DNA from: an uncultured Anaerolineales bacterium | GTDB taxonomy: Bacteria > Chloroflexota > Anaerolineae > CG2-30-64-16 | Assembly: GCA_964588925.1 (NCBI GenBank) | Contig: CAZPTI010000004.1 | Location: forward strand, 633-64,632 | Direction of reading: 5' to 3' | Length of the DNA: 64,000 nt | In this document: piece after piece, positions 1 to 64,000 of the stretch | How the letters are laid out: each line of letters begins with the position of its first letter | How positions within the stretch are numbered: position 1 is the stretch's first letter | The notes under the pieces: generated by a model | Told to the model about the DNA's origin: nothing | The model's input: the letters and a program-made list of their open reading frames with translations, nothing else | Database searches by the model: none | Made by a program: the position numbers and the translations under genes

Positions 1-127
1 TGACGAGGTCCTCGCAGGTCTGCGCCACCGCGCCGACCACGGCGGAAGCGGGCCGCGCTGCGGCGATGAGCGCGCCGAAGATGGCCGCGATCAGCAGCAG
101 GCAAAGGATTCGCCATCGAGTGGGCAT
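1..127 (-). CDS. partial CDS (N-terminus only) of a secreted or membrane protein
   Basis: Minus-strand ATG at 127 reads MPTRWRILCLLLIAAIFGALIAAARPASAVVGAV..., a signal-peptide-like start. It runs off the left edge. Confidence 0.35.
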   Translation of the reverse strand, partial: MPTRWRILCLLLIAAIFGALIAAARPASAVVGAVAQTCEDLV

Positions 128-255
128 TCAGTTCCTCGCTCCCCTATGGGCGACACATGGCGGCGCAGCCGAAAGTTCGGGACATATCGCCAATTATAGC
201 GCGATTCATTTGCCGCGGCAACGAGCAATTGACCCTGTTTCACGGGACGTGTATA

Positions 256-1248
256 ATGAACGACGCAATGAACGCAACGGCCTCCGGCTGCCCCGATCTC
301 GCCATTGTTATTGTAAATTACAACACGAGCGCCTTGCTGCGCGATTGCTTACGTTCCGTCTTCGACAGCGAGCTTGACATGGCGCGCCTGCCTTCCGGCG
401 AAACCTCACCACAGCCCCGCCTGTTGAGTATAGACGTCTGCGTGGTCGATAACGACTCGCCTGACGACAGCGTCGCGATGGTGCGCCGCGAATTTCCGCA
501 GGTCAAGGTGATCGCGAACACCGGCAACGTGGGCTACCCGGCGGGCAACAACCAGGGCTTGCGGCTCTACGGCTTCGGCGACCCGGGCCGAAGCGCCGAC
601 CAGCTCCCGCGTTACGCCCTGCTGCTCAACCCCGACACGAAGCTGCCGCCCGATGCGCTGGCGAAAATGGTCGCGTTCATAGAGCGCACCCCGGCCGCGG
701 GCGTTGCGGGGCCGCGCCTGGTCCGCCTCGACGGTTCGCTCGACAAGGCCTGCCGCCGCTCCTTCCCCACGCCCGAAGTCTCGCTCTACCACATGCTCTA
801 CCTCGACCGGCTCTTCCCGAACAGCCGCCGCTTTGCGCGCTACAACCTGACCTTCCAGGATGAGCATCAGGTGGCAAGGGTGGAGGCCATCGTCGGCGCG
901 TTCATGCTGGTGCGCGCGGAGGCCATCCAGGGGGCCGGCCTGCTCGATGAGACCTTCTTCATGTACGGCGAGGACCTGGACTGGGCCAAGCGCATCACGG
1001 ACGCGGGCTGGGAGGTGTGGTATTACCCGAAGGTGACGGTGCTCCACGTCAAGGAGGCCGCCAGCCGCGCGTCGCTCAAGGCGCGCCGCGAGTTCTACCG
1101 CGCCATGAACGTCTTCTACGACAAGCACTACCGCGCGGACACCCCCTTCTGGCTCGACTGGCTGATCCGGGGCGGGGTCGCCCTTGTGGGCGCGCTTGAC
1201 CTCACCGCGCGGCGGCTGCGCGGCCAGTACGCACGGAGCGCGTCATGA
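256..1248 (+). CDS. family 2 glycosyltransferase
   Basis: ORF 157..1248. GT2 N-terminal signature LAIVIVNYNTSALLRDCLRSV and acidic VVDNDSPDDS. ATG at 256 gives a typical short N-terminus; ATG at 157 is the alternative. Confidence 0.85.
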   Translation: MNDAMNATASGCPDLAIVIVNYNTSALLRDCLRSVFDSELDMARLPSGETSPQPRLLSIDVCVVDNDSPDDSVAMVRREFPQVKVIANTGNVGYPAGNNQGLRLYGFGDPGRSADQLPRYALLLNPDTKLPPDALAKMVAFIERTPAAGVAGPRLVRLDGSLDKACRRSFPTPEVSLYHMLYLDRLFPNSRRFARYNLTFQDEHQVARVEAIVGAFMLVRAEAIQGAGLLDETFFMYGEDLDWAKRITDAGWEVWYYPKVTVLHVKEAASRASLKARREFYRAMNVFYDKHYRADTPFWLDWLIRGGVALVGALDLTARRLRGQYARSAS

Positions 1249-2630
1249 AGCGGGCGCGCGTGCTCTACGGCCTGAGCCTCGTCGCGGTCGACTTCGCGAT
1301 GAGCATCCTGGCGTTCTTCATCGCCTACCTGCTGCGGCGCTGGACGCTCGACAGGGACATCGGCCCGTTCACCGACTACCTCACCCTTGCGGCGATTCAG
1401 GCCGTCAGCACCGTCCTCGTCTTCTTCTTCTACAAGTTCTACCACCGGCGCCATGCCGCCCTGCTGCTAGACGAAATCTACCGCCTCGTCGGCGCGGTGT
1501 CTGTCGCGACGCTGATCACCGTCGCGTTCATCACCTTCGCATTGCGCGACCAGTTGGAGTTTCAGCGCGGCATGATGCTGCTCGCCTGGGCGGTCGAGCT
1601 CGTCACCATCACGTTCGGCCGCGCGATTCACGGCCGCGTCCACCGCTGGTTGCAGCGCAGGGGCGTCGGCGCGGAGCGCGTGCTGATCGTCGGCACGGGC
1701 GAAGTCGGGCGTATGATCCTGCAGAAGATGCAGCAGACACCCGGCCTGGGCTATCAGGTGGTCGGCTTTGCCGACACCAACGGCGCGGGGCCGGAGAAGG
1801 TGATGGGCCTGCCCGTGCTCGGCCATATCGAGACGCTGCCACGGGTGATCGAAGACAAGAACATCGAGGAAGTCATCATCGGCCTGCCCGAGGCGACGCA
1901 CCAGGAGCTTGTCGGCATCATCTCGCAGTGCGAGCGCGAAAAGGTGAGCATCCGCGTCTTCCCCGACGTCTTCCAGATCATGGCGTCCGAGGTGACGATC
2001 AGCGACCTCGCCGGGCTGCCCCTGCTGACGATTCGCGATGTGGCCCTGCGCGGCTGGAAGCTCACCCTGAAGCGCATCGTGGACATCCTCGTCAGCAGCG
2101 CGTTTTTGATCCTCATCTCGCCGCTCATGCTGCTGACCGCCATCATGATCAAGCTGGATTCGCCCGGCCCGGTCTTCTTCGTGCAGGAGCGCATGGGGCT
2201 GGACGCGAAGCCGTTCAAGATGCTCAAATTCCGTTCGATGCGCGCGGACGCGGAGCGCCTCGGCAACTGGACGACGAAGGACGATCCGCGCCGCACCCGC
2301 ATCGGCGCATTCCTCCGCAAAACCTCCATCGACGAGCTGCCGCAGTTCATCAACGTGCTCATGGGCGACATGAGCCTCGTCGGCCCCCGCCCCGAACAGC
2401 CCTCCTACGTCGAGCAGTTCCGCCAGAGCATCCCGCGCTACATGGAGCGGCACCGCGAGAAGGCCGGCATCACCGGATGGGCGCAAATCAACGGCCTGCG
2501 CGGCGACACCTCCATCGCCGAGCGGACGAAGTACGACCTGTGGTATATCGAGAACTGGTCGCTGTGGCTGGATTTCAAGATTTTGATTCGGACGGGGCTG
2601 AAAGCGCTGTTTGATAAAGCAGCCTATTGA
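1245..2630 (+). CDS. polyprenyl-phosphate glycosyl-1-phosphate transferase (WbaP/EPS priming sugar transferase family)
   Basis: 461 aa. N-terminal TM helices, Rossmann-like VLIVGTGEVG, and a C-terminal bacterial sugar-transferase domain (KFRSM, DELPQFINVLMGDMSLVGPRP). ATGA overlap with the upstream stop at 1245-1248. Confidence 0.9.
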   Translation: MKRARVLYGLSLVAVDFAMSILAFFIAYLLRRWTLDRDIGPFTDYLTLAAIQAVSTVLVFFFYKFYHRRHAALLLDEIYRLVGAVSVATLITVAFITFALRDQLEFQRGMMLLAWAVELVTITFGRAIHGRVHRWLQRRGVGAERVLIVGTGEVGRMILQKMQQTPGLGYQVVGFADTNGAGPEKVMGLPVLGHIETLPRVIEDKNIEEVIIGLPEATHQELVGIISQCEREKVSIRVFPDVFQIMASEVTISDLAGLPLLTIRDVALRGWKLTLKRIVDILVSSAFLILISPLMLLTAIMIKLDSPGPVFFVQERMGLDAKPFKMLKFRSMRADAERLGNWTTKDDPRRTRIGAFLRKTSIDELPQFINVLMGDMSLVGPRPEQPSYVEQFRQSIPRYMERHREKAGITGWAQINGLRGDTSIAERTKYDLWYIENWSLWLDFKILIRTGLKALFDKAAY

Positions 2631-2666
2631 GCAGCCAGAGCTGTTTCCCTCTTTATCGTTTGGCGG

Positions 2667-2701
2667 AACCGGGTTTCCACACGGAAACCCGGTTTCTTTT
2701 T
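2667..2701 (+). terminator. rho-independent terminator
   Basis: AACCGGGTTTCC-ACAC-GGAAACCCGGTT (12-bp perfect stem) followed by TCTTTTT. Confidence 0.8.
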
Positions 2702-2728
2702 GACACCCCCGCCCCTTCATGCTATGAT
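2700..2728 (+). promoter_or_regulatory. sigma-70-type promoter of hrcA operon
   Basis: TTGACA (2700-2705), 17-nt spacer, TATGAT (2723-2728), directly upstream of CIRCE. Confidence 0.6.
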
Positions 2729-2741
2729 TTTCCTCGTTCGT

Positions 2742-2768
2742 TTAGCACTCTCGAATAACGAGTGCTAA
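2742..2768 (+). promoter_or_regulatory. CIRCE operator (HrcA binding site)
   Basis: TTAGCACTC-TCGAATAAC-GAGTGCTAA is an exact match to the CIRCE consensus TTAGCACTC-N9-GAGTGCTAA. An extra half-site AGAGTGCTAAG follows at 2769-2779. Confidence 0.95.
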
Positions 2769-2812
2769 AGAGTGCTAAGAGTCACGCGAGTGCCAGCGTT
2801 TTGAGGGATGTA

Positions 2813-3910
2813 ATGAACCCGGACATGACCCCACGGAGACAGGCCGTCCTCGGCCTGATCATCCGCTCGTACATCGAGCGGGGGATGCCGGTTGGGTCGA
2901 AGACGTTCGTGCAGTCGTACGGATTGGACATTAGCCCCGCGACCATCCGCAACGAGATGGCCGCGCTCGAAGAGATGGGCTACCTGACCCATCCGCACAC
3001 CTCCGCCGGCCGCATCCCCACTGAGGCGGGCTACCGCTATTTCGTCGAGCACCTGCTTGGCGAGACCGAGCTGCCGCTGCCCGAACAGCGCATGATCAGC
3101 CACCAGTTCCACCAGGCCCAGCTTGAGCTGGACCAGTGGGTGCGGCTGGCTGTGGCCGTGCTGGCGCACACCACGCGCAAGGCCGCGCTGGCAACGCCCC
3201 CGCGCGCGCATCAAAGCCGCTTCAAGCATCTGGAACTCATCAGCCTGCGCGACACCGTTGTGCTGCTCGTGCTCGTCTTAATGGGCGGCACGGTGAAGCA
3301 GCAGATGCTCACCCTGGACGAAGTGATCGAGCAGGAGGCGCTGAGTCGGCTGTCGAACGAGATGAACGACCGCTTAAAAGGCGCGCGCGCGTCGCAAATT
3401 GAGGCCGAAGCGCGCAAGTTGAGCGAGTCGAACCGCGAGGTGGGGCGCTTCGTCGCGCGCGTGGTCAGCCAGACCATGACTGCGGTCGACCGGCAGGGCG
3501 ACGATGCGCTGTACCGCGACGGTCTGCTGCACATCCTGGAGGAGCCGGAGTTCGCGCTCGGCCCCCAGGCGCGCAACATCGCGCAAGTGATCGAAGGCCC
3601 GTCGCTGACGAACATCGTTGCAACCGCCGCGCCGGTGCAGGTGGGCGGTGTGCAGGTGCTCATCGGCGGCGAGGGGCGCTGGCACGAGTTCGCGGACCTG
3701 GCGCTGGTCCTTTCGCGCTACGGCGTGGAGGGCGGCGCAAGCGGCCTGCTCGGCGTGGTGGGGCCGTTGAGAATGACATACGACCGCACGATCGGCGCGG
3801 TGCGCTACGTGGCGGGATTAATGAGCGACCTGGTCGGCGATTGGTATGGGGCAGGCGACCGGGCGGAAGGAGCGCAGGAAGGGAATGAACGAGAAGGATC
3901 AGATGAATGA
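2813..3910 (+). CDS. hrcA: heat-inducible transcription repressor HrcA
   Basis: ORF 2762..3910. HrcA-like N-terminus RQAVLGLIIRSYIERGMPVGSKT. Sits between CIRCE and grpE-dnaK. ATG 2813 or 2825 is the likely start, because the ORF start at 2762 lies inside CIRCE. Confidence 0.9.
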   Translation: MNPDMTPRRQAVLGLIIRSYIERGMPVGSKTFVQSYGLDISPATIRNEMAALEEMGYLTHPHTSAGRIPTEAGYRYFVEHLLGETELPLPEQRMISHQFHQAQLELDQWVRLAVAVLAHTTRKAALATPPRAHQSRFKHLELISLRDTVVLLVLVLMGGTVKQQMLTLDEVIEQEALSRLSNEMNDRLKGARASQIEAEARKLSESNREVGRFVARVVSQTMTAVDRQGDDALYRDGLLHILEEPEFALGPQARNIAQVIEGPSLTNIVATAAPVQVGGVQVLIGGEGRWHEFADLALVLSRYGVEGGASGLLGVVGPLRMTYDRTIGAVRYVAGLMSDLVGDWYGAGDRAEGAQEGNEREGSDE

Positions 3911-4415
3911 GACTGCTAAGGACGGCGCGACGCAGGCGGGCGGGGAGAGCCTGACCGACCTCGAACAGAAGCTGGCGCAGGCGGAAGCGCAGGCGGCCGA
4001 GTATCTCGACAACTGGCGCCGCTCGGTGGCTGAGCTGAGCAATGCGCGCAAGCGCATGGCGCGCGAGCAGGAGGAGACCATCCGCAACGCGGCCGGCCGC
4101 GTGCTGGAGCGCCTGCTGCCCGTGCTGGACGACATGGATCGCGCCTTCGCGAACGTCCCGGCCGAGCAGGCAAACAGCGAGTGGGTCAACGGCTTCCGCA
4201 TGATCCAGCGCAAGCTCGAAGGCGTGCTGGAGAGCGAGGGCGTGACGCCCATCGCAGCCGTGGGCGAGCGTTTCGATCCGCACCAGCACTACGCGGTGAC
4301 GCACGAGGAAGCGGACGGGCTGGCAGAAGGTCAGATTATTGCCGAGGTCGCGCGGGGCTACAAGCTCGGCGACAAGGTGTTGCGCCCGAGCATGGTGCGC
4401 GTCGCTAAGGGCTAA
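3885..4415 (+). CDS. grpE: nucleotide exchange factor GrpE
   Basis: Coiled-coil N-terminus, then the GrpE core (LLPVLDDMDRA, FDPHQHYAV, GYKLGDKVLRPSMVRV). Start ambiguous among ATG 3846, 3885 and 3903. Overlaps the hrcA stop. Confidence 0.85.
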   Translation: MNEKDQMNETAKDGATQAGGESLTDLEQKLAQAEAQAAEYLDNWRRSVAELSNARKRMAREQEETIRNAAGRVLERLLPVLDDMDRAFANVPAEQANSEWVNGFRMIQRKLEGVLESEGVTPIAAVGERFDPHQHYAVTHEEADGLAEGQIIAEVARGYKLGDKVLRPSMVRVAKG

Positions 4416-4430
4416 CAGAGGAGTCACACC

Positions 4431-6356
4431 ATGAGCAAAATCGTCGGCATCGACCTGGGCACCACGAACTCCGTGGTTGCGGTGATGGAAGGCGGGGAGC
4501 CGGTCGTCATCCCGAGCGCGGAAGGGTCGCGCCTCTTCCCCTCCGTCGTCGCCATCAACCCGAAGAACAACGAGCGGCTGGTCGGCCAGGTGGCGCGGCG
4601 CCAGTCCATCACCAACCCGGACAACACTATCTTCTCCGTTAAGCGCCTGATGGGCCGGCGATTCACCGACCCCGAGGTCGCGAAGGCGCGCAAGGTGCTG
4701 CCTTACAAGATCGTCGAGCACTCCAATGGCGACGCGTGGGTCGTTATGGGCGGTCGCGACTACAGCCCGCCCGAGATTTCGGCCATGATCCTGCAGAAGC
4801 TCAAGGCCGACGCGGAAGCCTATCTGGGCGAGCCGGTGACTCAGGCGGTGATTACCGTCCCGGCCTACTTCAACGATAACCAGCGCCAGGCCACCAAGGA
4901 CGCGGGTCGCATCGCCGGCCTTGAAGTGCTGCGCATCATCAACGAGCCGACCGCCAGCGCGCTCGCCTACGGCCTCGACAAAAAGGTGGACCAGCGGATC
5001 GTCGTGTACGACCTGGGCGGCGGCACGTTCGACGTGTCGATCCTCGATGTGGGCGACGGCGTCTTCGAGGTGCTCAGCACCAACGGCGACACCTTCCTCG
5101 GCGGCGACGACTTCGACCAGCGCATCATCAACTGGGTGGCCGACGAGTTCAAGCGCGAGAGCGGCATCGACTTGCGCTCCGACCGCATGGCCCTCCAGCG
5201 CCTCAAGGAAGCGGCGGAGAAGGCGAAGATCGAGCTGTCGACGGTCATGCAGACGGAGATCAACCTGCCGTTCATCACCGCCGACGCCAGCGGGCCGAAA
5301 CATCTCCAGATGAACCTGACGCGCTCGAAGCTGGAGCAGCTCGTCGGCGACCTGATCGACCGGACCATCGAGCCGTGCCGGCAGGCGTTGAACGACGCGA
5401 AGCTCAAGCCGGATCAGATCGGCGAGGTGGTGCTGGTGGGCGGCATGACACGCATGCCCGCGGTGCAGGAAGCGGTCCGCCGCTTCTTCGGCCGCGAGCC
5501 GCACAAGGGCGTCAACCCGGACGAGGTCGTCGCCATCGGCGCGGCGATTCAGGCCGGCGTGCTCGGCGGACAGGTCAAGGACATCCTCCTGCTCGACGTG
5601 ACCCCGCTGACCCTGTCCATCGAGACGCTCGGCGGCGTCGCAACGCCCATGATCGAGCGCAACACGACCATCCCGACGAAGAAGACGCAGGTTTTTTCGA
5701 CCGCGGCCGACATGCAGACCGAGGTCGAGATCGTCATCTCGCAGGGTGAGCGGCAGATGGCGCGCGACAACAAGGTGCTCGGCACCTTCCGGCTGCAGGG
5801 CATTCCGCCCGCGCCGCGCGGCATCCCGCAGATCGAGGTCACGTTCGACATCGACCGTGACGGTATCCTGCATGTCAGCGCGAAGGACAAGGCCACCGGC
5901 CGCGAGCAGAGCATCAAGATCACCGCATCGAGCGGGCTGGCGAAGGACGAAGTCGACCAGATGGTGAAGGACGCCGAGCGCCACGTCGAAGAAGACCGCA
6001 AGCGCAAGGCCGACATTGAGGCGCGTAACCGCGCTGACAACGCGCACTACCAGGTGCAGAAGTTCCTCCAGGACAACGGCGACAAACTGGCCGACGCGGA
6101 CAAGCGGGAGTTGCAGGAGCAGATGGACGCGCTCAAGACCGCGTTGGACCGCAACGCCAGCGCGGATGAGCTGGAGCCTGCGACCAACAGCCTGATGAAG
6201 GCGTGGGAGCAGGTCGGCGCAAAGATGTATCAGCAGACCGGCGGCGCGCCGGGCGGCATGTCGGGTGACGGCGGCGCTCCCGGCGGGCAGCAGGGTCCTC
6301 AGAACGGTGCGCCGGGCGGCGAGGACGTCGTCGACGGCGAATACCGGACGATGTAA
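4431..6356 (+). CDS. dnaK: molecular chaperone DnaK (Hsp70)
   Basis: 641 aa. Hsp70 signatures [38 protein letters not shown] upstream. Confidence 0.98.
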
Positions 6357-6370
6357 CAAAGGCAAACCTG

Positions 6371-6404
6371 ACCGGCAAGGGAAACACTCCCTTGCCGGTT
6401 TTGT
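6371..6404 (+). terminator. rho-independent terminator after dnaK
   Basis: ACCGGCAAGGGA-AACAC-TCCCTTGCCGGT followed by TTTGT. Confidence 0.8.
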
Positions 6405-6470
6405 ATCGTTAGTTGCGTTCTGCCTGGAAATTAATAATATCAATTTTAACTTTAATTATCATTCATCCTC

Positions 6471-6499
6471 TTGACAAAAAGTAAAAGCAGTCGTATACT
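6471..6499 (+). promoter_or_regulatory. near-consensus sigma-70 promoter with AT-rich UP-like region
   Basis: TTGACA (6471-6476), 17-nt spacer, TATACT (6494-6499). An unusually AT-rich stretch lies at 6428-6465. GGGAG RBS and ATG at 6527 follow. Confidence 0.7.
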
Positions 6500-6526
6500 C
6501 CCGTCGAAAGAAGGGAGCGGACGATC

Positions 6527-6919
6527 ATGCGCACAGCACCTAGCCTCTGCCCCGTTTGCGGCGACAAGCTCGCCGTGGCGCGGCTGCATTGTCCCAATTG
6601 CGACACGTCCATCGAAGGGCGTTTTCAGCCGTCGCGGCTCGAACAGCTTGGCCCCGAGCATCGCGCGTTCGTCGAGTTGTTCGTCCGCTGCGAAGGCAAG
6701 CTGAACTGGGTCGCGCAGGAACTCAAACTCTCCTACCCTACGGTCCGCGCGCGGCTGGACGACGTGATCCGCGCGATGGGCTACGAGGTCAAGGAGATGC
6801 CGCCCGCCGAGGAGAAGCAGCGGCAGGCCGAGCAGCGCCAGGCCGTGCTTGACGAGTTGGCCGCAGGCAAGATCGCGCCCGCGGATGCGGTGCGCCAGTT
6901 GCAGGCGCTCCAGCAATGA
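6527..6919 (+). CDS. DUF2089-like zinc-ribbon/HTH protein
   Basis: 130 aa. CPVCGDKL...CPNCDTS zinc ribbon followed by an HTH-like LKLSYPTVRARLDDV. Family assignment is from memory of DUF2089. Confidence 0.75.
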   Translation: MRTAPSLCPVCGDKLAVARLHCPNCDTSIEGRFQPSRLEQLGPEHRAFVELFVRCEGKLNWVAQELKLSYPTVRARLDDVIRAMGYEVKEMPPAEEKQRQAEQRQAVLDELAAGKIAPADAVRQLQALQQ

Positions 6920-8424
6920 GCGGGTCCCGGTGGCAGTCCGCCTTGCGGCGACTGCGCGGCGAATCCGAGCCGGAGCCGCGAACGGCAGCCGGCGGAGGGC
7001 CGGAGCTTGAGAAGCGGCTGGACGAGTTGGATGCGGTCGTCGAAAAGGTCGCGCCGCCGGCGGACGAAATGCCGCTTGAGCCGCGGGAAGCGGTCGAGCA
7101 GAGCCATGATGAGAAGGCGCGCGTTGCGACTGCGCCCCCACGCATTTACGGGGAGTATGATATGGGTGACAGATTAACCTGCCCGGCGGAGGGCATTACC
7201 GAACTCGTGATCGAAACCCTCGCGGACGATGCGCGCATCCGCCTCACGCCCGACACGGGTGAGATTCGCGTCGCAGTGGAGAGCGACGGGTGGGACTCGG
7301 CGCAACTCGTTGTGGAGGGGGAGCGCGCGCGGCTGATCGGTGGAACTGCGGAGCGCGTCGAGGTGCCGACTGGCATCGCCATCTCCGTCGACGAGGCGCT
7401 GGGCGACGTGCGCGTGCGCGGGCTGGACGCAACGCTGCGCTTCCGCGCGGTGGAGGGCGACCTGCGGCTGGAGAACATTACCGGCCGCGTCGAGGTGGAG
7501 CGCGTCCACGCCGATGCCCTGGTCGACGACGTGGCCGCGCTGCGCATCGGTAGCTGCGCGGGTGATCTGCGCTTCAGCGGCGGTGAGTTGGAAGTCGAAA
7601 CTATCGCTGGCGACGCGCGCATCGAGCGGGCGACGAGCTTTCGCGGCGCGAAAGTCCACGGCGACCTGTGGGTCGACCGGGTGGAGGGCGATCTGGAGCT
7701 GGGCGTGGTTCACGGCGACGCGCGGCTCGGTGAGGTGGGCGGCGCGGCCACGCTTGGCCTCGTGGCGGGCGACCTGCGCGCGTCGAACATGCGAGGCGGG
7801 CTGACGGCCGGCCAGACGCACGGCGACGCGCAGTTGGATGGCCCCTTCCCCGGCAGCAGCTACACGGTCACTGCGAATGGCGACGTGGACATCCGGTTGG
7901 CCGCGGAGGATGACGTGCGGCTCTCGGTCCGCGCGCTTGGTCGCATCCGCTCGAACCTGTCGCTGATCCCGAATGCTGACGGCACGCCCTCCTTCACCGC
8001 CACACTCGGCGAAGGCAAGACAGGCGTTACCATCACGTGCAACGGCGACCTGCGCATCGATGCGGCCGGCCGCGGGGATGCGAAGCGCAACTGGGAGAAG
8101 CGGTGGGGGTCGGGCGGCGATCCCTTTGCGGACCTGAGCGGCCTCGGCGACCGCATCCGCCAGCAGGTGAGCGCGTCGCTGGCCGCAGCGGGCATTAACC
8201 CGGAGACGGGCGAGTTCAACTTCAGCTTCGGTCCGGGCAAGGTGCGCGGGGGCCGCGGTCGTGGGCCAACGCCCGAGCCGCCGCGCCCGCCTACGCCGCC
8301 AACACCGCCTCAGCCGCCGCGCGCCACTATGAGTAGCGAGCAAATGGCGGTGCTCAAGATGCTGGAAGAGGGGCGAATCACGACCGAGGAGGCCGATGCC
8401 CTCCTGCGCGCGCTTGGCGCTTGA
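6916..8424 (+). CDS. DUF4097-type beta-helical repeat protein with C-terminal SHOCT/LiaX-N-like motif
   Basis: 502 aa. Many GDLR/GDAR repeat turns (YvlB/LiaG-like putative adhesin fold), a Pro-rich linker, then MAVLKMLEEGRITTEEADALLRALGA. ATGA overlap at 6916-6919. Confidence 0.8.
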   Translation: MSGSRWQSALRRLRGESEPEPRTAAGGGPELEKRLDELDAVVEKVAPPADEMPLEPREAVEQSHDEKARVATAPPRIYGEYDMGDRLTCPAEGITELVIETLADDARIRLTPDTGEIRVAVESDGWDSAQLVVEGERARLIGGTAERVEVPTGIAISVDEALGDVRVRGLDATLRFRAVEGDLRLENITGRVEVERVHADALVDDVAALRIGSCAGDLRFSGGELEVETIAGDARIERATSFRGAKVHGDLWVDRVEGDLELGVVHGDARLGEVGGAATLGLVAGDLRASNMRGGLTAGQTHGDAQLDGPFPGSSYTVTANGDVDIRLAAEDDVRLSVRALGRIRSNLSLIPNADGTPSFTATLGEGKTGVTITCNGDLRIDAAGRGDAKRNWEKRWGSGGDPFADLSGLGDRIRQQVSASLAAAGINPETGEFNFSFGPGKVRGGRGRGPTPEPPRPPTPPTPPQPPRATMSSEQMAVLKMLEEGRITTEEADALLRALGA

Positions 8425-8489
8425 CTTGCGCCGTTTGTCGCTCTACACTAAGCGGCATACTGCAAGTTAACCTACGCGCAGGGGATGCC

Positions 8490-9500
8490 GTGTCCGCGAC
8501 CATTCTGACCCGTCCCGAGGCCCGCGACGGACCGCAGCCGTTCGATCCCGGTCGCCACATGCGCCAGGTGGCGAACCTGGTCGCGACCGTGTTTGCCGAC
8601 GAGCTGGATTCGCGCGGCCGCGGCGCGCTGCGCGAGATGCAGTTCGTCGGCCGGCTCAGCCCCATGCTCGGCGATACGTTGAGCATGGCCCTGTTCAACG
8701 AATACATCTCCGGGCACGTGTGGGTCGAGGGCGGGCAGGTCGTCGGGAACGTCACCTTGCAGAGCATGGATCAGGCAGGTTCACGCTGGCGCATCAGCAA
8801 TGTGGCCGTGCTGCCGAGCCATCGCCGTCGCGGCATTGCCCGCGCGCTGATGCTCGAATCGCTGCGAGAAGTGGCGCAGCGGCAGGGCAACTGGTCTGTT
8901 TTGCAGGTGCGCGCGGACAACGGCTCGGCGCACCAGCTTTATCTGTCGCTTGGGTTTTCCGACGTGGCGCGCGATGCTGTCTACCGGTTGCCCGCGCCAC
9001 CACTGAAGTTGGCTGAGCCTGACGTCCCGCTGGAGCCGTTGCGCCCCTTAACCGGCGGCGAGTTGCTCGACCTTGAGCGGGCGAGTCGATCTGCGCTGGC
9101 GCAGTGGGCGAGTCCCATCCGGGCGCAGGACCACCAGGTCGGCCTCGGCAAGGCGGTCGGCGAGTGGCTGGGCCGGCTAACGGGCTTCCACCGGGTTGAG
9201 CGATGGGGCGCCTGGGGCGACAAGATGTTGCTCGGCGCGGTGGAGACGCAGGCAAGCATGTCGAGCGACTTCTTCACCATGCGGCTGGCCGTGCGTCCGT
9301 CGGCGCGGGGCAAGCTGGAGAGCGCGCTGGTGGCGCGCGGGCTGCTGTCGCTGGCCGCCGCAGGCTCGTCCCCCGTGCTGATCGAGCACGACGGCGAGCA
9401 CACGGAAGCGACCGAGGCGCTGCTGAAAGCCGGTTTCAAGGCGCAGCGCGACCTGATCACCATGCGGCGCGCGATGAAGCCGCAGGACACGCAACTCTAA
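8490..9500 (+). CDS. GNAT family N-acetyltransferase (two-lobed)
   Basis: ORF 8421..9500 (TTG). In-frame GTG at 8490 or ATG at 8559 is more likely. Acetyl-CoA motif RRRGIARALMLESL. Confidence 0.8.
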   Translation: MSATILTRPEARDGPQPFDPGRHMRQVANLVATVFADELDSRGRGALREMQFVGRLSPMLGDTLSMALFNEYISGHVWVEGGQVVGNVTLQSMDQAGSRWRISNVAVLPSHRRRGIARALMLESLREVAQRQGNWSVLQVRADNGSAHQLYLSLGFSDVARDAVYRLPAPPLKLAEPDVPLEPLRPLTGGELLDLERASRSALAQWASPIRAQDHQVGLGKAVGEWLGRLTGFHRVERWGAWGDKMLLGAVETQASMSSDFFTMRLAVRPSARGKLESALVARGLLSLAAAGSSPVLIEHDGEHTEATEALLKAGFKAQRDLITMRRAMKPQDTQL

Positions 9501-9527
9501 GGGGTTGCATAGCTTTAGGAGTTACGG

Positions 9528-9896
9528 ATGGCAACGGCGGAAGAGCGGATGCGCATTCTCAAGATGATCTCGGACAAGCAAATCACGGCGGAGGAAGGCG
9601 CGCGGCTGCTCGAAGCGTTGCGATCCGGTGGAGTTGCGTCGCGGGACGATGCGAGCCGCCCAAAATGGCTGCGCGTAAAGGTCACTGACCGCCGCAGCGA
9701 GAAGGTCAAGCTGAACGTGACGATACCCGTGGGGCTGGTCGATGTGGGCCTGAAGATGGGCGCGCGCTTTGCGCCCGAGCTCGCCGGCATGGACAGCAAC
9801 GCGATTCAGTCTGCCCTGCGCGAGGGCGTCCGCGGCCGTATCCTCAGCGTGGATGACGACGGGGACGAGGAACGCGTCGAGATTTTTGTCGAGTAG
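9528..9896 (+). CDS. SHOCT-like / YvlB-LiaX N-terminal domain protein
   Basis: 122 aa. MRILKMISDKQITAEEGARLLEAL repeats the motif at the C-terminus of the 6916..8424 product. AGGAG RBS. Confidence 0.75.
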   Translation: MATAEERMRILKMISDKQITAEEGARLLEALRSGGVASRDDASRPKWLRVKVTDRRSEKVKLNVTIPVGLVDVGLKMGARFAPELAGMDSNAIQSALREGVRGRILSVDDDGDEERVEIFVE

Positions 9897-9913
9897 GCGA
9901 TAATCGCAAAAGC

Positions 9914-9943
9914 AAAGGGCGGCCCCGCAGGTCGCCTTTTTTT
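9914..9943. terminator. bidirectional terminator between convergent genes
   Basis: GGCGGCC-CCGCA-GGTCGCC hairpin flanked by an A-run on the left and T7 on the right. Confidence 0.7.
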
Positions 9944-9950
9944 GTCGGCG

Positions 9951-10952
9951 TTAAGCCTTGCGCGCCAACCGCTGACGCGCATACACGGCCGCGCCGAGCA
10001 GCACCGCGTGATCCTCCAGCTTTGCCGGCACGATCTTCACCCCGCGCGCATCCTTGCGATTCATCGCATACTGGTACGCGACCGCGCGCATCGGCTCGAC
10101 AAATGCCTCGCCCAGCGCCTCCGCCACGCCGCCGCCGATGACGATCATGTCCGGGTCGATGTAGTTGATCGTGGAACCGATGAAGATGCCGAGATAGTGC
10201 TGCGCGCGGCTGATCACTTCGTAGACCAGCGGATCGCGCGCCTCGTACGCCTGCGCAAGGATGCCCGACGTGATGCGCTCGCGGCCCGACTGTTTGAGCA
10301 GTTCGGGGATCATGCTTTCACGGCCGGTCCTCAACCCCAGGCGAATATCGCGCTCGATGGCGGTCCGGCTGGCAACCGACTCCAGGCAGCCGCGCCGCCC
10401 GCATCCGCACACCGGCCCCTCGGCCAGCACGACCACATGCCCGATCTCGCCCGCCGTCATGTGCGACCCGCGCCAGATTTCCCCGTTCAGGACCATTCCG
10501 CCGCCAATGCCGGTGCCGACGAACATGCCGATCATGTTCTTCACGCCCTGCGCGGCGCCCAGCGTCAGTTCGCCCAGCGCGCCGAGGTTGCCGTCATTCT
10601 CGATAAAGACCGGCACGCCGCTCAACTGCTCGCTCAACAGCTTCGCGAACGGGATCTCTTCCCACCCCTCGATGTTCGGCGCAAAGCGCACGACGCCTTC
10701 CTCCGGATTGAGCGCGCCGGGCGCAGCGGAACAAACGCCCGCAATGTCTGCAAACTCCATCCCGGCCTCGCGCACCGCGTCGCGCACCGTCTTGGCGATC
10801 CGCTCAACCACCGCCTCGACGCCGGTCTCGCCCTTCGTGGGCCGCTTGGCCGTGGCGAGCACCTTGTAATCGCGGTCGACCACGCCGGCGAGCACCTTCG
10901 TGCCCCCCAGATCAACGCCAACGACGGGCTTATCGGCTGAGTCTTTGGACAT
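9951..10952 (-). CDS. ROK family sugar kinase (glucokinase-like)
   Basis: 333 aa. VGVDLGGTKV ATP-binding start, ROK zinc motif CGCGRRGCLE, no N-terminal HTH. GGAGGG RBS. Confidence 0.9.
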   Translation of the reverse strand: MSKDSADKPVVGVDLGGTKVLAGVVDRDYKVLATAKRPTKGETGVEAVVERIAKTVRDAVREAGMEFADIAGVCSAAPGALNPEEGVVRFAPNIEGWEEIPFAKLLSEQLSGVPVFIENDGNLGALGELTLGAAQGVKNMIGMFVGTGIGGGMVLNGEIWRGSHMTAGEIGHVVVLAEGPVCGCGRRGCLESVASRTAIERDIRLGLRTGRESMIPELLKQSGRERITSGILAQAYEARDPLVYEVISRAQHYLGIFIGSTINYIDPDMIVIGGGVAEALGEAFVEPMRAVAYQYAMNRKDARGVKIVPAKLEDHAVLLGAAVYARQRLARKA

Positions 10953-10990
10953 GGTGCGCCCTCCGTGTGTGAGTGGTTGCCTGTGAGAGG

Positions 10991-11042
10991 ATTATATCAC
11001 GAGCCGGCATCGTGCTGCACCGCAGCGTTGCCGTGATATAAT
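10991..11042. promoter_or_regulatory. 11-bp perfect inverted repeat overlapping an extended -10
   Basis: ATTATATCACG (10991-11001) and CGTGATATAAT (11032-11042), 30-nt spacer. The right arm contains TGATATAAT (extended -10) facing the 11073 ORF. Confidence 0.45.
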
Positions 11043-11072
11043 GGAAGTGATTGAGAGCGTGTGAGGCGGTTT

Positions 11073-11309
11073 ATGCTTGACTTGGATACAGTTCGCTTCG
11101 TCGTGGGCGCCGATGGACAGCCATCGGCCGTGCAGGTTGACGTTGGCCTGTGGCAGAAGATCGTCGAGGCGTTGGAAGACGCCGAGGATGTCGAAATTGT
11201 GCGCGCGGCGCTGGCGGAGCTGGCAGCCGCGGGCGGCGATCCAGGCAAGGCCGGGTGGGTAAGGCTAGAGGATGTGATCGACGCTTCCCTTGTCAAGGAC
11301 ATAGACTGA
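11073..11309 (+). CDS. small antitoxin-like protein (Phd/YefM or RelB-like, orphan)
   Basis: ORF from GTG 11061, ATG at 11073. VRFVVGADGQPSAVQVDVGLWQKIVEALEDAEDVEIVRAALAEL resembles type II antitoxin N-terminal domains. Confidence 0.5.
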   Translation: MLDLDTVRFVVGADGQPSAVQVDVGLWQKIVEALEDAEDVEIVRAALAELAAAGGDPGKAGWVRLEDVIDASLVKDID

Positions 11310-11356
11310 TTTATTCACAAAATCGCGCAGGTTGCTCTGCCAAAGGAGACGCGGCT

Positions 11357-12274
11357 ATGGCGGATCAGGAACTTGTCGAGATGATCCAGCGCAGTGTGTC
11401 GGAATGGAATCAGTGGCGCTCGAACTGCTATGGCTATGAGCCTGATTTGAGCCAGGCCGACCTGTCGGGTCTGGATCTTCATGCGGCGAATCTGTATAAG
11501 GTTAATCTCGACAGCGCCAAGCTGAATGAGTGCGATTTGCATGGGGCAAGGTTGCAGGGGGCCAAGCTGTCAGTGGCGAAACTCGTGGGTGCGAACCTCT
11601 GTCAAGCAGAACTCGAGCAAGCAAATCTATCGTTTGCTGATCTGACCCATGCAAATCTTTACAGAGCGCACGCAACGGCTGCCGATTTTGGTCAGGCGAA
11701 CCTGAGCCGGGTCGACGCGCGTAAGGCCACTTTCTGGGGCGGCGGCTTAGGAGGAGCCAATTGCTCCAACGCTGATTTTGCAGAAGCGAACTTCTGGGGA
11801 ATGCGTTTCGGCGACGCCAATCTTACGGATGCGAATCTGGAGTCCGCCGATCTGGAGTACGCGCGCTTTCGAGATGCAAAGCTCGTGCGCGCGAATATGA
11901 GTCATGCGAATTTGACGGATGTCCTGCTACGGGACACTGATTGCAGTGAAGCCGTTTTTTGCGATGCAACGCTTTGGAAAACCATTTTTGTATGGACGAG
12001 GCTTTGTGGGGCAGATTTTTCCCGCGCGAAGTTCGGCTTTACGCACTTCGCCCCTAGCTCGATTCGTGACGTTCGAGGTTTGGACCTGGTGATACATAGT
12101 GGGTATAGTGATGTTTCCATCCGTGCGCTAGATTCGACTGAATGCGCCATACCGGATGTTTTTCTCAAGGGAGCGGGCATCCCCAGGCGATTCCGATTGA
12201 TGATTCGCCTGTTTAGAAAGATGTATCTCCTCAGCCCGCGGCGCATCTTGTATCGTCTCGTCGGCGCAGCGTAG
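11357..12274 (+). CDS. pentapeptide-repeat protein
   Basis: ATG at 11357 is preceded by AAGGAG. About 40 consecutive A(D/N)LxX pentapeptides (ADLSGLDLHAANLYKVNLDSAKL...), then a non-repeat C-terminal tail of about 75 aa. Visibly lower GC than neighbours. The upstream extension to 11150 is rejected. Confidence 0.85.
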   Translation: MADQELVEMIQRSVSEWNQWRSNCYGYEPDLSQADLSGLDLHAANLYKVNLDSAKLNECDLHGARLQGAKLSVAKLVGANLCQAELEQANLSFADLTHANLYRAHATAADFGQANLSRVDARKATFWGGGLGGANCSNADFAEANFWGMRFGDANLTDANLESADLEYARFRDAKLVRANMSHANLTDVLLRDTDCSEAVFCDATLWKTIFVWTRLCGADFSRAKFGFTHFAPSSIRDVRGLDLVIHSGYSDVSIRALDSTECAIPDVFLKGAGIPRRFRLMIRLFRKMYLLSPRRILYRLVGAA

Positions 12275-12423
12275 AGGCTGATCAGTGCTATACTCTCCTT
12301 CCCAAAAGGATAAATAACGGCCAGATTCTCTTTCTCAGGAGGATAACTGCTCGCCCAGAGCATTAAACACAATGCGAGGGACGCCGCATCTGACATCCCT
12401 CGCGCTTATGTCGAATCAGCCCG

Positions 12424-12828
12424 TTACGCAGCTTCCCTCAACATCGGCCGGAACTTGTACCCGTACAGAATCTGCCCCTCTTCGCCGTCCTGGCTCAGCT
12501 TCCGCGTCACCATCTCGACCGGCATTCCGATCTTGACGTCCTGCGCGTCGACGTCCGTCAGTTGCGCGGTGACCATCGGCCCCTCGGCCAGCTTGACCAG
12601 CGCCATCGTGTACGGCGCGTACTCCTCGAAGCCCGCGGGCGCGTTGTACATGGTCGTGAACGAGAAGACTTCGCCCTGCCCGCTCAGGTTCGTCCAGCTC
12701 TGCTTGTCCGCGGCGCAGTGAGGGCACACGTCGCGGGGCGGGAAAATGTGCTTGTTGCAAGTATTGCAGACTTCAGCCTTAAGGCTGTAGCGCTGTTGTC
12801 GCGTTCGCCAATTGCGCGGGATTGACAT
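12424..12828 (-). CDS. DUF35 OB-fold/zinc-ribbon protein (thiolase/HMG-CoA synthase complex scaffold type)
   Basis: Zinc ribbon CNTCNK...CPHC, then an OB-fold region. GGAGG lies 10 nt upstream of ATG 12828 (TTG at 12852 is the alternative). Directly downstream of thiolase. Confidence 0.85.
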   Translation of the reverse strand: MSIPRNWRTRQQRYSLKAEVCNTCNKHIFPPRDVCPHCAADKQSWTNLSGQGEVFSFTTMYNAPAGFEEYAPYTMALVKLAEGPMVTAQLTDVDAQDVKIGMPVEMVTRKLSQDGEEGQILYGYKFRPMLREAA

Positions 12829-12987
12829 GGTATGAATGCCTCCTTCAATCAATCCACCGGACGGATCTACGCGCCCGTGATGCTTTTCTGCTTAATGCGA
12901 CGGCGATTCTAACCCGATTGTGTCGCCAAAAACTATCACTTTGCCTCTTTAGTGCCGTCTGGCGCACCAAAGATAGCTTTTGACAGG

Positions 12988-14136
12988 TCAGATGCCGCCC
13001 AGGATGTGCGTGATGACCGTTGCGCCGCTGCCGCCGATGTTTTGCGCCATGCCGATGCGGGCGCCCGGCACCTGGTTCTTGCCCGCCTGGCCGGTCAACT
13101 GCGCCACGACTTCGACGATCTGATACACGCCCGTTGCGCCCACTGGATGCCCCCGCGCCTTCAGCCCGCCCATCGTGCTGATCGGGAGCCGCCCGTCGAT
13201 GCCGATTTCGTTGTCGACTGCCATGCAAACGCCGCGGCCTCGCGGGGCAAAGCCGGCTGCCTCCAACGACAGCGCGGCCATGATGGTGAACGCATCGTGA
13301 ACCTCAAACAGGTCCACGTCGGCGGGCGTGATGCGGGCCTGGGCATACGCCTTCTGGGAGGAGAGCGCCACCGCATCGAGCGACAGCGGATCACGGCGGT
13401 CATGGATCGCCAGGCTGTCGGTCGCCACGGCGGACGCCAGGATGTGCGCCTTCGCCTTCGAGCGGTAATGGTCCGCCGGCGCGAGAATGACGCACGCCGC
13501 ACCGTCGCACACCGGGCTGGAGTCCATCAGGTTAATCGGGTCGGCGATCATGCCCGCGCGCAGATACGTCTCCGCCTTGATCGGGCTGCGAAACATGGCG
13601 TTCGGGTTGTTCGCGCCGTTCTTGTGCGCGTTGACCGCAAAGCCGGCAAAATGCTCGTGCTTCACGTCGAACTGGTGCATGTAGCGGCGCATCAGGAGAG
13701 CGTTGAGGCCCACAAAGCTGATCCCCTGGCTGACCTCGTACTCCTGGTCCGCGGCCATCGCCAGCCCGGACGTGACCTCATCGCCCACTGCGTCGGTCAT
13801 CTTCTCGACGCCGCAAACCATCACGACGTTATGAATGCCACTCGCCACAGCGAACATGCCCACGCGCAGCGCGGCCGCGCCCGACGCGCACGCCGCCTCG
13901 ACCTTCATCGCCTCAATGCCGCGCAGGCCGATGAAGTCCGCCACCAGCGCGCCCAGGTGCTCCTGCCCGCCCAGTTCGCCCGACAGCATATTGCCCACGT
14001 AGAGCGCGTCTGCGGTCTCGATGTCCGCGTCCTTCATGGCCGCCATGATTGCGTCATGCGCCATGTGGCGGAGCGACTTGCCCCAGTGCTCTTCGACTTG
14101 CGTTTGTCCCACGCCGATAATAACAACGTCTCTCAT
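12988..14136 (-). CDS. archaeal-type thiolase (acetyl-CoA acetyltransferase)
   Basis: 382 aa. MRDVVIIGVGQT start, active-site region VEAACASGAAAL, C-terminal NIGGSGATV. Confidence 0.9.
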   Translation of the reverse strand: MRDVVIIGVGQTQVEEHWGKSLRHMAHDAIMAAMKDADIETADALYVGNMLSGELGGQEHLGALVADFIGLRGIEAMKVEAACASGAAALRVGMFAVASGIHNVVMVCGVEKMTDAVGDEVTSGLAMAADQEYEVSQGISFVGLNALLMRRYMHQFDVKHEHFAGFAVNAHKNGANNPNAMFRSPIKAETYLRAGMIADPINLMDSSPVCDGAACVILAPADHYRSKAKAHILASAVATDSLAIHDRRDPLSLDAVALSSQKAYAQARITPADVDLFEVHDAFTIMAALSLEAAGFAPRGRGVCMAVDNEIGIDGRLPISTMGGLKARGHPVGATGVYQIVEVVAQLTGQAGKNQVPGARIGMAQNIGGSGATVITHILGGI

Positions 14137-14144
14137 TTCATGCC

Positions 14145-15194
14145 TCAGTTCATTTGCAGCTTATGGCGGTAACGCACGTAAGTCGCGTAGTCAATCACCT
14201 TGCGCCGCGCGATGTAATCCTGCGTCTTCGGCGCCCGGTCGCGCGCTTCGTTGATCTTGTCCGTCACCCGGATCGAGAACGCATCCGAACCGGCGCCCGA
14301 GCCGAAGGAAACCATCAGGATGCGGTCGCCCGGCTGCGCTTCGTCCAGTACGGCGGTCAGGCCGATCAGCGAGGAACCGGCGTAGGTGTTGCCGATCACC
14401 GGCACAAGCAGGCCCGCCTTGAGTTGCTCCGGCGCGAAGCCCAGGATTTGGGCCGCGCGCTGCGGGAACTTCGTGTTCGGCTGGTGCAGCACCACGTATT
14501 TGTAGTCTGCGGGCGTTGTGCCGAGCTCTTGCATCAACTCCTGTCCGGCGCTGACGATGTGCTCGAAGTAAGCAGGTTCGCCGGTGAAGCGGTGGCCGTG
14601 GCTCGGATAGTGCGAATAAGCCCGCCGCCAGAAGTCGGGCGTATCGGTCACGTGCGAAAGCGCCGCTTCGTAGATCGCAACGCTCTCTTCCGCCGGCCCG
14701 ACGATGTACGCCGCGCCGCCGGAAGCCGCCGTGTACTCCAGCGCATCGCCCGGCCGCCCCTGCGCGGTGTCCATGCCGATCGCCAGCACGTAGCGGCCCA
14801 TCTTCGAGCCGACGATGCCCATCCCCATGACAATGGCCTCGCTGCCCGCCTTGCAGGCAAACTCAAGGTCCGCCGCCTGGGTGAACGGCGCCGCGCCGAT
14901 GGCCTCAGCCACGATAGTCGATGTAGGCTTGACCGCGTACGGGTGCGACTCGCTGCCGACCCACACTGCGCGGATTTGCGTCACGTCAATCTGCGCGCGC
15001 GCCAGCGCGTTGCGGGCCGCTTCGACCGACATGGTCAGCGTGTCCTCGTCCAGCCCGGCGACCGCCTTCTCCTTAATCGGCAACCCGCCCGAACCGTCCG
15101 TCCACACGCGAGCCACCTCGCTGGCCGGAAGCCGGTACCGGGGCACATAGGCGCCGTACCCTACAATTCCTACGTCATAAGCCGGTTTTAGCAT
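14145..15194 (-). CDS. hydroxymethylglutaryl-CoA synthase (archaeal type)
   Basis: 349 aa. [15 protein letters not shown] start, FACKAGSEA catalytic Cys region. 8-nt gap to thiolase. Confidence 0.9.
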
Positions 15195-15313
15195 CGGTAA
15201 GATTCCTTCTCTGGAGAGCGCCGCTGGACTTTCGCGTTACCAGAATCGTATGCCTGTCGCCTGCTGCTCTCTGTAACCTGCATAGCCATTCTACAATGTT
15301 TGTATATAGCTTG

Positions 15314-16633
15314 TCAAGAGTTTTTTGAACGAATTTCTGAAACTACTTCCGCCGCGCGATCCTGTCGAATCCGGCGCTCCGCCACGAGCACCGCGCTCAC
15401 TGCGTCCACCTCGTCTGCCCTCGCGCCGGCGGCAATGGCGATCTGTCGCGCGTGCAGCGCCATGTGCCCCTTCTGAATGCCGTCGGTCGCCAGCGCGCGA
15501 ATGGCGGCAAGGTTTTGCGCCAGCCCGACCGCCGCGACAACCTCCGCAAGCTCGCGCGCGGTCTTCACGCCCATGAGTTGCAGGCTGAACTTCGCCAGCG
15601 GATGCACGCGCGTCGCCCCGCCGACGATGCCGACGGCCATTGGCAGTTCGACGCTGCCGAGCAACGCGCCCTCGCCCTCGAACCCTTGCGGATCATAGGC
15701 CCACGTGGAGAGCGAGCGATAGACGCCGTCTCGCGCTGCGTAGGCGTGCGCACCTGCCTCGATCGCGCGCCAGTCGTTGCCCGTCGCCAGCACAACGGCA
15801 TCCACGCCGTTCATGATGCCCTTGTTATGCGTCGCAGCGCGATACGGGTCCACTGCGGCCAGCGCGTACGCTTCGACAATGCGCTGCGCCACAAGGTCGC
15901 CGCTTTTGCCCTCCAACGCCAGCTCACGCGCCGGCACGACGCAGCGTGCGCGCGCCAGGCGGCGGTCGGCCAGGTTGGACAGGATGCGCAGATTCACCCG
16001 CCCGCCCGTCATCTCCTCGACCAGCGGCGCCAGCGCCTCGCACGCCGTGTTGACCATGTTGGCGCCCATCGCGTCGCGGCAGTCGTAAATCAGGTGCACG
16101 GCCAGCATGGGGCCGACCGGGCTGTCCCAAATCTCCCGCACCTCCACGTCGCGCGCGCCGCCGTGCAGACTGACGACCACCGGGTCTGCGCTGTTTGCCA
16201 GGTCCAGCAGGCGCTGTTTGCCCGCCTCGATCTTCTCGCACGCGCTGCCCACGTCGGGCACATCCAGCACCTGCATCTGCCCGATCATCAGCGGCTCGTC
16301 GCTTTCGGTCTTGAAACCGCCGCCTGCCCGCGCCAATCGAGCCGCGAAGCTTGCGCCCGCTACGACCGATGGCTCTTCGATCACCATCGGAACGAGAACA
16401 TCGCGGCCATTGATCGAGAAGTTGGTCGCGATGCCGAGGGGCAACGCATAGGTTGCCACCACGTTCTCGACCATCTTGTCGGCCTGTTCCAGCGCGAGGC
16501 CGCCGGGCGCGGCAAGCAATTGCTCGACGGTCGCTGCCTGTTCGGGCGTCATCGCCGACCACTCCGCAACGATGCGCCGTTTTTCAGCGGGGGGCAGGTT
16601 ATAGAATCCGCTGATCCTTGAAGATCGCGCCAT
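15314..16633 (-). CDS. HMG-CoA reductase, class II
   Basis: 439 aa. ENVVATYALPLGIA, MVIEEPSVVAGAS, DAMGANMVNT motifs. Confidence 0.9.
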   Translation of the reverse strand: MARSSRISGFYNLPPAEKRRIVAEWSAMTPEQAATVEQLLAAPGGLALEQADKMVENVVATYALPLGIATNFSINGRDVLVPMVIEEPSVVAGASFAARLARAGGGFKTESDEPLMIGQMQVLDVPDVGSACEKIEAGKQRLLDLANSADPVVVSLHGGARDVEVREIWDSPVGPMLAVHLIYDCRDAMGANMVNTACEALAPLVEEMTGGRVNLRILSNLADRRLARARCVVPARELALEGKSGDLVAQRIVEAYALAAVDPYRAATHNKGIMNGVDAVVLATGNDWRAIEAGAHAYAARDGVYRSLSTWAYDPQGFEGEGALLGSVELPMAVGIVGGATRVHPLAKFSLQLMGVKTARELAEVVAAVGLAQNLAAIRALATDGIQKGHMALHARQIAIAAGARADEVDAVSAVLVAERRIRQDRAAEVVSEIRSKNS

Positions 16634-16644
16634 GCTTCACTATC

Positions 16645-16675
16645 CTCAAAAATAAGACGCGGCAACACCCGCGTC
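16645..16675 (-). terminator. rho-independent terminator (minus strand) after the membrane-gene trio
   Basis: Minus strand reads GACGCGG-GTGTTG-CCGCGTC, then TTATTTTTGAGG. Confidence 0.55.
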
Positions 16676-16719
16676 GGTTGCCAAATATACCGTCGCGCGG
16701 CTCTCAAAACCTATCAGAA

Positions 16720-18120
16720 TCAGGGTTCGAGGACTGAAAGAGGGAGAATGACAGCCGCAACCGGGCCGGTGAGAATCTGCGGCAGGACTGCCAGCAACAC
16801 GCCCGCTCCAATCAGGACGATTGCCAGGATCGCAAGGCCCACAGGTTCACGCTCCACGGGCGAGCCGGAAAGCTCGCCGAATGTGGCCTGTCCCGCGCGC
16901 GCGACGCCGACCGTTACGCCGACCGCGCCGGCCAGAAGGAGCAGCGTCCAGCGCGGGTCCGCCTCAGTCACCAGTTGCAGCAACGCCCAGCGCGAGGCAA
17001 ATTGCGCGGTGAGCGGCAGCCCTGCGAGGCCGAGTCCGCCCGCAATCAACGCAATGACTGCCCAGGGCATGCGCGAGACGGCCCCGCTCAGACGTTCATA
17101 CTGGTCCGCCGCCATGTAATGTCGGATAGCCGCCGCGCCTGCGGCCATTGTCAGCAGCGCCACAGTGCGCGTGACAAGCAGCCAGATCGCGGTCGGCAGT
17201 CCGGCGGTGCCGCGCAGACCGAGCGCCACGATGAGCACGCCATAGTCGTACAGCCCGGCATAGCCTAACAGCCGGCCAAGCCGGTGCTGCGCAGCCGCCA
17301 TCACCCCACCGAGCACCGCGGTGAAGATGCCGAGCCACAACAGCCACTGCGCGCTGTCAACCGCGTCGCTCAGCCAGGGGTAGGTGACAAGGAACCGCTG
17401 GAGCAGGAAGAGCGTGACGGCCTGTCCGCCAGCCCACAGGAACGCGGCTACGACCGGGGGCGCCTGTCCCGCCACCGCGGGCACCGCCACGTGCAACGGC
17501 GCAGGCTGAAGCAGCAGCACGAAGCCAACAATGAGCAGCCAACCCGCAGTTTGCAGCGGCGCGATGTCATCCGGGTTGAGGGGCGCCTGATCGATGTGCC
17601 ACGCAGCCAGGATGAAGAACGGGACGGCCAGCGTCGGGAACAGCAACTGCCGCCACGCGCCGTGCGTCTCCCCCGGTCGGCCGGCCTGAATCAGAAAAAC
17701 AGAGAGGATCGCCGCCAGCACCACTGCCAGCGGCGTCAGGGTGAGCGGCTGCAGGATGGCGACGGCGCTCCACAGGGCCAGCAGCAGCAAGCCGAACGGA
17801 TAGAACGAGCGGCCCTGGTACGTCCGCCAGGCCAGGATGAATACGACCGCGGCCATTGCGAAGAGGAACACCAGCAGCGCGCGGGAAGCGGGCGTGATGC
17901 GCAGGGTGATTTCCTGCCACGTCAGCGGCATCCCCATGTTGACCGGCCGCCCCACCACCCGCGCCGGCGCATCAAGCGGCAGACGCCACAACCCTACGGC
18001 AATCACAGTTGAGGTGAGGGAAGCGAGCAGCGCGGCAAGCGGCTCGAATCGCCGGAGCAGGTACACAGCGAGCGCAACCGCCGCCAGCAGCACGAAGAGC
18101 AGGAGGGGACCGGAAATCAT
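16720..18120 (-). CDS. NuoN/HyfD-like proton-antiporter-family membrane subunit (divergent)
   Basis: 466 aa, about 14 TM. PLHVAVPAVAGQAPPVVAAFL and AAQHRLGRLLGYAGLYDYG align by eye to the PFHxWxPD...PxPVSAFL and QxxLKRLLAYSSIxHxG blocks of Proton_antipo_M proteins, with charged residues replaced. Confidence 0.75.
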   Translation of the reverse strand: MISGPLLLFVLLAAVALAVYLLRRFEPLAALLASLTSTVIAVGLWRLPLDAPARVVGRPVNMGMPLTWQEITLRITPASRALLVFLFAMAAVVFILAWRTYQGRSFYPFGLLLLALWSAVAILQPLTLTPLAVVLAAILSVFLIQAGRPGETHGAWRQLLFPTLAVPFFILAAWHIDQAPLNPDDIAPLQTAGWLLIVGFVLLLQPAPLHVAVPAVAGQAPPVVAAFLWAGGQAVTLFLLQRFLVTYPWLSDAVDSAQWLLWLGIFTAVLGGVMAAAQHRLGRLLGYAGLYDYGVLIVALGLRGTAGLPTAIWLLVTRTVALLTMAAGAAAIRHYMAADQYERLSGAVSRMPWAVIALIAGGLGLAGLPLTAQFASRWALLQLVTEADPRWTLLLLAGAVGVTVGVARAGQATFGELSGSPVEREPVGLAILAIVLIGAGVLLAVLPQILTGPVAAVILPLSVLEP

Positions 18121-18863
18121 GCGTCACCTCCGGTCGTGCGGGCGGTGGGGCCTGAGGCTTGCGCCAACTCGCTTGCATCAAAGCTCGCGCCGCCTGAATC
18201 GGGTTGGGCGGCGGCCAGCTCCTCAGCGGGCTGGACGGGCGCGGCCAGGCCATGCGCCACGACCAGATACGCGATCGCGAGGCCGAGCAACACCTGCCCG
18301 GCCTGCAGGACGCCGACGAGCGTCCGCTGCTGGATCAAGGTGAAGATGACGAGTTGCGCCGCGCCGAGGAAGATCAGCAGGCTCAGCCCCGCGTGCAGCG
18401 GCTCTTCGTGGAGCGCCAGGCCGACAATGCCGATCATTGCCAGCCAGAGCACTGCGTCGCTGAACAACGGGCTCAGCAGCGGAATATCCACGCTTTCACG
18501 CGCGGCCAGGAAAGCCACGGTCGCCAGACCCACGGCCAGCGCGCGAAATGTCGTCAGTGAGGCGACGCGCGGCCAGCGCGCGCTGCCCGGCAGGTTCGGC
18601 GATGACGGGACGCGCAGTTGTCGCGCGGAGAGAAACAGCATCACCGCCACCAGGCCACCGACGACTGCCTGCTGCAACGCCCACTCGGTCGGGATGACCT
18701 GCGAGAGGAGCAGGGAGAGCATCACGGTCAGGAGCGCGTAACCGAACAGCACGACACGCCAGTCGCGCGGCACGACGATCAGGATCGTGGCGACGGCGGC
18801 CAGGATGACGGCGGGCGTGCCGATGAGCAGGCTAAGCTGGCGAAACAGGTCGCTGAGAGACAT
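18117..18863 (-). CDS. NuoK/HyfE-like small membrane subunit
   Basis: 248 aa, polytopic. GIVGLALHEEPLHAGLSLLIFLGAAQLVI resembles the NuoK/HyfE core. ATGA overlap with the downstream gene at 18117-18120. Soluble Ala/Gly-rich tail. Confidence 0.65.
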   Translation of the reverse strand: MSLSDLFRQLSLLIGTPAVILAAVATILIVVPRDWRVVLFGYALLTVMLSLLLSQVIPTEWALQQAVVGGLVAVMLFLSARQLRVPSSPNLPGSARWPRVASLTTFRALAVGLATVAFLAARESVDIPLLSPLFSDAVLWLAMIGIVGLALHEEPLHAGLSLLIFLGAAQLVIFTLIQQRTLVGVLQAGQVLLGLAIAYLVVAHGLAAPVQPAEELAAAQPDSGGASFDASELAQASGPTARTTGGDA

Positions 18864-18878
18864 TTCGGAATTGCAGCC

Positions 18879-20621
18879 TTAACTGCTGAGAAGAACCCAC
18901 AGGATTAAGCTGGCGAGGATAAGCCAACCCAGATAACCTTCTCCCTCGCCCAGGGTGGCGAAGTACTGGAGACCGCCGGCAACGAACTTAAAGCCCGCGC
19001 CGACGCCCTTGTACAGCCACTCCAGCGCGGCAATATCCGCGATTGCGGCTTGCCAGCCGCGCATTTGTCCCAGAATCGCCTCGCGCCAGATGCCGAGCAG
19101 ACCCCCGAACAGCGCGGCAAGGGCAAGGCCCGCCCACACAGACCGTCGCGTCTCGAACATGATAGCGCGCAGGTTGGACGCGGCAGGGTCCAGGGGCGCG
19201 CCGGCCAGTGTCGCAAGCACGTTCGGCGCAAGCCCGAAGCCAATCAGAGGCACAGCCAGCAACACGACGGCCCCGCCAACGCGCAGCGCACCACGCCACG
19301 TAGCGCGTTCAGGGGGATCGTCCCGCGGCATATCACGGAAGACCGCCTCCCACAACGCTGCGACGAGCAGGATTTCGGACAGCAGCACGACGCCGAACAA
19401 CGGCGCCGCCAGGGCCGCGTCCGTGGGAAACACAAGGACGCTGTGGGCCATGAAGCCGACCGTACCGGGCAAGCCCCACAACGTCAGCGCCGCAAGGATA
19501 GAGGGCGCGCGCCAGCCAAATAGCTGCTGCGCCGGTTGCCCCGCCGCCAGCAACGCGCTGCCCAATCCGAAGGCTGCGACCGACCAGACCAGGGCGCCGG
19601 GTGAGGGGGAGGCCACGGTATAGGCGGCCAGCACCGCGAGACTGACGCGGTTCAATGCAATCCAACGCCAGCGCTGGTTCGGGTCTTCAGCAGTCCAGGC
19701 GACCAGCGCAGTGCCCAGCAGGGCCAGCGCGCCGAGCGCAATCCACTCGGGGCGGCGCAGCCAACCTTCGGGCGAAAGCGCATGCGCGCGGCCAAGCAAC
19801 CACAGCCCGGCGACCGGCGCAATCAGGTAAACGGGGATCCAATGATCCTTCTGCGTGGCGCCGTGGCCGGTGAGCCAGAAGTGAAACGGGTAAACCCCTG
19901 CGCGGATGAGCGCGGCCAGCCAGAGCAGGGAGAGCTCGACGTTGGTCAGCTTCGCGCCCGTGACCGAAGCCCGAATACCGTCTTCGCCGAGCAACGCCAG
20001 CAGGATGAGCAGCAACGCGCCGGCGACGGTGAGCATGCCCCACGCCCGCGCGGATGCCTCCTTTGCGCCAGCCAACCGCAGCCGAACCGCCAGAGCCGCA
20101 TCCAGCGCCACCCAGCAGCATGCCAGGGTGAGCAGGTTAGCCGACGTGACGAAGATCAGGGCGGCCGCGGCCAGCCAGAGCGTCCGCTCCGCCTCCGCGC
20201 CCACAAGGTCAAGGCGCGATCGCATACCGGGCGCCATGACCCCCTCACCCAGCAACAGCGCCGCCGCAGCCAGCGCGATGATAACCGCTGAAATAGTCCA
20301 ATTCCACGCGTCAACGCGCCACTCCAGCACGCTCCCGGCCACAGTCAGCGGCTGCCAGGTCCAGGCAAGCGCGGGCCGCGGGGACATGCCGCGCAGTTGC
20401 AGCAGCAGCGCAGTAGCCGCCAGCAGGGTGAGCAGGGCGAAGGGCGCGCGGAGATCGTAGAGCCAGGACCGTGGCAAATCGCTCAGGGGCCGGCCGGCGA
20501 TCATCTGGGCCAGCACCGCGTTCCGGCGCGCAACCCGCCGCAACACTGCCAGCACGATGCCGCCGAGGATCAGGATCAGCGCGGGACCCAGGGGATGAAG
20601 GAACAGGGATTGTAGGATCAT
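18879..20621 (-). CDS. NuoL/M/HyfF-like proton-antiporter-family membrane subunit (divergent)
   Basis: 580 aa. AALIRAGVYPFHFWLTGH corresponds to the GKSAQxPFHxWLPDA block, with Lys replaced by Arg and the PDA motif absent. Confidence 0.75.
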   Translation of the reverse strand: MILQSLFLHPLGPALILILGGIVLAVLRRVARRNAVLAQMIAGRPLSDLPRSWLYDLRAPFALLTLLAATALLLQLRGMSPRPALAWTWQPLTVAGSVLEWRVDAWNWTISAVIIALAAAALLLGEGVMAPGMRSRLDLVGAEAERTLWLAAAALIFVTSANLLTLACCWVALDAALAVRLRLAGAKEASARAWGMLTVAGALLLILLALLGEDGIRASVTGAKLTNVELSLLWLAALIRAGVYPFHFWLTGHGATQKDHWIPVYLIAPVAGLWLLGRAHALSPEGWLRRPEWIALGALALLGTALVAWTAEDPNQRWRWIALNRVSLAVLAAYTVASPSPGALVWSVAAFGLGSALLAAGQPAQQLFGWRAPSILAALTLWGLPGTVGFMAHSVLVFPTDAALAAPLFGVVLLSEILLVAALWEAVFRDMPRDDPPERATWRGALRVGGAVVLLAVPLIGFGLAPNVLATLAGAPLDPAASNLRAIMFETRRSVWAGLALAALFGGLLGIWREAILGQMRGWQAAIADIAALEWLYKGVGAGFKFVAGGLQYFATLGEGEGYLGWLILASLILWVLLSS

Positions 20622-20739
20622 TCTCGCGAGTAACGGGCATTGTACTCCCGCGCGGACGAAAAACCAAATCGAGTTAGGCTTCTGAGCCGCGCTGCGCTAT
20701 AATGGCGCGCTATCGAGTTTGAACGAGCCATCGCTTTCC

Positions 20740-22167
20740 ATGTCACAACGCCTGTCTCGAATCTCACGGCGACTGCTGACGGCCATCCGCGGCGTCGCGC
20801 TCCTGCTGCTTGCCCTGCGGCTCCTTGCCCCGGTCCTCTCGGAAGACCTCGCCTGGGGACTCTGGCCCGCGACGTATCTGCCCCTCGCCGCGCAGTGGCT
20901 GCTTGCCCTGCTCGCCGCGATTTTTGTCGTGTTCGGTGAGCGCCTGTGGACTGTCGCAGAGCCGCTGCGCGCCGTATTAAGCCGCGTGTCGTTCCGCAGC
21001 TTCGGTTTGCGGCTGGCGATTTCGCTCATCGCAGGTGCGTTCTTCTACGTCTTCCGCATCCGCCACCTTGGTTGGGGTGACGCGGAACTGCTCATTAAGG
21101 CGCTTGACGACCCTTACCGGATCACATACATCTGGCAGGCGCCGCTGGACATCTTCATCCACGCGCGCGGATTCCAGATCGGCAGCGTCCTCTTCGGCTG
21201 GCAGGACCCTACGCCCGTCTACAACATCCTGAGCGCGCTTGCCGGCGTTGTCTTTGTGTGGACGCTCCTCGGTGTGGCAATGCTGCTTGGTCGCAACCGC
21301 ACCGAACGTTTCCTCGTCGTGGGCGTCGTTGGCACGCTCGGCATCATGCAGCTCTTCTTCGGGTACATCGAAAACTACCCGATTATGACGCTCGGCGTGC
21401 TGCTGTACGTGTGGGCCGCGCTCCGCTACCTGCGCGGCGAACTGGCGCTCGTCTGGGTCGCGACCATCCTCGCGATCACCCACGCATTCCATCCGTCCAC
21501 GATCATCTTGACGCCCAGCCTTTTGTATCTGGCCTTCTTCGTCGCACCGGTTCGTTCATGGAACGGGCAGACTGCGCAAAGCGTCTTGAATGTTGACAGG
21601 CTGCGTGTTGACTGGCGCAGGCTGTTGAGCGTGGCAGCGCCCTATGCGCTCGTCTTTGGCGGCGTTGTGGCGCTTATGTCAGGCGGGCAGCACGGGCTGG
21701 ACGCGCTGATGGGCGTGGATTTTCCGGGCGGCGGAGACCGTAGCTGGTTCGTGCCGCTGTTTAACATCACGACCGAGTGGCAGCACTACACGATGTTCTC
21801 GTGGGGCCACCTGGTCGACATCGTCAACCAACAACTGCTGGTCGCGCCGATGGTGTGGCCCACGCTGATCCTGATCGCGGTCTTTGCGTGGCGTCGCATC
21901 CCAAAGGGCGAACCGCTCGGCCGCTACCTCGCCTTGATGGCGGGGTTTTATCTAGTGTTGACGCTGACGTGGAACGCGGACTACGGGGGGCAGAAGGACT
22001 GGGACCTTTTCTCTCCCGCGTCCCTGCCGGCCGCGCTGCTGCTGGCCTGGGCGCTGCCGCGGGCCTTGCCCGAACGCCGGGCCTTGCGCGCGGCAGGCTG
22101 GGCCATCGTCGCCACGCAGGCGGTTAATCTGCTGACGTGGGTGTGGCGGAATACGCTGCCTCGTTGA
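20740..22167 (+). CDS. polytopic membrane protein, GT-C/DUF2723-like (function uncertain)
   Basis: ORF from TTG 20719, ATG at 20740. More than 10 TM helices. Loop motif HLGWGDAELLIKAL is reminiscent of GT-C glycosyltransferase first loops. Confidence 0.7.
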   Translation: MSQRLSRISRRLLTAIRGVALLLLALRLLAPVLSEDLAWGLWPATYLPLAAQWLLALLAAIFVVFGERLWTVAEPLRAVLSRVSFRSFGLRLAISLIAGAFFYVFRIRHLGWGDAELLIKALDDPYRITYIWQAPLDIFIHARGFQIGSVLFGWQDPTPVYNILSALAGVVFVWTLLGVAMLLGRNRTERFLVVGVVGTLGIMQLFFGYIENYPIMTLGVLLYVWAALRYLRGELALVWVATILAITHAFHPSTIILTPSLLYLAFFVAPVRSWNGQTAQSVLNVDRLRVDWRRLLSVAAPYALVFGGVVALMSGGQHGLDALMGVDFPGGGDRSWFVPLFNITTEWQHYTMFSWGHLVDIVNQQLLVAPMVWPTLILIAVFAWRRIPKGEPLGRYLALMAGFYLVLTLTWNADYGGQKDWDLFSPASLPAALLLAWALPRALPERRALRAAGWAIVATQAVNLLTWVWRNTLPR

Positions 22168-22329
22168 CGTTTATAACAACGGGGCGGGTCGCTGGCAACC
22201 GGCGCAATGCGGATCGTAATGCGCCGTTGGTATAGTAAATTGCTGCAACGGCAATTCGGCCCAAGGTATTATTGCGAAATTCTGAACAAGCAGGGTGAGA
22301 GCAGGCGGCCTGGGCCAAGGGAGGCCAGA

Positions 22330-23403
22330 GTGTCAGAACTACGTCGTGACCCGGTGATGGGGCGATGGGTCATTATCGCTCCAGAACGCGGGCTGCGCCC
22401 GGACCAGGCGCCCGTGATCACCGCAAGTCGCCAACCCGGGCCTTGCGTCTTCTGCGAGGGGCAGGAGTCGCTTGACCCAACCGAAATCTTCGCGATTCGC
22501 TCCGCCGGTACGGCAAAAAACACGCCCGGCTGGAATGTGCGCGTCCTGCCCAACAAGTTCCCCGTCCTGCGCATCGAGGGCAAGCTGGTCCGCGAGGGCG
22601 TGGGCATGTTCGACATGATGAGCGGCGTCGGCGCGCACGAAGTCATCGTCGAGACGCCCGGCCACACGCAGGAACTGGCCGACCTGTCCGAGCAGCAAAT
22701 CTGCGATGTGCTGACCGCCTACCGCGAACGCATGTCGGACCTGAGCGGCGACGATCGCTTCAAGTACGTGCTCATCTTCAAGAATCAGGGCTACGCGGCC
22801 GGCGCGACGATGTCGCACGCGCACTCGCAACTTATCGCGACGCCGGTCACGCCCAAGCGCGTCAAGGAAGAGCTGGCCGGCAGCCAGCGCTACTACGACT
22901 TTAAGCGCCGCTGCGTCTTCTGCGACATCATCAAGCAGGAAACGCGGCTGACGCGCGAGCGCATCGTCTTCGAGAACGACCTGTTCCTCGTGGTGTCGCC
23001 GTTCGCGGCGCGCGTCCCTTTCGAGACGTGGATCCTGCCCAAGCAGCACAACAGCGACTACATCACCATCAATGCTGCTGAATTCGGGGCGCTCTCGCAG
23101 GCGCTCAAGACCGTGTTGCTTAAAATGCGGTACGCGCTGAACGATCCGCCCTTCAACTTTCTGATCCACACTGCGCCGTTCCGCCGCCCGCGGCCGGGGT
23201 ACTGGTCAACCATCCAGTTCGACTATCACTGGCATCTGGAGATCATCCCGCGGCTGACGCGGCCCGCGGGCTTTGAGGAGGGGTCGGGATTCTTCATTAA
23301 TCCCGTCTCGCCGGAGGAAGCCGCCGACGTGCTGGCTCAGGCGCCGCTCCAGCCGAAGGTGCTTGAGCTGCCTTCGAGTCCTGGGCTTGCGGTGGCCGCC
23401 TAG
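22330..23403 (+). CDS. galT: galactose-1-phosphate uridylyltransferase (HIT superfamily, GalT type)
   Basis: GTG at 22330 is preceded by GGGAGG. ELRRDPVMGRWVIIAPERGLRP, CVFCEG zinc site, SHAHSQLIA HxHxQ active site. Confidence 0.85.
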   Translation: MSELRRDPVMGRWVIIAPERGLRPDQAPVITASRQPGPCVFCEGQESLDPTEIFAIRSAGTAKNTPGWNVRVLPNKFPVLRIEGKLVREGVGMFDMMSGVGAHEVIVETPGHTQELADLSEQQICDVLTAYRERMSDLSGDDRFKYVLIFKNQGYAAGATMSHAHSQLIATPVTPKRVKEELAGSQRYYDFKRRCVFCDIIKQETRLTRERIVFENDLFLVVSPFAARVPFETWILPKQHNSDYITINAAEFGALSQALKTVLLKMRYALNDPPFNFLIHTAPFRRPRPGYWSTIQFDYHWHLEIIPRLTRPAGFEEGSGFFINPVSPEEAADVLAQAPLQPKVLELPSSPGLAVAA

Positions 23404-23421
23404 ACATTCCAGACGCGAAGA

Positions 23422-23472
23422 AGGGCTCAGAGATGTGACGCAAGTTGCCGTGCTTGCGCCTCTCTGAGCCCT
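23422..23472. terminator. nested hairpin between convergent galT and ABC permease
   Basis: AGGGCTCAGAG ... CTCTGAGCCCT (11-bp stem) enclosing the inner hairpin GCGCAAG-N8-CTTGCGC. Confidence 0.5.
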
Positions 23473-23496
23473 CTGCGCCCTCTGTGGCTAACGCCG

Positions 23497-26115
23497 TTAT
23501 TCGTACCGTAACGCGGCGATCATCTCCATATTCGCCGCGCGCCGCGCCGGCGCCAGAGCGGCCAGCAGGCCGAACACCAGGCCGATGACCACGGTCAGGA
23601 TGACGCCGGTCCACGGGAAGTAGAACTGCACCGGGAAGCCGGCCCCCGCAAACGCCACGACCATTACGTAGCCCAGATACAGCCCGGCCAGGATGCCGAA
23701 CGTCGTGCCGAACGCGGCCAGCAGCAGCGCCTCCGCCGTCACCATCCGCTTCACCTGCCGCTGGGTCGCGCCCACTGCCCGGATCATGCCGATTTCGCGC
23801 GTCCGCTCCAGCACGCCGATAGCAAGCGTGTTCAGCATGGCGATCAGCGCCGGGATCGCCAGGAACGCGAACAGGATGTAGATGGCCGAGAACGCGACCT
23901 CGAAGATCTGCTCGTTCTGCTGGCGGTACTCCCGGCCCGACACGAGGGAGAACTGCGGGAAGTTTCGCTTGATCTCCTTCAGCGCGGGCTCGACCGTCGC
24001 CGCATCAGCCCCCTGCGCCAGATTGAGCTGCACGAACACATCCTGCGTCACGCCGAAGTCCGTCGCCATCTGCGCCTGCGAGATGTACCCGGTCACGATC
24101 TTCGTGTTAAGGTAGTCGCCGCCGATGGCGACGACGCGATAGTCCTGCTTGCCCTGCGGCGTGATCATCGGCACCACGTCGCCCACCTTGACGCCCGCGG
24201 TCGCTGCGAACGGCCCGTTGACGATCATCGCTCGCTCGTCGCCTTGCAGCGCAGCATAGGATGCGCTTGGATCGCCCTCAGTGAACGACAGCCCTGCCAC
24301 CTGCGGATAGGCAACCGGATCGATGCCGAGCAGCGTCACCATCACGCCCTTCGACGTATCGCCGGTCTGGAACTTCTTGCTGGCCGCGGTCTCCGGCGGC
24401 TTCACATCCGCAATCGACTGCGCGAACCGCAGCGAGCTGACCGTCTCCACGCCGTCCACCTGCTTGAGTTGCTCGACCATGCTCTCGTTCGCGCCCACGT
24501 TGTTCCCCCACACGGCCACCGCGGGCGGGATAAACAGGTAGTCGCTGCCCAGGCTCTTGCGCATCACGCCGGTGAAGCCGTTGTCAATGCTCACGGCCAG
24601 CTCGCCCGCGGCCACGATAATCGCCAGCGCGACGAGCGTCGTGCTCGCCGTCACGGCTACGCGGGTTGGCTGTCGCGTCAGATTGCCCTGCGCCAGATAG
24701 CCCGTGCCCTCGCGCGCAAACAGCTTCCCGATGATCGCGCCGAAGAACAGCGCGATGGGCCGGATCATCGCGGGTGCGATGAGCACCAGGCCGAACAGGA
24801 ACAGCAGCGCGCCGACGCTGACAAGCTGCGCATTGCCCGCAAAGAGGACGACGAGCGCCAGCGCCACGAACATGATCCCGATGATCGCGCTGACGCCCAG
24901 GCTGCGCCGCTGCTTCACGGCATCCACCGTCGGCCGCAGCGCCTCGATCGGTGTCACGCGCCCGGCCTGCAGCGCCGGGAACAGCCCCGCCAGCAGCGTC
25001 CCGCCGACACCCAGAATAATCGAGACGATCAGGATCGCGGGCGAGAACGACGGCGCGCCCATCTTGACGTGGATCATCTCCTCCATCTTCGGGCTGGCCG
25101 CGGCCAGCGCGCCGAACGCCAGCAGATAACCGAAAGCGATGCCGAGCGCAGTGCCAACCACGCCCTGGATCAGCCCTTCTGTGAGGATCAGCCAGAGCAC
25201 GGTGCGGCGGCTCGCGCCGATGGCCCGCAACATGCCGAGGTCCCGCCGCCGTTCCGCCACAATGGTGCGGAACGTGTTGAAGATGATGAACGCGCCCATG
25301 AACAGCGCCAGGAACCCGAACGCGGTCATGAGCGACTGCGCGATTTGCAGGTTGGCGAACATATCGCTGCTCGTCGAGAGCGCATTGTAGTCGAACGTAT
25401 CGCCCAGTTTCGCCTTGATTGCCGCCTCGACGGCCTCGCGGCTCGCCTTATCCGCGCCATTCGTGTAGTTCGCCTCGACGGCAGTGATCTGCCCCGGCAT
25501 GCCGAGCAGCTTCTGCGCTTCGGTCAGCGTCACGACGACTTCCTCATTGCCCGGCCGCGCGCGGGGCGGGTGGATGCCCACGATGGTCAGCTCGGTCAGT
25601 CCGCCGGTCGCGGGCAGCGCCAGCTTATCGCCCACCTTCAAGCCGAGGTTGTCGGCCAGGCTGCTCGAAAAGACCGCAGCGTCCGTATCGCCGGGCTGCA
25701 GGAAGCGCCCCTCCTGGATCACATAGTTGCGGATCCCCCGTGATGCGACGGGGTCCAGCCCGACCAGGTTAACCAGCGTCACCGCATCCGGCTTCTGCGG
25801 ATCGTTGTCGTAGAAGTCCGCCGGCAGGTTGACGGGCCGTTCGAGCATCCCATGCGCGATCGCGATCCCCTCGGTTGACTGCACCTGCGCGAGAACATCC
25901 GGCGAGAAGCCGCCGCCCGTCCGCAGCGTCACTGTCAGGTCGACCGTATTGGAAACCGACAACATCGTCGCCTGAAACGCAGCCATCATGCTCGGCACCA
26001 GGATATTCATGCCGAAGATCACCAGCACGCCGAACATGACGGCGAGTGTGGTGAGAAACGAGCGCAGCCTGCGCCCGGAGAGATAGCGTAACGCCAGTGT
26101 GAGTTGGAGCTTCAT
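23497..26115 (-). CDS. ABC transporter permease, double FtsX/MacB-type
   Basis: 872 aa. Two FtsX 4-TM modules, each preceded by a large extracytoplasmic domain. Confidence 0.9.
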   Translation of the reverse strand: MKLQLTLALRYLSGRRLRSFLTTLAVMFGVLVIFGMNILVPSMMAAFQATMLSVSNTVDLTVTLRTGGGFSPDVLAQVQSTEGIAIAHGMLERPVNLPADFYDNDPQKPDAVTLVNLVGLDPVASRGIRNYVIQEGRFLQPGDTDAAVFSSSLADNLGLKVGDKLALPATGGLTELTIVGIHPPRARPGNEEVVVTLTEAQKLLGMPGQITAVEANYTNGADKASREAVEAAIKAKLGDTFDYNALSTSSDMFANLQIAQSLMTAFGFLALFMGAFIIFNTFRTIVAERRRDLGMLRAIGASRRTVLWLILTEGLIQGVVGTALGIAFGYLLAFGALAAASPKMEEMIHVKMGAPSFSPAILIVSIILGVGGTLLAGLFPALQAGRVTPIEALRPTVDAVKQRRSLGVSAIIGIMFVALALVVLFAGNAQLVSVGALLFLFGLVLIAPAMIRPIALFFGAIIGKLFAREGTGYLAQGNLTRQPTRVAVTASTTLVALAIIVAAGELAVSIDNGFTGVMRKSLGSDYLFIPPAVAVWGNNVGANESMVEQLKQVDGVETVSSLRFAQSIADVKPPETAASKKFQTGDTSKGVMVTLLGIDPVAYPQVAGLSFTEGDPSASYAALQGDERAMIVNGPFAATAGVKVGDVVPMITPQGKQDYRVVAIGGDYLNTKIVTGYISQAQMATDFGVTQDVFVQLNLAQGADAATVEPALKEIKRNFPQFSLVSGREYRQQNEQIFEVAFSAIYILFAFLAIPALIAMLNTLAIGVLERTREIGMIRAVGATQRQVKRMVTAEALLLAAFGTTFGILAGLYLGYVMVVAFAGAGFPVQFYFPWTGVILTVVIGLVFGLLAALAPARRAANMEMIAALRYE

Positions 26116-26125
26116 GGCCGCCTCC

Positions 26126-26863
26126 TTAGAAGGCTTCCACCCTTTCTTTCAGCAGCGCGGCGCCCGTGTTGACGTCCGACGTCAGACGGGTGTCGTCGAT
26201 CACCTTGCCGTCCTTCAGGAAGACGATTCGGTCCGCATAGGCCGCGATGCGCGGGTCGTGTGTGACCATCACCACGCTGCGGCCCCACTCGCCGGCCACC
26301 TGCTTGAGCAGCGCGGCGATTTCGTCCGCGGCCTTCGTGTCGAGGTTGCCGGTTGGCTCGTCCGCAAGGATCAGCGCCGGTTCCGCCACGAGCGCGCGCG
26401 CCACGGCCACGCGCTGCTGCTGCCCGCCGGAAAGCTGGTCGGGCCGGTGCGTCTTGCGGCTGCTCATGTCGACGCGCTCCAGCCACTCGCCCGCGCGCTT
26501 GCGCGCCTCGGGCAGCGGCAGGCCGTCGAGCATCAACGGCAGCGCGGCGTTCTCCACCGCATCCAGCACCGGGATCAGGTTGAAGAACTGAAACACGAAC
26601 CCCATGCGGCGGCGGCGCAGCTCGGCCAGCGCAGTGTCGCTGAGGTCGCTCAGCGACTGCCCGTCAATCTTGACTGCGCCCGACGTGGGTCGGTCGAGCC
26701 CACCGAGCAGGTGCAGCAGCGTCGACTTGCCGCAGCCGCTCGGCCCCATCACGGCCACGAACTCCCCGCGCTCGATGCGCAGGTTGACGTGGTCGAGCGC
26801 GGTCACGGCGGTCTCGCCCTTGCCGTAGACTTTCGTCAGCCCAATTGCCTCGATGAGTGCCAT
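26126..26863 (-). CDS. ABC transporter ATP-binding protein (MacB/LolD family)
   Basis: Walker [10 protein letters not shown], signature [15 protein letters not shown], Walker B LILADEPT. Confidence 0.95.
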
Positions 26864-26874
26864 AGAGTTACTCC

Positions 26875-27468
26875 TTATGCCCTCGCGAGCTCTTTCCTCG
26901 GCCGGCCGCGCGGTTTCGGTTCCGGTTTTGGCGCGGGCTGCCGCTTGATTTCGTCCAGTCGCTGCTCAACGATGTCGAGCCAGCGCAGGTTTGCCTCCAG
27001 GTGCATGATCACCTGATCCAACAGCAGGATTTGCGCGAGCTGGCGTCGCGGGTCGCACGCAGTGCGCCGCGCTGTGATGTCGTGCAACTCGCGATACAGA
27101 TGCCCGCGCTGCGTGTAGATCAGCCGGCGCGGATCCGCGATACCGGTGGCGATGCTCAACATCAGCTTGAGAAAGAACTCGTCCCGCTGGTGCTCGCTCG
27201 GCACGGGCTGCGCCATCCACTCGGCCAGCTCGCGGCGTCCCGCGTCCGTAATCGCGAAGATGCGCTTCTCCGGGCCGCCGTCCTGCTCGACCGCCTCCTG
27301 CTCGACCAGCCCCGCTTCTTCCAGCCGCGCGAGCGTCGTGTACACCTGACCAGGTTTCACGTCCCAGTTCGCCTGCCCGCCGACCACGGCCTCAAACGCC
27401 GCGTGCAGCTCGTATCCGTGCCGCGGTTCCTGGGCCAGCAGCCCGAGCAGGCTGTTCCGCACCGACAT
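26875..27468 (-). CDS. PadR family transcriptional regulator
   Basis: LLGLLAQEPRHGYEL...VYTTLARLEEAGLV winged helix, with a long C-terminal extension. Confidence 0.9.
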   Translation of the reverse strand: MSVRNSLLGLLAQEPRHGYELHAAFEAVVGGQANWDVKPGQVYTTLARLEEAGLVEQEAVEQDGGPEKRIFAITDAGRRELAEWMAQPVPSEHQRDEFFLKLMLSIATGIADPRRLIYTQRGHLYRELHDITARRTACDPRRQLAQILLLDQVIMHLEANLRWLDIVEQRLDEIKRQPAPKPEPKPRGRPRKELARA

Positions 27469-27504
27469 GACGCATCCTTTCGGTCATTTTCTCGCTCGGA
27501 TAAA

Positions 27505-27533
27505 ACTATACTACGAGTTAGTAATTTAGTCAA
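27505..27533 (-). promoter_or_regulatory. sigma-70-type promoter of padR-ABC operon
   Basis: Minus strand reads TTGACT, 17 nt, TATAGT. Confidence 0.6.
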
Positions 27534-27615
27534 TAGGGCGAAGCTGACGCTAAGCTGACATCACAAGTGTCAAAGATTGAAGGAAAGGCGTGAGTATGGT
27601 AGGATATGGGTACAA

Positions 27616-27689
27616 GCCCCCGTAGCTCAGGTGGATAGAGCGAGGCACTCCTAACGCCTAGGCCGTTGGTTCGAATCCAACCGGGGGTA
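27616..27689 (+). tRNA. tRNA-Arg (anticodon CCT)
   Basis: Hand-folded 74-nt cloverleaf: acceptor GCCCCCG/CGGGGGT, D stem GCTC/GAGC, anticodon loop CTCCTAA, T arm GTTGG-TTCGAAT-CCAAC. Confidence 0.9.
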
Positions 27690-27702
27690 CCTATTCGTAG
27701 TG

Positions 27703-27924
27703 ATGAGCAGGATCATGGCGCGAGAGTTGATTTTCCTGGTGGAGGAAGCCGAAGAGGGCGGCTACACCGCGCGCGCTCTCGGCGAATCGATCTTCACACA
27801 GGCAGACACCTGGGAAGAACTGCGCGAGGCCGTGCAGGACGCGACTCGCTGTCATTTTGATGAAAAGGACAAGCCCGCGCTCCTGCGTCTTCACTTCGTG
27901 CGGGAGGAAGTTCTGGCCGCATGA
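27703..27924 (+). CDS. hicB: HicB-family antitoxin
   Basis: About 73 aa. LIFLVEEAEEGGYTARALGESIFTQADTWEELREAVQDA matches the HicB/UPF0150 N-domain. Starts possible at GTG 27700, ATG 27703 or ATG 27715. Confidence 0.75.
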   Translation: MSRIMARELIFLVEEAEEGGYTARALGESIFTQADTWEELREAVQDATRCHFDEKDKPALLRLHFVREEVLAA

Positions 27925-28166
27925 AGACTCCCCGAGACATCGACGGTGATGAACTCGCGGCGTTTCTGGCGCGTTTTGGCTATGTCATCACGCGGCAAGT
28001 TGGCAGCCACATGCGGCTCACCACCAACCGTGGTGGCGAACATCATGTCACAATCCCCCGGCATCGACCACTGAAGTTAGGCACGTTGAACGCTATCCTG
28101 CGAGATGTGGCGGACCATCTCAAAATGTCGCGCGACGAGTTGATGCGTTTCCTTGTCGAGAGATAG
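27921..28166 (+). CDS. hicA: HicA-family mRNA interferase toxin
   Basis: 81 aa. LAAFLARFGYVITRQVGSHMRL...HHVTIPRH is YcfA/HicA-like. ATGA overlap with hicB. Confidence 0.8.
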   Translation: MKTPRDIDGDELAAFLARFGYVITRQVGSHMRLTTNRGGEHHVTIPRHRPLKLGTLNAILRDVADHLKMSRDELMRFLVER

Positions 28167-28169
28167 ATG

Positions 28170-28220
28170 GAGCGAGGCACTCCTAACGCCCAGGCCAAGC
28201 GTTCGAGTCGCTCCGGGGTA
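28170..28220 (+). pseudogene. tRNA-Arg(CCT) 3' fragment (anticodon arm to acceptor 3' strand)
   Basis: GAGCGAGGCACTCCTAACGCC-C-AGGCC matches the tRNA-Arg anticodon arm (27 nt, 1 mismatch). A different T arm follows (AAGCG-TTCGAGT-CGCTC), then CGGGGTA. There is no 5' half. Confidence 0.7.
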
Positions 28221-28221
28221 C

Positions 28222-28995
28222 TTATTCTGAATGCGGCAACTGGTTCTGCATGGTCACAATCGACATAACTTCCGCTCCATCTTCAGTTTCGTAGACACAG
28301 CAGCCGTCGGGCCGAAAAAGATACCCGCCGCCCGGAAAGTCCTCATCTACGGTGCGCCCGGCCTGGGTTGCCACCGCAATCCACAGCCCATAGTCGCGCG
28401 CATACGCCGATAGATACTCGCGACACTCCCCGCGCCACCACTCGTAGCCTGACCTCCAGTCGCGGGTCGCCTGCTCCCCGTACAGGCCCGGCGCGGCCAC
28501 CTCAAACACTACCCAGGCACCCTGCTGAGCGCACGCAGCGAAAACCTTGCGGTTATGGATGTCGGCGCAGATGGCGACGCCATACTTGAGATCGTCGTGG
28601 CGAAAAACCGGCACGCCCTGACCTGGCGCAAACCAGGCGGCCTCTTCGTCGACGATCGTGACCTTGCGGTAATAGCCCAACATCCGCCCACCACGCGTAG
28701 CTACTTGAGTAATGTACGGCTTGCCGGTCGGATTCGCCTCCACCAAGCCCGCTAGTAAGGTCGCCCGTCCGTTGGCAGTCAAGGCGACGAGAGCAGCGAC
28801 CTCGGGGCCGTTCAGCCGCAAGACCGCCTGGGGTTGGCGCGTAGGGTCGATGTATCCCGTTAGGCTCATCTCAGGGCACGCTACAATGTCTGCGCCCTGT
28901 AAGTTGGCCTGGCGGTAAACGCGCTCGATAGCCGCCAGGTTTTCGGCCACCGCAGCCTTCTCGCATCGCATTTGGGCTAAAGCAAATGTCAACAT
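28222..28995 (-). CDS. carbon-nitrogen hydrolase (nitrilase superfamily)
   Basis: 257 aa. Glu in IVACPEMSL, Lys in YYRKVTIVD, Cys in GVAICADIH (E-K-C triad). Confidence 0.85.
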   Translation of the reverse strand: MLTFALAQMRCEKAAVAENLAAIERVYRQANLQGADIVACPEMSLTGYIDPTRQPQAVLRLNGPEVAALVALTANGRATLLAGLVEANPTGKPYITQVATRGGRMLGYYRKVTIVDEEAAWFAPGQGVPVFRHDDLKYGVAICADIHNRKVFAACAQQGAWVVFEVAAPGLYGEQATRDWRSGYEWWRGECREYLSAYARDYGLWIAVATQAGRTVDEDFPGGGYLFRPDGCCVYETEDGAEVMSIVTMQNQLPHSE

Positions 28996-29162
28996 GGTGC
29001 CCAGTATAGCAGGTGGGGCGGTCGGGCATCAACCAGGTGGACAAGCCTTCACCGGGTGCGGCTTGACTCGGGTCACGCTTGGCGCCGCTATGCTGAGGCG
29101 AGCGCAACAAAAAGGGGACAGCCTCCCCGGCTGCCCCCTCTTCTCTTTCACTCCCCTGCCGC

Positions 29163-30845
29163 TTACGGCACAACCGTAATCCGGTTCTGCGGCCCTGGCG
29201 CCACCGGGCTGAACGCCTTGAAGTAGGCCTCCAGCGCGTCCGTGTCCACCGCGCCCCCCAGGCGATTCGTCCCCTGCTTCAGCACGGAGAAGTTATCCCC
29301 GCCATCCGCCAGGAAGCTGTTGACCGTGATGCGATAGGTCGCGTTCGGGTCAATCGCCGCGCCGTTGATCTGGATCGACGCGATGTCGACTTTGTTACCC
29401 GTCGGCGCGCTCTGGCTCCACGTGTAGGTGAAGCCGTTGGACACCTGCAGGATGCGGTTCTGGCCGGCCGACGGGTTATCGAACTGCTGCTCGAGCAGCG
29501 TGTCGATCTGGCTGCCGGTCAGGTCCATCGTCACCAGGTTGTTGCCGAACGGCTGCACCGTGAACATCTCGCCGTAGGTCACTTCGCCCGGCTGCTCCGT
29601 GCCGCTGATCTGGCTGTAGATGAAGTCCGCGCGGATGCCGCCCGGATTCATGAACGCCACAATCGCGCCGCCTTCGCTCGCCGGCTTCGTATTCTCCAGT
29701 TGCGCGTCCGCAATCACGTCGCCCAGCGCCGACTCGCCCGCCGCGTTCGCAGCGCGCGTGATGTCCGCCGTAATGCTGCCGATCACGCGGTCAGCAATCG
29801 GCTTCGCAACAGCCTGATACTTGGCGATCAATTCGGTCAGCAGCGAGGCCTTCGGCACGTCGCGCGTCACGATGACGTTGTTGGCCGCCATCTGCGTGAC
29901 TTCGCCCGAGATGCGGTCGATCTTAAGGTCGATGTCCGTCACCAGGCGGCCGAACGACGCCGCGCTCGTCACCAGCTTGCCATTGATGTTGCAGTTGTAC
30001 GCCTGGTGCGTGTGGCCGCTGATTACGACGTCGATTTCCGGGTCGAGCCGGTTAACGATGTCGACGATCGGGCCGGAGATGCCCACGCACTGGTTGTACG
30101 TGCCGGTCTGCGCGCCGCCCTCGTGGATCAGCACGACGATGGTCTCGACCCCGCGCGACTTGAGGATCGGCACCAGCGCGTTCGCAGTGTCGGCCTCGTC
30201 CTTGAAGGTCAGCCCCTCCACGCCCGACGGAGTGACGATGCTCGGCGTGCCTTCGAGTGTCATGCCGATGAAGCCGATGCGCGCCCGGTTGAACACCTTG
30301 ATGCCCACCGGATCAAAAATCGGGCGGCCCGTCGCGTCGTTGATGACGTTGGCCGCCAGGAACTTGAAGTTCGCGCCGTTGAAGCCGTCCCCGTCGAGGC
30401 AGCCGTCAACCGGATGGCAGCCGCCGTACTGCATGCGCAGCAGCTCCTGCCAGCCCTCGTCAAACTCGTGGTTGCCCACCGCATTGAAGTCGAGGCCGAT
30501 CAAGTTGAACGCCTCGATGGTCGGCTCGTCATGGAACAGCGCGGAAAGCAGCGGGCTTGCGCCGATCATGTCGCCCGCGGACACCACCACCGTGTTCGGG
30601 TTCGCGGAGCGCAGTTGGTCGATGTGGGTCGCCAGGTACTCGACGCCGCCGGCGTTGACGCTGCCGATGCGGCCAGACGAACCCGACGGCGGCTCCAGGT
30701 TGCCGTGAAAGTCGTTAATCGCGAGAAGCTGAACGTCGATGATCTTCGGCGGGATGGCGCCCGCAACACTGACTGCGCCGAGAGCCAGCACGATGACGGC
30801 GGCGAAGAGCAAGAGAGTCCGCGTTCGCAACTTGCGCATGGACAT
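29163..30845 (-). CDS. secreted bifunctional metallophosphatase/5'-nucleotidase
   Basis: Signal peptide; NDFHGNL, GDMIGASP, GNHEFDEG metallophosphoesterase motifs; C-terminal 5'-nucleotidase domain. Confidence 0.9.
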   Translation of the reverse strand: MSMRKLRTRTLLLFAAVIVLALGAVSVAGAIPPKIIDVQLLAINDFHGNLEPPSGSSGRIGSVNAGGVEYLATHIDQLRSANPNTVVVSAGDMIGASPLLSALFHDEPTIEAFNLIGLDFNAVGNHEFDEGWQELLRMQYGGCHPVDGCLDGDGFNGANFKFLAANVINDATGRPIFDPVGIKVFNRARIGFIGMTLEGTPSIVTPSGVEGLTFKDEADTANALVPILKSRGVETIVVLIHEGGAQTGTYNQCVGISGPIVDIVNRLDPEIDVVISGHTHQAYNCNINGKLVTSAASFGRLVTDIDLKIDRISGEVTQMAANNVIVTRDVPKASLLTELIAKYQAVAKPIADRVIGSITADITRAANAAGESALGDVIADAQLENTKPASEGGAIVAFMNPGGIRADFIYSQISGTEQPGEVTYGEMFTVQPFGNNLVTMDLTGSQIDTLLEQQFDNPSAGQNRILQVSNGFTYTWSQSAPTGNKVDIASIQINGAAIDPNATYRITVNSFLADGGDNFSVLKQGTNRLGGAVDTDALEAYFKAFSPVAPGPQNRITVVP

Positions 30846-30991
30846 CTACGGTTACCTCCATCGTTTCTATGGGATGCTGACAGTATACCCTAAGTCACGT
30901 TGCATGTAAAACAATGTGGTCTGTGTTGTTTGTTCTGTCAATAACTATTACCCGGCGCATCCCGCCAGCAGGGCGCGCCGCAGCATTGGCA

Positions 30992-32794
30992 CTACGGCGC
31001 GCCCGTCACCAGCCCGAACTCAAACTCGCCCACTCGATTTGATGGCGCAAGCTGGACCGCGCCGCAGGTCGCTTTGGGCTGGACAAGCCACGAGTAGTTT
31101 GTCGCGGCGTCGCCAAGCGCGTTCTGCGTCACGTTGGTCGCCGTCACCGTGGCGCAGTTCGTCCCCTTGCACGGCAGCGTAGGCGCGAAATAGGGCCAGC
31201 CGCTGCGCCACACCTGGTAGCCGGACGCGCCCGCCTTCGCGCTCCACGTCAGCTTTACATCCGTCCCATTGAGCTTGACGATGGCGAGGTCGGTTATAGC
31301 TGTCGGCGCAACGCACGCCTTCGCCTGGTTGATCGCAGCCAGCGCGTCGATGCGTCCCCACCCGAAGACGTTGTTCGGAACGGCAGTGGAGCTATCCCCT
31401 CCGCAACCCTGCGAGCTGGTCAGGTGGACCGCGCTCTGTTCGATCATGTTGCGGATTTCGTCCACGCTGCCCCGCAGGTTGGGATTAGCTGAGATGACCA
31501 GCGCGACCAGGCCCGCCACGTGCGGCCCGGCCATGCTCGTGCCGCTCATCGTTGTGTAGCTGTTGTTAGTGGAGTAGTAGCTCGAACGCACGCTGACGCC
31601 CGGTGCGGAGATGTCCGGCTTCATCCGGTTGCTGCCGTCGATCGTGACTGGGCCGCGGCTGCTGAAGCTCGCGATATTGTCGCTGCTGTCCGTCGCGCCC
31701 ACCGAAAACGATTCCGCGTAGGTCGCAGCGGGAGTGGCTACCGTGCTGCACGCTGACCCCTCGTTGCCCGCGGAATGGACTGTCACGATGCCCGCTGCGG
31801 TCACGTTCTGCACCACAGTCAGCAGCGCGTTCGGGTCGGTGCACCCCTCGTCGGGCGGACAGCCCCACGAGTTGTTGATCACGTCGGGCGCCTTGCCTGG
31901 GTCCGCGCCCGTGCCGTCGATCTTGGTCGGCGCGATGAACCACTGGTAGCACTCGCTGTAGGTGGCCGGCGTGCCCACGCCCGCGTTCATGTTCCGGCAG
32001 CCGATCCACTTCGCGTCGGGCGCCATGCCGACCTGGTTGCTCCCGCCGTCGTCACCCACCATCGTGCCCATCGTGTGTGTACCGTGGCCGTTGTCGTCGC
32101 ACGGCTGCGCCGAGTCCGCGCCGCAGCTTGAGCCGGTCGTGTGAATCGCGTCGTGCCAGTTGTAGTCGTGGCTGGCCGTCGTTCCGTTCCAGCCGCGATA
32201 CTTGCTCTTCAGCGCGTTGTGCGTCCACCGATAGCCGGTGTCCTGTCCCGCAATCACCGCGCCTGCGCCTTTCGTCCCCGCGGCCCACGCGTCCGGCGCT
32301 TTGACCTTCGTGATGTTCCACTCAACGGCAGCCGGCGACACGTCCGCCAACTCGTCCGGCTCCCCCGCGGACACTACGTCAAGCTTCACCTGCGGGTTCG
32401 CGTTGATCCGCGCCACATCTGAGCGCTCGGCCAGCGCCTGAACCACGTCCAGCCCGCCGCGCACCCAGATCATGTTCGCCACCCAGTACGGCCGGAACTC
32501 CACCCCGCGTTCTTGCAGCGCGCGGCGCACCGGCCCCTGCGTGCGCTCGGCATGCTGGCTCAAAGTGCGGTAGACATATTCCCCGCGCTCGGCCTTTGTC
32601 GCAAGCTGCGCGGCCGCGCTCACGTCGGCCTGGTCCGCAAGAAAGACGAGAAACTCCGTCGGCCCGTTTGCGCCGGTTTGCAGCACCCACGGATCGACCT
32701 TGTCCTGCCAGGCTGCGTCGTCGGCGCGCGCGGGCGCGCCGGAAAGGATCAGTGTTAGGATGAGGAGCGCAATCGTGATGAACGAGCGAGGCAT
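30992..32794 (-). CDS. secreted S8 (subtilisin-like) serine peptidase with I9 propeptide and C-terminal Fn3-like module
   Basis: Catalytic triad contexts AGQDTGY, GHGTHTMGT, GTSMAGPHVAG. The C-terminus (KLTWSAKAGASGYQVWRSGWPYF...VGEFEFGLVTGAP) is shared with the 53057..55486 product. Confidence 0.9.
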   Translation of the reverse strand: MPRSFITIALLILTLILSGAPARADDAAWQDKVDPWVLQTGANGPTEFLVFLADQADVSAAAQLATKAERGEYVYRTLSQHAERTQGPVRRALQERGVEFRPYWVANMIWVRGGLDVVQALAERSDVARINANPQVKLDVVSAGEPDELADVSPAAVEWNITKVKAPDAWAAGTKGAGAVIAGQDTGYRWTHNALKSKYRGWNGTTASHDYNWHDAIHTTGSSCGADSAQPCDDNGHGTHTMGTMVGDDGGSNQVGMAPDAKWIGCRNMNAGVGTPATYSECYQWFIAPTKIDGTGADPGKAPDVINNSWGCPPDEGCTDPNALLTVVQNVTAAGIVTVHSAGNEGSACSTVATPAATYAESFSVGATDSSDNIASFSSRGPVTIDGSNRMKPDISAPGVSVRSSYYSTNNSYTTMSGTSMAGPHVAGLVALVISANPNLRGSVDEIRNMIEQSAVHLTSSQGCGGDSSTAVPNNVFGWGRIDALAAINQAKACVAPTAITDLAIVKLNGTDVKLTWSAKAGASGYQVWRSGWPYFAPTLPCKGTNCATVTATNVTQNALGDAATNYSWLVQPKATCGAVQLAPSNRVGEFEFGLVTGAP

Positions 32795-32873
32795 GAGATC
32801 TCCATATCAAGGAAAAGGGCGCGCGCAGGCAGTGGGGGCATCGGAATTGCGCGCCAGAAAACGCGGATCGAGC

Positions 32874-33290
32874 CTACAGAGAGGCGAGCGCCGCATCTAC
32901 GGTCGGATACACCTCGAACGCATCGCCGAAGCCTACCTTCGATAATGTAGCCGTGACGCGCGGCTGCGGATTCACCAGCTTCAGCGAGCGCCGCGCGTCC
33001 GCGCCCTGCCCGTAGCCCATCGACCGGATCGCGGCCCACCCTTGTTCCGGGTCCGGCGGCTTCTGCCCCTGCATCAGGAGCGCAATGCTGTGGATCGCGA
33101 CGAGGCCCGAGCTGCTGACGAAATCCGTGTTGGACAGGTCGAGGAGCAGCGTGCGCGCGCCGCCTTTGTAAGCCCCCTCCGCCTGCGCAATCGCCTGGAG
33201 GTAGCTGGTCGCGTCCAGATCGCCCGCCATGCCGAGCACGGCCACATCTGGTCTGCCTGGAGCCTGCATGACCTTGAAATCCATTTTCAT
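32874..33290 (-). CDS. STAS-domain anti-sigma-factor antagonist (RsbV/SpoIIAA-like)
   Basis: 138 aa. LLLDLSNTDFVSSSGLVAI carries the phosphorylatable Ser context. ATGA overlap with the upstream kinase gene. Confidence 0.85.
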   Translation of the reverse strand: MKMDFKVMQAPGRPDVAVLGMAGDLDATSYLQAIAQAEGAYKGGARTLLLDLSNTDFVSSSGLVAIHSIALLMQGQKPPDPEQGWAAIRSMGYGQGADARRSLKLVNPQPRVTATLSKVGFGDAFEVYPTVDAALASL

Positions 33291-33754
33291 CCCTCCTGCG
33301 ACGCTTCCCGTCGCAACATGGTAAGCGTCAGCTCATTCCAGCCGTCTGGCGTCCGGCGATAGTGGATTTCGTCCAGTGTCTTTCGCATCAGGTAGATGCC
33401 CAACCCGCCCGGCATGCGATCGGCAAGGGGGGGCAACTCGGCCTCAACTGGGGCTGCGGTCGGGTCGAAGGGTGGCGCCTGGTCGCGCAACGTCACACTC
33501 AGCGCCGGCGCCTCGTAATGCGCCTCCACCTCCACCAGGCCTGTTTCGGCCTCGTTTCGTTCGGGCGCAGGGGCGACCTGATAGCCGTGCATGAGGATGT
33601 TCGTAGCCGCTTCGTCAACCGCCAACACCAGGTCATAAATCTTCATATCCGCGAAGCCGGCCGCGCGCGCGACCGCCTCCACGTAGTCGCGAATCACTTT
33701 CAAGTTGTCGAGGCGGGCAGCCACGCGCAGCGGCGTGGAGCGTTGAGAAGGCAT
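33287..33754 (-). CDS. anti-sigma regulatory Ser/Thr kinase (RsbW/SpoIIAB-like, HATPase_c_2)
   Basis: 155 aa. AVDEAATNILMHGY N-box and MPGGLGIYLM G-box. Confidence 0.85.
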   Translation of the reverse strand: MPSQRSTPLRVAARLDNLKVIRDYVEAVARAAGFADMKIYDLVLAVDEAATNILMHGYQVAPAPERNEAETGLVEVEAHYEAPALSVTLRDQAPPFDPTAAPVEAELPPLADRMPGGLGIYLMRKTLDEIHYRRTPDGWNELTLTMLRREASQEG

Positions 33755-33766
33755 TGGGCGCTTACC

Positions 33767-35005
33767 TCATGTCCTGCGCATCGCAATGACGGTGATGTCG
33801 TCCGAATGCGGCTGGCCGTTGATGTGCTCATCCACTGCGGCGACGACGCGGTCGCACAGCGCCTGCGCGCTGAGTGCGGAACTGTTCGTTGTCAGTTCGC
33901 TCAGTCGCTCCTCGCCAAAGAACTCGCGTGCCGGGCTGCGCGCTTCGATCACCCCGTCAGTATACAGCACCAGCGATTCGCCCGACCCCAGGCGCAGCGT
34001 AGCATCATGCAACTCGACCGTGTCGAACAGGCCCAGCAGCCGACCGTCACCCTCAAGATCGTAGCAGGGTGTCTTGTCACTAGTCGGGACGACAAGCGGC
34101 GGTTCATGTCCCGCGCGCGCATAAGTAAACACGCCGGAAGAGATGTCAAGCGTGCCGTATAACGCGGTCACGAACATGCGGTTCGCGCCCAGCTTAAGAA
34201 GCTGCGCGTTGACCGCGGTCAGCACGTCCGCTGGCGAGCACCCGCGGCACGCCTCCGCGCGCAGCAGCGCCACCGTGATCGCCATAATGAGCGCGGCCGG
34301 CACCCCGTGCCCCGACACGTCGCCCACCGCGACGCCGAGATGCTCTTCGTCCAGCGCGATAAAATCGTAGAAATCGCCACCCACCTGCATCATGGGCAGC
34401 AGCCGCGCGCCGAAATCGTACCCCGCGATGCTCGGCGCGCGGTCAGGCAGCAGGCTCAACTGAATCTCGCGCGCCAGCGCCAGCTCATGCTCCAGCTTGC
34501 GCGTCTCGACCAGCTCCGCTTGCGCCGTATGGAGATCCTCCAGCGCCTGTTGAAGCTGGCGGTTGCGCTCTTCCAGCCGCCGGATATTGCTGTTGTGCGC
34601 CTCTTCGAGCCGCGCGCCCATAACGCGCGCCATCGCATAGCCCAGGGGCGGGTAGCGGTGGAGCAACGCATCGAAGTCCGCGCGCGTCATCACCAGCACC
34701 TCGCCGTCGCCGCGGGCGCGCGCGCTGGCCGTGCGGACGCCGCTCGCGCTCAGCAGGCTCATCTCGCCGATGTACTCGCCTGGCCCGCGCATCGCGATGA
34801 CCTGCTCGCCCCCGTCCTCCAGCCGCTTGAAAATCTCGATTTCGCCCTGAATGACGATGTAGAAGCGGTCCCCGCGCTCGCCCTCGCGAAAGAGCACCGC
34901 GCCCGCCAGAATGTCCTCCGCCTGCAACGTCTCGGCCAGCCATCGGATATGCCGCGGCGGCAGCGCGGAAAAGAATGGCACGCGGCGGATGATTTCCTGA
35001 AGCAC
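33767..35005 (-). CDS. cyclic-nucleotide-binding domain fused to PP2C (SpoIIE/RsbU-type) phosphatase
   Basis: 412 aa. cNMP-binding [20 protein letters not shown]...[10 protein letters not shown], a coiled coil, then PP2C motifs GGDFYDF and GDVSGHG. Confidence 0.85.
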
Positions 35006-35192
35006 GGTCGTTATCCTGGCTGCTTGTAAGATATTTGTAGCGACGCTGCATCTTACTTCGCATTGTTGCGCCGCGCAAGTGGCAAACGAACGAGACCGCG
35101 CGAATTCGCTAAATTCGCAGCAGCCTCGCCACTGCGCTATAATCTACGGGAAGGCGCGCAGGCGCCGCAACCTCGTTGCGTTTGGAGGGGAC

Positions 35193-35945
35193 ATGATTAA
35201 GCTCGTGCTGCTTCGCCACGGCGAGAGCACCTGGAACAAGGAAAACCTGTACACCGGCTGGACCGACGTCGATCTTTCGGAGAAGGGGCTGGCGGAGGCG
35301 AAGGAAGCAGGCCGGCTGATGAAGGCTGATGGCTTCATGTTCGACCTGGCCTACACTTCGGTGCTCAAGCGCGCCATCCGCACGCTCTGGATCGCGCTCG
35401 ATGAGATGGATTTGCTCTGGCTGCCGGTCATTAAGACGTGGCGTCTGAACGAACGGCACTACGGCGCGTTGCAGGGGCTGAACAAGGCGCAGACCGCAGA
35501 GCAGTACGGCGAGAAGCAGGTGAAGCTGTGGCGCCGGTCATACGACGTGCCGCCGCCGTCGCTCACGCGCGACGACCCGCGCTGGCCCGGCCACGACCCG
35601 CGCTACGCCGACGTCGACCCTGACGAGCTGCCCCTGGCGGAGTGTCTTAAGGACACCGTCGCGCGCTTCCTGCCCTGGTGGCACGCCGAAGCGGTGCCCG
35701 CGCTCAAGTCGGGTAAGCGGGTCATCATCGCCGCGCATGGCAACAGTCTGCGCGCGCTGGTGAAGTACCTCGACAACATCTCGGACGAAGCGATCGTCGA
35801 GCTGAACATCCCCACCGGCGTCCCGCTCGTCTACGAACTCGACGACGACCTCAAGCCCATCCGCAGCTACTATCTGGGCGATGCGGACGCGGTTGCGAAA
35901 GCTGCTGCCGCGGTGGCAGCTCAAGGGACGACGAAAAAGGAATAG
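35193..35945 (+). CDS. gpmA: 2,3-bisphosphoglycerate-dependent phosphoglycerate mutase
   Basis: [39 protein letters not shown] before ATG 35193. The upstream extension to 35079 is rejected. Confidence 0.95.
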
Positions 35946-35956
35946 CGCGCAGATCA

Positions 35957-36017
35957 ACGCAGATGGGGTGGATTAGCAGGATCGTTTCTTGATCCCGTCA
36001 ATCCACCCCATCTGCGT
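35957..36017. repeat. long perfect palindromic hairpin (18-bp arms, inner 5-bp hairpin)
   Basis: ACGCAGATGGGGTGGATT ... AATCCACCCCATCTGCGT. Arms extend imperfectly to about 35946-36027 with duplicated CGCAGAT units. Lies between convergent genes. Confidence 0.8.
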
Positions 36018-36036
36018 CATCTGCGTGCTATTCCAA

Positions 36037-36327
36037 TCAATCAACCACGAGAATGCAGTTATCCTCGCCCATGCCGGAGGGCTCGTAGCCATCCGCCTGC
36101 GGGTCGTTGTGCCAGCGGTTGCCGTCGGCCACATAGCGGAAGCGGTACGTGCCCGGCTCCAGCCGTACGGCCTTCGTCCACACGCCGTCCTTCCGACGTT
36201 TCATCGTCCCGTTCGCCGCGTCCCAATTGTTGAAATCGCCGACAACCGACACCTCGTTCGCCTCGACACCCGGCAACTCGAACGTCACCGACCGCTTCTT
36301 GCTGTTTGCGATCGCCTCTTTCTTCAC
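36037..36327 (-). CDS. CBM48/AMPK1_CBM glycogen-binding-domain protein
   Basis: VTFELPGVEANEVSVVGDFNNWD...GVWTKAVRLEPGTYRFRYVADG. GTG at 36327 has a GAGAGG RBS; the ORF maximum extends to GTG 36369. Confidence 0.75.
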   Translation of the reverse strand: MKKEAIANSKKRSVTFELPGVEANEVSVVGDFNNWDAANGTMKRRKDGVWTKAVRLEPGTYRFRYVADGNRWHNDPQADGYEPSGMGEDNCILVVD

Positions 36328-36465
36328 TGCAAAAAACCTCTCTTGTGGTAGTTCCTCGCGCTGCCGCACCTTCTGGCAACGGCAATTTGGATGGACTAAT
36401 CCCTTAAATACCAGAAAGGGCCATGACGCGTCAAATCCGTCCTACGTCTTTCTTCGTAGGAATGC

Positions 36466-36494
36466 TTGCGCATCGCCTCTGTTCAGACTATAAT
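36466..36494 (+). promoter_or_regulatory. candidate promoter giving a leaderless fdhD mRNA
   Basis: TTGCGC (36466-36471), 17 nt, TATAAT (36489-36494), then 7 nt to ATG 36502. Confidence 0.45.
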
Positions 36495-36501
36495 CGGGGT
36501 T

Positions 36502-37329
36502 ATGCGCACGGCGGACCACCGGCAAGGGGCGGAACGGCAAGCGCCCTTGAGTGAAGAAGTCCCGATCCGCCGGTGGGAAAACGGCCGGTTGCGCGAGGGA
36601 ACGACGCACGTTGTCCGTGAGGCGCGCGTCCGCCTGCACGTGAACGGCGCGGAGTGGCTCAGCCTGATGGCGACCCCGCGTGAGCTCGACCTGCTGGCGC
36701 TGGGCTTTCTCGCCACCGAAGGCGTCATCTGCGGACCCGAGGACGTACGGCGGATCATCGTGTGTCCGAGCGGCGCGTGCGTGGAAGTGTGGCTGGCCGA
36801 CGCGGAGATCGCGCGGCCGGCGCAGGCGACGTTGACAAGCGGATGCGGCGGCGGGATCACCTTCGCGGACCTGTCCGCCGAGCAGGAGCCAATGACGGCC
36901 GACGCGCGGGTTACGGCGCGGCAACTCGGCCGGTTGATGTTCCAGTTGCAGGAGCGGGAACGGACGCGCGGCCTGCATACGGCCGCCCTGGGCGAGGGCG
37001 AATCGCTGCTCGCGCTGGCGGAAGACGTGGGAAGACATAACACGCTGGACAAGCTTTTTGGCCGGTGCCTTGTCGAGGGCCTACCAACCAGAGGGCGAAT
37101 CCTGCTAACAACGGGGCGCATCAGCGCCGAGATGCTCAACAAGGCCATGCGGATGCGCACGCCGGTCGTCGTAAGCCGAAGCTCGCCGACGACGCTTTGC
37201 GTGGCGCTTGCAAAGGCATGGAACGTAACACTCGTGGGTTACGCGCGCCGCGATAGCCTGACGGTGTACACCGGGCTGGAGCGTGTGCTCGAGGATGCCG
37301 AGGAGGTGGGGATCAATGCGCAGTCGTGA
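36502..37329 (+). CDS. fdhD: formate dehydrogenase accessory sulfurtransferase FdhD
   Basis: LALGFLATEGVI, TSGCGGG, GRHNTLDKLFG motifs. The ORF-track TTG start at 36466 coincides with the putative -35. Confidence 0.85.
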   Translation: MRTADHRQGAERQAPLSEEVPIRRWENGRLREGTTHVVREARVRLHVNGAEWLSLMATPRELDLLALGFLATEGVICGPEDVRRIIVCPSGACVEVWLADAEIARPAQATLTSGCGGGITFADLSAEQEPMTADARVTARQLGRLMFQLQERERTRGLHTAALGEGESLLALAEDVGRHNTLDKLFGRCLVEGLPTRGRILLTTGRISAEMLNKAMRMRTPVVVSRSSPTTLCVALAKAWNVTLVGYARRDSLTVYTGLERVLEDAEEVGINAQS

Positions 37330-37801
37330 CGATGCCTGGATAGCCCTTGATCGTGGCTTCAAAACGTTCATGGACTCTCTGGGACACCTCACCGAGGAAG
37401 AACTCACTGCCAGCGATGTCGTCGGCAAATGGTCGGTCAAGGACGTGGTGGCGCACGTCTGGTCGTGGGTTGATGAAGCCGTGCAGACGGCGAAGGCCTG
37501 GCAGGGCAAGCGTCCCTGGCAGGAAGGCATGAGCTACGATGACGGCTGGAACGAGAAGCAGGTGCAGTCTCGCGCGTCGTTGCCGCTCATAAACGTGGTC
37601 GATGGACTGACCGGCTCGCACCGCCGGTTGATGCACCTGCTCGACATGGCGGAAGACGCCGACCTTGCTAAGACAGCGCAGGTGCCGTGGGAAGACGGGG
37701 AGATGGCCCTGGTCGACTTTTTCTACTCGATGGCAGGGCATTATCAGGAACATGCCGTGGACTTGAAAAACTACCAGGAGCGCTGCCTGGAGTGCGATTG
37801 A
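37316..37801 (+). CDS. DinB/ClbS-like four-helix-bundle protein
   Basis: WSVKDVVAHVWSW...MAGHYQEHAVDL. ATG at 37316 overlaps the fdhD end by 14 nt. Confidence 0.7.
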   Translation: MRSRDDAWIALDRGFKTFMDSLGHLTEEELTASDVVGKWSVKDVVAHVWSWVDEAVQTAKAWQGKRPWQEGMSYDDGWNEKQVQSRASLPLINVVDGLTGSHRRLMHLLDMAEDADLAKTAQVPWEDGEMALVDFFYSMAGHYQEHAVDLKNYQERCLECD

Positions 37802-37823
37802 ACCAGGCGCGCATCGCTTCGAG

Positions 37824-37851
37824 ACCGGCCCGCGAGGGCCGGTTTTGTTTT
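37824..37851 (+). terminator. rho-independent terminator
   Basis: ACCGGCCC-GCGA-GGGCCGGT followed by TTTGTTTT. Confidence 0.8.
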
Positions 37852-37930
37852 ACTGGGAAACCAGTTACAGACATAAGCGGGCGGACGCGCGAGAGTGGGC
37901 GTACTTGCAACCCATCCTGGAGGATTACTG

Positions 37931-39490
37931 ATGAAGCGCCCTTTTGTGAATGAACCCTTGACCGATTTCAGCGTCCGCGCCAACGCCGATGCGTTTCAGC
38001 AGGCGCTCGACAAAGTGCGCGCCACGTTCGGCCGCGCGTATCCGCTCATCGTCGGCGGCGAGAAGATCTACACGGACGACGTGCTGGAGAGTCGAAACCC
38101 TTCCAACCCGAGCGAGGTTGTCGGCCGCGTGAGCCAGGCCACGCCCGAGCTGGCCGACCGCGCAGTGCGCGAGGCTGCGAAGGCGTTCGAGCACTGGAAG
38201 CGCATCCCCTACACCGAGCGCGCCCGTTATCTCTTTCACGCCGCGAAGATCATGCGCGAACGGAAACATGAGTTCAGCGCGCTCATGGTTTACGAGGCCG
38301 GCAAGCCCTGGGTCGAGGCGGACGCCGACACTGCGGAGGCCATTGACTTCATGGAGTTCTACGGCCGCGAGATGTTGCGCCTCGGCAAGCCGCACCCCAC
38401 GCACCCTGAGCCGTTGCACGAAACCGAGCTGCACTACATCCCCCTCGGCGTGGGCATCGTCATCCCACCGTGGAACTTCCCCTGCGCGATCATGACCGGC
38501 ATGACCACCGCGACCATCGTTACGGGCAATACGGCTGTGTTGAAACCGGCCAGCGCCACGCCCGTCATCGCCGCCTGGCTGGCCGAAATCTTCGTGGACG
38601 AGCTGCGCCTGCCTGCGGGCGTGCTCAACTTCCTGCCCGGCCCCGGCGGCGCAGTCGGCGACGTCCTGGTCGACCATCCGCTGACGCGCTTCATCGCGTT
38701 CACCGGCAGCAAGGAGGTCGGCATCCGCATCAACCAGCGCGCCGCGGCGGTCCACCCCGGCCAGAAGTGGCTCAAGCGCACCATCCTCGAAATGGGCGGC
38801 AAGGATGCGATCATCGTGGACGAGACCGCCGACCTGGACGAAGCGGCCGCGGGCATCGTCTCCGCCGCATTCGGCTACTCCGGCCAGAAGTGCTCGGCCT
38901 GCTCGCGCGCCATCATCGCTGCGCCCGTCTATAAGGAAGTGCTCGAAAAGATCGTCGAGCGGACGAAAAAGCTGGACGTGGACGATCCCGCGCTCGGTCC
39001 CGGCGTGGAGATGGGGCCGGTGATCGACGAGAAGGCGCTGAAGAAGCACCTGGAGTACATCGAGATCGGCAAGCGCGAAGGACGGCTGGTCGCGGGCGGC
39101 GGGCGCATCGAGCGGCCGGAAGGCGGCTACTTCCTCCAGCCGACCGTCATTGCTGACATCGAGCCCGACGCGCGGCTGGCGCAGGAAGAGGTGTTCGGCC
39201 CGGTGCTCGCGGTCATCCGCGCGCTCGACTACGTCGACGGGCTGAACATCGCCAACAACACCGAGTACGGCCTGACCGGCAGCCTCTACTCCATGCGCCG
39301 CGACCGTCTCGAATGCGCGCGGCAGGAGTTCCACGTCGGCAACCTGTACCTCAACCGCAAGTGCACCCACGCGCTCGTCGGCGTGCACCCGTTCGGCGGC
39401 TTCAACATGAGCGGCACCGACTCCAAGGCCGGCGGCAGCGACTACTTGCAGTTGTTCATGCAAGCGAAGGTGATCAGCGAGAAGGTGTGA
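37931..39490 (+). CDS. pruA: L-glutamate gamma-semialdehyde (1-pyrroline-5-carboxylate) dehydrogenase
   Basis: About 519 aa aldehyde dehydrogenase. EMGGKDAIIVD and GYSGQKCSACSR catalytic contexts. GGAGGA RBS before ATG 37931. Confidence 0.9.
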   Translation: MKRPFVNEPLTDFSVRANADAFQQALDKVRATFGRAYPLIVGGEKIYTDDVLESRNPSNPSEVVGRVSQATPELADRAVREAAKAFEHWKRIPYTERARYLFHAAKIMRERKHEFSALMVYEAGKPWVEADADTAEAIDFMEFYGREMLRLGKPHPTHPEPLHETELHYIPLGVGIVIPPWNFPCAIMTGMTTATIVTGNTAVLKPASATPVIAAWLAEIFVDELRLPAGVLNFLPGPGGAVGDVLVDHPLTRFIAFTGSKEVGIRINQRAAAVHPGQKWLKRTILEMGGKDAIIVDETADLDEAAAGIVSAAFGYSGQKCSACSRAIIAAPVYKEVLEKIVERTKKLDVDDPALGPGVEMGPVIDEKALKKHLEYIEIGKREGRLVAGGGRIERPEGGYFLQPTVIADIEPDARLAQEEVFGPVLAVIRALDYVDGLNIANNTEYGLTGSLYSMRRDRLECARQEFHVGNLYLNRKCTHALVGVHPFGGFNMSGTDSKAGGSDYLQLFMQAKVISEKV

Positions 39491-39503
39491 CATAAGCGCG
39501 TAA

Positions 39504-39534
39504 GACCTGACGGGTTTTCAAAACCCGTCAGGTC
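39504..39534 (+). terminator. perfect 15-bp hairpin after pruA
   Basis: GACCTGACGGGTTTT-C-AAAACCCGTCAGGTC. No clear T-tract. Confidence 0.6.
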
Positions 39535-39555
39535 TGTGGTAAACTCCCCTCGGTA

Positions 39556-40866
39556 ATGAGCGTTTACGACCCCATCCCCGGCCAGCAGTACTTCGCTCCC
39601 CACCTGCCAAGCTACGACGAGCTGCAAAGTTGCATCCGTTGCGGTCGCTGCCTTCCGGTGTGTCCGACCTATCAGCAGACGCAGTTGGAGACCTTTTCCC
39701 CGCGCGGGCGGCTTAACCTGCTGCGCGCAGTCGAAGACGCCCGCCTTCCGCTCACAAAGGGCGTCAGCGAGCACCTGTACCACTGCCTGGACTGCCGCGC
39801 CTGCAACACGGTCTGTCCCCCGGCCATTCCCATCGGGCAATTGATCGTCCACGGCCGCATGGCGGCTGAAGAAGCGCACCCCCGCCCCGCGTTCGTCCGC
39901 TTCATGCTCCGTCGCGTCCTGACAGGCGCGCGGCGGGCCGAGCTCCTCTCCGCACCCCTGCGCTTCATCCAGCGCACCGGTCTTGACCGGCTCGGCGTCG
40001 CGCTGCTGCGGCCCATCCCGCGGCTCGGCAAGCGCATCGCGGGCCTCGCGCAGTTCGCCCCCCGCTTCGGTAAGCCGCTGCGCGCGGAACTGGCGCGCGT
40101 TACCCCGTCCATCGGCCCCGCCCATCACCGCGTCGCGTTCTTCCTCGGCTGCATGATGAACGTCGCCATGCCCGACGTCAGCCGCGCGACAATCCGTGTG
40201 CTGACGAAAACCGGCTGTGAGGTGATTACCCCGCGCGGCCAGGCGTGTTGCGGCGCGCCGCACGACGACCAGGCCATGCAGGCACTGTCGCGCGACATGG
40301 CGCGGCGCAACATCGCGCTGTTCGAGCCACTGCTTGATTCTGTTGAGGCGATTGTCACCGACTGCGCAGGGTGCAGCGCCGCGTTGAAGGAGTATGCTGA
40401 GTGGCTGGCCGACGACCCTGCCTGGGCCGACCGCGCGCGGCGCTTTAGCGCGAAGGCGCGCGATGTGACCGAGTGGCTGGATGCTTACTGGCCGGATGGT
40501 TTGCCGCTGAAAATGGCCGAGACGCAGGCTACCTACCACGACCCCTGCCACCTTGCCAACTGCCAGGGCGTGCGCTCGCAGCCGCGTCGCCTGCTCGCCC
40601 GCATCACCGGGCTGACGCTGCGCCCCCTGCCCGACAGCCATCCGGTCCGCTGCTGCGGCAGCGCGGGCATCTACAATCTCACTCACACGCCCATGTCGCT
40701 GGCCCTGCTTGACCGCAAGATGGACGACGTCGCGCAAACCGGCGCGGAGGTTGTTGTCAGCGCCAACCCCGGCTGCCTCCTGCAACTGGAGTGGGGCAAT
40801 CGACGGCGCGATGGGAAGCTGGCCGTCAAGCACGTGGTCGAGATGCTCGACGAAGGGCTGCAATGA
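39556..40866 (+). CDS. glcF: glycolate oxidase iron-sulfur subunit (GlcF-like, 2x4Fe-4S + CCG domains)
   Basis: CIRCGRCLPVCP and CLDCRACNTVCP clusters; CCG motif PVRCCGSAG. Confidence 0.85.
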   Translation: MSVYDPIPGQQYFAPHLPSYDELQSCIRCGRCLPVCPTYQQTQLETFSPRGRLNLLRAVEDARLPLTKGVSEHLYHCLDCRACNTVCPPAIPIGQLIVHGRMAAEEAHPRPAFVRFMLRRVLTGARRAELLSAPLRFIQRTGLDRLGVALLRPIPRLGKRIAGLAQFAPRFGKPLRAELARVTPSIGPAHHRVAFFLGCMMNVAMPDVSRATIRVLTKTGCEVITPRGQACCGAPHDDQAMQALSRDMARRNIALFEPLLDSVEAIVTDCAGCSAALKEYAEWLADDPAWADRARRFSAKARDVTEWLDAYWPDGLPLKMAETQATYHDPCHLANCQGVRSQPRRLLARITGLTLRPLPDSHPVRCCGSAGIYNLTHTPMSLALLDRKMDDVAQTGAEVVVSANPGCLLQLEWGNRRRDGKLAVKHVVEMLDEGLQ

Positions 40867-42248
40867 ACGCGAACATCATCCGCCGCCTGCGCGCGTCGCT
40901 CGGCGCGGACGGCGTCAGCGCGGCGCCGGAGGATTTGGCCGCTTACGCCTACGATGGCACCTGGAGCGATCAGCCGCCGGCCCTTGTCGCGCACCCACGG
41001 ACGACTGAGCAAGTAGCCGAAATCCTCCGCGTCGCGCAGGAGCAGCGCATCCCGGTTGTCCCGCGCGGAGCGGGCACCGGGCTATCGGGCGGCGCGTTGC
41101 CGGTCCCTGGCGCAATCTGCCTCAACCTGGCGCGCATGAACCGCATCCTCGAAATCTCGCACTCCGACACGCTGGCCGTCGTCCAGCCCGGCGTCGTCAC
41201 GCGTGATCTGCAACTTGCCGTCGAGCGCCTCGGCCTCTTCTACCCGCCCGACCCGGCCAGCATCTACCAGTGCACGATTGGCGGCAACGTCTCCACCAAC
41301 GCGGGCGGCCCTCGCTGTCTTAAGTACGGCGTGACGGGCGACTACGTGCTTGGCTTGGAGGTCGTGCTGCCGGGTGGCGAGGTGCTGCGGTTGGGCGGCC
41401 GGACAATGAAGAACGTCGCGGGCTACGATCTGACGCGCCTTTTTGTCGGCTCGGAGGGCACGCTTGGCGTGGTTACGGAAGTCACCCTGCGCCTGATTCC
41501 CCTGCCCGCCGCGCAACTGACGGCGCTCGCCACCTTCCCGCGGCTTACCGATGCCTGCCTTGCGGTCGGTAACATCCTGCGCGCTGGCATCACGCCACTG
41601 GTCGCAGAGTTGATGGATCAGACAGCTACCCGCGCGGTGGAGAACTTCAAGCATCTCGGCCTGCCCACCGACGTCGAGGCGCTGCTGCTGGTGGCGGTGG
41701 ACGGTGACGCGTGCGCGGTGCAGGACGAGATCGCGAAGGTGGCGGACGTGTTGCGCGCATCCGGCGCGCGCGACGTTCACCAGGCCACGACCGCTGAGGA
41801 GTCCGAGGCGCTGTGGGAGGCGCGGCGCAACCTTGCGCCCGCGCTGGCCCGGCAGGCGCGCAACCGTCTGGGTGAGGATATTACCGTCCCGCGCAGCCGC
41901 ATCCCTGACATGGTCGCGCGCATCGGCGAGGTTGGCCGCAAATACGACCTGGTGATCGCGCTGCACGGCCACGTGGGTGACGGCAACCTGCATCCGGGCA
42001 TCCTGTGCGATCGCCGGGATGCCGCTCAGATGGCGCATGTGGAGCAGGCTGCGGGCGAATTGCTCCGCGCTGCGGTCGAGCTGGGGGGCACGCTTACCGG
42101 CGAGCACGGCATCGGGGTGTTCAAGCGCGAGTACATCGCCGCCGCGCTCGACGCCAACGCGCTCGCCGCAATGGCGCGCGTCAAAGCGGTTTTTGATCCG
42201 CTTGGCATCATGAATCCTGGCAAGAAGCTGCCGCCACTATCGGACTGA
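40863..42248 (+). CDS. glcD: FAD-linked glycolate oxidase subunit GlcD-like
   Basis: FAD-binding VVPRGAGTGLSGGALP, C-terminal GEHGIG. ATGA overlap with the glcF stop. The extension to 40791 is rejected. Confidence 0.85.
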   Translation: MNANIIRRLRASLGADGVSAAPEDLAAYAYDGTWSDQPPALVAHPRTTEQVAEILRVAQEQRIPVVPRGAGTGLSGGALPVPGAICLNLARMNRILEISHSDTLAVVQPGVVTRDLQLAVERLGLFYPPDPASIYQCTIGGNVSTNAGGPRCLKYGVTGDYVLGLEVVLPGGEVLRLGGRTMKNVAGYDLTRLFVGSEGTLGVVTEVTLRLIPLPAAQLTALATFPRLTDACLAVGNILRAGITPLVAELMDQTATRAVENFKHLGLPTDVEALLLVAVDGDACAVQDEIAKVADVLRASGARDVHQATTAEESEALWEARRNLAPALARQARNRLGEDITVPRSRIPDMVARIGEVGRKYDLVIALHGHVGDGNLHPGILCDRRDAAQMAHVEQAAGELLRAAVELGGTLTGEHGIGVFKREYIAAALDANALAAMARVKAVFDPLGIMNPGKKLPPLSD

Positions 42249-42329
42249 GAATCCATCGGGGAAACGGAACAGGCACATGCGGGGCGAGCATACTTTGTAG
42301 TCATCTGTACTTGCAGCCCCCTTCCTCCC

Positions 42330-43094
42330 TCAGCGCGCTACCGGCGCACGCTGCAAGTCGCCCTCGATCTTGCCGAGAAATGCCGCAATCCACGCATCCT
42401 TAACCGTTCCCCCCGTGACCCGCAGCCAGTCCCCTTTTTCCGTTCGCCCCGTCACCGTGAACTGATCGCCCGCCGCGGCGGTTGCCACGCGCGCGTAACT
42501 CGTCCCGGGCCCACCGCGCAGGTTCGCATCGCGGGTCACGGTGAGACGGACAGCCTGTCGCGCGGCCTCCAGGCTCTCCGGCAGCGCGTGCGCCTCCGCG
42601 GAACCCGGCGCGCGCGTAGCCACGTCTAGTTTCGCGCGACAGAACGCCGCGCGCGCGGCGACCTCGTCGAACGGCCCCTTGTCCAGGTTGTTGATGCCTT
42701 TAAGCGCAAATGATGCCAGATCCTGACAACCGCTGAGCGCCGCGATGACGGCCTCGTGCTTCTTGCGCTGGCTGTCGGGCGGAGCCAGCCCTTCAAGCTG
42801 CCTGTAGCCGAGATCCGCCAGCGTCGCCGCGTTGACGACCTCCTCGCGCCAGCCGTCGTCAAGGTAGCGCGGCTCCGCCAGCAGTCCTAACACCCGTTCG
42901 AGCGCTTGATCGACCGCGCGGACCGCGGCATTCATCTGTAACGCAAACGTCTCCGGCGAGGTGGTCGGTCGGGTCATTACGAGCGATGAGGCCGGCATTG
43001 CGCCGATCTCTCCTGCGCAGCCGGCCAGCAACAACAGCAAGCCCTCCGTCGTCGCCACCAGCGTGGCCCGCAACTTCCTCATACCAAACCCCAT
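42330..43094 (-). CDS. lipoprotein with C-terminal bacterial SH3 domain
   Basis: Lipobox LLLLAGC. The C-terminus ANLRGGPGTSYARVATAAAGDQFTVTGRTEKGDWLRV is SH3b-like. Confidence 0.7.
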   Translation of the reverse strand: MGFGMRKLRATLVATTEGLLLLLAGCAGEIGAMPASSLVMTRPTTSPETFALQMNAAVRAVDQALERVLGLLAEPRYLDDGWREEVVNAATLADLGYRQLEGLAPPDSQRKKHEAVIAALSGCQDLASFALKGINNLDKGPFDEVAARAAFCRAKLDVATRAPGSAEAHALPESLEAARQAVRLTVTRDANLRGGPGTSYARVATAAAGDQFTVTGRTEKGDWLRVTGGTVKDAWIAAFLGKIEGDLQRAPVAR

Positions 43095-43360
43095 CGATCC
43101 TCAAGATCGCTGCAAAGTTTGCTGAAAACATCATGCGTTGCCAATCACCAGCAATGGTAGCAGGAAGGGGCTGGCTGGCGCATCTGTCGTTTGCCGTATT
43201 CGTCCTCAACTAGGCGCGCAACCTGGCGCAGCGTCATCTCATACCAAAGAGTGAGATCAGAATTGTTAATACCCTTCGCAAAATATCATTCCACACGCAG
43301 AGGTGCGCGACCCATTTTCGCTGTATTCTGTTAACCAGGCGTGGCGAGCAGGTCCCTGCG

Positions 43361-43370
43361 CCCCCCCCCC
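43361..43370 (+). repeat. C10 homopolymer
   Basis: Ten consecutive C residues, 53 nt upstream of the 43423 start codon. Confidence 0.95.
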
Positions 43371-43422
43371 GCTCTCGATGGGCTTCTTAGTGCAACCCAG
43401 CCGCGACTGGCGAGTAGGGTAG

Positions 43423-43800
43423 ATGACCATTCGACTGTTCATCATCGAAAACCAGCCTGCCGTGGGCATCGGCCTTGAACTGCTGCTGGGCGCCGAGACA
43501 GGTTTCTGTGTGGTCGGTGTCGCGGCCAACTGCGCCAGCGCGCTCCAGAAGCTCACGCTCCTCCGCCCGGATGTCGTGATCCTCGACATTGATGGTCCGC
43601 AGCTTGAGTTGCAAGCCTCGATCGCGGCGCTGCGCCAGATCAGCTCTCAGGCATCGCTCGTCATCATTACGTTGCTCGACGGTGCGCGTACCAGCCGCAT
43701 CGCGGAACAAGCTTGCGCGTCTGCGGTTGTGTTCAAACACTCGTCCGCAAGCGCATTGTTGAATACGATTCGAGAGGTCGCCCCCACTGAAATCGAATGA
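43423..43800 (+). CDS. stand-alone response-regulator receiver domain
   Basis: 125 aa. Phospho-acceptor context DVVILDIDGP, T in VIITLL, K in VVFKHS. The acidic pair is replaced by EN (LFIIENQP). No output domain. Confidence 0.75.
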   Translation: MTIRLFIIENQPAVGIGLELLLGAETGFCVVGVAANCASALQKLTLLRPDVVILDIDGPQLELQASIAALRQISSQASLVIITLLDGARTSRIAEQACASAVVFKHSSASALLNTIREVAPTEIE

Positions 43801-44010
43801 TGCGAATGATGTTGATGTCGGAGAGGCGTTGAAGGTTCCTTTTTGAGTATCGCGCGGCAATCAATGTTGCCCGCGTCTTCCAAAGCCTCGGCTTGCCGCA
43901 CCGGTCCGGCTCTCATCTCGTCGAACTCGCCAGCGTCGAGATAACGAATGCGTCTTACCGATCCGTTTCACCGACGGTCCGACCGTGAAAGGAGTCGTCG
44001 CCATCAAAAG

Positions 44011-44057
44011 CGCAGTTAGCGCGCAGATTCTTTCCTCTCAACATAACCGCAGTTAGC
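44011..44057 (+). repeat. 10-bp direct repeat pair in the MCO promoter region
   Basis: CGCAGTTAGC at 44011-44020 and 44048-44057. The second copy ends 15 nt before ATG 44073. Confidence 0.6.
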
Positions 44058-44072
44058 AAAAGGAGTCCTGCC

Positions 44073-47000
44073 ATGCGCTGGAGGAAGACAACACATCTCA
44101 TCGTCCTGGTCAGCGTTGCGCTGTCGCTGTTGATGAGCGGCAGCGCAACCGCGGCTGTTCAGCGTCCGGAGCCCGGCGGCGGTCAGGTGACAAGGTACGC
44201 CGAGAAGGTCGAGAAGATCAAGACGAAGAAGGAGCAGCGGCTTAAGCAAAAGGATCGCGATGCCGCAGCCGCTCGCGCCTTGCAGAAAGGCGCGCTAAAC
44301 CCGTTGATGCGGGGCACGAAGTCGGGAATGCCGAAGGGCGCGGATGCGGTCGCGCTGGCCGCGGTGGCGCCGCACTACTTCAGCCATCCGAACTACGCCA
44401 ACAGTCCCCTGCCGACCGTGTCGCAGGACGCGCCGCTGGCATACGGCAACGCGCCGCTCGCAGCGGCCGCAGCCAGCGATACGGTGAACACCTTCGTCGT
44501 CCTTACCGCGGCCCCGCTGCTGGCTGACCTGCCAGGAACCGACGGCTACCTGACCGCGTTCGAGGTCTGGAATCAGCCGTTGACCGCCGGCGTCGCGTCC
44601 GCGGGGAAGCAATTCCACGCATACGTCCTTCGCCCTACTGCCGTCGCCGACCTCTACACGGTCGTCTTTGACAGCGGCTTGTTAACCGTGCCGCCGCTCG
44701 TTAATCCGGCGGGCGATCTGGTCACATATGCCGTGGCAAACCTGCCGGTCAAAAAGGGTGACGTGCTGGCATTCTACGGCCAGGGTGTTCCTGTATCGAC
44801 CGGCTCCGGCACGGACTGGGTGAGTGTCCCGCCGGTTAACGCGCCCCCGCTGCAAGACTCGGTCATTGAATTGGGCGGCAAGGTATACCCGGCCAACGGT
44901 GGCGCGCGGACCTACTCGTTCCGCGGCCAGGTGCTCGATGCAGACGCGGTCACCGTCACGGGCGGCATCCGCAAGTTTGTAGATGGGCTGCCCGGCCTGA
45001 CCTCCGCCGGCGCAAACAACCTCGGCCAGTATGTCTCGGTCGCTACGGCTGACACCGCGGCCTACAGCGGCTCCGACTATTACGAGATCGGCCTGGTGCA
45101 GTATCGCGAGAAGATGCACTCAGACCTGCCCCCCACCTTGCTGCGCGGCTACGTGCAGCTTGCGGGCAAGACGCCGTGCGCGGCCGAGACGGTCGAGCTG
45201 TTCAACGCGCCGCTTGACCCGAACGCGCCCCCCGCCTCCACCGGCTGGTGCGGTGTCGACAACCCGCACTATCTCGGCGCGACCATTGCGGCCACCAGGG
45301 ATCGCCCCGTGCGCATCCTCTTCCGCAACCTGCTCCCCACCGGCGCGGGCGGCAACCTCTTCATCCCGACCGACATCACGGTCATGGGCGCTGGCATGGG
45401 GCCCTCGATGTGGGGCATGCCGGAGACAGACCCGCAGGAGCCCACCTGCGGCCTCGATCCTAAGCCCGCAGGCTGCTACACCGAGAACCGCGCGGTGCTG
45501 CACCTGCACGGCGGGCGCACTCCGTGGATCAGCGACGGGACGCCGCACCAGTGGATTTCCCCCTTCGGCGAGCGCCCGCATCTGACTGACAACGGCTCGC
45601 CGCTGGAGAACAAGGGCGATAGCGTGTCTTACGTGCCCGACATGTGGTACGATGCGAGCGGCAATATGATCGCAAGCTGCGCGGGCCAAACGACCTGCGC
45701 GGTGGCCGGCGCGACGAACTACCCCGGCGAGGGCTCCCAAACCTACTACTACACCAACCAGCAGAGTGCGCGTTTGCTCTTCTACCACGACCACGCCTGG
45801 GGCATTACGCGCCTCAACGTGTATGCAGGCGAGGCCGCGGGTTACCTGATCGCGGACGACGTGGAGCAGATGCTGCTCGATCAGGGCATCCTCCCGCCCG
45901 CGGACGACACCATCCCGCTCGTGATCCAGGACAAGACGTTCGTGCCGAGCGCGGAGCAGCTTGCGGCGACCGACGAGACGTGGGACAGCGCGAAATGGGG
46001 CGGCGAAGGTAACCTCTGGCTGCCGCACGTCTACTCCCCTGCGCAGAATCCCGGCGACAGCTCCGGTGTCAACCAGTACGGCCGCTGGGCCTACGGCCCG
46101 TGGTTCTGGCCGCCTACGAACAACATCCTCTACCCGCCGGTCGCCAACCCGTACTACGAGGCGGACTGCGATCCCGAGGAGACGTGGTGCGAGCCGCCGC
46201 AGATGCCGGGCACGCCCTTCAATTCGATGGGCATGGAGGCGTTCCACGACACGCCCCTGGTGAACGGCACCGCGTATCCGACCATCACAGTCGACCCGAA
46301 AGCCTACCGTTTCCGGGTGTTGAACGCGGCCAGTGACCGGTTCCTCAACCTGTCGCTCTACACCGCGGTCGACGCGGACGGGGTGCCCTGTGATGCGGAG
46401 AATCCCAATCCCGCGCCGGAGAGCACGGGCGTGGCCTGCACTGAGGCGCCGCTGAACCCGGACGAGGTCGCGGCGGCGCTCGCCGATTCGACCATCTTCC
46501 CGACCCCGCTTGCCGGAACCGAGGGCCCGGACTGGATTCAGTTCGGCACCGAAGGCGGCTTCTTGCCCGCACCCGTCGCCATTCCGGCGCAACCCACCAC
46601 GTGGGTCAACGACCCGACCGTGTTCAACGCCGGCAACGTCGACCTGCACTCGCTGCTGCTCGGACCGGCCGAACGCGCGGACGCGGTGGTCGACTTCTCA
46701 GCGTTTGCCGGCCACACCCTGATCTTGTACAACGATGCGCCCGCGGCCTTCCCGGCCCGCGACCCGCGCTATGACTATTACACGGGCAACGGGGACTATC
46801 GTGACACCGGCGGCGCACCGTCAACGCTGCGCGGCTATGGCCCGAACATCCGCACCGTCATGCAGATCAAGGTCGCGGCCGTGACCCCCGCCCTTGCTTA
46901 CGACGTAGCCGCGCTGGAAGACGCGTTCAAGTCCAAGAGCCTCGGCGGCCTGGGCGTGTTCGAGGACGGGCAGGACCCCATCATCGTCGGCCAGGGCGCG

Positions 47001-48698
47001 TACAACTCGACCTACGGTGCGACCTTCCAGGTCAACGGCCCCGATGCCGGCCTGGTCCAGATCTTCGACACGAGCTTCACCTTCAAGACCCTCTCTGGCG
47101 GCGCGAACGGGCCTTCGATAACTATGCCGATGCAGCCGAAGCAGATCCAGGATGAGATGGGTGAGGCGTTCGATCACGACTACGGCCGCATGAGCGGTTT
47201 CCTCGGCGTGGAGTCGCCCAACCCGCAGGCCGGCGTGCAGAACATGATCCTGTACCCGTACGTCAACCCGGTCAGCGAACTGATCGACATGACGAACCTG
47301 CCGCTGGGCGACGCGCCCGTTGTTACGCCGATTGCGTCGGCGAGCGACGGTACGCAGATCTGGAAGATCACGCACAATGGCGTGGACACCCATCCAATCC
47401 ACTTCCACCTCTACGACGTGCAGTTGATCAATCGGGTCGGCTGGGATGGCATTATCCGCAAGCCCGACTCGAACGAACTCGGCTGGAAGGACACCGTCCG
47501 CATCAGCCCGCTCGAAGACACGGTCGTCGCGCTGCGGCCCGTCCGTCCCGTGGCCCCCTTCGACCTGCCGAACAGCGTCCGCCGCCTGAACCCGGCGCAG
47601 CCGCTCGGCTCACAGCTTGGCTTCAATAATCAGGACCTGTTCGGCGAGCCGACTTCGCCCATCACGAACGACATCGTGAACTTCGGATGGGAGTACGTCT
47701 GGCACTGCCATATCCTGAGCCATGAAGAGATGGACATGATGCGCCCCCAGGCGGCAGCTGTGCCACCGCGGGCGCCGAGCGCGCTTACGCCGACGCAGGT
47801 TGCGGAGGGCGTGGACCTGACCTGGGCCGACAACTCGAAGAACGAGACCAGCTTCGTCGTGCAGCGGGCGGCTGCCGCCGACGGCCCGTGGACTGACCTC
47901 GCCACGCTCGCGCCGAATATCAGCGCGTATTTAGACGCCACGGCGATTGTCGGACAAACCTACTTCTACCAGGTTGTCGCCTACAACAAGGCCGGCTATG
48001 CGGGTCCCGCCGCGCAGCCGGGCGCGTACCCCACGCTGACTGTGTCAAGCCTGTCCAACGTAGCGCAGATCACGTTGGACGCGCCGCCGCCCGCCGCGCC
48101 CGACAACCTGACGGCTACAGCGCAGGACGGCCCCGCGGTCCTGCTGGCGTGGAACGACAACGCCACAACGGAAACCGGCTTCATCGTGCAGCGGTGCGCG
48201 GGCGCGGACTGCATCAACTTCGCCGATATCGCGGCGCCCGGCGCATCTGCCGGAACCGGCCCGGTGAACTACACCGATACCAATGTAACCCCCGGCGCAA
48301 CCTATCGCTATCAGGTCGCCGCAGTCAACTCGGGCGGGCAGTCTGCGTGGTCCAACATCGCATCGGTCTATGTCCCGAATCCGCCGGCCCCGCCCATCAA
48401 TGCGGTCGTGGCCTGCCGGCGCGTCGGCACATCCGCCCGGTGCGCCGTGACGTTCACCGACAACTCAACCAACGAAACTGGCTTCACCGTCCAGCGATCC
48501 CGCAACCCCAGCTTCGTCGGTGGCGGGTTCACCAGCGTGAACCTCCCCGCGCGCGCTGGCACAGGCGCGCTGATCACCTGGGAGCCGGGCACGAACCTGC
48601 CGCGGAACACGGACCACTACTTCCGTGTCCGCTCCTTCAACGCAGACGGGACGTCGGTCTGGGTTAACGCCCAGCCGTTCCCGATTCGGACGCCGTAG
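44073..48698 (+). CDS. giant secreted multicopper oxidase with three C-terminal Fn3 domains
   Basis: 1541 aa. Signal peptide. All four MCO copper motifs are present: LHLHGG (about residue 477), YHDHA (about 571), HPIHFHL (about 1106), WHCHILSHEEMDMM (about 1211). Three W-DNS/T-NETGF-VQR Fn3 units at the C-terminus. Confidence 0.9.
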   Translation: MRWRKTTHLIVLVSVALSLLMSGSATAAVQRPEPGGGQVTRYAEKVEKIKTKKEQRLKQKDRDAAAARALQKGALNPLMRGTKSGMPKGADAVALAAVAPHYFSHPNYANSPLPTVSQDAPLAYGNAPLAAAAASDTVNTFVVLTAAPLLADLPGTDGYLTAFEVWNQPLTAGVASAGKQFHAYVLRPTAVADLYTVVFDSGLLTVPPLVNPAGDLVTYAVANLPVKKGDVLAFYGQGVPVSTGSGTDWVSVPPVNAPPLQDSVIELGGKVYPANGGARTYSFRGQVLDADAVTVTGGIRKFVDGLPGLTSAGANNLGQYVSVATADTAAYSGSDYYEIGLVQYREKMHSDLPPTLLRGYVQLAGKTPCAAETVELFNAPLDPNAPPASTGWCGVDNPHYLGATIAATRDRPVRILFRNLLPTGAGGNLFIPTDITVMGAGMGPSMWGMPETDPQEPTCGLDPKPAGCYTENRAVLHLHGGRTPWISDGTPHQWISPFGERPHLTDNGSPLENKGDSVSYVPDMWYDASGNMIASCAGQTTCAVAGATNYPGEGSQTYYYTNQQSARLLFYHDHAWGITRLNVYAGEAAGYLIADDVEQMLLDQGILPPADDTIPLVIQDKTFVPSAEQLAATDETWDSAKWGGEGNLWLPHVYSPAQNPGDSSGVNQYGRWAYGPWFWPPTNNILYPPVANPYYEADCDPEETWCEPPQMPGTPFNSMGMEAFHDTPLVNGTAYPTITVDPKAYRFRVLNAASDRFLNLSLYTAVDADGVPCDAENPNPAPESTGVACTEAPLNPDEVAAALADSTIFPTPLAGTEGPDWIQFGTEGGFLPAPVAIPAQPTTWVNDPTVFNAGNVDLHSLLLGPAERADAVVDFSAFAGHTLILYNDAPAAFPARDPRYDYYTGNGDYRDTGGAPSTLRGYGPNIRTVMQIKVAAVTPALAYDVAALEDAFKSKSLGGLGVFEDGQDPIIVGQGAYNSTYGATFQVNGPDAGLVQIFDTSFTFKTLSGGANGPSITMPMQPKQIQDEMGEAFDHDYGRMSGFLGVESPNPQAGVQNMILYPYVNPVSELIDMTNLPLGDAPVVTPIASASDGTQIWKITHNGVDTHPIHFHLYDVQLINRVGWDGIIRKPDSNELGWKDTVRISPLEDTVVALRPVRPVAPFDLPNSVRRLNPAQPLGSQLGFNNQDLFGEPTSPITNDIVNFGWEYVWHCHILSHEEMDMMRPQAAAVPPRAPSALTPTQVAEGVDLTWADNSKNETSFVVQRAAAADGPWTDLATLAPNISAYLDATAIVGQTYFYQVVAYNKAGYAGPAAQPGAYPTLTVSSLSNVAQITLDAPPPAAPDNLTATAQDGPAVLLAWNDNATTETGFIVQRCAGADCINFADIAAPGASAGTGPVNYTDTNVTPGATYRYQVAAVNSGGQSAWSNIASVYVPNPPAPPINAVVACRRVGTSARCAVTFTDNSTNETGFTVQRSRNPSFVGGGFTSVNLPARAGTGALITWEPGTNLPRNTDHYFRVRSFNADGTSVWVNAQPFPIRTP

Positions 48699-48713
48699 CT
48701 GTAACGGCTGGCC

Positions 48714-48751
48714 GAGACAGGGGGAGGGCAAACTCTCCCTCCCCCTGTCTC
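48714..48751 (+). terminator. 15-bp perfect hairpin after the MCO gene (attenuator/terminator candidate)
   Basis: GAGACAGGGGGAGGG-CAAACTCT-CCCTCCCCCTGTCTC. No T-tract. Confidence 0.5.
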
Positions 48752-48777
48752 TCACACTACGCGGGTGATCGTGCGCA

Positions 48778-49470
48778 ATGGCGGGACACAAGACAATCCG
48801 GCTAATCGCATCCCTTCTGGCGCTCGCCGCGCTTCTTGCGCTGACCCGCGCAACGCGGGCTGTGGCCGCACCCGACTTGACCACCGGCGTTGTCTACAGC
48901 CAGCCTCCCAAATCCAGCGGGGGTGTCTTGCTGTCATCCCTGCGCGACCCCGATGGCAGCGCCACTGACCAGTGGGTCTGGGACGGGTTCATCTTTTCTT
49001 CCGCGCAGACCATCACCGAGATACGGTGGCGCGGCGCATACGACCCGAGTCGTTTTGGCTCGGGCGGTCGCGTATTCGACTTTGTCGTCGACATTTACCC
49101 TTCCAACGCGAACGGATCGCAACCGGACGTCGCGCACCCGCCCCTTGCGCATTACGAAGTGGGCGGCAACGCGGGCGAGGTCGCGGCAGACGTTTTGGCC
49201 GGGGTCCAAACATACGATTATCGTTTTGCGTTGCCTGCGCCGTTTGAGGCCGCAGGTCAGAAGAAATACTGGGTGCAGATCGAGGCGTATCAGGCCGGCG
49301 CGCCCGATTGGGGCCTTTCCTCCGCGGCCGGCGGTGACGGCTATTACTTTCGCCGCATCCCGGGCCAGGGTGCGAACTACCAGCTTCTTGCCGGCGACGC
49401 GGCGTTCTCCCTGCTCGGCCCGCGCCCCGACGACCGTAAGGTCTACCTGCCGGTGTCTCTCTCATCGTAG
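48778..49470 (+). CDS. secreted protein, uncharacterised domain (paralog 1)
   Basis: 230 aa. Signal peptide. Blocks QPPKSSGG, RWRGAYDP, GVQTYDYRFALPAPFEAA and YWVQIEAYQAGAPDWG are shared with the next gene. Confidence 0.8.
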   Translation: MAGHKTIRLIASLLALAALLALTRATRAVAAPDLTTGVVYSQPPKSSGGVLLSSLRDPDGSATDQWVWDGFIFSSAQTITEIRWRGAYDPSRFGSGGRVFDFVVDIYPSNANGSQPDVAHPPLAHYEVGGNAGEVAADVLAGVQTYDYRFALPAPFEAAGQKKYWVQIEAYQAGAPDWGLSSAAGGDGYYFRRIPGQGANYQLLAGDAAFSLLGPRPDDRKVYLPVSLSS

Positions 49471-49484
49471 CATCAGGAGGGGTG

Positions 49485-50591
49485 ATGGTTTCCAGGGTTT
49501 TGCGTGTGATCGCGTTGCTTGTGTTGGCTCTTGCCGTGGTTTCGTGCAAGGGCGACAGGCCGCGCGAAGCAACGTCGAAAGCCGCGCTGGAGAGCGCCTC
49601 GCAGCCGCGTACTCCTGTTGCGGCTGAAGCCGCGGCAACCCCGACTGTTGCGCTGCCCGCGGTCGCGCTGCGGCAACCACCCAAGTCGAATGGCGGCATC
49701 ATCCCGTCTGCCTGGCGGCAACCCGAAGGGAGCGCACGCGACCGGTCGGTGTGGGACAACTTCCTGTTTGAAACCCCGCACACGCTTACCGAAGTCCGTT
49801 GGCGCGGCGCGTATGACCCTGCAAACCAGGGCGCGGGCGGTCCAGTGGTGAACTTCACGGTCGACATCTATGGTTCCATCCCCACCGGCAGCGAGCCGAA
49901 CCTCGCCGAAGCGCCCCTGGTTCACTACGTCGTGGGCGACAACGCGGGGGAGCAGCCCGCGGAGAAGGTGCGCGGCGTCCAGACCTACGAGTACCGCTAC
50001 GCTCTGCCGCAGCCGTTCGAGGCCGCCGCGCTCAAGTCCTACTGGGTGCAGATCGTCGCGTTTCAGAACGGCGACCCCGATTGGGGCTTCGCGGTCGGCT
50101 CGCTGGGCGACGGCCGGCATTTCCGAATAAGCGGCGCGGCCGGCGAGGGTTACTACCATCAACTCGCGCCAGACGACGTAGCGCTGGAGCTGGTCGCCCT
50201 CGGCGAGGGCGTCCCGACCCCGGCCCCTGATGTCGCGCGTTCGCTCGAGGAGATCGAGCAGCAGATGGCGAACCTGCCGCCGTCGGAGGAAATCCCCGTC
50301 AACGCGCAGGGGGTGCAGGAGGTCATGCTCGTCGTCTCTCGCAGCGGCTACACCCCCGTCCACTTCTCGGTAAAGGTCGGCGTGCCCGTCAAACTCACCT
50401 TCCGGCAGCTCGGCTACGTGCCCGGCGGCAACGAGTTGAACGTTCGGTGGGGTCCGCAGGAAATGACGTACATCATGCTCTCTTCGATCACCGACAAGAA
50501 GGTGCTGGAGTTTACGCCCAGGTTGCCCGGCGATTATCGCTTTAGCTGCCCGCACGAATGGTACTGGGGTGTCATGGCCGTGCGAGAGTAG
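49485..50591 (+). CDS. lipoprotein: same uncharacterised domain (paralog 2) plus C-terminal cupredoxin-like domain
   Basis: AGGAGG RBS. Lipobox-like LAVVSC. Blocks QPPKSNGG, RWRGAYDP, GVQTYEYRYALPQPFEAA, YWVQIVAFQNGDPDWG. The C-terminus (YTPVHFSVKVGVPVKLTF...GDYRFSCPHEWYWGVMAV) resembles the small cupredoxin_1 fold. Confidence 0.8.
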   Translation: MVSRVLRVIALLVLALAVVSCKGDRPREATSKAALESASQPRTPVAAEAAATPTVALPAVALRQPPKSNGGIIPSAWRQPEGSARDRSVWDNFLFETPHTLTEVRWRGAYDPANQGAGGPVVNFTVDIYGSIPTGSEPNLAEAPLVHYVVGDNAGEQPAEKVRGVQTYEYRYALPQPFEAAALKSYWVQIVAFQNGDPDWGFAVGSLGDGRHFRISGAAGEGYYHQLAPDDVALELVALGEGVPTPAPDVARSLEEIEQQMANLPPSEEIPVNAQGVQEVMLVVSRSGYTPVHFSVKVGVPVKLTFRQLGYVPGGNELNVRWGPQEMTYIMLSSITDKKVLEFTPRLPGDYRFSCPHEWYWGVMAVRE

Positions 50592-50629
50592 CTCCGGTTG
50601 ATCGCCCACTCATATCATGGAGGAAGCAG

Positions 50630-51064
50630 ATGCATAAGTTCTTTGGCGCTGTAATGGTTCTTCTCGCGCTGGCGCTGGCAATCGCGCCGATCTTCACTGA
50701 TTGCGAGTCGCACGGCAAGATGCTGACCACGGCGGACGGCCGCAGCATCTCGATGAAGTGTCATTGGGCGGGCATCGCCGAAATTGCGTCCGCTGTTCCG
50801 CTGGGCCTGGCGGGCATCGCCGCGCTCCGCGCGCGGCGCAAGGAGACGCTGCGCTTTGCGGGCATCGTCGGCGCGGCTGCGGCCGCGATGGCCCTCCTCA
50901 TCCCGACCGTCCTGATCGGCACGTGCGCAAATCCCATGATGGTCTGCAATCTGCTCATGAAGCCCACGCTGCTCGCTTCGGGCATCCTCGCGATCATCGC
51001 CAGCCTCGCGCTGATCGTCGTCGCCCGCGAGCCGAAGCCGGCGTTCGTCGGAGCAGCCGCATGA
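50630..51064 (+). CDS. DUF4418-like Cys-rich small membrane protein
   Basis: 144 aa, 4 TM. CHW motif (SMKCHWAG) plus TDCESHG and CANPMMVC. GGAGGA RBS. Family assignment is from memory. Confidence 0.75.
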   Translation: MHKFFGAVMVLLALALAIAPIFTDCESHGKMLTTADGRSISMKCHWAGIAEIASAVPLGLAGIAALRARRKETLRFAGIVGAAAAAMALLIPTVLIGTCANPMMVCNLLMKPTLLASGILAIIASLALIVVAREPKPAFVGAAA

Positions 51065-52254
51065 GCCTGTTGCAGCTTGCCTGGAAGAGCATTTCGGGCA
51101 ACGGGCTGCGCAGTTGGGTCGTGGCCCTGGCCGCCCTCGTGGTCGCCGCGTTCGCACTGTTCGGCACGCTGCTGCTGCGTGGCGCGGCGACGAGCCTCGA
51201 ATTGGCTGCGGAGCGCCTCGGCGCGGACATCGTGGTCGTGCCAGAGAGCGCGCAGACCGCGATGGAGGGCGCGCTGCTCATGGGTTCGCCCGCCAGCTTC
51301 TGGATGCCAGCCGAAAACGTCGCGGAGCTAGCCACCGTGCCCGGTGTCGAAGCGGTGTCGCCGCAGGTGTATCTCGCCACCCTCGTGGGAGCTGCCTGCT
51401 GCTCCGCATCTGAGATGTTTATGGTCGCATACGATCCCGAAAGCGACTTCACGATCCGACCCTGGCTGGAAGAGCGCATGCCCTCTGGCCTCGGGCCGGG
51501 CGAGGTCATCGGCGGCGACTATATCTCGGCCACCGAGGGGAAGGACGGCATCCTCGTCTACGGCAGCCTCGTCAGGCTCAAGGGCAACCTTGAGCCGACA
51601 GGCAGCGGCCTTGATCAGACCCTCTTCTTCACGATGGACACCGCGCAGCAACTCGCGGTCAGCTCGTTTGTCGAGGCCGAGGAGCCGCTCGTCATCCCCC
51701 AGGGGCAGGTGTCTGCCGTCCTGATCAAGCTCGCGCCCGGCGCGGACGCGGAGAAGGTGGCGGTTGACATCCTGCGCACCGTGCCCGGCGTCTTTCCCAT
51801 CGAAAGCGCCAACCTGTTCCAGTCCTCGCGCGCCCAGCTTAACAGCCTGCTCAACACGGTCGTTATCCTGATGGCGCTGATTTGGCCGCTCGCGATCGTG
51901 CTGATCGGCATGGTCTACCTGATGGCGGCCAACGAGCGCCGCCGCGAGCTGGGCATGCTACGCGCGCTCGGCGCCACCCGGGGCTTCATCGCGCGGTCGC
52001 TACTTGTCGAGGCCGGTCTGCTGGCGTTCATCGGCGCAGCCATCGGCCTGTTTCTCGCCGCGCTGGCAATCTATCTCTTCCGCCGGCTGATTATGACCTC
52101 GCTGGGCGTCCCGTTCCTCCTGCCGTCGCCCGGCGCGTTAGCCGTTCAGATCGGCGTCGGGCTGCTGCTCGCAATGGCGAGCGTGTTCCTCGCCGCGCTG
52201 CTGCCGGCCATCAAGGTAAGCCGCCAGGACCCGGCTGTCGCGATGCGGGAGTAG
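51061..52254 (+). CDS. ABC transporter permease, FtsX/MacB type
   Basis: 397 aa. ATGA overlap with the upstream stop. N-terminal TM, extracytoplasmic domain, 3 C-terminal TM with RELGMLRALGA. Confidence 0.9.
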   Translation: MSLLQLAWKSISGNGLRSWVVALAALVVAAFALFGTLLLRGAATSLELAAERLGADIVVVPESAQTAMEGALLMGSPASFWMPAENVAELATVPGVEAVSPQVYLATLVGAACCSASEMFMVAYDPESDFTIRPWLEERMPSGLGPGEVIGGDYISATEGKDGILVYGSLVRLKGNLEPTGSGLDQTLFFTMDTAQQLAVSSFVEAEEPLVIPQGQVSAVLIKLAPGADAEKVAVDILRTVPGVFPIESANLFQSSRAQLNSLLNTVVILMALIWPLAIVLIGMVYLMAANERRRELGMLRALGATRGFIARSLLVEAGLLAFIGAAIGLFLAALAIYLFRRLIMTSLGVPFLLPSPGALAVQIGVGLLLAMASVFLAALLPAIKVSRQDPAVAMRE

Positions 52255-52259
52255 TGGCG

Positions 52260-52985
52260 ATGGCGAGCATCGCAATGCAAGGCAACGTTATGATCAAGCT
52301 GGAAAGCGCTTCCAAGACATACGATCTGGGCAAGGGCGCGTTCGTCACCGCAGCGCGCGACGTAAGCCTGGAGATCGCCGGGGGTGAGTTCGCGGTCATC
52401 GTCGGCCGCTCCGGTTCAGGCAAAACCACCGTGCTCAACCTGGCCGCGGGACTCACGCGCCCCACCTCCGGCCGCATCATGCTGGACGGAGTCGACCTGT
52501 GGAAGCTCACCGACGAGCAGCAGTCCGCGCTGCGGAACCAGAAGATCGGCTTCGTCTTCCAGTTCCCCAGCCTCCTTCCGACACTCACCGTGTTGGAGAA
52601 CGTCTTCTTGCCGACCACATTCGGCAGGAACGGCGCGCGTCGAGACGCGCGCAGCCGCGCGGCTGACTTGCTCGAACAGGTCGGGCTGTCCGACAAGCTG
52701 AACGTCTACCCGCGGCAGCTATCCGCCGGCCAGCAGCAGCGCGTCGTCATCGCGCGTTCGCTCATCAACCGGCCGCAGATCCTGTTGGCCGACGAGCCGA
52801 CGAGCAACCTGGACGAGCGGACCGAGACCGAAATCATCGCTTTGTTCCGCGGGCTGCACGTCAGCCTTGGCGTAACCGTCCTGCTCGTGACGCACACGCG
52901 CCAGCTTGTGTCGACGGGGATGCGCGCAATCGAGATGGCCGAGGGTCGTATAGTGGAAGCCATGCCGGCTCCCGCAATGGCCTGA
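52260..52985 (+). CDS. ABC transporter ATP-binding protein
   Basis: Walker A GRSGSGKTT, signature LSAGQQQRVVIARSL, Walker B ILLADEPT. Alternative start at ATG 52290. Confidence 0.9.
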   Translation: MASIAMQGNVMIKLESASKTYDLGKGAFVTAARDVSLEIAGGEFAVIVGRSGSGKTTVLNLAAGLTRPTSGRIMLDGVDLWKLTDEQQSALRNQKIGFVFQFPSLLPTLTVLENVFLPTTFGRNGARRDARSRAADLLEQVGLSDKLNVYPRQLSAGQQQRVVIARSLINRPQILLADEPTSNLDERTETEIIALFRGLHVSLGVTVLLVTHTRQLVSTGMRAIEMAEGRIVEAMPAPAMA

Positions 52986-53056
52986 CGGTCAACACAGGCG
53001 CGTCCATGTCACGCGGGCCGGCTGACCGTGAGAAATACCGGATAGTGGAGTGCTTT

Positions 53057-55486
53057 ATGAACCCGTCCAGCGTTTTTCGGAGGCGGTTTGAACCGTTTCG
53101 TCTCCGGCCAGGCAAAGTCCTGCTCGTCGCGATCCTGCTGCTCGTCGTCGCAGGCAACGCCGTCGCGGCCGTCCCGTCTGCCGTAACCCCCGTCGATGGT
53201 CGCGGCGCAGAGGCACGCGGTCCCCGTCTCATCGTCGAGAATGTCGGCCAGTTTGCGCCCGAGGCGCGTTTCACCCTTGCGCACGGCAAGCAGCGTATCT
53301 GGCTGACCGACGACGCCATCTGGCTCGTCTCCTCCGCCCCGAGCTCGGACGCGAAACAGAACGCGCCGCGCGCTGCGTCTGCCGCGCAAACCGCCACGGC
53401 CTGGCGCTTCACCTTCCCCGGCGCGAACCCCGCCGCGCAGCCTCAGCCGTTCGGACGCTCGAACGCTCACGTCTCTTACTTTATCGGCAACGATCCGGCG
53501 CGTTGGCGGTCGGATGCGCCTGTATGGTCGGGCGTGCGCTATCGCGACCTTTACCCCGGCGTCGATCTCATCGTCGGCGACAATGCGGCCGGGCTTGTTC
53601 CCTGGCGCCTGGAGGCGCGACCGGGCGCGAATCTGGCGGCCGTGGCGCTGAAAGTCGAAGGTTCTGAAGTTACCGCGGCCGCGGGACAACTGCGTCTCGA
53701 AGGCCACGGCCAAACAGTTGACCTGCTCGCGCCCACATGGGCCATAGCAGGGCAGCGTGACCTGCTCGCCAGTAGTGTGTCCGTTCAGCCCGGCGCGATC
53801 ACCCTTGCGCCCGCGGCCGCCCTATCTGTCGATCTGCTTGTCCCCGCAGCAACGCCTGACGCAGGCGACCTGGTCTACAGCCGATTGACGGGCGGTTCCG
53901 CGCTCGACGCAGGCTATGGGATCGCGGTCGACTACGCAGGCAACGCCTACGTGACCGGCGAGGTCGCGTCGAGCAACTTCCCCGTGGTCGCGGGCAGCTA
54001 CGACACGACCTATGGCGGCTCCACCGATGCGTTTGTCGCTAAGTACAACTCCGGCGCAACGTCGCTCGTCTACGCAACTTATCTCGGCGGCTCCAGCCTC
54101 GACCTCGGCTTTGGCGTCGCGGTCAACGGCAGCCTGGCCTATGTCGTGGGCGAAACCAGCTCGACGAACTTCCCCGGCACGAGCGGGTCGAGCGGCGAGA
54201 GCGACATCTTTGTCGTCAGCCTGAACGCGACCGGCTCGGCCATGCGCTACACCACGCTGATCGGCGGGGCAGACTACGATATGGCCGGCGGCATTGCCCT
54301 CTGGGGGCCGGATGCCTATATTGTCGGCAGCACCGACTCCTCCAACCTCAGCGGCAGCGGTTGCGCGGGGATCGCCTCGCGTGACCTGGTAGTGGCGCGG
54401 CTCGGCGCGACCGGGATGCCTGTGTACACCCGCTGCTTTGGCGGCAGCGACCTCGACGCGGGCTACGGGATCGATGTTGCCAATGAGGTCGCCTATGTCA
54501 CTGGCGAAAGCTGGTCGCCCGATATAGTTCCTCCCGCGCCGCTCACAGGCGAAAACGACGTTCTCGTCGCGACGTTCACCGACAACGGCAGCTTGCAGGA
54601 CGTGGCGCTTATCGGCGGGGGCCAGGGAGACCAGGGCAACGGGATCGCGGCCGATGTGGATGCGAATGGCAACGGCTATATCTATGTTGTCGGCACGACA
54701 TCGTCTGATAGTTTTCCGCTCGCAGTCGGCTCCGGCCCCGACCCTGATGAAACGGACGCTGTCGTCCTGCGCGTCGGGCTCGAAATGTTTGCCCACGACT
54801 TTGCGGCCTACCTCGGCGGCAGCAGCGACGATGATGGCCGCGCCATCGCCGTGGACACCGTCGGTGGGTTATACGTCACGGGTTCCACGTTGTCAACCGA
54901 TTTCCCCACCACCGCGGGCGCCTACGACACCACGCAGAACCAGCGCACCGACGCGTTCGTCGCGCGCATGCACCTGAACAGCGCGGCCACGAACAGGGTG
55001 ACTTACGCCACTTATCTGGGCGGCAAAGGGGATGACACGGGTTACGGCGCGGCGACGGACACGGGCGGACACGCATTCGTGGCTGGCTCAAGTGGAGGGC
55101 AGGGCTTCCCCACCACAGTGGGTCCGTCACCCGCAGGGGACAGCGATTCGTTTGCGGCGAAGCTAAAAGTCAGCCAGCCGCCCGCCGCGCCCGTCGTAGC
55201 CATTGCGGCCAGCGGTTCCGATGCCAAACTAACCTGGCCCACAGTGTCCGGCGCGGTTAAGTATCAGGTGTTTCGCGGCCCTGCGCCCTACTTCAAGCCG
55301 GGCGACTGGGGGAGCGCGCTCTTGCTTCCGGAGCCAGTTACCGGCGAGTATCTTGATGTTGACGCGCTGGCGCAGCTCGACGGCTACTTCTATGAGGTGA
55401 AGTCCGTCAGCGCTGCGCCGGAACATGCCAGCGCCAGCTCAAACGGCGTGGGCAAGTTCGTCTTTCAACTGCAAAGGGGCAACTAA
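53057..55486 (+). CDS. secreted SBBP beta-propeller-repeat protein with C-terminal Fn3-like module
   Basis: Signal anchor. Seven or more repeats of the DxGxGIAVDxxGNxYVTGxTxSxxFP type. C-terminal KLTWPTVSGAVKYQVFRGPAPYF...VGKFVFQLQRGN. Confidence 0.85.
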   Translation: MNPSSVFRRRFEPFRLRPGKVLLVAILLLVVAGNAVAAVPSAVTPVDGRGAEARGPRLIVENVGQFAPEARFTLAHGKQRIWLTDDAIWLVSSAPSSDAKQNAPRAASAAQTATAWRFTFPGANPAAQPQPFGRSNAHVSYFIGNDPARWRSDAPVWSGVRYRDLYPGVDLIVGDNAAGLVPWRLEARPGANLAAVALKVEGSEVTAAAGQLRLEGHGQTVDLLAPTWAIAGQRDLLASSVSVQPGAITLAPAAALSVDLLVPAATPDAGDLVYSRLTGGSALDAGYGIAVDYAGNAYVTGEVASSNFPVVAGSYDTTYGGSTDAFVAKYNSGATSLVYATYLGGSSLDLGFGVAVNGSLAYVVGETSSTNFPGTSGSSGESDIFVVSLNATGSAMRYTTLIGGADYDMAGGIALWGPDAYIVGSTDSSNLSGSGCAGIASRDLVVARLGATGMPVYTRCFGGSDLDAGYGIDVANEVAYVTGESWSPDIVPPAPLTGENDVLVATFTDNGSLQDVALIGGGQGDQGNGIAADVDANGNGYIYVVGTTSSDSFPLAVGSGPDPDETDAVVLRVGLEMFAHDFAAYLGGSSDDDGRAIAVDTVGGLYVTGSTLSTDFPTTAGAYDTTQNQRTDAFVARMHLNSAATNRVTYATYLGGKGDDTGYGAATDTGGHAFVAGSSGGQGFPTTVGPSPAGDSDSFAAKLKVSQPPAAPVVAIAASGSDAKLTWPTVSGAVKYQVFRGPAPYFKPGDWGSALLLPEPVTGEYLDVDALAQLDGYFYEVKSVSAAPEHASASSNGVGKFVFQLQRGN

Positions 55487-55509
55487 AGCACCCACCACCT
55501 CGCGTTGCT

Positions 55510-55537
55510 GCCGGAGCGTTCAGCGCGACGCTCCGGC
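55510..55537 (+). terminator. hairpin terminator candidate
   Basis: GCCGGAGCGT-TCAGCGCG-ACGCTCCGGC, then a T/C-rich tail. Confidence 0.5.
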
Positions 55538-55612
55538 GCTTCCTTTCCTCCCTATCTCCCGCTTCATTCCGACCTGCCATCAGCAAGCAGTTGTGCGTTT
55601 GCGCGCAGAGAC

Positions 55613-55640
55613 TTGACGCGGCACTACAATCTTGTACAAT
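55613..55640 (+). promoter_or_regulatory. sigma-70-type promoter candidate for the two-component operon
   Basis: TTGACG, 16 nt, TACAAT. About 150-nt leader to ATG 55794. Confidence 0.45.
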
Positions 55641-55793
55641 AGTTGGGTGTTTAGATAGTTGTTCTCATCTGGCCCTGCGTAGCCTGTTTTTGCCAACGCG
55701 AGTGCCAGCCCTCCATCCGACGGCATTGCCGCTCCGATTCAAGCGGCGGTTGTCGCCTCGCCTTTAGTGTTGCGTTTTTGAGTTGAGGACAGG

Positions 55794-56429
55794 ATGCCGA
55801 TTCGCGTGCTAATCGTTGATGATCACGGGGTTGTCCGCCAGGGCTTGCGCATGTACCTGAGCCTGGAAGGGGATGTCGAGATTGTTGGGGAGGGGCGTAA
55901 CGGTGAGGAGGCGCTGGCGCTGGCGCAAAGGCTGAAGCCAGATGTAGTGCTGATGGATCTGTTAATGCCTGTGATGGACGGCATCAAGGCTACAGCAGCC
56001 ATCCGGCGGGAAATGCCCGATGTCGAAGTGATTGCTCTAACGAGTGTTCTTGAAGATGCCGCGGTGGCCGAAGCCGTGCGCGTCGGCGCGGTCGGCTACT
56101 TACTTAAGGACACGGAATCGGCGGAATTAATCCGGGCGATTCGCGCGGCCGCCTCCGGCCAGGTCTACCTCACCCCGGTCGCGCTCGAGCGCTTAATGCG
56201 CGACGTCGGCGCGCCGCAATCCCTGCAAGAACCCCTGACCGCACGCGAGATTGACGTTCTCCGGTTGCTTGCGCAAGGACGCTCCAACAGAGAGATCTCC
56301 AAAGCGCTTTCTATAACCGACCAGACGGTCAAGTCCCACGTGAGTCATATCTTGGGGAAACTTGGCGTCTGCAGCCGGACTCAGGCTGCGCTGTATGCCA
56401 TTGAAGCAGGCCTCACACATGGCCGATAA
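55794..56429 (+). CDS. NarL/LuxR-family response regulator
   Basis: REC (VLIVDDH, VVLMDLLMP) plus LuxR HTH (LTAREIDVLRLLAQGRSNREISKALSITDQTVKSHV). Confidence 0.95.
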   Translation: MPIRVLIVDDHGVVRQGLRMYLSLEGDVEIVGEGRNGEEALALAQRLKPDVVLMDLLMPVMDGIKATAAIRREMPDVEVIALTSVLEDAAVAEAVRVGAVGYLLKDTESAELIRAIRAAASGQVYLTPVALERLMRDVGAPQSLQEPLTAREIDVLRLLAQGRSNREISKALSITDQTVKSHVSHILGKLGVCSRTQAALYAIEAGLTHGR

Positions 56430-58110
56430 ACCCTGGCCTGTGGCCTCAGCCCCTGAGACTCAAGGCATCAACGAACTCCTTGAAACCGCCTCAAACGAGC
56501 GGTTCTGGGTTCGAATTGGCGTGCCGTTCGCGCTGGCGGCCGGTTTCTTGCTGCTGGATCTGTTCCTCCACGAAGTTCTGGGGCCTGCATGGCGCAGTGT
56601 AACTCACTACCTGATGGCTGCGCTGCTGCTCGGAACCTCCTTTTTCGTCGTCTCCATCCACCAACGTACCGTTGCGCAACGCTCTGCCGCCCGGACGCTC
56701 CTGTTGGCGCGTGAGGAGAGCTATCGCACGCTTTTCGATATCTTCCCGGAGCCGACGACCGTCTGGAGTGGAGATGGAGTTCTTCTGCTCCAGAATCTTG
56801 TCTCCGCGCGCAACATGGGCGGCAGCCGTGAGACTTACGTCGGCAAAACGATCGTGGAGATGTTCGGGCCGGAGGCAGGGCTCGGTTACCTGGAGCGCAT
56901 CCAACGTGTCTATCGGACCGGCATAAGCGAGCAGCAGGAGGACGAGGTCGAGCTGCCGACCGGTGACCGGCGCCACTTTTCGACTTCAATGCAGCGCGTG
57001 CGTCAGCCCAACGGTGCGCATGCGGTGCAGGTCATCTCTTACGACATTACGGAGCGAGTCAAAGCGGAGCGCGCCTGGCGGGCCGAACATGAGCGCGCTT
57101 CGATGTATCTCGACATCGCGGCAGTCATGATCGTTGCTCTGGACAGGGACTACCATGTGACGCTAATAAACGCGCGGGGCTCCGAAGTGCTGGGCCGAAG
57201 TGAGTCGGAGATAGTCGGCAGAGACTGGTTCTCGGAATTCCTGCCCGAGCGCCTGCGCGAACAAATGCGCAGCGCTTTCGATCGTGTGATGGCGGGCCAA
57301 CAAGACATTGGGGGAACCTTTGACATTCCCGTCCTGGCGGCCTCAGGCGAAGAACGTGTGATCGCATGGCGAATCGTGGTCGTGCGGAATGAGGCGGACG
57401 AAGTTGTGGGGGCTTTGAGTTCGGGAGAGGACATTACAGACCGCCTGCGAGCGGAGGAAGCCCTTCGTAACTGGGAAATCCTGCGCGCGCAGGAGCGCAC
57501 CGCGCTCGAGGAACGCCAACGTCTTGCGCGGGAACTGCATGACTCCGTATCGCAAGCCCTTTATGGCATCGGGTTGGGCGTCAATACGGCTTTAATGACA
57601 CTTGATCGGGACATGCGAATGACGCGCGAGGCGCTCGAATATGCGCTTGGCCTGGCGCGGGCAGGACTGAGCGAGATGCGCGCGCTGATTCTCGAATTGC
57701 GGCCGGAGTCGCTTGAGTCCGAAGGTCTGGTGGCTGCGTTATCTAAGCAAGTCGAAGCGGTTCGCGCCCGATTTGAGTTGCCGGTTGACCTCCGCGCATG
57801 CGAAGAGCCAGCCCTGTCTATGTCGGCAAAAGAGACCCTTTACCGTATTGCGCAAGAAGCTTTACATAATGTCGTGCGGCATGCGCAGGCGCGCGAGTTG
57901 CGAGTCGCGTTGTCTTGTGAAGATGGCTTCGTAATCCTCGAGATATGTGATGACGGCATCGGCTTCGACGTTAAGGAGCAGTACCCGGGCCATCTGGGAT
58001 TGAAATCGATGCGCGAGCGGGCCAACAACCTGGGCGGCGCTTTGCGGATCCAAAGCGCGCCTGGCAATGGAACCTTGATTGAAGCGCGCGTTCCGATCGA
58101 AGCAAATTGA
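56419..58110 (+). CDS. sensor histidine kinase (2 TM, two PAS domains, HisKA_3, HATPase_c)
   Basis: H-box LARELHDSVSQALYGI, N-box QEALHNVVRHA, G-box DDGIGF. ATG at 56419 overlaps the response-regulator stop. Confidence 0.9.
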   Translation: MADKPWPVASAPETQGINELLETASNERFWVRIGVPFALAAGFLLLDLFLHEVLGPAWRSVTHYLMAALLLGTSFFVVSIHQRTVAQRSAARTLLLAREESYRTLFDIFPEPTTVWSGDGVLLLQNLVSARNMGGSRETYVGKTIVEMFGPEAGLGYLERIQRVYRTGISEQQEDEVELPTGDRRHFSTSMQRVRQPNGAHAVQVISYDITERVKAERAWRAEHERASMYLDIAAVMIVALDRDYHVTLINARGSEVLGRSESEIVGRDWFSEFLPERLREQMRSAFDRVMAGQQDIGGTFDIPVLAASGEERVIAWRIVVVRNEADEVVGALSSGEDITDRLRAEEALRNWEILRAQERTALEERQRLARELHDSVSQALYGIGLGVNTALMTLDRDMRMTREALEYALGLARAGLSEMRALILELRPESLESEGLVAALSKQVEAVRARFELPVDLRACEEPALSMSAKETLYRIAQEALHNVVRHAQARELRVALSCEDGFVILEICDDGIGFDVKEQYPGHLGLKSMRERANNLGGALRIQSAPGNGTLIEARVPIEAN

Positions 58111-58225
58111 TGGCCGGGTTGAGACAAACAAAAAACGCCTTGCGGCAGCGCGCGCGCTTGCGAGCAGCAAGCGATTCACCTTAAGAATCACAGAGGGGGC
58201 GTGATCCGCGCCGGGCCAGAGAATC

Positions 58226-58271
58226 AAAAACGCCCCGTAGAGTGCTCAAAGGCACGCTCTGCGGGACGTTT
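58226..58271 (-). terminator. rho-independent terminator downstream of tRNA-Met (minus strand)
   Basis: Minus strand has an approximately 18-bp imperfect stem (AAACGTCCCGCAGAGCGTGC / GCACTCTACGGGGCGTTT), then TTTTGATT. Confidence 0.6.
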
Positions 58272-58309
58272 CATAGGTTTAAGTGGGTGACTTCTGGCAC
58301 CCGACTTAG

Positions 58310-58381
58310 TGGCGACGGACAGACTTGAACTGTCGACCCAGCGATTATGAGCCGCTTGCTCTGCCACTGAGCTACGTCGCC
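58310..58381 (-). tRNA. tRNA with anticodon CAT (elongator Met, or Ile2 if lysidinylated)
   Basis: Hand-folded 72-nt cloverleaf: GGCGACG acceptor, loop CTCATAA, T arm GACAG-TTCAAGT-CTGTC. The normal 1-72 pair means it is not an initiator. Confidence 0.85.
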
Positions 58382-58875
58382 AAACCATTCACTATTATAT
58401 CCGTTCCGCTCATCACGGTCAAATTACGGCCATTTACGCCTTCTGCTGGCGCGATTTGTTCTAACAGATGCCATGCATCCCGATACGCTGCTGACCGTGG
58501 TTTCCGTTGTCGCCGATCCGTCTCCACCATCGAAATCCCGCTGCGAAAGCCCAGAAAGACCTCAACAGGCAGCACATAGAAAACTGTTGCCTCTGGCAAG
58601 TACACCAGCGCAAAATCGAAGTCCTCGCTCGTGTAACTGCTGCGAAGCATTACGCGCCGGTTCGTCTTCGTGCGACGCGTGTCCATCATGTAGTTGGCTG
58701 ACTTCTCGTCCAGCCAAGCGGCCTTGACTTGCGCCTTAACCAGTCGCCCTTTCACGTCAAACACCAGATCATAGGGCAACCGGTCGCCTACAGGACGCAA
58801 CACGCCCCACCCGCGCTTCAGCCCCTCGAGAATCGCCGCTTGTTCCGCAATATCGCCTTTAAGCTTGGTGTCCAT
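58372..58875 (-). CDS. PD-(D/E)XK endonuclease, I-Ssp6803I-like (group I intron-associated family)
   Basis: 167 aa. KGDIAEQAAILEGLKRGWGVLRPVGDRLPYDLVFDVKGRLVKAQVKAAW fits the small PDDEXK_5-type fold. Own RBS (GAGGGTGGG). Lower GC by eye. The last 10 nt overlap tRNA-Met. Confidence 0.7.
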   Translation of the reverse strand: MDTKLKGDIAEQAAILEGLKRGWGVLRPVGDRLPYDLVFDVKGRLVKAQVKAAWLDEKSANYMMDTRRTKTNRRVMLRSSYTSEDFDFALVYLPEATVFYVLPVEVFLGFRSGISMVETDRRQRKPRSAAYRDAWHLLEQIAPAEGVNGRNLTVMSGTDIIVNGLAT

Positions 58876-58908
58876 CTTCGCCCACCCTCTTTTGGTCTGC
58901 GGATAAAC

Positions 58909-58943
58909 AAAAGACCTGGCAGCTAAAAACTGCCAGGTCTTTT
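58909..58943 (-). terminator. terminator between tRNA-fMet and the endonuclease gene
   Basis: AAAAGACCTGGCAG-N7-CTGCCAGGTCTTTT. The minus-strand stem is followed by TTTTGTTT. Confidence 0.75.
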
Positions 58944-58948
58944 CTAGG

Positions 58949-59284
58949 TTGCGGGGGCAGGATTCGAACCTGCGACCTTTGGGTTATGCTTACCACCACA
59001 GCTTTCGCTGCCCTTGCGGTTTGTGGCCTGGACTTTCCCTTCGCCCTCGGTTTCCCGGTCGGGCGCCTGCCATCAAGTCTCTACACCTTCTCGAACTCTC
59101 GCTCGAGCTTGGCTCGGGGTCACCCCGCTAACGGCTTCCCCGACTTTGACAGGTAATCACGGCGCATTACTGCGACGCAGCCCTTTCCTCGACTAACCTC
59201 CGCCAGACATCTTGCGGTGCGCCTGTCGGTCTTGCCGTTAATCTCGGAGTTGAGCCCAACGAGCTGCCACTGCTCCACCCCGCG
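58949..59284 (-). tRNA. initiator tRNA-fMet (CAT) interrupted by a group I intron
   Basis: Exon 1 (59284-59253) is CGCGGGGTGGAGCAGTGGCAGCTCGTTGGGCT. Exon 2 (58988-58949) is CATAACCCAAAGGTCGCAGGTTCGAATCCTGCCCCCGCAA. Joined, they give a 72-nt cloverleaf with a C1xA72 mismatch and GGG/CCC in the anticodon stem. Confidence 0.85.
58989..59252 (-). ncRNA. group I intron, IC3-like, ORF-less (264 nt)
   Basis: Inserted between U33 and C34. Follows a U and ends in G. Core blocks GTCAAAGTCGG, CCGAGCCAAGCTCGAG, GAAGGTGTAGAGACTTGATGGCAGG, GAAAGTCCAGG and GGCAGCGAAAGCTGT resemble the Anabaena tRNA-Leu and Azoarcus tRNA-Ile introns. Confidence 0.8.
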
Positions 59285-59322
59285 TCGAATGTTTTCCTAT
59301 TATACTCGTTGCGCCCCATCTG

Positions 59323-59700
59323 TCAATTTAGCCCCAGGGCTTTCAACCAACTCTGCCAGAGCGGGCCTTCCGGCTGCTGTGGGGCCTCCGGTTCAAGCGC
59401 CGGCGCCGGCGCCACTTGCGCACCCTGCACGCCCTTCGGCAGCCGCCCGAACATGTCCCACGCCTGGCCGGGCGCCAGCTCGCCGCGTTGGCCGCGCTCC
59501 AACTGGATTTGCAGCAGCAGATTCTGCCGCTCCAGCCGGTTTCGCCGCTCCAGCGCCTGCTGGTAATGCCCGTCCATCGTCCGCCGCGTCATCGCCAGCT
59601 CCACAAAGCCGGCCGCAAAGAAAACGACCGCGGCCAGTGCCGCAAGCGTCAGGACTCGCGACGGGCCGATCACTCTGCGCAACGACTTGAGCGCGGACAT
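59323..59700 (-). CDS. FtsB/DivIC-like septum formation initiator (single TM + coiled coil)
   Basis: MSALKSLRRV..TM..ALERRNRLERQNLLLQIQLERGQ. ATG at 59700. The ORF-track extension to 59823 runs into tRNA-Leu and is rejected. Confidence 0.55.
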   Translation of the reverse strand: MSALKSLRRVIGPSRVLTLAALAAVVFFAAGFVELAMTRRTMDGHYQQALERRNRLERQNLLLQIQLERGQRGELAPGQAWDMFGRLPKGVQGAQVAPAPALEPEAPQQPEGPLWQSWLKALGLN

Positions 59701-59781
59701 CCCTGCCCTCCGGTTGCCACAAAAAGGGTTACTGGCCCACAGGCAGAAAATCCCACGGCACAGCCGCGGGATCTGGATAGG

Positions 59782-59865
59782 TGCCGAAGGAGGGAGTTGA
59801 ACCCTCACGAGCTCAATGCTCACTAGGTCCTGAACCTAGCGCGTCTGCCATTCCGCCACTTCGGC
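59782..59865 (-). tRNA. tRNA-Leu (anticodon CAG)
   Basis: 84-nt class II cloverleaf: GCCGAAG acceptor, loop TTCAGGA, long variable arm TGAGCATTGAGCTCGT, T arm GAGGG-TTCAACT-CCCTC. Confidence 0.9.
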
Positions 59866-59897
59866 TCGGCTGTTCGATTGTACGTCGATTTATAACA

Positions 59898-61619
59898 CTA
59901 TTTCTCCGACGTGTCAAGTTGCGCGGGGCTTTGTTCTGTTGAGCGCGTAGGTAGCGGAACCGCCGTGCGCTGGGCGCCAGCACTGCCCACCGTCACACGC
60001 TTTGTCACGATATACCAGTTCGCAATGCTCCGGTAGCGGTCGCCGGGCGTGTTCAGCGGGCCCATCTGCGCATCCCGCACCTTGTCCCGCACGCCGTACG
60101 TGTACACCGGGTAGTAGAGCAGCAGGGAAGGCACTTCCTCGCTAAAAATGCGCTGGAAGTCCTTGTAGTACGGGATGCGGCTTTCGTGGTCGGGCAGCGA
60201 ACGCGCGCGCTCGATCGCCTCGTCGGCCGGCCGGCTCTCCCAGCCCGCGTAGTTCTGCCCGGTTTTGGCCTGCGTCGAGTGCCACAACGGGTACGGGTCG
60301 GGATCGCCCGACAACTCCCAGTCCACCAGGGCTGCGTCGAAGGTGCGCGGGGCAAGGAAGTCCGCGGTGAGGCCGGGCAGGCTGACCGCTTGCGGCTCGA
60401 CCTTTACGCCGATCTCCGCCCACATCCCGCTGATCGCATCCAGTTTCGCCTTATCCTTCCCCAGCAGCACGAACGCCAGCTTCACGCCCTCGCGGTCGCG
60501 CACCCCATCGCCGTCGCTGTCGACCCAGCCGGCCTGGTCCAGCAGTTGCTTTGCGGCCTCCGGGTCGTACCCGTACTTCGTGACTTCCTGGTCGTACGCC
60601 CAGCTATACGGCATGATGGGCGAATTAGCGATCATCCCCTGGCCCTTCAACACCGTGTCGATCAGCTTCTGCCGGTCGAGCGCATACATCAGGGCTTTGC
60701 GCACGGCTGCATCCTTGAAGAAAGGCGTGTTCGGGTTCTGGTGGTTCAGGTAGATCACAGTGTAGCCCGAAACGGGCGCGGAGAAGAGGTTCAGGTCGGT
60801 CAGCTCGGACGTTTTTGCCATATCTTCCGGCCACAGCCAGCTAATCGCGTCGATCTCGCCGCGCTCGTAAGCTGGCATGAGGCTCTGATGGTCGGGGTAA
60901 AAGCGGATGGTGATGCCGTCAAGGAAGGGCGCAGGGCCGTGGTAAGTCGGGTTTGTCTTGAGCCTGGCTTCGGTCGCGGTGATGTTTTCCAGAACGAAGG
61001 GGCCTGTGCCGACCGGCCGCGTGTTGTACTGCGAGCTCATCAGGTCGGCTGTGGGCACGTCCTGCCACAGGTGCGCGGGGAGCAGACCGATCGTGGTGTA
61101 GTCGACGAACGGCGCAAAAGGCTGCTTGAGCTGGAACCGGACGCTCAACCCCTCGGGCCCGTCCGGCGCAGTCGCTTCGACCTCGCGCCACAGCGCGCTC
61201 AGCCACGCCATGCCGGGGAAGTCCGGCGCCTGCATCGTCTTGACCGTATGGAGCACGTCGTTCGCCGTCACCGGGACGCCGTCATGCCAGTATAACCCCG
61301 ACCGCAGCTTGAAGTCGTAGGTCAGGCCGTCGGGGCTGATGGTCATCGTATCGGCAAGGTCGGGCACTACGTTGCCGCGCTCGTCGAGCCGCGTCAGACC
61401 GTTGAAGAGCAGGCTGGAGAGAACCCCATCCACCTGGTTGTACTGGCTGAGGAGGGGGTTGAGGAACTGGGGGTTCCCGGCCATACCCTCCACCAGCTCA
61501 CCGCCGTGGTCGGGCACGGTGACGCTGGTGAAGTTATAGGCCGTATAACGCAGCAGGGCGGCCAGGAGCGCGATGCCCAGGATCGCGATCACCGCCTGCC
61601 AGCGAAGGTATCTGCCCAA
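59898..61619 (-). CDS. ABC transporter substrate-binding protein, family 5 (peptide/nickel type)
   Basis: 573 aa. N-terminal membrane anchor. SBP_bac_5-like core (GLYWHDGVPVTANDV, DAALVDW). Confidence 0.85.
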   Translation of the reverse strand: MGRYLRWQAVIAILGIALLAALLRYTAYNFTSVTVPDHGGELVEGMAGNPQFLNPLLSQYNQVDGVLSSLLFNGLTRLDERGNVVPDLADTMTISPDGLTYDFKLRSGLYWHDGVPVTANDVLHTVKTMQAPDFPGMAWLSALWREVEATAPDGPEGLSVRFQLKQPFAPFVDYTTIGLLPAHLWQDVPTADLMSSQYNTRPVGTGPFVLENITATEARLKTNPTYHGPAPFLDGITIRFYPDHQSLMPAYERGEIDAISWLWPEDMAKTSELTDLNLFSAPVSGYTVIYLNHQNPNTPFFKDAAVRKALMYALDRQKLIDTVLKGQGMIANSPIMPYSWAYDQEVTKYGYDPEAAKQLLDQAGWVDSDGDGVRDREGVKLAFVLLGKDKAKLDAISGMWAEIGVKVEPQAVSLPGLTADFLAPRTFDAALVDWELSGDPDPYPLWHSTQAKTGQNYAGWESRPADEAIERARSLPDHESRIPYYKDFQRIFSEEVPSLLLYYPVYTYGVRDKVRDAQMGPLNTPGDRYRSIANWYIVTKRVTVGSAGAQRTAVPLPTRSTEQSPAQLDTSEK

Positions 61620-61624
61620 GGGTG

Positions 61625-61852
61625 TTATCCGGCGACGAGCACGGTGACGATGCAGAGCAGCATGAAGACGACGCCGAGAACGATCGTCGCGTTGAAGAGG
61701 GTCTTCTCAACGCCGCGGCGGGTCTTATACACGCCCATATCGGCGCCGCCGCCGAACATGTTGCTCATGCCCGCATCCTTCAACTGGATCAGGACAACCG
61801 CGGTGATGGCGATAGCCAGAACGATCTGCGCAAGGTACAGGTAAACTTCCAC
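61625..61852 (-). CDS. secG: preprotein translocase subunit SecG
   Basis: GTG at 61852 with a GGAGG RBS. VLIQLKDAGMSNMFGGG...KTRRGVEKTL, two TM helices. The ORF maximum extends to 61906. Confidence 0.8.
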   Translation of the reverse strand: MEVYLYLAQIVLAIAITAVVLIQLKDAGMSNMFGGGADMGVYKTRRGVEKTLFNATIVLGVVFMLLCIVTVLVAG

Positions 61853-62005
61853 GGGAAACTTGCCTCCGGTAGGATAAAGGCGGGCGACGCGCGCATACGC
61901 AGTCAACGGCCCGACGGAAGAGGCATTATAGCACGGGGCAGAGGGTCGGGCAAGAAAAGCCGCATCGTTGAGTGCGGTTCAGGATTTCCGCGAAATTCAG
62001 TTGTG

Positions 62006-62239
62006 CTACGCACGCGTGTTCGCGGTTATGCGGCTGAACGCGGGCGCGGCCGGACAGATTTCCCGCATGGTATTGAGGGCGCGGGACGGACGCAGACAGG
62101 CGAACGGGCCGCAGGAATGGTAGATGCGGCGATACAGGGGGTTTTGCGCGATTTCGCGCAACGATTTTCGCGCGAACGCGTCGATTTTGGCGAGGGTGAT
62201 GCGCACGCCGCCGAAAAGAGGGCTTAAGTGATGGGCCAC
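62006..62239 (-). CDS. hypothetical small protein
   Basis: 77-aa ORF with high third-position GC typical of coding here. No recognisable family. Confidence 0.35.
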   Translation of the reverse strand: MAHHLSPLFGGVRITLAKIDAFARKSLREIAQNPLYRRIYHSCGPFACLRPSRALNTMREICPAAPAFSRITANTRA

Positions 62240-62370
62240 GGGCGCGCTGCGCGGCAGCTATGCGCCTGGCATGTTAAGGAGCGATCTTTTTGTCCTCCTA
62301 CCTTGACTACAACATATGTTCGTGTGGAATGTTAAGGGGATTTCCACAATCCGATCCACAAGATGCGTTT

Positions 62371-64000
62371 TCATCCGAGCTGCTCGGCCTGTTGTTCCCA
62401 CAGGCGGCGGTATAGCCCGTCGGCAGCAAGCAGCGTTGCGTGAGCGCCCACCTCAACCACGCGACCGCAGTTCATCACCGCAATGCGGCTTCCCTCCGGC
62501 GCGCTTGCCAGCCGGTGCGTGATGAGCAGGACCGTTCGTTTGCGCACCAGGGGTTCGAGCGCTTTCCATAGCGCGCGCTCCGTCAGCGCATCCAGTCCGC
62601 TCGTCGGCTCGTCCAGGATGAGCACTGGCGCATCCTTTAGCAGCGCGCGGGCGATGGCAAGCCGCTGGCGCTCGCCGCCGCTTAGCTTGGCGCCGCTCTC
62701 GCCCAGCGGCGTGTCGAGCCCCTGGGGCAGCGACGCGATGAAGCCGTCCAGTTGCGCCGCGCAAACCGCCGCGCGCAACTCTTCGTCGGACGCATCCGGT
62801 TTCGCCAGCAGCAGATTGGTGCGGATGCTGGCATTGAACAGATGGGTAGTCTGCGACACGACCGCGATTTGCGCGCGCAACTGTTCGGGGCTCAGGGCGC
62901 GTATGTCCGTCTCTCCCAGCCGAATTTCGCCGCCCTCGATCTCCCAGAATCGCAGCAGCGCGTTCGCCAGCGACGACTTGCCCGCGCCGCTTGGCCCCAC
63001 TACGGTGAGCATTTCGCCGGGCGCAACATCGAGATTGACGCCGGCAAGCGCGGCCGGCTGACCTGGCGCATAGTGGAGCGTGACATTGCGGTACGTGATC
63101 CCGAGGGGCGAACGGGCTCGCGTCGCTTCTGGCGCGGCTGCATCAGGCGCGGCATTCAACACCGCGCGCACCTCGTCAGACGCCGGCGGGCGGCCCGCAA
63201 TCTCGAACAACCGCCGCGCGGCTGTCAGCGACGCGGACGCGTGCTGGCTGGCGTGAGGCAGCGCCAGCGCGGCCTCGAAGCTTGCCGCGACCAGCAGCGC
63301 CAGCACCGCCACGTCAACCCCCGGCAGCGCGCCAGCGCGCACCAGCGGCGCGGCCTGCCCAAGGACGAGCGCGACGGCGACCGCGGTCAGAAGCACGCCG
63401 AGGGCATTCCATGTCGCGCCCAGGGCAGCCGTCCGCCGCACCGCGCGCCCCAGCAGCGCGCTGGCAGTCATTGCGCGTTCAAGCTGTCGTTCTTCGGCGC
63501 GAAATGCGAGCAGGTCGGCCAGCCCCTGGATCAGGTCGACGAGCGAATGATTGAGCGTCGCGCGGGCTTCGGTCAGCATATGTCCGGGCGCGCGTCCCGC
63601 CACAAGCGCCGCAGCAGACAGCCCAACTCCGACCACCATTTGGACCGCCAGCACCGGCAGGACGAGCGACGGGTGATATGCCGCGAGGATGACCGCGGTC
63701 AGCGCGGCAACGAGGAGCGCGACGAGGGGCGGCGCGACTGCGCGCACGTAGAAGTTCTCCAGCGTGCCCACGTCCGAGATGACGCGCGCCAGCAGGTCGC
63801 CGCTCTGGTAGCGTTGCAGCGAGGCCGGCGCGCCCGGCTCGATGGACGCGTAGAACCACGTCCGCAAGGCAGCGAGCACGCGGAACGTCACCTGGTGCGA
63901 GGCGAGGCGCTCCAAATAACGGAACACGCCGCGGCTGATGCCGAACGCGCGCACCCCGACGATGGCGACTTGCAGCACGGCGATCGACGGTTGCAGCGCC
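62371..64000 (-). CDS. cydC: thiol reductant ABC exporter subunit CydC-like (partial; N-terminus beyond window)
   Basis: ABC exporter TM domain, then Walker A GPSGAGKSS, signature LSGGERQRLAIARAL, Walker B LILDEPT. The reading frame is open to the window edge. Confidence 0.75.
   Translation of the reverse strand, partial: ALQPSIAVLQVAIVGVRAFGISRGVFRYLERLASHQVTFRVLAALRTWFYASIEPGAPASLQRYQSGDLLARVISDVGTLENFYVRAVAPPLVALLVAALTAVILAAYHPSLVLPVLAVQMVVGVGLSAAALVAGRAPGHMLTEARATLNHSLVDLIQGLADLLAFRAEERQLERAMTASALLGRAVRRTAALGATWNALGVLLTAVAVALVLGQAAPLVRAGALPGVDVAVLALLVAASFEAALALPHASQHASASLTAARRLFEIAGRPPASDEVRAVLNAAPDAAAPEATRARSPLGITYRNVTLHYAPGQPAALAGVNLDVAPGEMLTVVGPSGAGKSSLANALLRFWEIEGGEIRLGETDIRALSPEQLRAQIAVVSQTTHLFNASIRTNLLLAKPDASDEELRAAVCAAQLDGFIASLPQGLDTPLGESGAKLSGGERQRLAIARALLKDAPVLILDEPTSGLDALTERALWKALEPLVRKRTVLLITHRLASAPEGSRIAVMNCGRVVEVGAHATLLAADGLYRRLWEQQAEQLG

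Follow-up and report, generated by a model that had tools for sequence, protein, structure and literature searches.

Multicopper oxidases (MCOs) oxidise manganese, iron, phenolics and copper in soils and sediments. Little is understood of how enzymes folding beyond the cytoplasmic membrane receive their copper, above all in bacteria without a periplasm, and in the biotechnological use of MCOs the yield of active enzyme is limited by incomplete copper loading. Several described systems can be compared with the locus reported here, in which the gene of a giant MCO is followed by the genes g2 to g7 (Table 1). It lies in a stretch of 64,000 nucleotides from an uncultured bacterium of the Chloroflexota, called the window below; related loci are numbered with L.

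The lipoprotein NosL and the ABC complex NosDFY are implicated in the assembly of the copper centres of NosZ (PMC8457098, PMC7558416). In this system (with NosR/NosH) as in the window, an extracytoplasmic copper enzyme is encoded beside an ABC ATPase/permease pair and a copper-binding lipoprotein, the latter predicted in the case of g3. A NapH/NosH-type polyferredoxin is shared by some related loci, being encoded beside a second DUF4418 gene in L082-L084. However, no component is homologous and the likeness is an analogy only. NosY is of the ABC-2 type and the permease of the window of the MacB/FtsX type, a NosD beta-helix is missing here, and g3 is a CupA-type cupredoxin lipoprotein whose target would be an MCO and not N2O reductase. 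With Pfam and NCBIfam, the NosD, NosY and NosL families were not detected in g2-g7.

CupA of S. pneumoniae is a Cu(I) chaperone, and CupA and CopA-MBD (Cupredoxin_1) are copper-resistance proteins (PMC7558416). The tail of g3 has the same fold and both are membrane-tethered; by profile comparison a sister family of g3 is homologous to them (E about 1e-9 to 1e-11) and has Cys...Cys-x-His-x-Met at the ligand columns. In contrast, CupA is exposed to the cytoplasm and supplies a P-type ATPase, whereas the g3 domain, linked to an ABC transporter and an MCO, is predicted outside the membrane (as lipoprotein or with an N-in anchor). The g3 copy of the window is also without two of the four ligand positions.

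The pco/cop operons (PcoA, PcoC, PcoRS) resemble the window in combining an MCO with a two-component system and a small copper carrier of the beta-barrel kind, and the sister loci even have Met-rich CueO-like MCOs. PcoB, PcoD and PcoE are missing in the window, where an ABC/DUF4418 unit is found instead. The regulator is of the NarL type with a PAS kinase, not of the OmpR type, and the MCO, with 1541 aa, is not Met-rich. For R. capsulatus, the small Sec-exported factor CutF was proposed as copper chaperone for the assembly of the MCO CutO (PMC7558416). After deletion of CutF, CutO activity was drastically reduced (unpublished data cited in the review PMC7558416). A stem-loop intergenic region of cutFOG is important for expression (PMC7558416) and may be compared with the conserved hairpin behind the MCO gene of the window. 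Neither CutF nor CutG is related to g2-g7, and cutFOG contains no ABC transporter.

By size (>1300 aa), secretion signal, Fn3 domains and four copper motifs the MCO is likened to OmpB of Geobacter sulfurreducens and MofA of Leptothrix. A MofC-like dihaem cytochrome (PMC5566968) is encoded downstream of the MCO in several relatives (L005, L009, L019, L022, L035, L036, L053, L066), but genes for a mofC-like dihaem cytochrome c, for mofB (PPIase) or for SCO1 were not found in the window. DUF7901, DUF4418 and FtsX/ABC partners are not reported for ompB/mofA clusters.

In MacB, LolCDE/LolF, FtsEX and YtrF, as in g5 and g6, an FtsX permease of four TM helices, whose large outer domain is inserted between TM1 and TM2, is paired with a separate ATPase similar to LolD/FtsE. 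The outer domain of g5 differs from these by conserved Cys-Cys...Met residues and has no detectable relative among PDB sequences. To our knowledge, no characterised MacB-type system includes DUF4418, an obligatory partner here. The combination of genes, which the preceding sequence-only reading had not recognised as a described system, was not found in the literature searched.

Organisation of the locus

Table 1 Features of the MCO locus and its flanks (positions in the window)
Feature	Position	Strand	Basis and remarks
Stand-alone receiver, 125 aa	43423..43800	+	Pfam Response_reg E=1.8e-10; directly upstream of MCO
Giant secreted multicopper oxidase (MCO), 1541 aa	44073..48698	+	Cu-oxidase_2, fn3 (Pfam); CotA match (PDB phmmer)
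15-bp GC-rich hairpin, MCO/accessory-gene intergenic	48714..48751	+	Folding energy
g2, stand-alone secreted DUF7901 protein, 230 aa, no Cys	48778..49470	+	Pfam DUF7901
g3, predicted lipoprotein, DUF7901 + cupredoxin tail	49482..50591 (GTG start 49482)	+	Pfam, AF2, Foldseek
g4, DUF4418 membrane protein	50630..51064	+	Pfam DUF4418 E=2.6e-20
g5, MacB-type FtsX permease (by sequence), 397 aa	51061..52254	+	Pfam FtsX
g6, ABC ATPase	52260..52985 (start possibly 52290)	+	Pfam ABC_tran E=1e-36
g7, secreted DUF7948 + SBBP beta-propeller	53057 (or 53006)..55486	+	Pfam
Terminator-like hairpin	55509..55538	+	12-bp stem, 8 GC pairs, then CTTCCTTTCC
NarL/LuxR-type response regulator	55794..56429	+	Pfam
PAS-HisKA_3 histidine kinase	about 56419..58110	+	Pfam

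The ORFs and domains assigned in the sequence-only reading agreed with the re-derived ORF and Pfam calls. Its count of eight genes for the interval 44073-55486 has to be reduced to seven; the orphan receiver upstream would bring eight.

The genes g2-g7 are closely spaced (gaps of -4 to about 70 nt), and the 4-nt overlap of g4 and g5 suggests translational coupling. The gap between the MCO gene and g2 is 79 nt and contains a 15-bp GC hairpin. For the 85-nt intergenic region an MFE of -44.6 kcal/mol (z=-5.1) was calculated. In L081, L083, L113, L117 and L010 the MCO gene likewise ends before a strong hairpin, of other sequence, behind its stop codon, and the element is possibly an attenuator or serves RNA stability. 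The hairpin 3' of g7 resembles a terminator and would close the accessory operon.

A receiver or response-regulator gene is located directly upstream of the MCO also in L081, L082, L083, L084, L113, L128 and L131, and L081, L083 and L128 also have a NarL-type two-component system beside the MCO and the module. The acidic pocket of the orphan receiver is E9-N10 and not D-D. Among the neighbours of the MCO family only kinases (39/80 loci) and NarL-type regulators (22/80) recur. Control of the giant MCO is probably exerted by the stand-alone receiver and the adjoining two-component system of the NarL type. The gene content of the window was also searched for a copper exporter, a copper sensor, a P-type ATPase and a polyferredoxin, and none was found; the missing exporter and sensor count against a copper relay.

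The giant oxidase and the accessory proteins

All four copper motifs claimed for the MCO are present (H477-x-H479, H572-x-H574, H1107-xx-H1110-x-H1112, H1211-C-H-x3-H1217-x4-M1222), and no substitution of their residues occurs in an alignment of 14 sequences. CotA (1GSK) was matched by phmmer with E=1.4e-33 in seven colinear segments spanning CotA residues 25-509. Judged by these comparisons, the protein is a three-domain MCO of the CotA / bilirubin oxidase / PhsA branch. Orthology to PhsA or CueO was rejected by NCBIfam scores far below the equivalog cutoffs, and the NCBIfam model copper_res_A did not match.

A Sec-type signal peptide without RR motif is followed by a conserved N-terminal domain (about residues 90-300), the CotA-like three-domain core with insertions (about residues 334-1230) and three Fn3 repeats. 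Because of this signal peptide the MCO is expected to leave the cell as apo-protein. One Fn3 domain was found by Pfam above cutoff; the two others are recognisable only as sequence repeats (LTW.DN..NET.F.VQR). The N-terminus described before as about 400 aa of unassigned sequence shrinks to about 330 aa in front of the CotA-alignable core. For the segment between motifs 2 and 3, estimated at about 535 aa, the length is right (533 aa), but it is not unusual, consisting of a normal CotA domain 2 with insertions. The assignment to the OmpB/MofA size class (>1200 aa, signal, Fn3) was confirmed. With 1.6% Met overall the protein is not Met-rich; a local Met-rich loop, V437-M449, is conserved. The family is very large, with >4046 homologues at 55-75% identity, and is found in at least 550 species genomes, at no fewer than 550 loci. 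Members with 46-50% identity occur in genomes of Geobacter, Geomonas and Citrifermentans.

The tandem paralogy of g2 and g3 could be shown (phmmer E=2.8e-62, 46% identity), g2 pairing with the N-domain of g3. Their common domain is secreted, as described, but not unknown: it is Pfam DUF7901 (PF25470), with 33.8 bits for g2 and 32.3 bits for g3 at a cutoff of 24. The AF2 model of g2 (pLDDT 85.6) is all-beta, and its Foldseek matches were confined to jelly-roll or receptor-binding modules of a generic kind. As a jelly-roll binding domain, DUF7901 occurs in step with the giant MCO class.

The protein g3 (AF2 model, pLDDT 84.3) consists of DUF7901 (residues 59-240), a linker helix and a cupredoxin tail (residues 279-368). 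Its lipobox VVSC contains Cys22 (numbered from the GTG start 49482), which is at least 90% conserved. The tail had been called cupredoxin-like; this was borne out and can be specified as CupA/CopA-MBD-like, which sharpens the proposed metal handling to copper handling. In the Foldseek search with the AF2 model it matched CupA 4F2E (TM 0.87, rmsd 2.6 A), CopA-MBD 4F2F (TM 0.83) and the B. anthracis Cupredoxin_1 protein 4HCF. The Pfam match to Cupredoxin_1 is weak (21 bits, cutoff 27). In the g3 family H294 of the tail is invariant, and conservation reaches at least 90% for C356, H358 and M365. Of the four CupA ligand positions, two are kept in the window (C356, H358) and the others are replaced by Gly315 and Trp360. 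Thus, the binuclear Cu(I) set Cys...Cys-x-Met-x-Met is absent from these columns. In a sister family of 308 aa all CupA ligand columns are filled (C254, C295, H297, M299), and its profile matched CopA-MBD 4F2F with E=2.4e-11 and CupA with E=1.6e-9. From the sequence, copper binding is proposed for g3.

For the DUF4418 protein g4 (PF14387, 73.3 bits, Pfam cutoff 27), four TM helices were predicted from hydrophobic segments and the positive-inside rule; the two predicted outer loops carry Met/His and, in total, four conserved Cys. Within this small family (386 representatives / 1.84e9), C25, C44, C99 and C106 are conserved to 91-96% and M42 to 89% in 98 diverse representatives; the four Cys and the Met are invariant among MCO-linked members. 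In g5, Pfam FtsX covers residues 269-391 and four TM helices were read from the sequence. Its extracytoplasmic domain of about 225 aa between TM1 and TM2 carries the vicinal Cys113-Cys114 and Met119, conserved to 90%, 96% and 94%, respectively, in 49 DUF4418-linked FtsX proteins. The nearest PDB sequences (Spr0695, LolF, FtsX, MacB, YtrF) match in the TM region only. A MacB_PCD-type core was looked for at residues about 40-200, and neither a Pfam nor a PDB sequence match was obtained. The best NCBIfam matches of g6 are LolD, which has the top score, FtsE, DevA and MacB, all under the equivalog cutoffs. By FtsX permease, outer-domain topology and cognate ATPase, g5 and g6 would form a MacB-type (type VII) ABC transporter. 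The conserved residues suggest copper binding also by g4 and g5. Against a copper relay, the conserved Cys could be structural disulfides.

For g7, DUF7948 (E=7.6e-27) and SBBP (E=8.2e-25) were identified by Pfam, followed by a C-terminal Fn3-like domain. A gene of this type ends the cluster only in L081 and L082; it was missing from a set of 80 genome loci and from another of 80 metagenome loci. It is a peripheral member, conserved in the closest relatives only. Non-homologous beta-propeller proteins adjoin the module in L010, L096 and L154.

Recurrence of the module beside multicopper oxidases

The block had been presented as one island of eight genes. It is not conserved as a unit in the MCO family: in the 60 genome loci of this family that extend 6 kb or more downstream, DUF7901 was found in 4, DUF4418/FtsX in 1 and SBBP in 0. 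The carriers of DUF7901 or DUF4418/FtsX among these loci all belong to Chloroflexota. Thus, the giant MCO normally works without these partner genes, and since the module is missing in 59/60 loci, it is not generally needed for MCO maturation. The whole set is syntenic, with shuffled gene order, in L081 and L082 (MCO identity 71-74%); L083 and L084 retain it minus the SBBP gene.

The real unit is smaller than the block and consists of the cupredoxin-tail protein, DUF4418, the Cys-Cys FtsX permease and the ABC ATPase. In 80 metagenome loci found via DUF4418, FtsX follows DUF4418 directly in 46/48 testable cases, and the cupredoxin-tail gene directly precedes it in 20/34. Of the 13 cupredoxin-carrying metagenome loci with a length of 8 kb or more, 11 have an MCO within 10 kb; in the other two the flank is only 2.4-3.1 kb long. 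The partner MCOs fall into four or more classes that are not orthologous to one another. Besides giant Sec MCOs, a 505-aa MCO with the T1 motif in the N-terminal domain was found, as well as a pair of Tat-type MCOs, one CotA-like (704 aa) and one Met-rich and CueO-like (516-563 aa). The latter contains 6.5-7.5% Met, has its best NCBIfam match with CueO (259-277 bits) and is the commonest partner in the sister loci. Linkage of module and MCO recurs at DUF4418 identity down to 46%. Of the suggested dedicated system for oxidase assembly or metal handling, the link of the MCO to cupredoxin, DUF4418, FtsX and ABC genes therefore stands, by recurrent linkage, but not the whole block as a unit. As many uncultured bacteria encode this set beside copper oxidases unrelated to each other, its probable role is the extracellular handling of copper for these enzymes.

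The type of N-domain in the cupredoxin-tail protein correlates with the MCO class. Tail-less DUF7901 proteins occur beside giant MCOs without the ABC module (L024, L036, L071), and the cupredoxin tail accompanies DUF4418-FtsX-ABC in every MCO class; g3 joins both parts. DUF4418-FtsX-ABC sets without nearby MCO were found in L154, L162 and L140 and are known from Bifidobacterium longum (PMC7701253). These MCO-less sets, and the two of four CupA ligands in the tail of the window, speak against a relay of copper to the oxidase.

Proposed function and alternatives

We tentatively read the locus, on computational evidence throughout, as a giant MCO with an ATP-powered extracytoplasmic copper relay, most likely for cofactor loading, although the reading as a whole falls somewhat short of probable. 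The first layer would be the Sec-exported, surface-located oxidase of the OmpB/MofA class, the second the accessory operon behind the position-conserved hairpin, with the relay as conserved core. Gene content, homologies, conserved Cys, His and Met residues and recurrent linkage are observed; copper binding by g3, g4 and g5, direction of transfer, use of ATP for it and docking of DUF7901 we infer as follows. Cu(I) would be bound by g4 and the outer domain of g5 at thiol/thioether sites on the outer membrane face. ATP hydrolysis by g6 would drive a mechanotransmission movement of the g5 domain, comparable to MacB, LolCDE and FtsEX, by which the metal would be handed to the CupA-type tail of g3. 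The DUF7901 jelly-roll of g3 may dock on the oxidase and pass the metal on, the likeliest purpose being the filling of four copper sites in an MCO exported unfolded and copper-free. The free paralog g2 and the beta-propeller surface protein g7 would be lineage-specific add-ons.

The relay could serve cofactor loading or Cu(I) detoxification. Loading is favoured because the signal peptide without RR motif points to apo export, because the MCO has little Met, and because a polyferredoxin is encoded in L082-L084 and a PrsA-like PPIase after the module in L156, to be compared with MofB (PPIase) in mofA operons (PMC5566968). The roles of NosL with NosDFY and of CutF for CutO, described above, are the precedents. 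If true, a dedicated transferable module for loading or handling would account for MCO maturation in uncultured Chloroflexota, the mechanotransmission ABC family would be extended to metal trafficking, and co-expression of the module could improve recombinant oxidases.

It is possible, but doubtful, that the module is an independently evolved ATP-powered machine inserting copper extracellularly into secreted MCOs, with N-terminal adaptors choosing the client. It would then be the MacB-type counterpart of the role proposed for NosDFY-NosL, with DUF7901 or a 200-aa alternative as swappable adaptors. DUF4418 and DUF7901 would obtain their first functions, and a MacB-type transporter would be found in metalloenzyme assembly for the first time.

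A detoxification operon is unlikely, but is suggested by the sister loci, whose commonest partner MCO, Tat-type, Met-rich and CueO-like, points to Cu(I) detoxification. The module would strip Cu(I) off the cell wall or the outer face of the membrane and deliver it by the cupredoxin to the oxidase as substrate, yielding less toxic Cu(II), like CueO with CusF/CusCBA or PcoA with PcoC. The homology of the g3 tail to copper-resistance proteins (PMC7558416), the adjoining two-component system, as in pco/cop operons, the conserved loop V437-M449 and the core modules without any MCO agree with this function. MacB-type transporters are mostly resistance or efflux devices, which also counts against the relay. 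However, the MCO of the window has neither the Met content nor the size class of CueO or PcoA, and the bis-thiolate site is missing from its tail. With its PAS domains in the cytoplasm and a partner of the NarL type, the kinase differs from the periplasmic sensors of the CusS/CopS type, and genes for CopA, CopZ, CsoR and CopY were not found nearby in the window. The polyferredoxin of related loci suits a supply of Cu(I) from Cu(II) better. If the function was nevertheless detoxification, the locus would represent a copper-resistance determinant of a new type.

Loading of the MCO as the preferred reading has also to be compared with mechanotransmission unrelated to copper, which we consider improbable. 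DUF4418/FtsX/ABC would activate, anchor or release large surface proteins, as FtsEX activates wall hydrolases and LolCDE releases lipoproteins, and the Cys would be structural disulfides. The module indeed has unrelated large secreted neighbours: SBBP (window, L081, L082), LVIVD (L010, L096) and a 2297-aa CARDB/PD40/dockerin protein in L154. Furthermore, g3 is a predicted lipoprotein, g6 is most similar to LolD, and some DUF4418 loci have neither MCO nor cupredoxin. This leaves unexplained the Cu(I)-chaperone homology of the tail with the ligand columns of the sister family, the vicinal Cys-Cys with Met, and the adjacency of MCOs in 11/13 cupredoxin-carrying modules.

Still less probable is a function of g3 in electron transfer, with its tail as a type-1-like blue copper site (His294, Cys356, His358, Met365) between a membrane donor and the oxidase, which would then belong to an extracellular respiratory or metal-redox chain. 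The family-specific replacement of Cys by Gly at the S1 position of CupA, with invariant His294 and conserved Met365, gives a His-Cys-His-Met set. The quinol-dehydrogenase-like polyferredoxin of the NapH/NosH type in L082-L084 and the MofC-like dihaem cytochromes of OmpB/MofA relatives (PMC5566968) also agree with this function. But the C-x-H spacing is unusual in type-1 copper sites, the ABC ATPase would have no role, and the window contains no polyferredoxin and no dihaem cytochrome c next to the MCO.

Chance adjacency of two unrelated transcription units, the MCO with its own hairpin and the ABC operon, is suggested by the strong hairpin between them and by most MCO relatives without module, but is already disfavoured and very improbable: the linkage recurs at DUF4418 identity down to 46% with four MCO classes, synteny outlasts gene-order shuffling, and the position of the hairpin is conserved in the relatives that keep the linkage.

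Gene order of the island and its giant multicopper oxidase

The interval 44073-55486 contains seven open reading frames, which were called on the plus strand without exception and assigned with Pfam and NCBIfam (table below). The sequence-only reading had counted eight genes, a number that is reached only if the stand-alone receiver is included. Its description of a co-directional, tight block was confirmed, with intergenic distances of -4 to about 70 nt among g2-g7, the genes 3' of the multicopper oxidase (MCO). The proposed tandem paralogy of g2 and g3 could be shown as well (E=2.8e-62).

Positions of features in the window and in related genome or metagenome loci (L-numbers)
Feature	Locus	Position	Strand	Assignment or remark
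AT-skew stretch	window	16001-20000
Long ORFs in the AT-skew stretch	window	16720-20621	-
Second MacB-type pair	window	23497-26863	-	FtsX match by phmmer
SH3_3 protein	window	42330-43094	-	left border of island
Stand-alone receiver	window	43423-43800		Pfam; 5' of MCO
MCO, 1541 aa	window	44073-48698	+	Pfam/NCBIfam; first gene of 44073-55486
Post-MCO hairpin	window	48714-48751
g2, DUF7901 protein	window		+	Pfam/NCBIfam
g3, DUF7901 protein with weak Cupredoxin_1 tail	window		+	Pfam/NCBIfam
g4, DUF4418 membrane protein	window		+	Pfam/NCBIfam
g5, FtsX permease	window		+	Pfam/NCBIfam
g6, ABC ATPase	window		+	Pfam/NCBIfam
g7, DUF7948 + SBBP beta-propeller protein	window	53057-55486	+	Pfam/NCBIfam
NarL-type regulator + PAS-HisKA_3 kinase	window			Pfam; 3' of g7
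PD-(D/E)XK endonuclease family gene	window	58372-58875	-	PDDEXK_5
Post-MCO hairpin	L081	about 14590-14640
Post-MCO hairpin	L113	8723-8842
Post-MCO hairpin	L117	8771-8873
Post-MCO hairpin	L083	about 9630-9680
Post-MCO hairpin	L010	about 6510-6600
LVIVD protein	L010	6580-8559
LVIVD protein	L096	72-1097
PD40/CARDB/dockerin protein	L154	12592-19482
Tandem MCOs	L128	4111-8059
Tandem MCOs	L142	44-6649
Membrane polyferredoxin	L082	18713-19600
Membrane polyferredoxin	L083	15344-16246
Membrane polyferredoxin	L084	15488-16390
Matrixin-like peptidase and PPIase	L156	3337-4101 and 7951-8928

The g2-g7 run is closed by a 12-bp hairpin, and a 15-bp GC hairpin lies between MCO and g2 (z=-5.1). Hairpins of differing sequence were detected at the equivalent position in five related loci. 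All of these post-MCO hairpins are GC-rich, strong and located directly 3' of the MCO stop codon, with a GGGAGG...CCTCCC core common to the window and the five loci. The element may act as an attenuator or in RNA stability, adjusting the amount of MCO relative to that of the accessory proteins.

The genes flanking the island belong to ordinary metabolism. On the left, a gene for a secreted or lipoprotein-like protein with C-terminal bacterial SH3_3 domain is divergent from receiver and MCO, and GlcD/GlcF-like and aldehyde dehydrogenase genes lie beyond it. The endonuclease family gene (E=1.8e-46) is found just 3' of the two-component system. Further copper genes, i.e. a second MCO, a polyferredoxin, a P-type ATPase or an extra cupredoxin, were not found in the 64-kb window. 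The second MacB-type pair, an 872-aa permease (E=1.5e-17) with an ABC ATPase, is unrelated to that of the island. An AT skew of up to 0.19-0.32, far higher than in the remaining window, coincides with long minus-strand ORFs.

The MCO is colinear with CotA over all three domains (E=1.4e-33), with large insertions in the MCO. All four copper motifs and three Fn3 repeats are present, as noted before from the sequence; the motifs include an axial Met. The signal peptide carries no twin-arginine motif. The N-terminal domain of about 240 aa is conserved within the family; a relation of this domain (residues 85-330) to DUF7901 was rejected with an hhalign probability of 0.1%. Residues 437-449 (V-M-G-A-G-M-G-P-S-M-W-G-M) form a locally Met-rich loop, largely conserved over the giant MCO family (consensus TVMGSGMGPxMxGM), which could bind Cu(I) or a substrate.

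The MCO family is large and highly conserved: more than 4046 database proteins match, and for many of them the identity is 55-75% across 80-100% of the length. Species-level genomes contain at least 550 loci in Chloroflexota, Actinomycetota and Desulfobacterota, and genomes of Geobacter, Geomonas and Citrifermentans are among them. In the literature, two large extracellular MCOs, OmpB from G. sulfurreducens and MofA from Leptothrix, are described as homologues that carry Fn3 domains and have a mofC-like cytochrome as neighbour (PMC5566968). The window MCO likely belongs to this group, since eight of the loci compared have a dihaem cytochrome gene 3' of the MCO. No mofB- or mofC-like gene was found in the window, and the Citrifermentans locus L040 showed no ompB-like mofC neighbour; such cytochromes are present in other loci.

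Conservation of the block and of the four-gene module

The neighbourhood was surveyed for the best 80 of at least 550 genome loci of the MCO family. The only recurrent neighbours in these 80 were histidine kinases (39) and regulators of NarL type (22) and OmpR type (21); DUF7901 was found in 4, DUF4418/FtsX in 1 and SBBP in none. Sequence of 6 kb or more 3' of the MCO was available for 60 loci. Chloroflexota account for 18 of the 60, and every positive is among those 18. In relatives with 71-74% MCO identity the whole set is retained in altered order (receiver, MCO, DUF7901-cupredoxin, DUF4418, FtsX, ABC, DUF7901, DUF7948/SBBP), and in loci of more distant relatives of g3 (46-47% identity) only SBBP is missing. 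The co-conservation expected from the sequence-only reading holds for the close relatives, but across the MCO family as a whole the block does not form a unit.

Over its C-terminal 100 aa, g3 shares 53-61% identity with the tail of a different family of 308-aa proteins, the sister family. Its loci have the order MCO(s), cupredoxin protein, DUF4418, FtsX, ABC, with MCOs non-orthologous to the window enzyme. A metagenome scan seeded with DUF4418 yielded 80 loci. FtsX was located directly 3' of DUF4418 in 46 of 48 testable loci, and a cupredoxin-tail gene directly 5' in 20 of 34. Of the loci that carry the cupredoxin gene, 13 are at least 8 kb long, and 11 of these 13 have an MCO within 10 kb; in the remaining two, each flank is shorter than 3.2 kb. 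At least four classes of partner MCO were distinguished: giant Sec-type; Tat-type, CotA-like (704 aa); Tat-type, Met-rich, CueO-like (516-563 aa); and a 505-aa enzyme with the type-1 motif within the N-terminal domain. In the cupredoxin protein, the type of N-terminal domain correlates with the MCO class: DUF7901 occurs with giant MCOs in 9/9 cases, and an alternative 200-aa domain pairs with small MCOs. Therefore, the conserved unit consists of cupredoxin-tail protein, DUF4418, FtsX and ABC ATPase, with an MCO as partner. DUF7901 proteins without the tail also adjoin giant MCOs where the ABC module is absent, and g3 looks like a DUF7901 adaptor fused to a module-facing tail.

Module proteins and a putative copper relay

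The AF2 model of g3 (pLDDT 84) comprises a beta-sandwich followed by a linker helix and a cupredoxin domain. The latter gave its best compact structural matches with the pneumococcal CupA (TM 0.87), which is a Cu(I) chaperone anchored in the membrane (PMC7558416), and with the CopA metal-binding domain (MBD). In profile-sequence comparison the sister family matched CopA-MBD with E=2.4e-11 and CupA with E=1.6e-9, and its CupA ligand columns are filled by Cys, Cys, His and Met (4/4). The window tail keeps Cys356 and His358, with Gly and Trp at the remaining two ligand positions; an invariant His294 and a conserved Met365 are specific for the g3 family. Because g3 has a lipobox with conserved Cys, its cupredoxin domain is expected on the outside, in contrast to CupA.

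DUF4418 is a small family with 386 representatives in 1.84 billion sequences. Family size and conservation were taken from an exhaustive search, as word-indexed search returned close relatives only. A four-TM topology was read from its hydrophobic stretches with the positive-inside rule; four Cys (91-96%) and one Met (89%) are conserved, all within the two predicted outer loops. The permease g5 is of MacB type by sequence, and the outer domain carries a vicinal Cys-Cys and a Met, 90-96% conserved in 49 DUF4418-linked permeases. For g2 a jelly-roll without Cys was modelled (pLDDT 86). Foldseek gave no informative structural relative of DUF7901, only generic jelly-rolls (phage baseplate proteins, PHR domains, CocE C-terminal domain).

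According to the best-supported reading, the module relays copper on the outer side of the membrane. Cu(I) would be bound by thiol/thioether sites in DUF4418 and in the outer domain of FtsX. After a MacB-style conformational change powered by the ATPase the metal would pass to the cupredoxin tail, which the adaptor domain would carry to the oxidase. For the window, copper as cofactor is favoured over copper as substrate, because Sec export implies an apo-enzyme and the MCO contains only 1.6% Met. Furthermore, a NapH/NosH-type polyferredoxin is encoded in related loci and a PrsA-like PPIase in one of them, reminiscent of nos clusters and mofB, and dedicated delivery or assembly factors were proposed for other exported copper enzymes, i.e. 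NosL with NosDFY (PMC8457098) and CutF (PMC7558416). Against cofactor loading count the absence of the module from most giant MCO loci, CueO-like enzymes as commonest partner in sister loci, the incomplete CupA site of the window tail and the occurrence of DUF4418-FtsX-ABC without any MCO (PMC7701253). These observations make copper detoxification, in which the metal is passed to the oxidase as substrate, a serious rival. Copper-independent handling of surface proteins by the module and a role as electron carrier are possible.

In the literature searched no description of the combination of MCO, FtsX/MacB and cupredoxin was found, nothing on DUF7901 and a single incidental mention of DUF4418. 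An MCO with dedicated copper-handling partners is a known kind of system, likewise realized in pco/cop and cutFOG, and nos has comparable partners by analogy. New are the components and the architecture, i.e. an outward-facing CupA-type cupredoxin, DUF4418 and a Cys-Cys MacB-type ABC system. This whole assessment rests entirely on comparative and structural inference.

Regulators and further neighbours

The module is repeatedly accompanied by the PAS-HisKA_3/NarL system, also where the MCO class differs, and in several loci a receiver or regulator gene lies directly 5' of the MCO. In the window receiver E9-N10 replaces the usual acidic D-D pair; the protein may be a pseudo-receiver. Orthologous receivers vary at this pair (ES, ED, DE, DD), and that of L113 is even without the phospho-acceptor Asp.

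In some module-linked loci the MCO genes form tandem arrays of two or three, all 5' of a single cupredoxin-DUF4418-FtsX-ABC set. These genes encode a Tat-type 704-aa CotA-like and a Tat-type Met-rich CueO-like enzyme, in L142 additionally a giant Fn3-bearing MCO. The polyferredoxin of L082, L083 and L084 has two CX3CP and two 4Fe-4S motifs and adjoins a second DUF4418 paralog and a 203-aa protein of unknown function. In L156 the matrixin-like peptidase and a PrsA/SurA-like PPIase, which is reminiscent of MofB of mofA operons, flank DUF4352-DUF4418-FtsX-ABC 3' of a giant MCO. Conservation of the SBBP protein g7 is limited to the nearest relatives. In several loci DUF4418-FtsX-ABC is adjoined by large secreted beta-propeller proteins, which belong to unrelated families (SBBP, LVIVD, PD40/CARDB/dockerin).

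Follow-up and report, generated by a model that had tools for sequence, protein, structure and literature searches.

Why should a homing endonuclease gene (HEG) lie next to, and not within, the group I intron of an initiator tRNA gene, and what would the two be to each other? This question belongs to a long-standing one, namely how a ribozyme and an endonuclease gene assemble into mobile group I introns. In Synechocystis, the tRNA-fMet intron carries the gene of the endonuclease I-Ssp6803I in P1 (PMC3073962, PMC1995217), with an ORF that overlaps P1/P2 by 61 nt (PMC3073962). The window analysed here, a stretch of 64,000 nucleotides from an uncultured Anaerolineales bacterium (Chloroflexota), presents a homologue of this enzyme beside a tRNA-fMet intron, an arrangement that the first-pass annotation had read either as a pre-fusion or collaborative-homing one or as resulting from expulsion of the endonuclease from the intron.

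Organization of the tRNA-fMet locus

All the features of the locus, i.e. both tRNA-fMet halves, the intron, a trailer hairpin, the HEG and a tRNA-Met gene, are located on the minus strand. The tRNA-fMet 5' exon, read from the sequence as CGCGGGGTGGAGCAGTGGCAGCTCGTTGGGCT (59253..59284), ends at U33 and shows no difference from the 5' half of the uninterrupted tRNA-fMet in related metagenome contigs. The 3' exon, CATAACCC...CCCCGCAA (58949..58988), does not encode CCA. In the tRNA, C1xA72 is a mismatch, and the anticodon stem contains three G-C pairs. Between the two exons, at U33/C34 of the anticodon loop, lies the intron of 264 nt (58989..59252), which contains no ORF, in line with the first description of the locus. 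The split gene was not detected by ARAGORN. A sigma-70-type promoter, TTGACA-16-TATAAT (59299..59326), matches the consensus at 12/12 positions, with 0.2 such sites expected in shuffles, and its second hexamer ends 14 nt upstream of the tRNA 5' end; it is likely to drive the whole tRNA-fMet/HEG transcript.

The HEG (58372..58875) starts with ATG and encodes a free-standing PD-(D/E)XK protein of 167 aa of the I-Ssp6803I family. The distance from the discriminator base (58949) to the ATG (58875) is exactly 73 nt, and that from the intron insertion site to the HEG start is 114 bp. The gene occupies a short spacer with the trailer hairpin of tRNA-fMet on one side and the promoter of tRNA-Met on the other. 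A Shine-Dalgarno-like GAGGGTGGG, read from the sequence at 58881..58889, 6-14 nt before the ATG, presumably acts as its ribosome-binding site. The ORF, at 55.2% GC, is poorer in GC than the window (64.5%) and the flanks (60-63.5%), and its 3'-terminal 10 nt (58381..58372) are shared with an elongator-type tRNA-Met(CAT) (58309..58381; ARAGORN; Rfam tRNA 67.3 bits), the downstream synteny anchor, which likewise follows tRNA-fMet in empty-site relatives. The upstream anchor of the tRNA-Leu/tRNA-fMet/tRNA-Met cluster is a tRNA-Leu(CAG) (59780..59865; ARAGORN), which L002, L116-L118 and the empty-site contigs carry at the corresponding place. The size and spacing of the ORF, its orientation shared with tRNA-fMet, its own RBS, its lower GC content, its place between two tRNA genes and its overlap with the second one were all proposed in the first-pass annotation and agree with these results.

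A second sigma-70-type promoter, TTGACC-17-TATAAT (58394..58422; 11/12 consensus), that of tRNA-Met, falls within the 3' tail of the ORF. It is kept in L001/L002 and L116-L118, in which the HEG stop codon TGA is inside the -35 hexamer, and L100, L109 and L114, relatives without a HEG, have it as well. The protein consists of the enzyme, from residue 1 to about 150, and a tail, residues ~151-167, that comes from translation through the host tRNA-Met promoter into the first tRNA-Met bases.

The trailer hairpin, of 16 bp with a T-rich tail (58909..58943), was identified by folding, as the terminator scan did not flag it because its stem absorbs the T-run. The 75-nt spacer containing it (58950..58876) folds at -33.4 kcal/mol (z = -5.7 vs shuffles). 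Near-identical hairpins are located between tRNA-fMet and tRNA-Met in relatives free of both HEG and intron, e.g. L097, and in nearly all free-standing loci the tRNA has a hairpin with a T-run on its 3' side. In the empty-site relatives, tRNA-Met begins 13 nt past the hairpin, without a promoter, so the hairpin must be read through. The strong hairpin claimed before the ORF is present, and what was taken for a strong terminator is probably a leaky one or a processing element. The hairpin and the DNA of the tail are host-native (trailer hairpin and tRNA-Met promoter) rather than parts of an endonuclease cassette.

The intron belongs to group I

The 5' exon ends in ...GGGCU and can pair with an invariant intronic GGGC guide, and the intron terminates in G, as ...GGUAAG, in nearly all of 79 loci. 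The splice site was set at U33|C34 because the first intron base differs in L019. The Rfam model Intron_gpI (RF00028) matched the window intron with 27.4 bits (threshold 50; E=3.6e-4) over model positions 49-158 only, and homologous introns matched over the full model with 67.5 (L015), 63.1 (L008) and 53.5 bits (L115). An RNAalifold consensus of 32 ORF-less introns presents 67 pairs, and compensatory changes were seen at 37 of these. The window intron forms 58 of the 67, the failures being confined to the variable P1-loop and P9 hairpins, and its core is common to the ORF-containing introns. These features identify it, at the level of sequence and predicted fold, as a group I intron. As ARAGORN missed the split gene and the Rfam scores of the Anaerolineae introns fell below threshold, carrier genomes could appear to be without tRNA-fMet.

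The free-standing gene encodes a conserved I-Ssp6803I-type enzyme

The HEG product matched Pfam PDDEXK_5 (PF11645) in a profile search with 160.5 bits, for a cut-off of 26.1 (E=3.2e-47), over residues 1-137 and profile positions 1-137 of 138. It aligned with I-Ssp6803I (PDB 2OST; E=3.1e-58) without gaps, residues 2-144 against 3-145, with 88/143 identical residues (61.5%). No NCBIfam model matched the protein. The I-Ssp6803I-like character suggested at first is confirmed, the profile searches returned this family and not an unrelated one, and the assignment is firm; as to its extent, the match spans the entire ORF, beyond the N-terminal half in which it had been noticed. The pattern of the PD-(D/E)XK type, i.e. 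an acidic residue in helix 1, P-x-D and then Q/E-x-K, is present. Across 77 homologues, 54 positions are at least 97% invariant, including E11, P34-Y35-D36 and Q49-V50-K51, among which we take the catalytic residues to be. No alignment column of these 77 homologues separates free-standing from intron-borne proteins. Arginine at residue 59 occurs in 75% of hosts with a U-A and 4% of hosts with a C-G 27-43 base pair; this pattern was dropped because it is confounded by phylogeny, and the window residue is S.

For pairs of free-standing genes dN/dS ranges from 0.05 to 0.24. The window and L001 gave the value of 0.05, with synonymous sites saturated and 79% of residues kept. These ratios show that free-standing HEGs are under strong purifying selection, and they suggest that the HEG is functional. 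The gene could otherwise be what is left of an earlier invasion, decaying and inactive today, as might be thought from its C-terminal tail, rewritten into host promoter and tRNA sequence, and from the truncated homologues found elsewhere. However, the rewritten tail falls outside the conserved 145-residue domain, the ORF is intact with its N-terminus and catalytic-motif residues invariant among the 77 homologues, it matches a solved enzyme gaplessly over its full length, and dN/dS is far below 1. We consider an inactive relic extremely unlikely.

Fused, split and empty loci

A search seeded from the protein gave a sample of 80 genome loci encoding HEG relatives, of which 79 were evaluable (L058 is a fragment). 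In 35/80 loci the HEG is internal to the intron and occupies the P1 loop, as the I-Ssp6803I gene does. In 44/80, to which the window is additional, it is free-standing after an ORF-less intron, the rest of the tRNA and a hairpin. These free-standing loci belong to three phyla (Nostocales, Anaerolineae and Bacteroidota), and the split arrangement is widespread and not peculiar to the window. Scytonema hofmannii PCC 7110 (L115), for example, presents an ORF-less tRNA-fMet intron with an I-Ssp6803I homologue immediately downstream. The anatomy of the window locus recurs in another five loci of Anaerolineae type (L001, L002, L116-L118); synteny is conserved in this clade, with 3.6 kb collinear between the window and L002. 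Pseudogenised copies of the HEG occur in both arrangements (L045, L057, L048, L071). Candidate extra copies of tRNA-fMet in L002 and L072 were rejected, the second matches to the 5'-exon regular expression being chance ones in coding sequence.

In the comparison of related loci with and without the intron, proposed in the first-pass annotation, all 79 evaluable loci with a HEG bear the intron, i.e. none (0/79) has the HEG beside an intron-less tRNA-fMet. The 45 bases GGGCT+CATAACCC...CCCCGCAA are uninterrupted in 33 metagenome contigs, and tblastn found no HEG in any of these intron-less alleles of the window's tRNA-fMet (0/33). Since 12 of the 33 share the order tRNA-Leu(CAG)/tRNA-fMet/hairpin/tRNA-Met, they are empty sites, and the ORF was accordingly not syntenic in relatives lacking the intron. 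Empty alleles of the L097 or L114 type contain GCTCGTTGGGCTCATAACCCAAAGGTC in their uninterrupted tRNA-fMet region.

This co-occurrence bears on a reading in which the endonuclease has shifted its specificity to a HEG-free spacer downstream of tRNA-fMet and homes without the intron, whose adjacency would be incidental. Free-standing HEGs commonly target the HEG-minus insertion region (PMC3984707, PMC2988022), and the site after the tRNA trailer hairpin was occupied reproducibly in three phyla. Against this, the flanking spacers are lineage-specific, without a common candidate target; a switch of specificity is improbable in view of the 54 near-invariant positions and the lack of a discriminating column; and incidental adjacency does not predict an intron in 79 of 79 evaluable loci. 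Homing without the intron is, in our estimation, very unlikely.

Across the wider family, the association of HEG and intron is not absolute because a phage contig, L081, encodes a homologue with 54% identity adjoining an uninterrupted initiator-like tRNA. It is the only viral contig found to encode a HEG relative. At least 120 viral loci carry the intron core motif; among the matches listed, at least ~31 resemble tRNA-Leu(UAA) introns and none is a tRNA-fMet intron. Phages as vectors were not retained as an explanation, with one viral relative and no viral tRNA-fMet intron among the matches listed.

Origin of the split arrangement

Neighbour-joining trees of the 145-aa protein did not group all free-standing HEGs together (monophyly in 0/200 bootstrap trees), and the picture given by the intron-core tree agrees with the protein tree. 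In intron-borne HEGs, the C-terminus is a translation of the ribozyme segment IGS-P2-P3-P4. Among the tails of 43 free-standing HEGs, 12-13 were recognized as retaining a decayed copy of the ribozyme core (local-alignment p<0.005), an example being L031 with 17/20 bases; these 12-13 all belong to the Nostocales clade. These fossils show, as a record kept in sequence, a movement of the HEG out of the intron in Nostocales. The same test was non-significant for the Anaerolineae clade of the window (p = 0.15-0.48), with 10-11 mismatches in 20. The split state thus appears to have arisen more than once from the fused one, which for the clade of the window is only suggested. Regarding the two origins initially put forward, the Nostocales tails favour expulsion over a pre-fusion state, and for the window's own clade the fossil test favours neither.

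Two further candidate traces were rejected. A 9-nt repeat, CCTTGAGAA, which surrounds the hairpin and ORF in L001 and is absent from L002 and the window, was not accepted as a target-site duplication because its second copy belongs to the -35 region of tRNA-Met. A candidate leader fossil, ATCCGCAG, in the 34 nt before the window ATG resembles the 5' leaders of intron-borne genes (L006), with shuffle-test p values of ~0.07 for the window and ~0.95 for L001/L002.

A probable two-part unit for collaborative homing

The locus is probably a two-part selfish unit, in which an ORF-less intron and a linked HEG move by collaborative homing. The intron would splice out of the tRNA precursor, so that the essential tRNA is still made. 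The enzyme, like I-Ssp6803I, would target the DNA of the uninterrupted tRNA-fMet anticodon stem-loop, GCTCGTTGGGCT|CATAACCCAAAGGTC; the resident intron would split this site and render the host chromosome immune. An intron-less allele would be cut and repaired from the intron-plus donor, and the HEG, being tightly linked, would be co-converted alongside the intron (collaborative or trans homing). An active enzyme would also penalise precise intron loss. Expression of the HEG would most likely depend on transcripts that start at the strong tRNA-fMet promoter and run through the leaky hairpin, and on the Shine-Dalgarno sequence of the gene itself. We infer this mechanism from homology and the comparative data; the target specificity is presumed because the protein is 61.5% identical to I-Ssp6803I and type-specific residues are absent. 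The co-occurrence of HEG and intron is consistent with their co-inheritance into recipients; indirectly, cleavage of the intron-less tRNA-fMet gene would fit the finding that HEG and intron-less target never coincided in the 79 evaluable loci and the 33 empty alleles. As exon homology alone is insufficient for moving a free-standing gene between distantly related hosts, homing of the pair would be limited to relatives that share the downstream flank.

In the Anaerolineae clade, saturated dS, conserved synteny and the 3.6 kb collinearity with L002 are signs of vertical retention. Such long retention, together with strong purifying selection, is not expected from the cycle of invasion, decay and loss of a purely selfish endonuclease, and a host-beneficial or addiction-type role is conceivable. 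The endonuclease may accordingly be domesticated, i.e. no longer homing and retained for the benefit of the host or of the intron, either to destroy incoming intron-less tRNA-fMet DNA, phage-borne DNA included, to enforce the intron, or as a maturase. The dN/dS of 0.05 at saturated dS, the anatomy and synteny conserved in six Anaerolineae-type loci, the integration of the HEG in a host tRNA operon whose tRNA-Met promoter overlaps its 3' end, and the phage homologue adjoining its own initiator-like tRNA all fit such a role. However, empty alleles are common in syntenic close relatives, which provides a homing substrate and is the pattern expected of homing; pseudogenised copies occur in both arrangements, which is expected of a selfish element; free-standing and intron-borne enzymes are not set apart by any residue change; and the GC content of the ORF is below that of its surroundings. 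As for a maturase, we know of no such activity in the PD-(D/E)XK I-Ssp6803I family. Domestication is on balance unlikely, and collaborative homing is the reading we prefer.

More tentatively, and with a rather low probability in our view, HEGs would have escaped repeatedly to a "parking place" behind the initiator tRNA, where the split pair forms a long-lived addiction or guardian module. If so, escape would free the ribozyme from an ORF overlapping its P1-P4 core, with the co-conversion distance kept. A guardian endonuclease would punish intron loss and destroy incoming uninterrupted tRNA-fMet DNA (e.g. phage-borne), which would explain the strong purifying selection across deep divergence. 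Fused and split mobile introns would then be interconvertible states with traffic both ways, and a host-level function would have been identified for a chromosomal homing endonuclease.

Comparison with known systems

The window HEG and I-Ssp6803I have in common the protein family, the initiator-tRNA host gene, the insertion region in the anticodon loop and a homologous intron core. In contrast to the cyanobacterial enzyme, encoded within the intron, the window HEG lies outside the tRNA, behind a hairpin, in a Chloroflexota host. A full-text search of the literature gave no account of free-standing I-Ssp6803I homologues, and an earlier mention is possible.

Collaborative homing has so far been documented for two phage systems only (PMC3984707), namely F-CphI with the psbA intron of cyanophage S-PM2 and mobE/I-TevIII with the nrdB intron of T-even phages (PMC3984707, PMC2790892, PMC6083498). 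As in these systems, a free-standing HEG adjoins a gene whose intron encodes no active endonuclease, the presumed HEG target is the site of intron insertion, so that the intron provides immunity and both elements would move jointly. The phage systems involve protein-coding genes and enzymes of the HNH or Endo VII type, whereas the window presents a bacterial chromosomal tRNA gene and a PD-(D/E)XK enzyme. Unlike in the phage systems, both fused and split states of the I-Ssp6803I-family pair are found in many lineages. The split state moreover derives from the fused one in at least one clade, Nostocales, a direction out of the intron that reverses the pathway usually proposed, including in the phage papers.

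The 35 fused and 44 split loci, plus the window, provide many natural replicates in at least three phyla at an essential, universally conserved initiator tRNA. Cultured strains (e.g. Scytonema hofmannii PCC 7110, Calothrix, Nostoc) and the solved structure 2OST make the system directly testable.

ORF-less group I introns of tRNA-fMet genes from cyanobacteria were reportedly described by Biniszkiewicz et al. in 1994 (ref. 25 of PMC3610870) without an endonuclease. The window intron is homologous to these and shares with them the insertion site, a length range of about 245-265 nt, the lack of an internal ORF and a sporadic distribution suggesting lateral transfer. It differs from them, as described, by the HEG immediately downstream, here and in 44 genome loci, and the "ORF-less" fMet introns may have an endonuclease nearby that was overlooked.

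Organization of the tRNA-fMet locus

The promoter scan of the minus strand revealed a sigma-70-type promoter with perfect consensus (TTGACA-16-TATAAT, 59326..59299), ahead of a tRNA-fMet gene whose 5′ exon, read in the sequence as CGCGGGGTGGAGCAGTGGCAGCTCGTTGGGCT (59284..59253), is separated from the 3′ exon, CATAACCCAAAGGTCGCAGGTTCGAATCCTGCCCCCGCAA (58988..58949), by an insert of 264 nt (59252..58989). Then follow, on the same strand, a 16-bp hairpin (58943..58909), a Shine-Dalgarno-like element, GAGGGTGGG, the 167-aa endonuclease ORF (58875..58372) and tRNA-Met(CAT) (58381..58309). The spacer containing the hairpin folds at −33.4 kcal/mol (z = −5.7). The tRNA-Met promoter, TTGACC-17-TATAAT (58422..58394, 11/12 consensus match), lies within the last 17 codons of the endonuclease gene. 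Re-measurement returned exactly the 73 nt between the tRNA-fMet 3′ end and the ATG, and the 10-nt overlap with tRNA-Met(CAT), that the first-pass annotation had reported; the hairpin and ribosome-binding site that it placed before the ORF are present, and the lower GC content that it noticed is 55.2% for the ORF vs 64.5% for the window.

ARAGORN did not detect the split initiator tRNA at 58949-59284 of the window, nor at 2585-2935 of L002, a related Anaerolineae MAG contig. Rfam Intron_gpI, for its part, gives the Anaerolineae introns no more than 27-32 bits (threshold 50), so that neither the tRNA-fMet nor the intron would be reported at these two loci by standard annotation.

A conserved small ORF of ~125-165 aa is found between tRNA-Leu(CAG) and the tRNA-fMet promoter, at 59323-59823 (minus strand) in the window and at 656-1054, 665-1051 and 678-1052 in the relatives L116, L117 and L118. 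A single hydrophobic stretch is predicted in it, ahead of a charged region resembling a coiled coil, and its end lies 3 nt away from the −35 box; its only Pfam match is a faint one to T2SSM, in one relative.

The tRNA-fMet insert

In the window, U is the last base of the 5′ exon and G that of the insert, and an invariant GGGC within the latter can base-pair with GCU|C of the exon to form the U-G wobble of P1. The insert itself matched Rfam Intron_gpI partially (27.4 bits, E = 3.6e-4, threshold 50), while the introns of L015, L008 and L115, which are clearly alignable, reached full-model scores of 67.5, 63.1 and 53.5 bits. The consensus structure obtained from the alignment of 32 ORF-less tRNA-fMet introns has 67 pairs, and compensatory changes are seen in 37 of them; the window intron makes 58 of the 67, the misses being confined to the variable P1-loop and P9 hairpins. 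Considering the splice-site bases, the P1 pairing, the Rfam scores of the homologues and the compensatory pairs, we conclude that the insert is an intact group I intron, with splicing predicted.

The core motif of the intron, GAAGGTGTAGAGACT....GGCA, also occurs in >120 viral contigs (L119-L238). About 31 of the listed viral loci resemble tRNA-Leu(UAA)-type introns (3′ exon AAAATCC...), and two, L222 and L233, gave distant PDDEXK_5-like tblastn matches (28-34% identity).

The endonuclease protein

The assignment of the ORF to the I-Ssp6803I-like family, made from the sequence alone, was borne out by an end-to-end match to Pfam PDDEXK_5 (E = 3.2e-47) and by the comparison with the I-Ssp6803I structure 2OST (E = 3.1e-58), in which 88 of 143 aligned residues are identical with zero gaps. 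Across 77 homologues, 54 positions showed ≥97% invariance, including E11, D36 and Q49-V50-K51, which we read as the PD-(D/E)XK motif in the form that it takes in this family. At E ≤ 1e-5, the protein database contains 1,816 relatives; the top matches, 60-80% identical, are spread over many phyla. By sequence and motif the window protein belongs to the I-Ssp6803I family, and differs in one classical attribute, that of being intron-encoded.

The ORF is intact in the window. The Nei-Gojobori dN/dS was 0.05 between the window and the relative L001, where dS is saturated, 0.05 between L001 and L002, and 0.09-0.24 for cyanobacterial and Bacteroidota pairs. Therefore, the intact frame and the low dN/dS, together with the invariant catalytic positions, indicate that the free-standing gene is alive by every sequence criterion.

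Position 59 (window numbering) is Arg in 75% of the enzymes whose host tRNA-fMet has a U27-A43 pair and in only 4% where it has C27-G43; the window protein has Ser. Either co-evolution with the target or an artefact of phylogeny could underlie this association.

Two arrangements of intron and endonuclease gene

Taking one genome per species, the genome scan gave 80 loci encoding relatives, in each of which the tRNA-fMet exons were then located. In 35 of them the gene is intron-borne, starting 17-30 nt past the 5′ splice site and stopping 90-210 nt before the 3′ exon. This is the arrangement of I-Ssp6803I, whose ORF is located in P1 with a 61-nt overlap with P1/P2 (PMC3073962), and its hosts include Nitrospirota, Blastocatellia, Caldilineaceae, Ktedonobacterales, Saprospiraceae, Gemmataceae and Patescibacteria.

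The free-standing arrangement of the window was found at 44 of the 80 loci, in Nostocales and other cyanobacteria, Anaerolineae and Cytophagales/Spirosomataceae/Bacteroidia. Here an ORF-less intron of ~245-325 nt precedes the entire 3′ exon, after which come a hairpin plus T-run and the ORF, with 53-141 nt from the tRNA 3′ end to the ATG in most loci. The enlargement of this spacer to 239-2085 nt in six cyanobacterial loci (L007, L010, L024, L029, L031, L052) suggests secondary insertions into the gap. Look-ups added four free-standing cases, Scytonema hofmannii PCC 7110 (L115) and the Anaerolineae-type MAG contigs L116-L118. The remaining locus of the 80, L058 (Cytophagales MAG JAAFJP010000020.1, ~2900-3420), retains only the last 17 nt of tRNA-fMet, the hairpin and the ORF, neither an intron nor a 5′ exon being present close by, and represents either an ectopic copy or the result of a rearrangement that disrupted the locus. 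The intron is present at all 79 evaluable loci of the scan. The tRNA-fMet bodies are host-specific, and thus belong to resident initiator tRNA genes, not to a single travelling gene. The free-standing phenomenon is much broader than the window locus alone; the full-text literature searched yielded no description of free-standing I-Ssp6803I homologues, an earlier remark being possible.

Among the 77 homologues, no alignment column divided free-standing from intron-borne proteins at ≥80% per group, giving no sign of a change of target in the free-standing enzymes. Broken copies occur in both arrangements, free-standing (L045, L057) and intron-borne (L048, L071), as expected for selfish genes. 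In these four, the frame from the conserved ATG ends after 11-59 codons and tblastn aligns ~140 residues; they are likely pseudogenised.

Two further loci were noted. L050, from a MAG labelled Acetobacteraceae (CAZZZY010000019.1), is almost identical in tRNA-fMet, intron, spacer and endonuclease gene to the Nostoc loci L032, L042 and L054, and is probably a mis-binned cyanobacterial contig. The viral contig L081 (IMGVR_UViG_3300005936_001382, 2157-2782) encodes a 145-aa homologue (54% identity) flanked by a suppressor-type tRNA(TTA) and an uninterrupted initiator-like tRNA-Met, with a U1xU72 mismatch, a GGG/CCC anticodon stem and a 13-nt overlap with the ORF end. It is the sole case seen of the enzyme beside an intron-less initiator-type tRNA, and its tRNA stem flanks are unlike the bacterial consensus.

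Empty alleles and cassette boundaries

Using an exact 45-mer of the window's own uninterrupted tRNA-fMet, we found 33 metagenome contigs with an intron-less gene. None of the 33 contained the endonuclease gene by tblastn, so the ORF is not syntenic in these intron-less alleles. Twelve share the window order of tRNA-Leu(CAG), ~570 nt, tRNA-fMet, hairpin and tRNA-Met. Nine of them have a fMet-to-Met spacer of just 50-56 nt, a hairpin that is in most cases nearly identical to that of the window (aaaagacctggcag...), and no promoter before tRNA-Met; the hairpin must therefore be read through. The other three (L100, L109, L114) have spacers of 115-152 nt with a TTGAC(C/G)-17-TATAAT promoter directly before tRNA-Met.

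The window and its five filled relatives (L001, L002, L116-L118) have the same hairpin and the same tRNA-Met promoter with the endonuclease gene in between, which delimits a cassette of a ~31-nt leader and ~150 codons. The window is collinear with L002 over 3.6 kb (73% identity). The ORF of L001, L002, L116 and L118 stops at the TGA contained in the −35 hexamer (ATT TGA CC). The window has a different frame, and translation passes through the promoter into tRNA-Met, which accounts for the length of 167 aa and the 10-nt overlap.

Origin of the free-standing gene

Neighbour-joining, applied to the protein and to the intron core, in both cases placed the free-standing loci in at least three groups (Anaerolineae; Bacteroidota with some cyanobacteria; Nostocales-type), each near intron-borne relatives. 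Monophyly of all free-standing genes was recovered in 0 of 200 bootstrap trees, and the Anaerolineae group had 91.5% support.

The C-terminus of the intron-borne enzymes is translated ribozyme, the motif ...Q-W-A-A... corresponding to the guide sequence TGGGCTGC and ...S-P-V-K-F-G-E-A... to P3-P4, CCTGTCAAATTCGGGGAAGCC. A decayed copy of the ribozyme core was found in 12-13 of 43 free-standing tails, all of the Nostocales-type clade; that of Nostoc carneum (L031), ctgtctcattcggggaagca, keeps 17/20 bases, and the 39-nt local alignment has p < 0.005. Since an always-free gene would have no reason to encode a ribozyme core, the gene moved out of the intron in this clade. Of the two readings offered by the first-pass annotation, a pre-fusion or collaborative arrangement and an endonuclease expelled from the intron, expulsion is thus upheld by core fossils in the Nostocales-type clade; in the window's clade the same test was not significant (p = 0.15-0.48). 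The W-A-A motif, lost in the window itself, persists in about half of its closest relatives and hints at the same intron-borne origin.

Proposed mechanism and comparison with known systems

The identities of the parts, their tight linkage and co-occurrence, the empty alleles in relatives and the purifying selection are established. The intron with a homologue beside it, as first observed, is confirmed, and the reading given to this arrangement is supported. By analogy with I-Ssp6803I, the enzyme would cut uninterrupted tRNA-fMet DNA near the anticodon loop, and the resident intron would protect the chromosome by dividing the cut site. When a cut empty allele is repaired with a filled one as template, the intron would be copied, and the endonuclease gene would be carried along by co-conversion across ~115 bp. 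Expression may occur by read-through from the tRNA-fMet promoter, considering its strength, the lack of room for another promoter and the fact that in relatives the tRNA-Met that follows the same hairpin has no promoter. As distant hosts share exon homology only, the split pair should spread among relatives only; the fused form can cross phyla.

We infer that the window pair represents collaborative (trans) homing, of which two phage systems are the examples known to date (PMC3984707, PMC2790892, PMC6083498). Besides active homing, long-term domestication of the endonuclease is a less probable reading. The pair would work like the phage systems. In contrast to them, it resides in a bacterial chromosomal tRNA gene and involves a PD-(D/E)XK enzyme, and here fused and split states are found in many lineages, with evidence of fused-to-split transitions.

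Follow-up and report, generated by a model that had tools for sequence, protein, structure and literature searches.

The locus described here lies on the minus strand of a 64-kb window (the window being the whole stretch of 64,000 nucleotides that was analysed) and, judged by its sequence, is an initiator tRNA-fMet gene into which a group I intron of the IC3 type is inserted between U33 and C34. An ORF-less intron and a free-standing homing endonuclease gene that adjoins the interrupted gene are both present, and the endonuclease gene changes the reading of the locus to a two-part mobile or selfish module that is more than an intron. We consider it likely that the ORF-less, probably self-splicing intron and the downstream endonuclease form a two-part selfish module resembling the 'collaborative homing' of phages. 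The split tRNA gene has the following parts.

59299..59326, minus strand: promoter of the split tRNA-fMet gene, TTGACA, 16 nt, TATAAT, assigned purely by consensus match
59253..59284, minus strand: tRNA-fMet exon 1, 32 nt, positions 1-33 with U33 as the last base; C1, A11 and GGG at the base of the anticodon stem (ARAGORN intron mode)
58989..59252, minus strand: group I intron (IC3, 'fMet.2Ug' class), 264 nt, terminal G at 58989
58949..58988, minus strand: tRNA-fMet exon 2, 40 nt, from C34 to the discriminator A (read from the sequence and by ARAGORN)

The first-pass annotation had proposed that two minus-strand exons, 59284-59253 and 58988-58949, join into a 72-nt cloverleaf. These coordinates are exact and ARAGORN agrees with them, since the joined exons of 72 nt give a standard cloverleaf with anticodon CAU and intron mode reports tRNA-Met(CAT) with a 264-nt intron between gggct and cataa. 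The CAT anticodon, the C1xA72 mismatch and the three G-C pairs described earlier are all present in the joined exons. In the ARAGORN cloverleaf C1 stands unpaired opposite A72 at the top of the acceptor stem, GGG and CCC flank the anticodon loop CUCAUAA, and A11:U24 is a further initiator mark. The layout had been called almost identical to that of E. coli tRNA-fMet, and 65 of the 72 positions of the joined sequence are the same. In the adjacent tRNA(CAU) (58381-58309) the A11:U24 and GGG/CCC features are absent. Charging, formylation and use in initiation are predicted for the product of the split gene. Of the CCA end, the gene encodes CC (58948-58947, directly after exon 2) but not the last A. 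In the promoter scan the upstream promoter matched all 12 consensus positions and ended 14 nt before the tRNA 5' end. Run without its intron option, ARAGORN did not find the split gene, and no further initiator tRNA was found within the 64-kb window.

The 264-nt insert had been said to follow a U and to end in G. This is the case in the window and in 73 related loci from other genomes, which share its exon/intron layout, that is, in all 74 loci with mapped boundaries. The conserved blocks GTCAAAGTCGG, CCGAGCCAAGCTCGAG, GAAGGTGTAGAGACT, GAAAGTCCA and GCGAAAGC, quoted in the first-pass annotation as IC3 blocks, are every one of them in the intron, and no ORF of at least 60 aa is found within the 264 nt on the intron's own strand. 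The structural elements are listed below.

59180..59255, minus strand: P1, GCUC (59255-59252) with the guide GGGC (59183-59180), 4/4 pairs standard, U.G at the splice site
59158..59179, minus strand: P2 hairpin with a GUAA loop, 8/9 pairs formed in the window
59148..59153, minus strand: P3 5' strand CCUGUC, pairing with 59071-59066 (GGCAGG), drawn in the window
59085..59143, minus strand: P4-P6 domain, from drawn helices, in a region covered by the partial RF00028 match
59143-59138/59119-59114 and 59134-59132/59127-59125, minus strand: P4 and P5, respectively
59113-59111/59087-59085 and 59107-59103/59094-59090, minus strand: P6 and P6a, respectively
59030..59081, minus strand: catalytic core with P7, P3 3' strand, P8 and J8/7
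59081-59076, 59034-59030 and 59071-59066, minus strand: P7 5' strand with a bulged A beside the G-binding pair, P7 3' strand and P3 3' strand, respectively
59065-59061/59046-59042, minus strand: P8, with inner CGG/CCG and a GAAA loop
58992..59027, minus strand: P9 (59027-59023/58996-58992), P9a (CC-GCAA-GG) and P9b (59011-59007/59002-58998) with a GAAA loop, 3' strand coordinates from the alignment

The window sequence accommodates all helices from P1 to P9 as well as the P3/P7 pseudoknot; drawing them by hand was a check proposed at first, and covariation over 74 related introns agrees with the drawing. Across these introns 96.7% of the cells of modelled pairs are paired, compared to 32-40% with slid partners, and compensatory (double) changes occur at 33 of the 53 pairs, a number reached by none of 500 shuffles. 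Changes on both sides are seen at all 9 family-level pairs of P2; P3 is 100% paired in the family with compensatory changes at 4/6 pairs, and P8 has them at 4/5. P6, P6a, P9 and P9b covary, P4 is essentially invariant (5/6 pairs never vary), and P7 is invariant across 73 distinct sequences. The third base pair of P5 was dropped as unsupported, being unpaired in 58 of 72 sequences. In the window P1 has 4 bp only, with the adjoining A/A mismatched, which counts against the reading, and encloses a 68-nt extension hairpin (59251-59184; fold of -20.3 kcal/mol). Three related loci (L003, L004 and L009) have a long P1-extension hairpin of the same shape and different sequence, and in other genomes the position of this extension is the site of the endonuclease ORF (also PMC3073962 Table 1). 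From the modelled structure, the intron is probably self-splicing in a guanosine-dependent manner.

The covariance-model check that had been suggested, with Rfam RF00028, stood in one part and not in the other: the E-value is significant for a partial match, but its score falls short of the gathering score of 50, a further point against the reading. The match covers P3-P6/J6-7 (59154-59065, model positions 49-158) with 27.4 bits, and in a permissive search the E-value was 5e-5 for a 551-nt region and 0.0058 for the whole 64-kb window. The intron is therefore not detected by Rfam at the gathering threshold, which is a curated threshold and no defining property of group I introns. According to Williams (bioRxiv 10.1101/2020.01.27.920355) the model has no bacterial seeds, and the cut-offs used in that work are 18-20 bits.

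The same preprint gives the insertion site CU|CAUAA (loop positions 2/3) as that of the classical type 'fMet.2Ug'. The window intron is inserted at this site, and its conserved blocks, compared by eye, are found in the seed Tpc1.fMet.2Ug of Williams. Taken by itself the intron is ordinary and no new kind: it is of the classical 'fMet.2Ug' IC3 class that was first described in cyanobacteria. The neighbourhood had been described as Chloroflexota-like, and synteny and the closest relatives do point to Anaerolineae. The further remark that such a host would be unusual does not hold, as Chloroflexota account for 11 of the related loci inspected, which were the best 80 of 424 genome matches; the element is found in well over a dozen phylum-level groups.

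Downstream of exon 2 lies the endonuclease gene, which was absent from the first-pass reading of the locus. The features of the surrounding tRNA cluster are as follows.

59780..59865, minus strand: tRNA-Leu(CAG), first gene of the conserved tRNA-Leu / tRNA-fMet / tRNA-Met cluster
58905..58943, minus strand: terminator-like hairpin with a 14-bp stem AAAAGACCUGGCAG/CUGCCAGGUCUUUU, then UUUUGUUU, between the tRNA and the endonuclease gene (read from the sequence)
58372..58875, minus strand: free-standing homing endonuclease gene, 167 aa, PD-(D/E)XK, I-Ssp6803I family (PF11645, 2OST)
58394..58422, minus strand: promoter of the downstream tRNA(CAU), TTGACC, 17 nt, TATAAT, 11/12 consensus positions
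58309..58381, minus strand: elongator-type tRNA(CAU), Met or Ile2, no initiator

The endonuclease ORF starts 73 nt past exon 2 (71 nt past the ARAGORN tRNA 3' end), beyond the hairpin, and is preceded by a GAGGG ribosome-binding site at 58889-58885. The gene is outside the intron, and its product is a homolog of an intron-encoded enzyme that is not itself intron-encoded. Its last ~20 codons run through the promoter of the tRNA-Met gene, which is thus embedded in the 3' tail of the ORF, and into the first tRNA-Met bases, with the stop TAG at 58374-58372. The protein matches Pfam PF11645 over profile positions 1-137 of 138 (E=3e-47, 160.5 bits, cut-off 26.1) and PDB 2OST with E=3e-58, and is 62% identical to I-Ssp6803I (88/142 residues). 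No NCBIfam model matches it, and some homologs carry the NCBI name 'group I intron-associated PD-(D/E)XK endonuclease'. The protein retains all 51 residues that are invariant among 25 aligned members, including E11 and Q49-V-K51, and also D36, which is nearly invariant; we take the catalytic residues to be among these. In the endonuclease clade of the window dN/dS is 0.05-0.13, with synonymous sites near saturation, and by this measure the gene is under strong purifying selection. The identical endonuclease sequence was found elsewhere in one 3.2-kb Logan contig only.

The same terminator-like hairpin is found 3' of the uninterrupted tRNA-fMet gene in empty-site loci, and a hairpin with a T-run precedes the endonuclease start codon in many other loci where the gene is downstream. 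The promoter scan gave no promoter for the endonuclease gene, and this, together with the strength of the hairpin, speaks against the module reading. Expression of the endonuclease is probably low and via read-through of the hairpin. The tRNA(CAU) further downstream is identical to its counterpart at empty sites at 68-69 of 73 positions. By eye, the spacers of two of these sites contain similar promoter-like pairs, TTGACC/TATAAT in L095, which has the longer spacer, and TTGACG/TATAAT in L089.

All 81 homologs examined (of the genome matches, the best 80 of 424) are beside an intron-split tRNA-fMet gene on the same strand with U at -1 and a terminal G; the endonuclease gene is inside the intron in about 46 of them and downstream in about 35, and the downstream forms make up three host-specific clades. 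The order ABC transporter, SBP5, tRNA-Leu, tRNA-fMet, endonuclease, tRNA-Met is common to the window and L003, L004 and L009. At orthologous sites both parts were found in 5 cases, neither in 14 and one part only in 0. The 14 empty sites have an identical uninterrupted tRNA-fMet gene, no endonuclease gene and a spacer of only 48-125 nt, and when the lineages are ordered by SBP5 identity the empty and occupied ones are interleaved. This comparative evidence suggests that intron and endonuclease gene were gained or lost together at the orthologous site.

We find it very hard to read the split gene as a dead relic, that is, as a pseudogene or non-splicing copy whose work is done by an uninterrupted initiator elsewhere. 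One point against this is that its exons show no difference from the functional, uninterrupted gene that relatives have at the orthologous locus. The 64 kb visible here is one part of a genome, and the Rfam score is under the gathering threshold, both of which would suit such a relic. However, the promoter is a perfect consensus, all invariant core nucleotides and helices are intact, and any uninterrupted copy would presumably be cut by the intact and selected endonuclease next door. We therefore regard a dead relic as extremely improbable.

In a second alternative the endonuclease is no longer homing and has been co-opted by the host, being vertically inherited beside a functional intron. Examples of such a role would be a factor for intron retention or 'addiction', a nuclease directed at foreign DNA with tRNA-fMet genes, or a splicing helper. 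To our knowledge, no maturase role exists for the I-Ssp6803I-type endonuclease family, which speaks against co-option. Purifying selection is strong over deep divergence, synteny is conserved in five Anaerolineae genomes with an endonuclease divergence about that of the neighbouring SBP5, and no relatives of the endonuclease were found in IMG/VR viral contigs, which gives no indication of a phage vector; all of this is in line with co-option. On the other hand, empty and occupied sites are interleaved in equally related genomes and the two parts are always together, which fits gain or loss as a unit, and the family occurs in many phyla at 60-80% identity, which suggests horizontal movement. 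Host co-option thus appears unlikely compared to the two-part module.

In such a module the intron would fold after transcription from the gene's own promoter, with P1 formed by the last exon bases GCU and the first intron base pairing with the guide GGGC, and the remaining intron would form the P3-P9 core with the P3/P7 pseudoknot. The structure of the intron suggests that it would then excise itself by two guanosine-dependent transesterifications, leaving the 72-nt initiator tRNA. Homology and the 81/81 linkage suggest that the endonuclease would cleave the DNA of uninterrupted tRNA-fMet genes near the insertion site, in the palindromic anticodon stem-loop sequence, and that the resident split gene would escape cleavage, its target site being divided by the intron. 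Repair of a break in an intron-less allele from this locus would copy the intron, and a conversion tract that reaches the conserved tRNA-Met gene would copy the endonuclease gene too ('collaborative' or trans homing). Co-conversion across exon 2 and the ~590 bp to tRNA-Met is plausible, and it is possible that the tRNA(CAU) gene serves as the right-hand homology arm. If the intron were lost precisely, a cleavable site would be restored, and in this way the endonuclease would secure the intron against loss. Nor would a cleavable intron-less initiator gene elsewhere in the genome be tolerated by an active endonuclease, and splicing would therefore likely be essential.

Classical theory holds that the endonuclease of a fixed, vertically inherited module should decay, as the homing-cycle model predicts. 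A point against the module is that the strong purifying selection would require either frequent re-invasion of empty sites or a benefit to the host.

A neighbour-joining tree (140 residues, midpoint-rooted) places the three downstream clades within the intron-encoded forms, and none of 100 bootstraps gave the downstream arrangement a single origin. It is conceivable, and we put it forward tentatively since we would not call it the expected outcome, that an I-Ssp6803I-type endonuclease left the tRNA-fMet intron at least 2-3 times (in Cyanobacteria, Bacteroidota and Anaerolineae). Each exit would have led to a stable two-gene selfish module in which the intron provides immunity and the endonuclease drives co-conversion and makes the intron unlosable, under long purifying selection and without decay. 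Alternatively, there was no escape, and the downstream arrangement is the ancestral stage before invasion in the Bonocora-Shub pathway: a free-standing endonuclease and an ORF-less intron converge on one site and the gene enters P1 later. This is the published model of mobile group I intron formation (PMC3984707), and it agrees with the fact that no ribozyme remnant was found at DNA level at the 3' end of the free-standing genes in the window's Anaerolineae clade. However, the nesting in the tree is against it, and the free-standing cyanobacterial genes contain a colinear ribozyme remnant, a P1'-P2-P3-P4 segment with z up to 10, for which a move from inside to outside is the only explanation. 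In addition, 'WAA' codons, whose counterparts in intron-encoded forms overlap the guide UGGGC, are retained in three Anaerolineae relatives. A pre-invasion stage is accordingly somewhat unlikely. The cyanobacterial ribozyme remnants, as read from the sequences, suggest that the endonuclease gene moved out of the intron, opposite to the direction of the published pathway.

In the literature searched, which was covered in part, we found no description of a free-standing I-Ssp6803I homolog beside tRNA-fMet. If the repeated exits and the resulting two-part module are real, this would be the first case of collaborative homing in a chromosomal tRNA gene, and evidence that endonucleases can exit introns as well as enter them. 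The same endonuclease family inside and beside the same intron, together with the empty orthologous site, makes up a natural series for the joining and separating of introns and endonucleases, and strong selection on a supposedly selfish and fixed endonuclease calls for explanation. In these organisms a ribozyme is probably needed for translation initiation, and an active adjacent endonuclease would forbid an uninterrupted back-up initiator copy. For annotation, default ARAGORN and Rfam at its gathering score miss both the intron and the initiator tRNA here; such genomes consequently appear to lack tRNA-fMet, which affects tRNA inventories and completeness estimates of metagenome-assembled genomes.

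Among known introns, those of Azoarcus tRNA-Ile(CAU) and Anabaena tRNA-Leu(UAA) are also IC3 and also in a tRNA anticodon loop, and in the seed alignment their core blocks are nearly identical to those of the window (GUCAAAUUCGG, CCGAGCCAAGC, GAAGGUGUAGAGACU, AGUCCA). They differ in being in other tRNAs and at other loop positions (after 36 in Ile2, after 34 in Leu), and we know of no endonuclease associated with either. The classical ORF-less cyanobacterial tRNA-fMet introns ('fMet.2Ug'), which Biniszkiewicz et al. reportedly described in 1994 from Scytonema and Dermocarpa, agree with the window intron in site, conserved blocks and size range (~245-265 nt), whereas the latter falls in an Anaerolineae clade of its own and its P1 extension is longer. 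As far as our literature search showed, the classical introns were described without an endonuclease. In genomes of Scytonema, Nostoc, Calothrix and Tolypothrix, an endonuclease gene lies mostly 52-138 nt downstream of the tRNA.

The tRNA-fMet intron of Synechocystis sp. PCC 6803 with I-Ssp6803I (PDB 2OST) has the same host gene, insertion site, IC3 class and endonuclease family. There a 150-codon ORF is inside P1 of a 655-nt intron, with a P1/P2 overlap of 61 nt (PMC3073962 Table 1; PMC1995217 Table 1), and the enzyme, which has a pseudo-palindrome of 23 bp as its recognition site (PMC3384342), is reported to be catalytically active (PMC1995217). In contrast, the window intron is ORF-less, has 264 nt and contains a structured hairpin where the ORF would be, and its endonuclease is a separate cassette past exon 2 and the terminator-like hairpin, in a host from Anaerolineae and not a cyanobacterium.

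Collaborative homing in phages is known from F-CphI and the psbA intron of cyanophage S-PM2, mobE/I-TevIII in T4 nrdB, and T3 gene 5.3 versus I-TslI (PMC3984707, PMC2790892, PMC6083498). These cases and the window have in common that the intron is ORF-less or defunct and that a free-standing endonuclease gene adjoins the interrupted gene; the endonuclease target is presumed to be the intron insertion site, to which the intron would confer immunity. The phage cases concern protein-coding genes and HNH or Endo VII-type enzymes, whereas the window has an essential tRNA gene on a bacterial chromosome and a PD-(D/E)XK enzyme whose family is elsewhere also found inside the same intron. Unlike in the phage pathway, the movement appears to have been out of the intron and not into it, at least in cyanobacteria.

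The initiator tRNA gene of the window is interrupted, and its exon/intron anatomy is directly established. Joined, the two exons form a cloverleaf of 72 nt whose anticodon is CAT; it has A11:U24 and C1 opposite A72, its anticodon stem is closed by GGG/CCC, and 65 of 72 positions are identical to E. coli tRNA-fMet. The first-pass annotation had claimed these exons, a 264-nt insert and a layout nearly identical to that of the E. coli tRNA; the initiator features and ARAGORN in intron mode, which puts gggct and cataa on either side of an intron of 264 nt, agree with it. The split gene is unseen by default ARAGORN and by Rfam at gathering score. The base preceding the insert is U and its last base is G. 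A promoter scan predicted TTGACA-16-TATAAT, a perfect consensus match, ending 14 nt upstream of the split gene, and a 14-bp hairpin followed by a U-tract can be read from the sequence on its 3' side.

Features of the split tRNA-fMet gene, its intron and the neighbouring endonuclease gene. For P9 and P9b, the 3' coordinates are those given by the alignment.
59284-59253, minus: tRNA-fMet exon 1 (32 nt), joins exon 2
58988-58949, minus: tRNA-fMet exon 2 (40 nt), joins exon 1
59255-59252 / 59183-59180, minus: P1, GCUC/GGGC, U.G pair at the splice site
59251-59184, minus: P1 extension, 68-nt hairpin
59179-59171 / 59166-59158, minus: P2, 8/9 pairs, GUAA loop
59153-59148 / 59071-59066, minus: P3, pseudoknotted with P7
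59143-59138 / 59119-59114, minus: P4
59134-59132 / 59127-59125, minus: P5
59113-59111 / 59087-59085, minus: P6
59107-59103 / 59094-59090, minus: P6a
59081-59076 / 59034-59030, minus: P7, bulged A
59065-59061 / 59046-59042, minus: P8
59027-59023 / 58996-58992, minus: P9
59011-59007 / 59002-58998, minus: P9b, GAAA loop
58989, minus: intron terminal G
58875-58372, minus: endonuclease ORF (167 aa), starting 73 nt after exon 2, past the hairpin

The insert had also been assigned to the group I introns, subgroup IC3. Rfam model RF00028 gives a partial match over model positions 49-158 (P3 through J6/7), which is significant by E-value (5e-5 when the local region is searched, 0.0058 over the entire window) but, at 27.4 bits, lies below the gathering score of 50. 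The low score can be attributed to the Rfam seeds, which contain no bacterial sequence according to Williams (bioRxiv 10.1101/2020.01.27.920355), whose own cut-offs are 18-20 bits. In the same work the site occupied here, CU/c...g/CAUAA or fMet.2Ug, is one of four classical types of bacterial tRNA intron, each of subgroup IC3, and by eye the seed Tpc1.fMet.2Ug and the window intron have conserved blocks in common in the same succession. The helices from P1 to P9, including the P3/P7 pseudoknot, could be drawn in the window. We then tested covariation with a 53-pair model that includes this pseudoknot, on an alignment of 74 related introns covering the final 210 nt of each. Paired cells amount to 96.7%, compared to 32-40% when partners are slid by 1-3 columns, and 33 of the 53 pairs show two-sided changes (20.8 ± 2.0 in shuffled controls, with 0 of 500 shuffles reaching 33). 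Covarying pairs are found in P2, P3, P6, P6a, P8, P9 and P9b; P7 is invariant, as is P4 except for one G-U/G-C pair, and the third P5 pair is without support in this alignment. Since pairing is kept and covaries across the 74 introns, the fold is under selection. The IC3 assignment is supported. We infer that the window intron would self-splice. Taken alone, it is an ordinary further member of a described class; the earlier view of tRNA group I introns as rare and of this host as unusual is outdated, given 5292 tRNA introns across bacterial phyla (Williams, bioRxiv 10.1101/2020.01.27.920355, Table 1 by phylum) and 11 Chloroflexota among the 80 best loci of our endonuclease survey.

Two side observations concern related introns. 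The P1 loop of Anaerolineae ORF-less introns (window 59251-59184 and relatives L003, L004 and L009) is a hairpin of ~70 nt whose stems vary in sequence while keeping their shape, with the conserved motif CCGCA(C/A)A(A/G)(A)UG at the tip; its first ~16 nt (CAACUCCGAGAUUAAC) are similar to the leader found ahead of the endonuclease start codon where the gene is intron-encoded. In the 602-nt intron of L042, from a Nitrospirae MAG, the whole P4-P6 segment is absent in the alignment and the endonuclease tail is shortened; possible explanations are a degenerate copy that no longer splices and an error of assembly.

The endonuclease ORF, absent from the first-pass annotation, is an intact gene. Its product is a full-length match to PF11645 (PDDEXK_5, E=3e-47), matches PDB 2OST with E=3e-58, and by its 62% identity (88/142) is a close homolog of the characterised enzyme I-Ssp6803I. 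This enzyme, encoded within the Synechocystis tRNA-fMet intron (PMC1995217), is a tetramer recognising a 23-bp pseudo-palindrome (PMC3384342). The window protein retains 51/51 invariant residues of a 25-member alignment, and dN/dS is 0.05-0.13 with synonymous sites close to saturation; the gene is under strong purifying selection. Its odd C-terminal tail (NLTVMSGTDIIVNGLAT) is read-through over the tRNA-Met promoter into the first bases of tRNA-Met. No promoter of its own was detected in the promoter scan.

A threshold of E ≤ 1e-10 gives 1816 family members, and a search of GTDB species representatives gives 424 matches; the nearest (74-79% identity) are in Anaerolineae and Anaerolineales MAGs. 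We inspected the best 80 of the 424 together with the window, 81 loci in all. Both exons could be placed in 74 loci. Each of these pairs the endonuclease gene with an intron-split tRNA-fMet of the same orientation, and each of the introns follows U at -1 and ends in G; the same pattern fits the 7 other loci, which are truncated or atypical. The link between endonuclease and split tRNA-fMet is strict. Two architectures occur. The endonuclease is intron-encoded in 41 loci and 5 truncated or variant ones, where the intron is about 600-690 nt, the ORF begins 17-33 nt into it, and 87-189 nt separate the end of the ORF from exon 2. It lies downstream of the tRNA in 33 loci including the window, plus the truncated L002; here introns are ORF-less (242-305 nt) and the start codon is 52-138 nt past the tRNA in 28 loci and 236-859 nt in 5. 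In L067 (Tolypothrix), which belongs to neither class, exon 1 is placed ~2.4 kb 5' of the endonuclease gene. Many long intron-encoded forms end in '...PVKFGEA...PSQA...', the translated ribozyme P3/J3-4/P4...P6 segment. Within L005-L081 (e.g. L033 4001-4534, L079 154-687), many intron-encoded ORFs run past P1/P2 and cross P2, P3, J3/4, P4 and P5 into P6, with the tail '...ETxVRxPVKFGEAxGGVxPSQA...EKV' conserved, while a shorter, 149-aa form stops before P3. Such an overlap with the ribozyme seems far greater than the 61 nt by which the Synechocystis ORF, placed in P1, overlaps P1/P2 (PMC3073962 Table 1).

A neighbour-joining tree built on the 140-residue core splits the downstream forms by host into three clades, one each from Anaerolineae, Bacteroidota and Cyanobacteria, and each of them branches from within intron-encoded forms. 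Bootstrap support is 83% for the Anaerolineae clade of the window, and 0/100 both for uniting all downstream forms and for any pairing among the three groups. Cyanobacterial free-standing genes end in '...CVCSPVQFGEAGF', and at the DNA level their tails are colinear with positions ~47-96 (P1'-P2-P3-P4) of their own introns, with z up to 10. This ribozyme remnant indicates that they descend from an intron-encoded ancestor. In L072 (4001-4480), L046, L078, L034, L037 and L060 the tail is a decayed copy of this ribozyme segment, with the intact intron a few hundred bases upstream. The free-standing homolog of L019 (4001-4507, an Oculatellaceae cyanobacterium) has an in-frame stop right past the conserved domain (…HLIQQFRMTD*) and may be a decaying copy. 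The same DNA-level comparison detected no remnant in the window's clade; three Anaerolineae relatives retain the 'WAA' codons, which coincide with the guide sequence where the endonuclease is intron-encoded, no more than a hint about the direction of movement in that clade.

The order ABC transporter, SBP5, tRNA-Leu(CAG), split tRNA-fMet, endonuclease, tRNA(CAU) is shared by the window, L003, L004 and L009, with identities of 71-76% for SBP5 and 74-77% for the endonuclease; L013 (Anaerolinea) has the same synteny, but its endonuclease is within the intron. A metagenome scan for an uninterrupted version of exactly the window's tRNA-fMet found 14 contigs, none with intron or endonuclease, which show the same tRNA cluster wherever length suffices and carry SBP5 upstream in 10 of 14 (71-73% identity where full-length). 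Their tRNA-fMet to tRNA-Met spacer is just 48-125 nt. The terminator-like hairpin is common to them and the window, where a ~0.5-kb endonuclease cassette sits between it and the tRNA-Met promoter. Judged by SBP5 identity, the empty lineage falls in between occupied ones; SBP5 of L003 is 75-77% identical to the empty group versus 72-74% to other occupied genomes. Intron and endonuclease are present or absent as a unit at the orthologous site: both in 5 loci, neither in 14, just one in 0.

Further observations were made around the locus. A 3.2-kb Logan contig (L001, run ERR7764195) is 99.9% identical to window 58200-59950 and has an identical endonuclease, so that sample contains this strain or a very close one and is a possible source of RNA or of more genome. 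The tRNA-Leu(CAG) to tRNA-fMet spacer (59285-59779, minus; 495 nt, against some 480-580 nt in relatives and at empty sites) holds a same-strand ORF of ~125 aa with a hydrophobic N-terminal segment and then a charged, Q/E/R-rich stretch; its counterpart called on L001 has no Pfam entry on record, and its weak conservation is detectable in L004 only and faintly in L089, an empty-site locus. The tRNA(CAU) that follows the endonuclease gene (58309-58381, minus) is not an initiator; its anticodon-stem 3' strand UCGCU resembles that of E. coli tRNA-Ile2, and it could be a lysidine-modified tRNA-Ile, not elongator tRNA-Met. Elsewhere, Rfam gives a sub-threshold match to the microRNA family mir-5928 (35947-36025, minus; 38.6 bits, gathering score 59, E=2e-4); in a bacterial host it is almost certainly a chance hairpin.

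We propose that the intron self-splices to yield initiator tRNA, and that the endonuclease would cleave uninterrupted tRNA-fMet genes, the resident gene being immune because the intron parts the two half-sites. A cut empty allele would be repaired from this locus, copying the intron, and a repair tract extending to the conserved tRNA-Met would also copy the endonuclease gene. Were the intron lost precisely, the restored site would be cut. A cleavable uninterrupted initiator gene could not coexist with the endonuclease, which would make splicing likely to be essential. Endonuclease expression would be low and dependent on read-through, given that no promoter was detected.

The adjoining free-standing endonuclease is what makes the locus of note, and moderately interesting; recurrent origin of the free-standing form, selection on the endonuclease and the matching empty sites add weight. 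The association itself is familiar to curators, since the NCBI product name of some homologs reads 'group I intron-associated'. A partial literature search found no description of an endonuclease outside its intron for tRNA-fMet or bacterial chromosomes, and what differs from known systems is this arrangement. It would work like the collaborative homing of phages, for which a 2014 review lists two phage systems only (PMC3984707).
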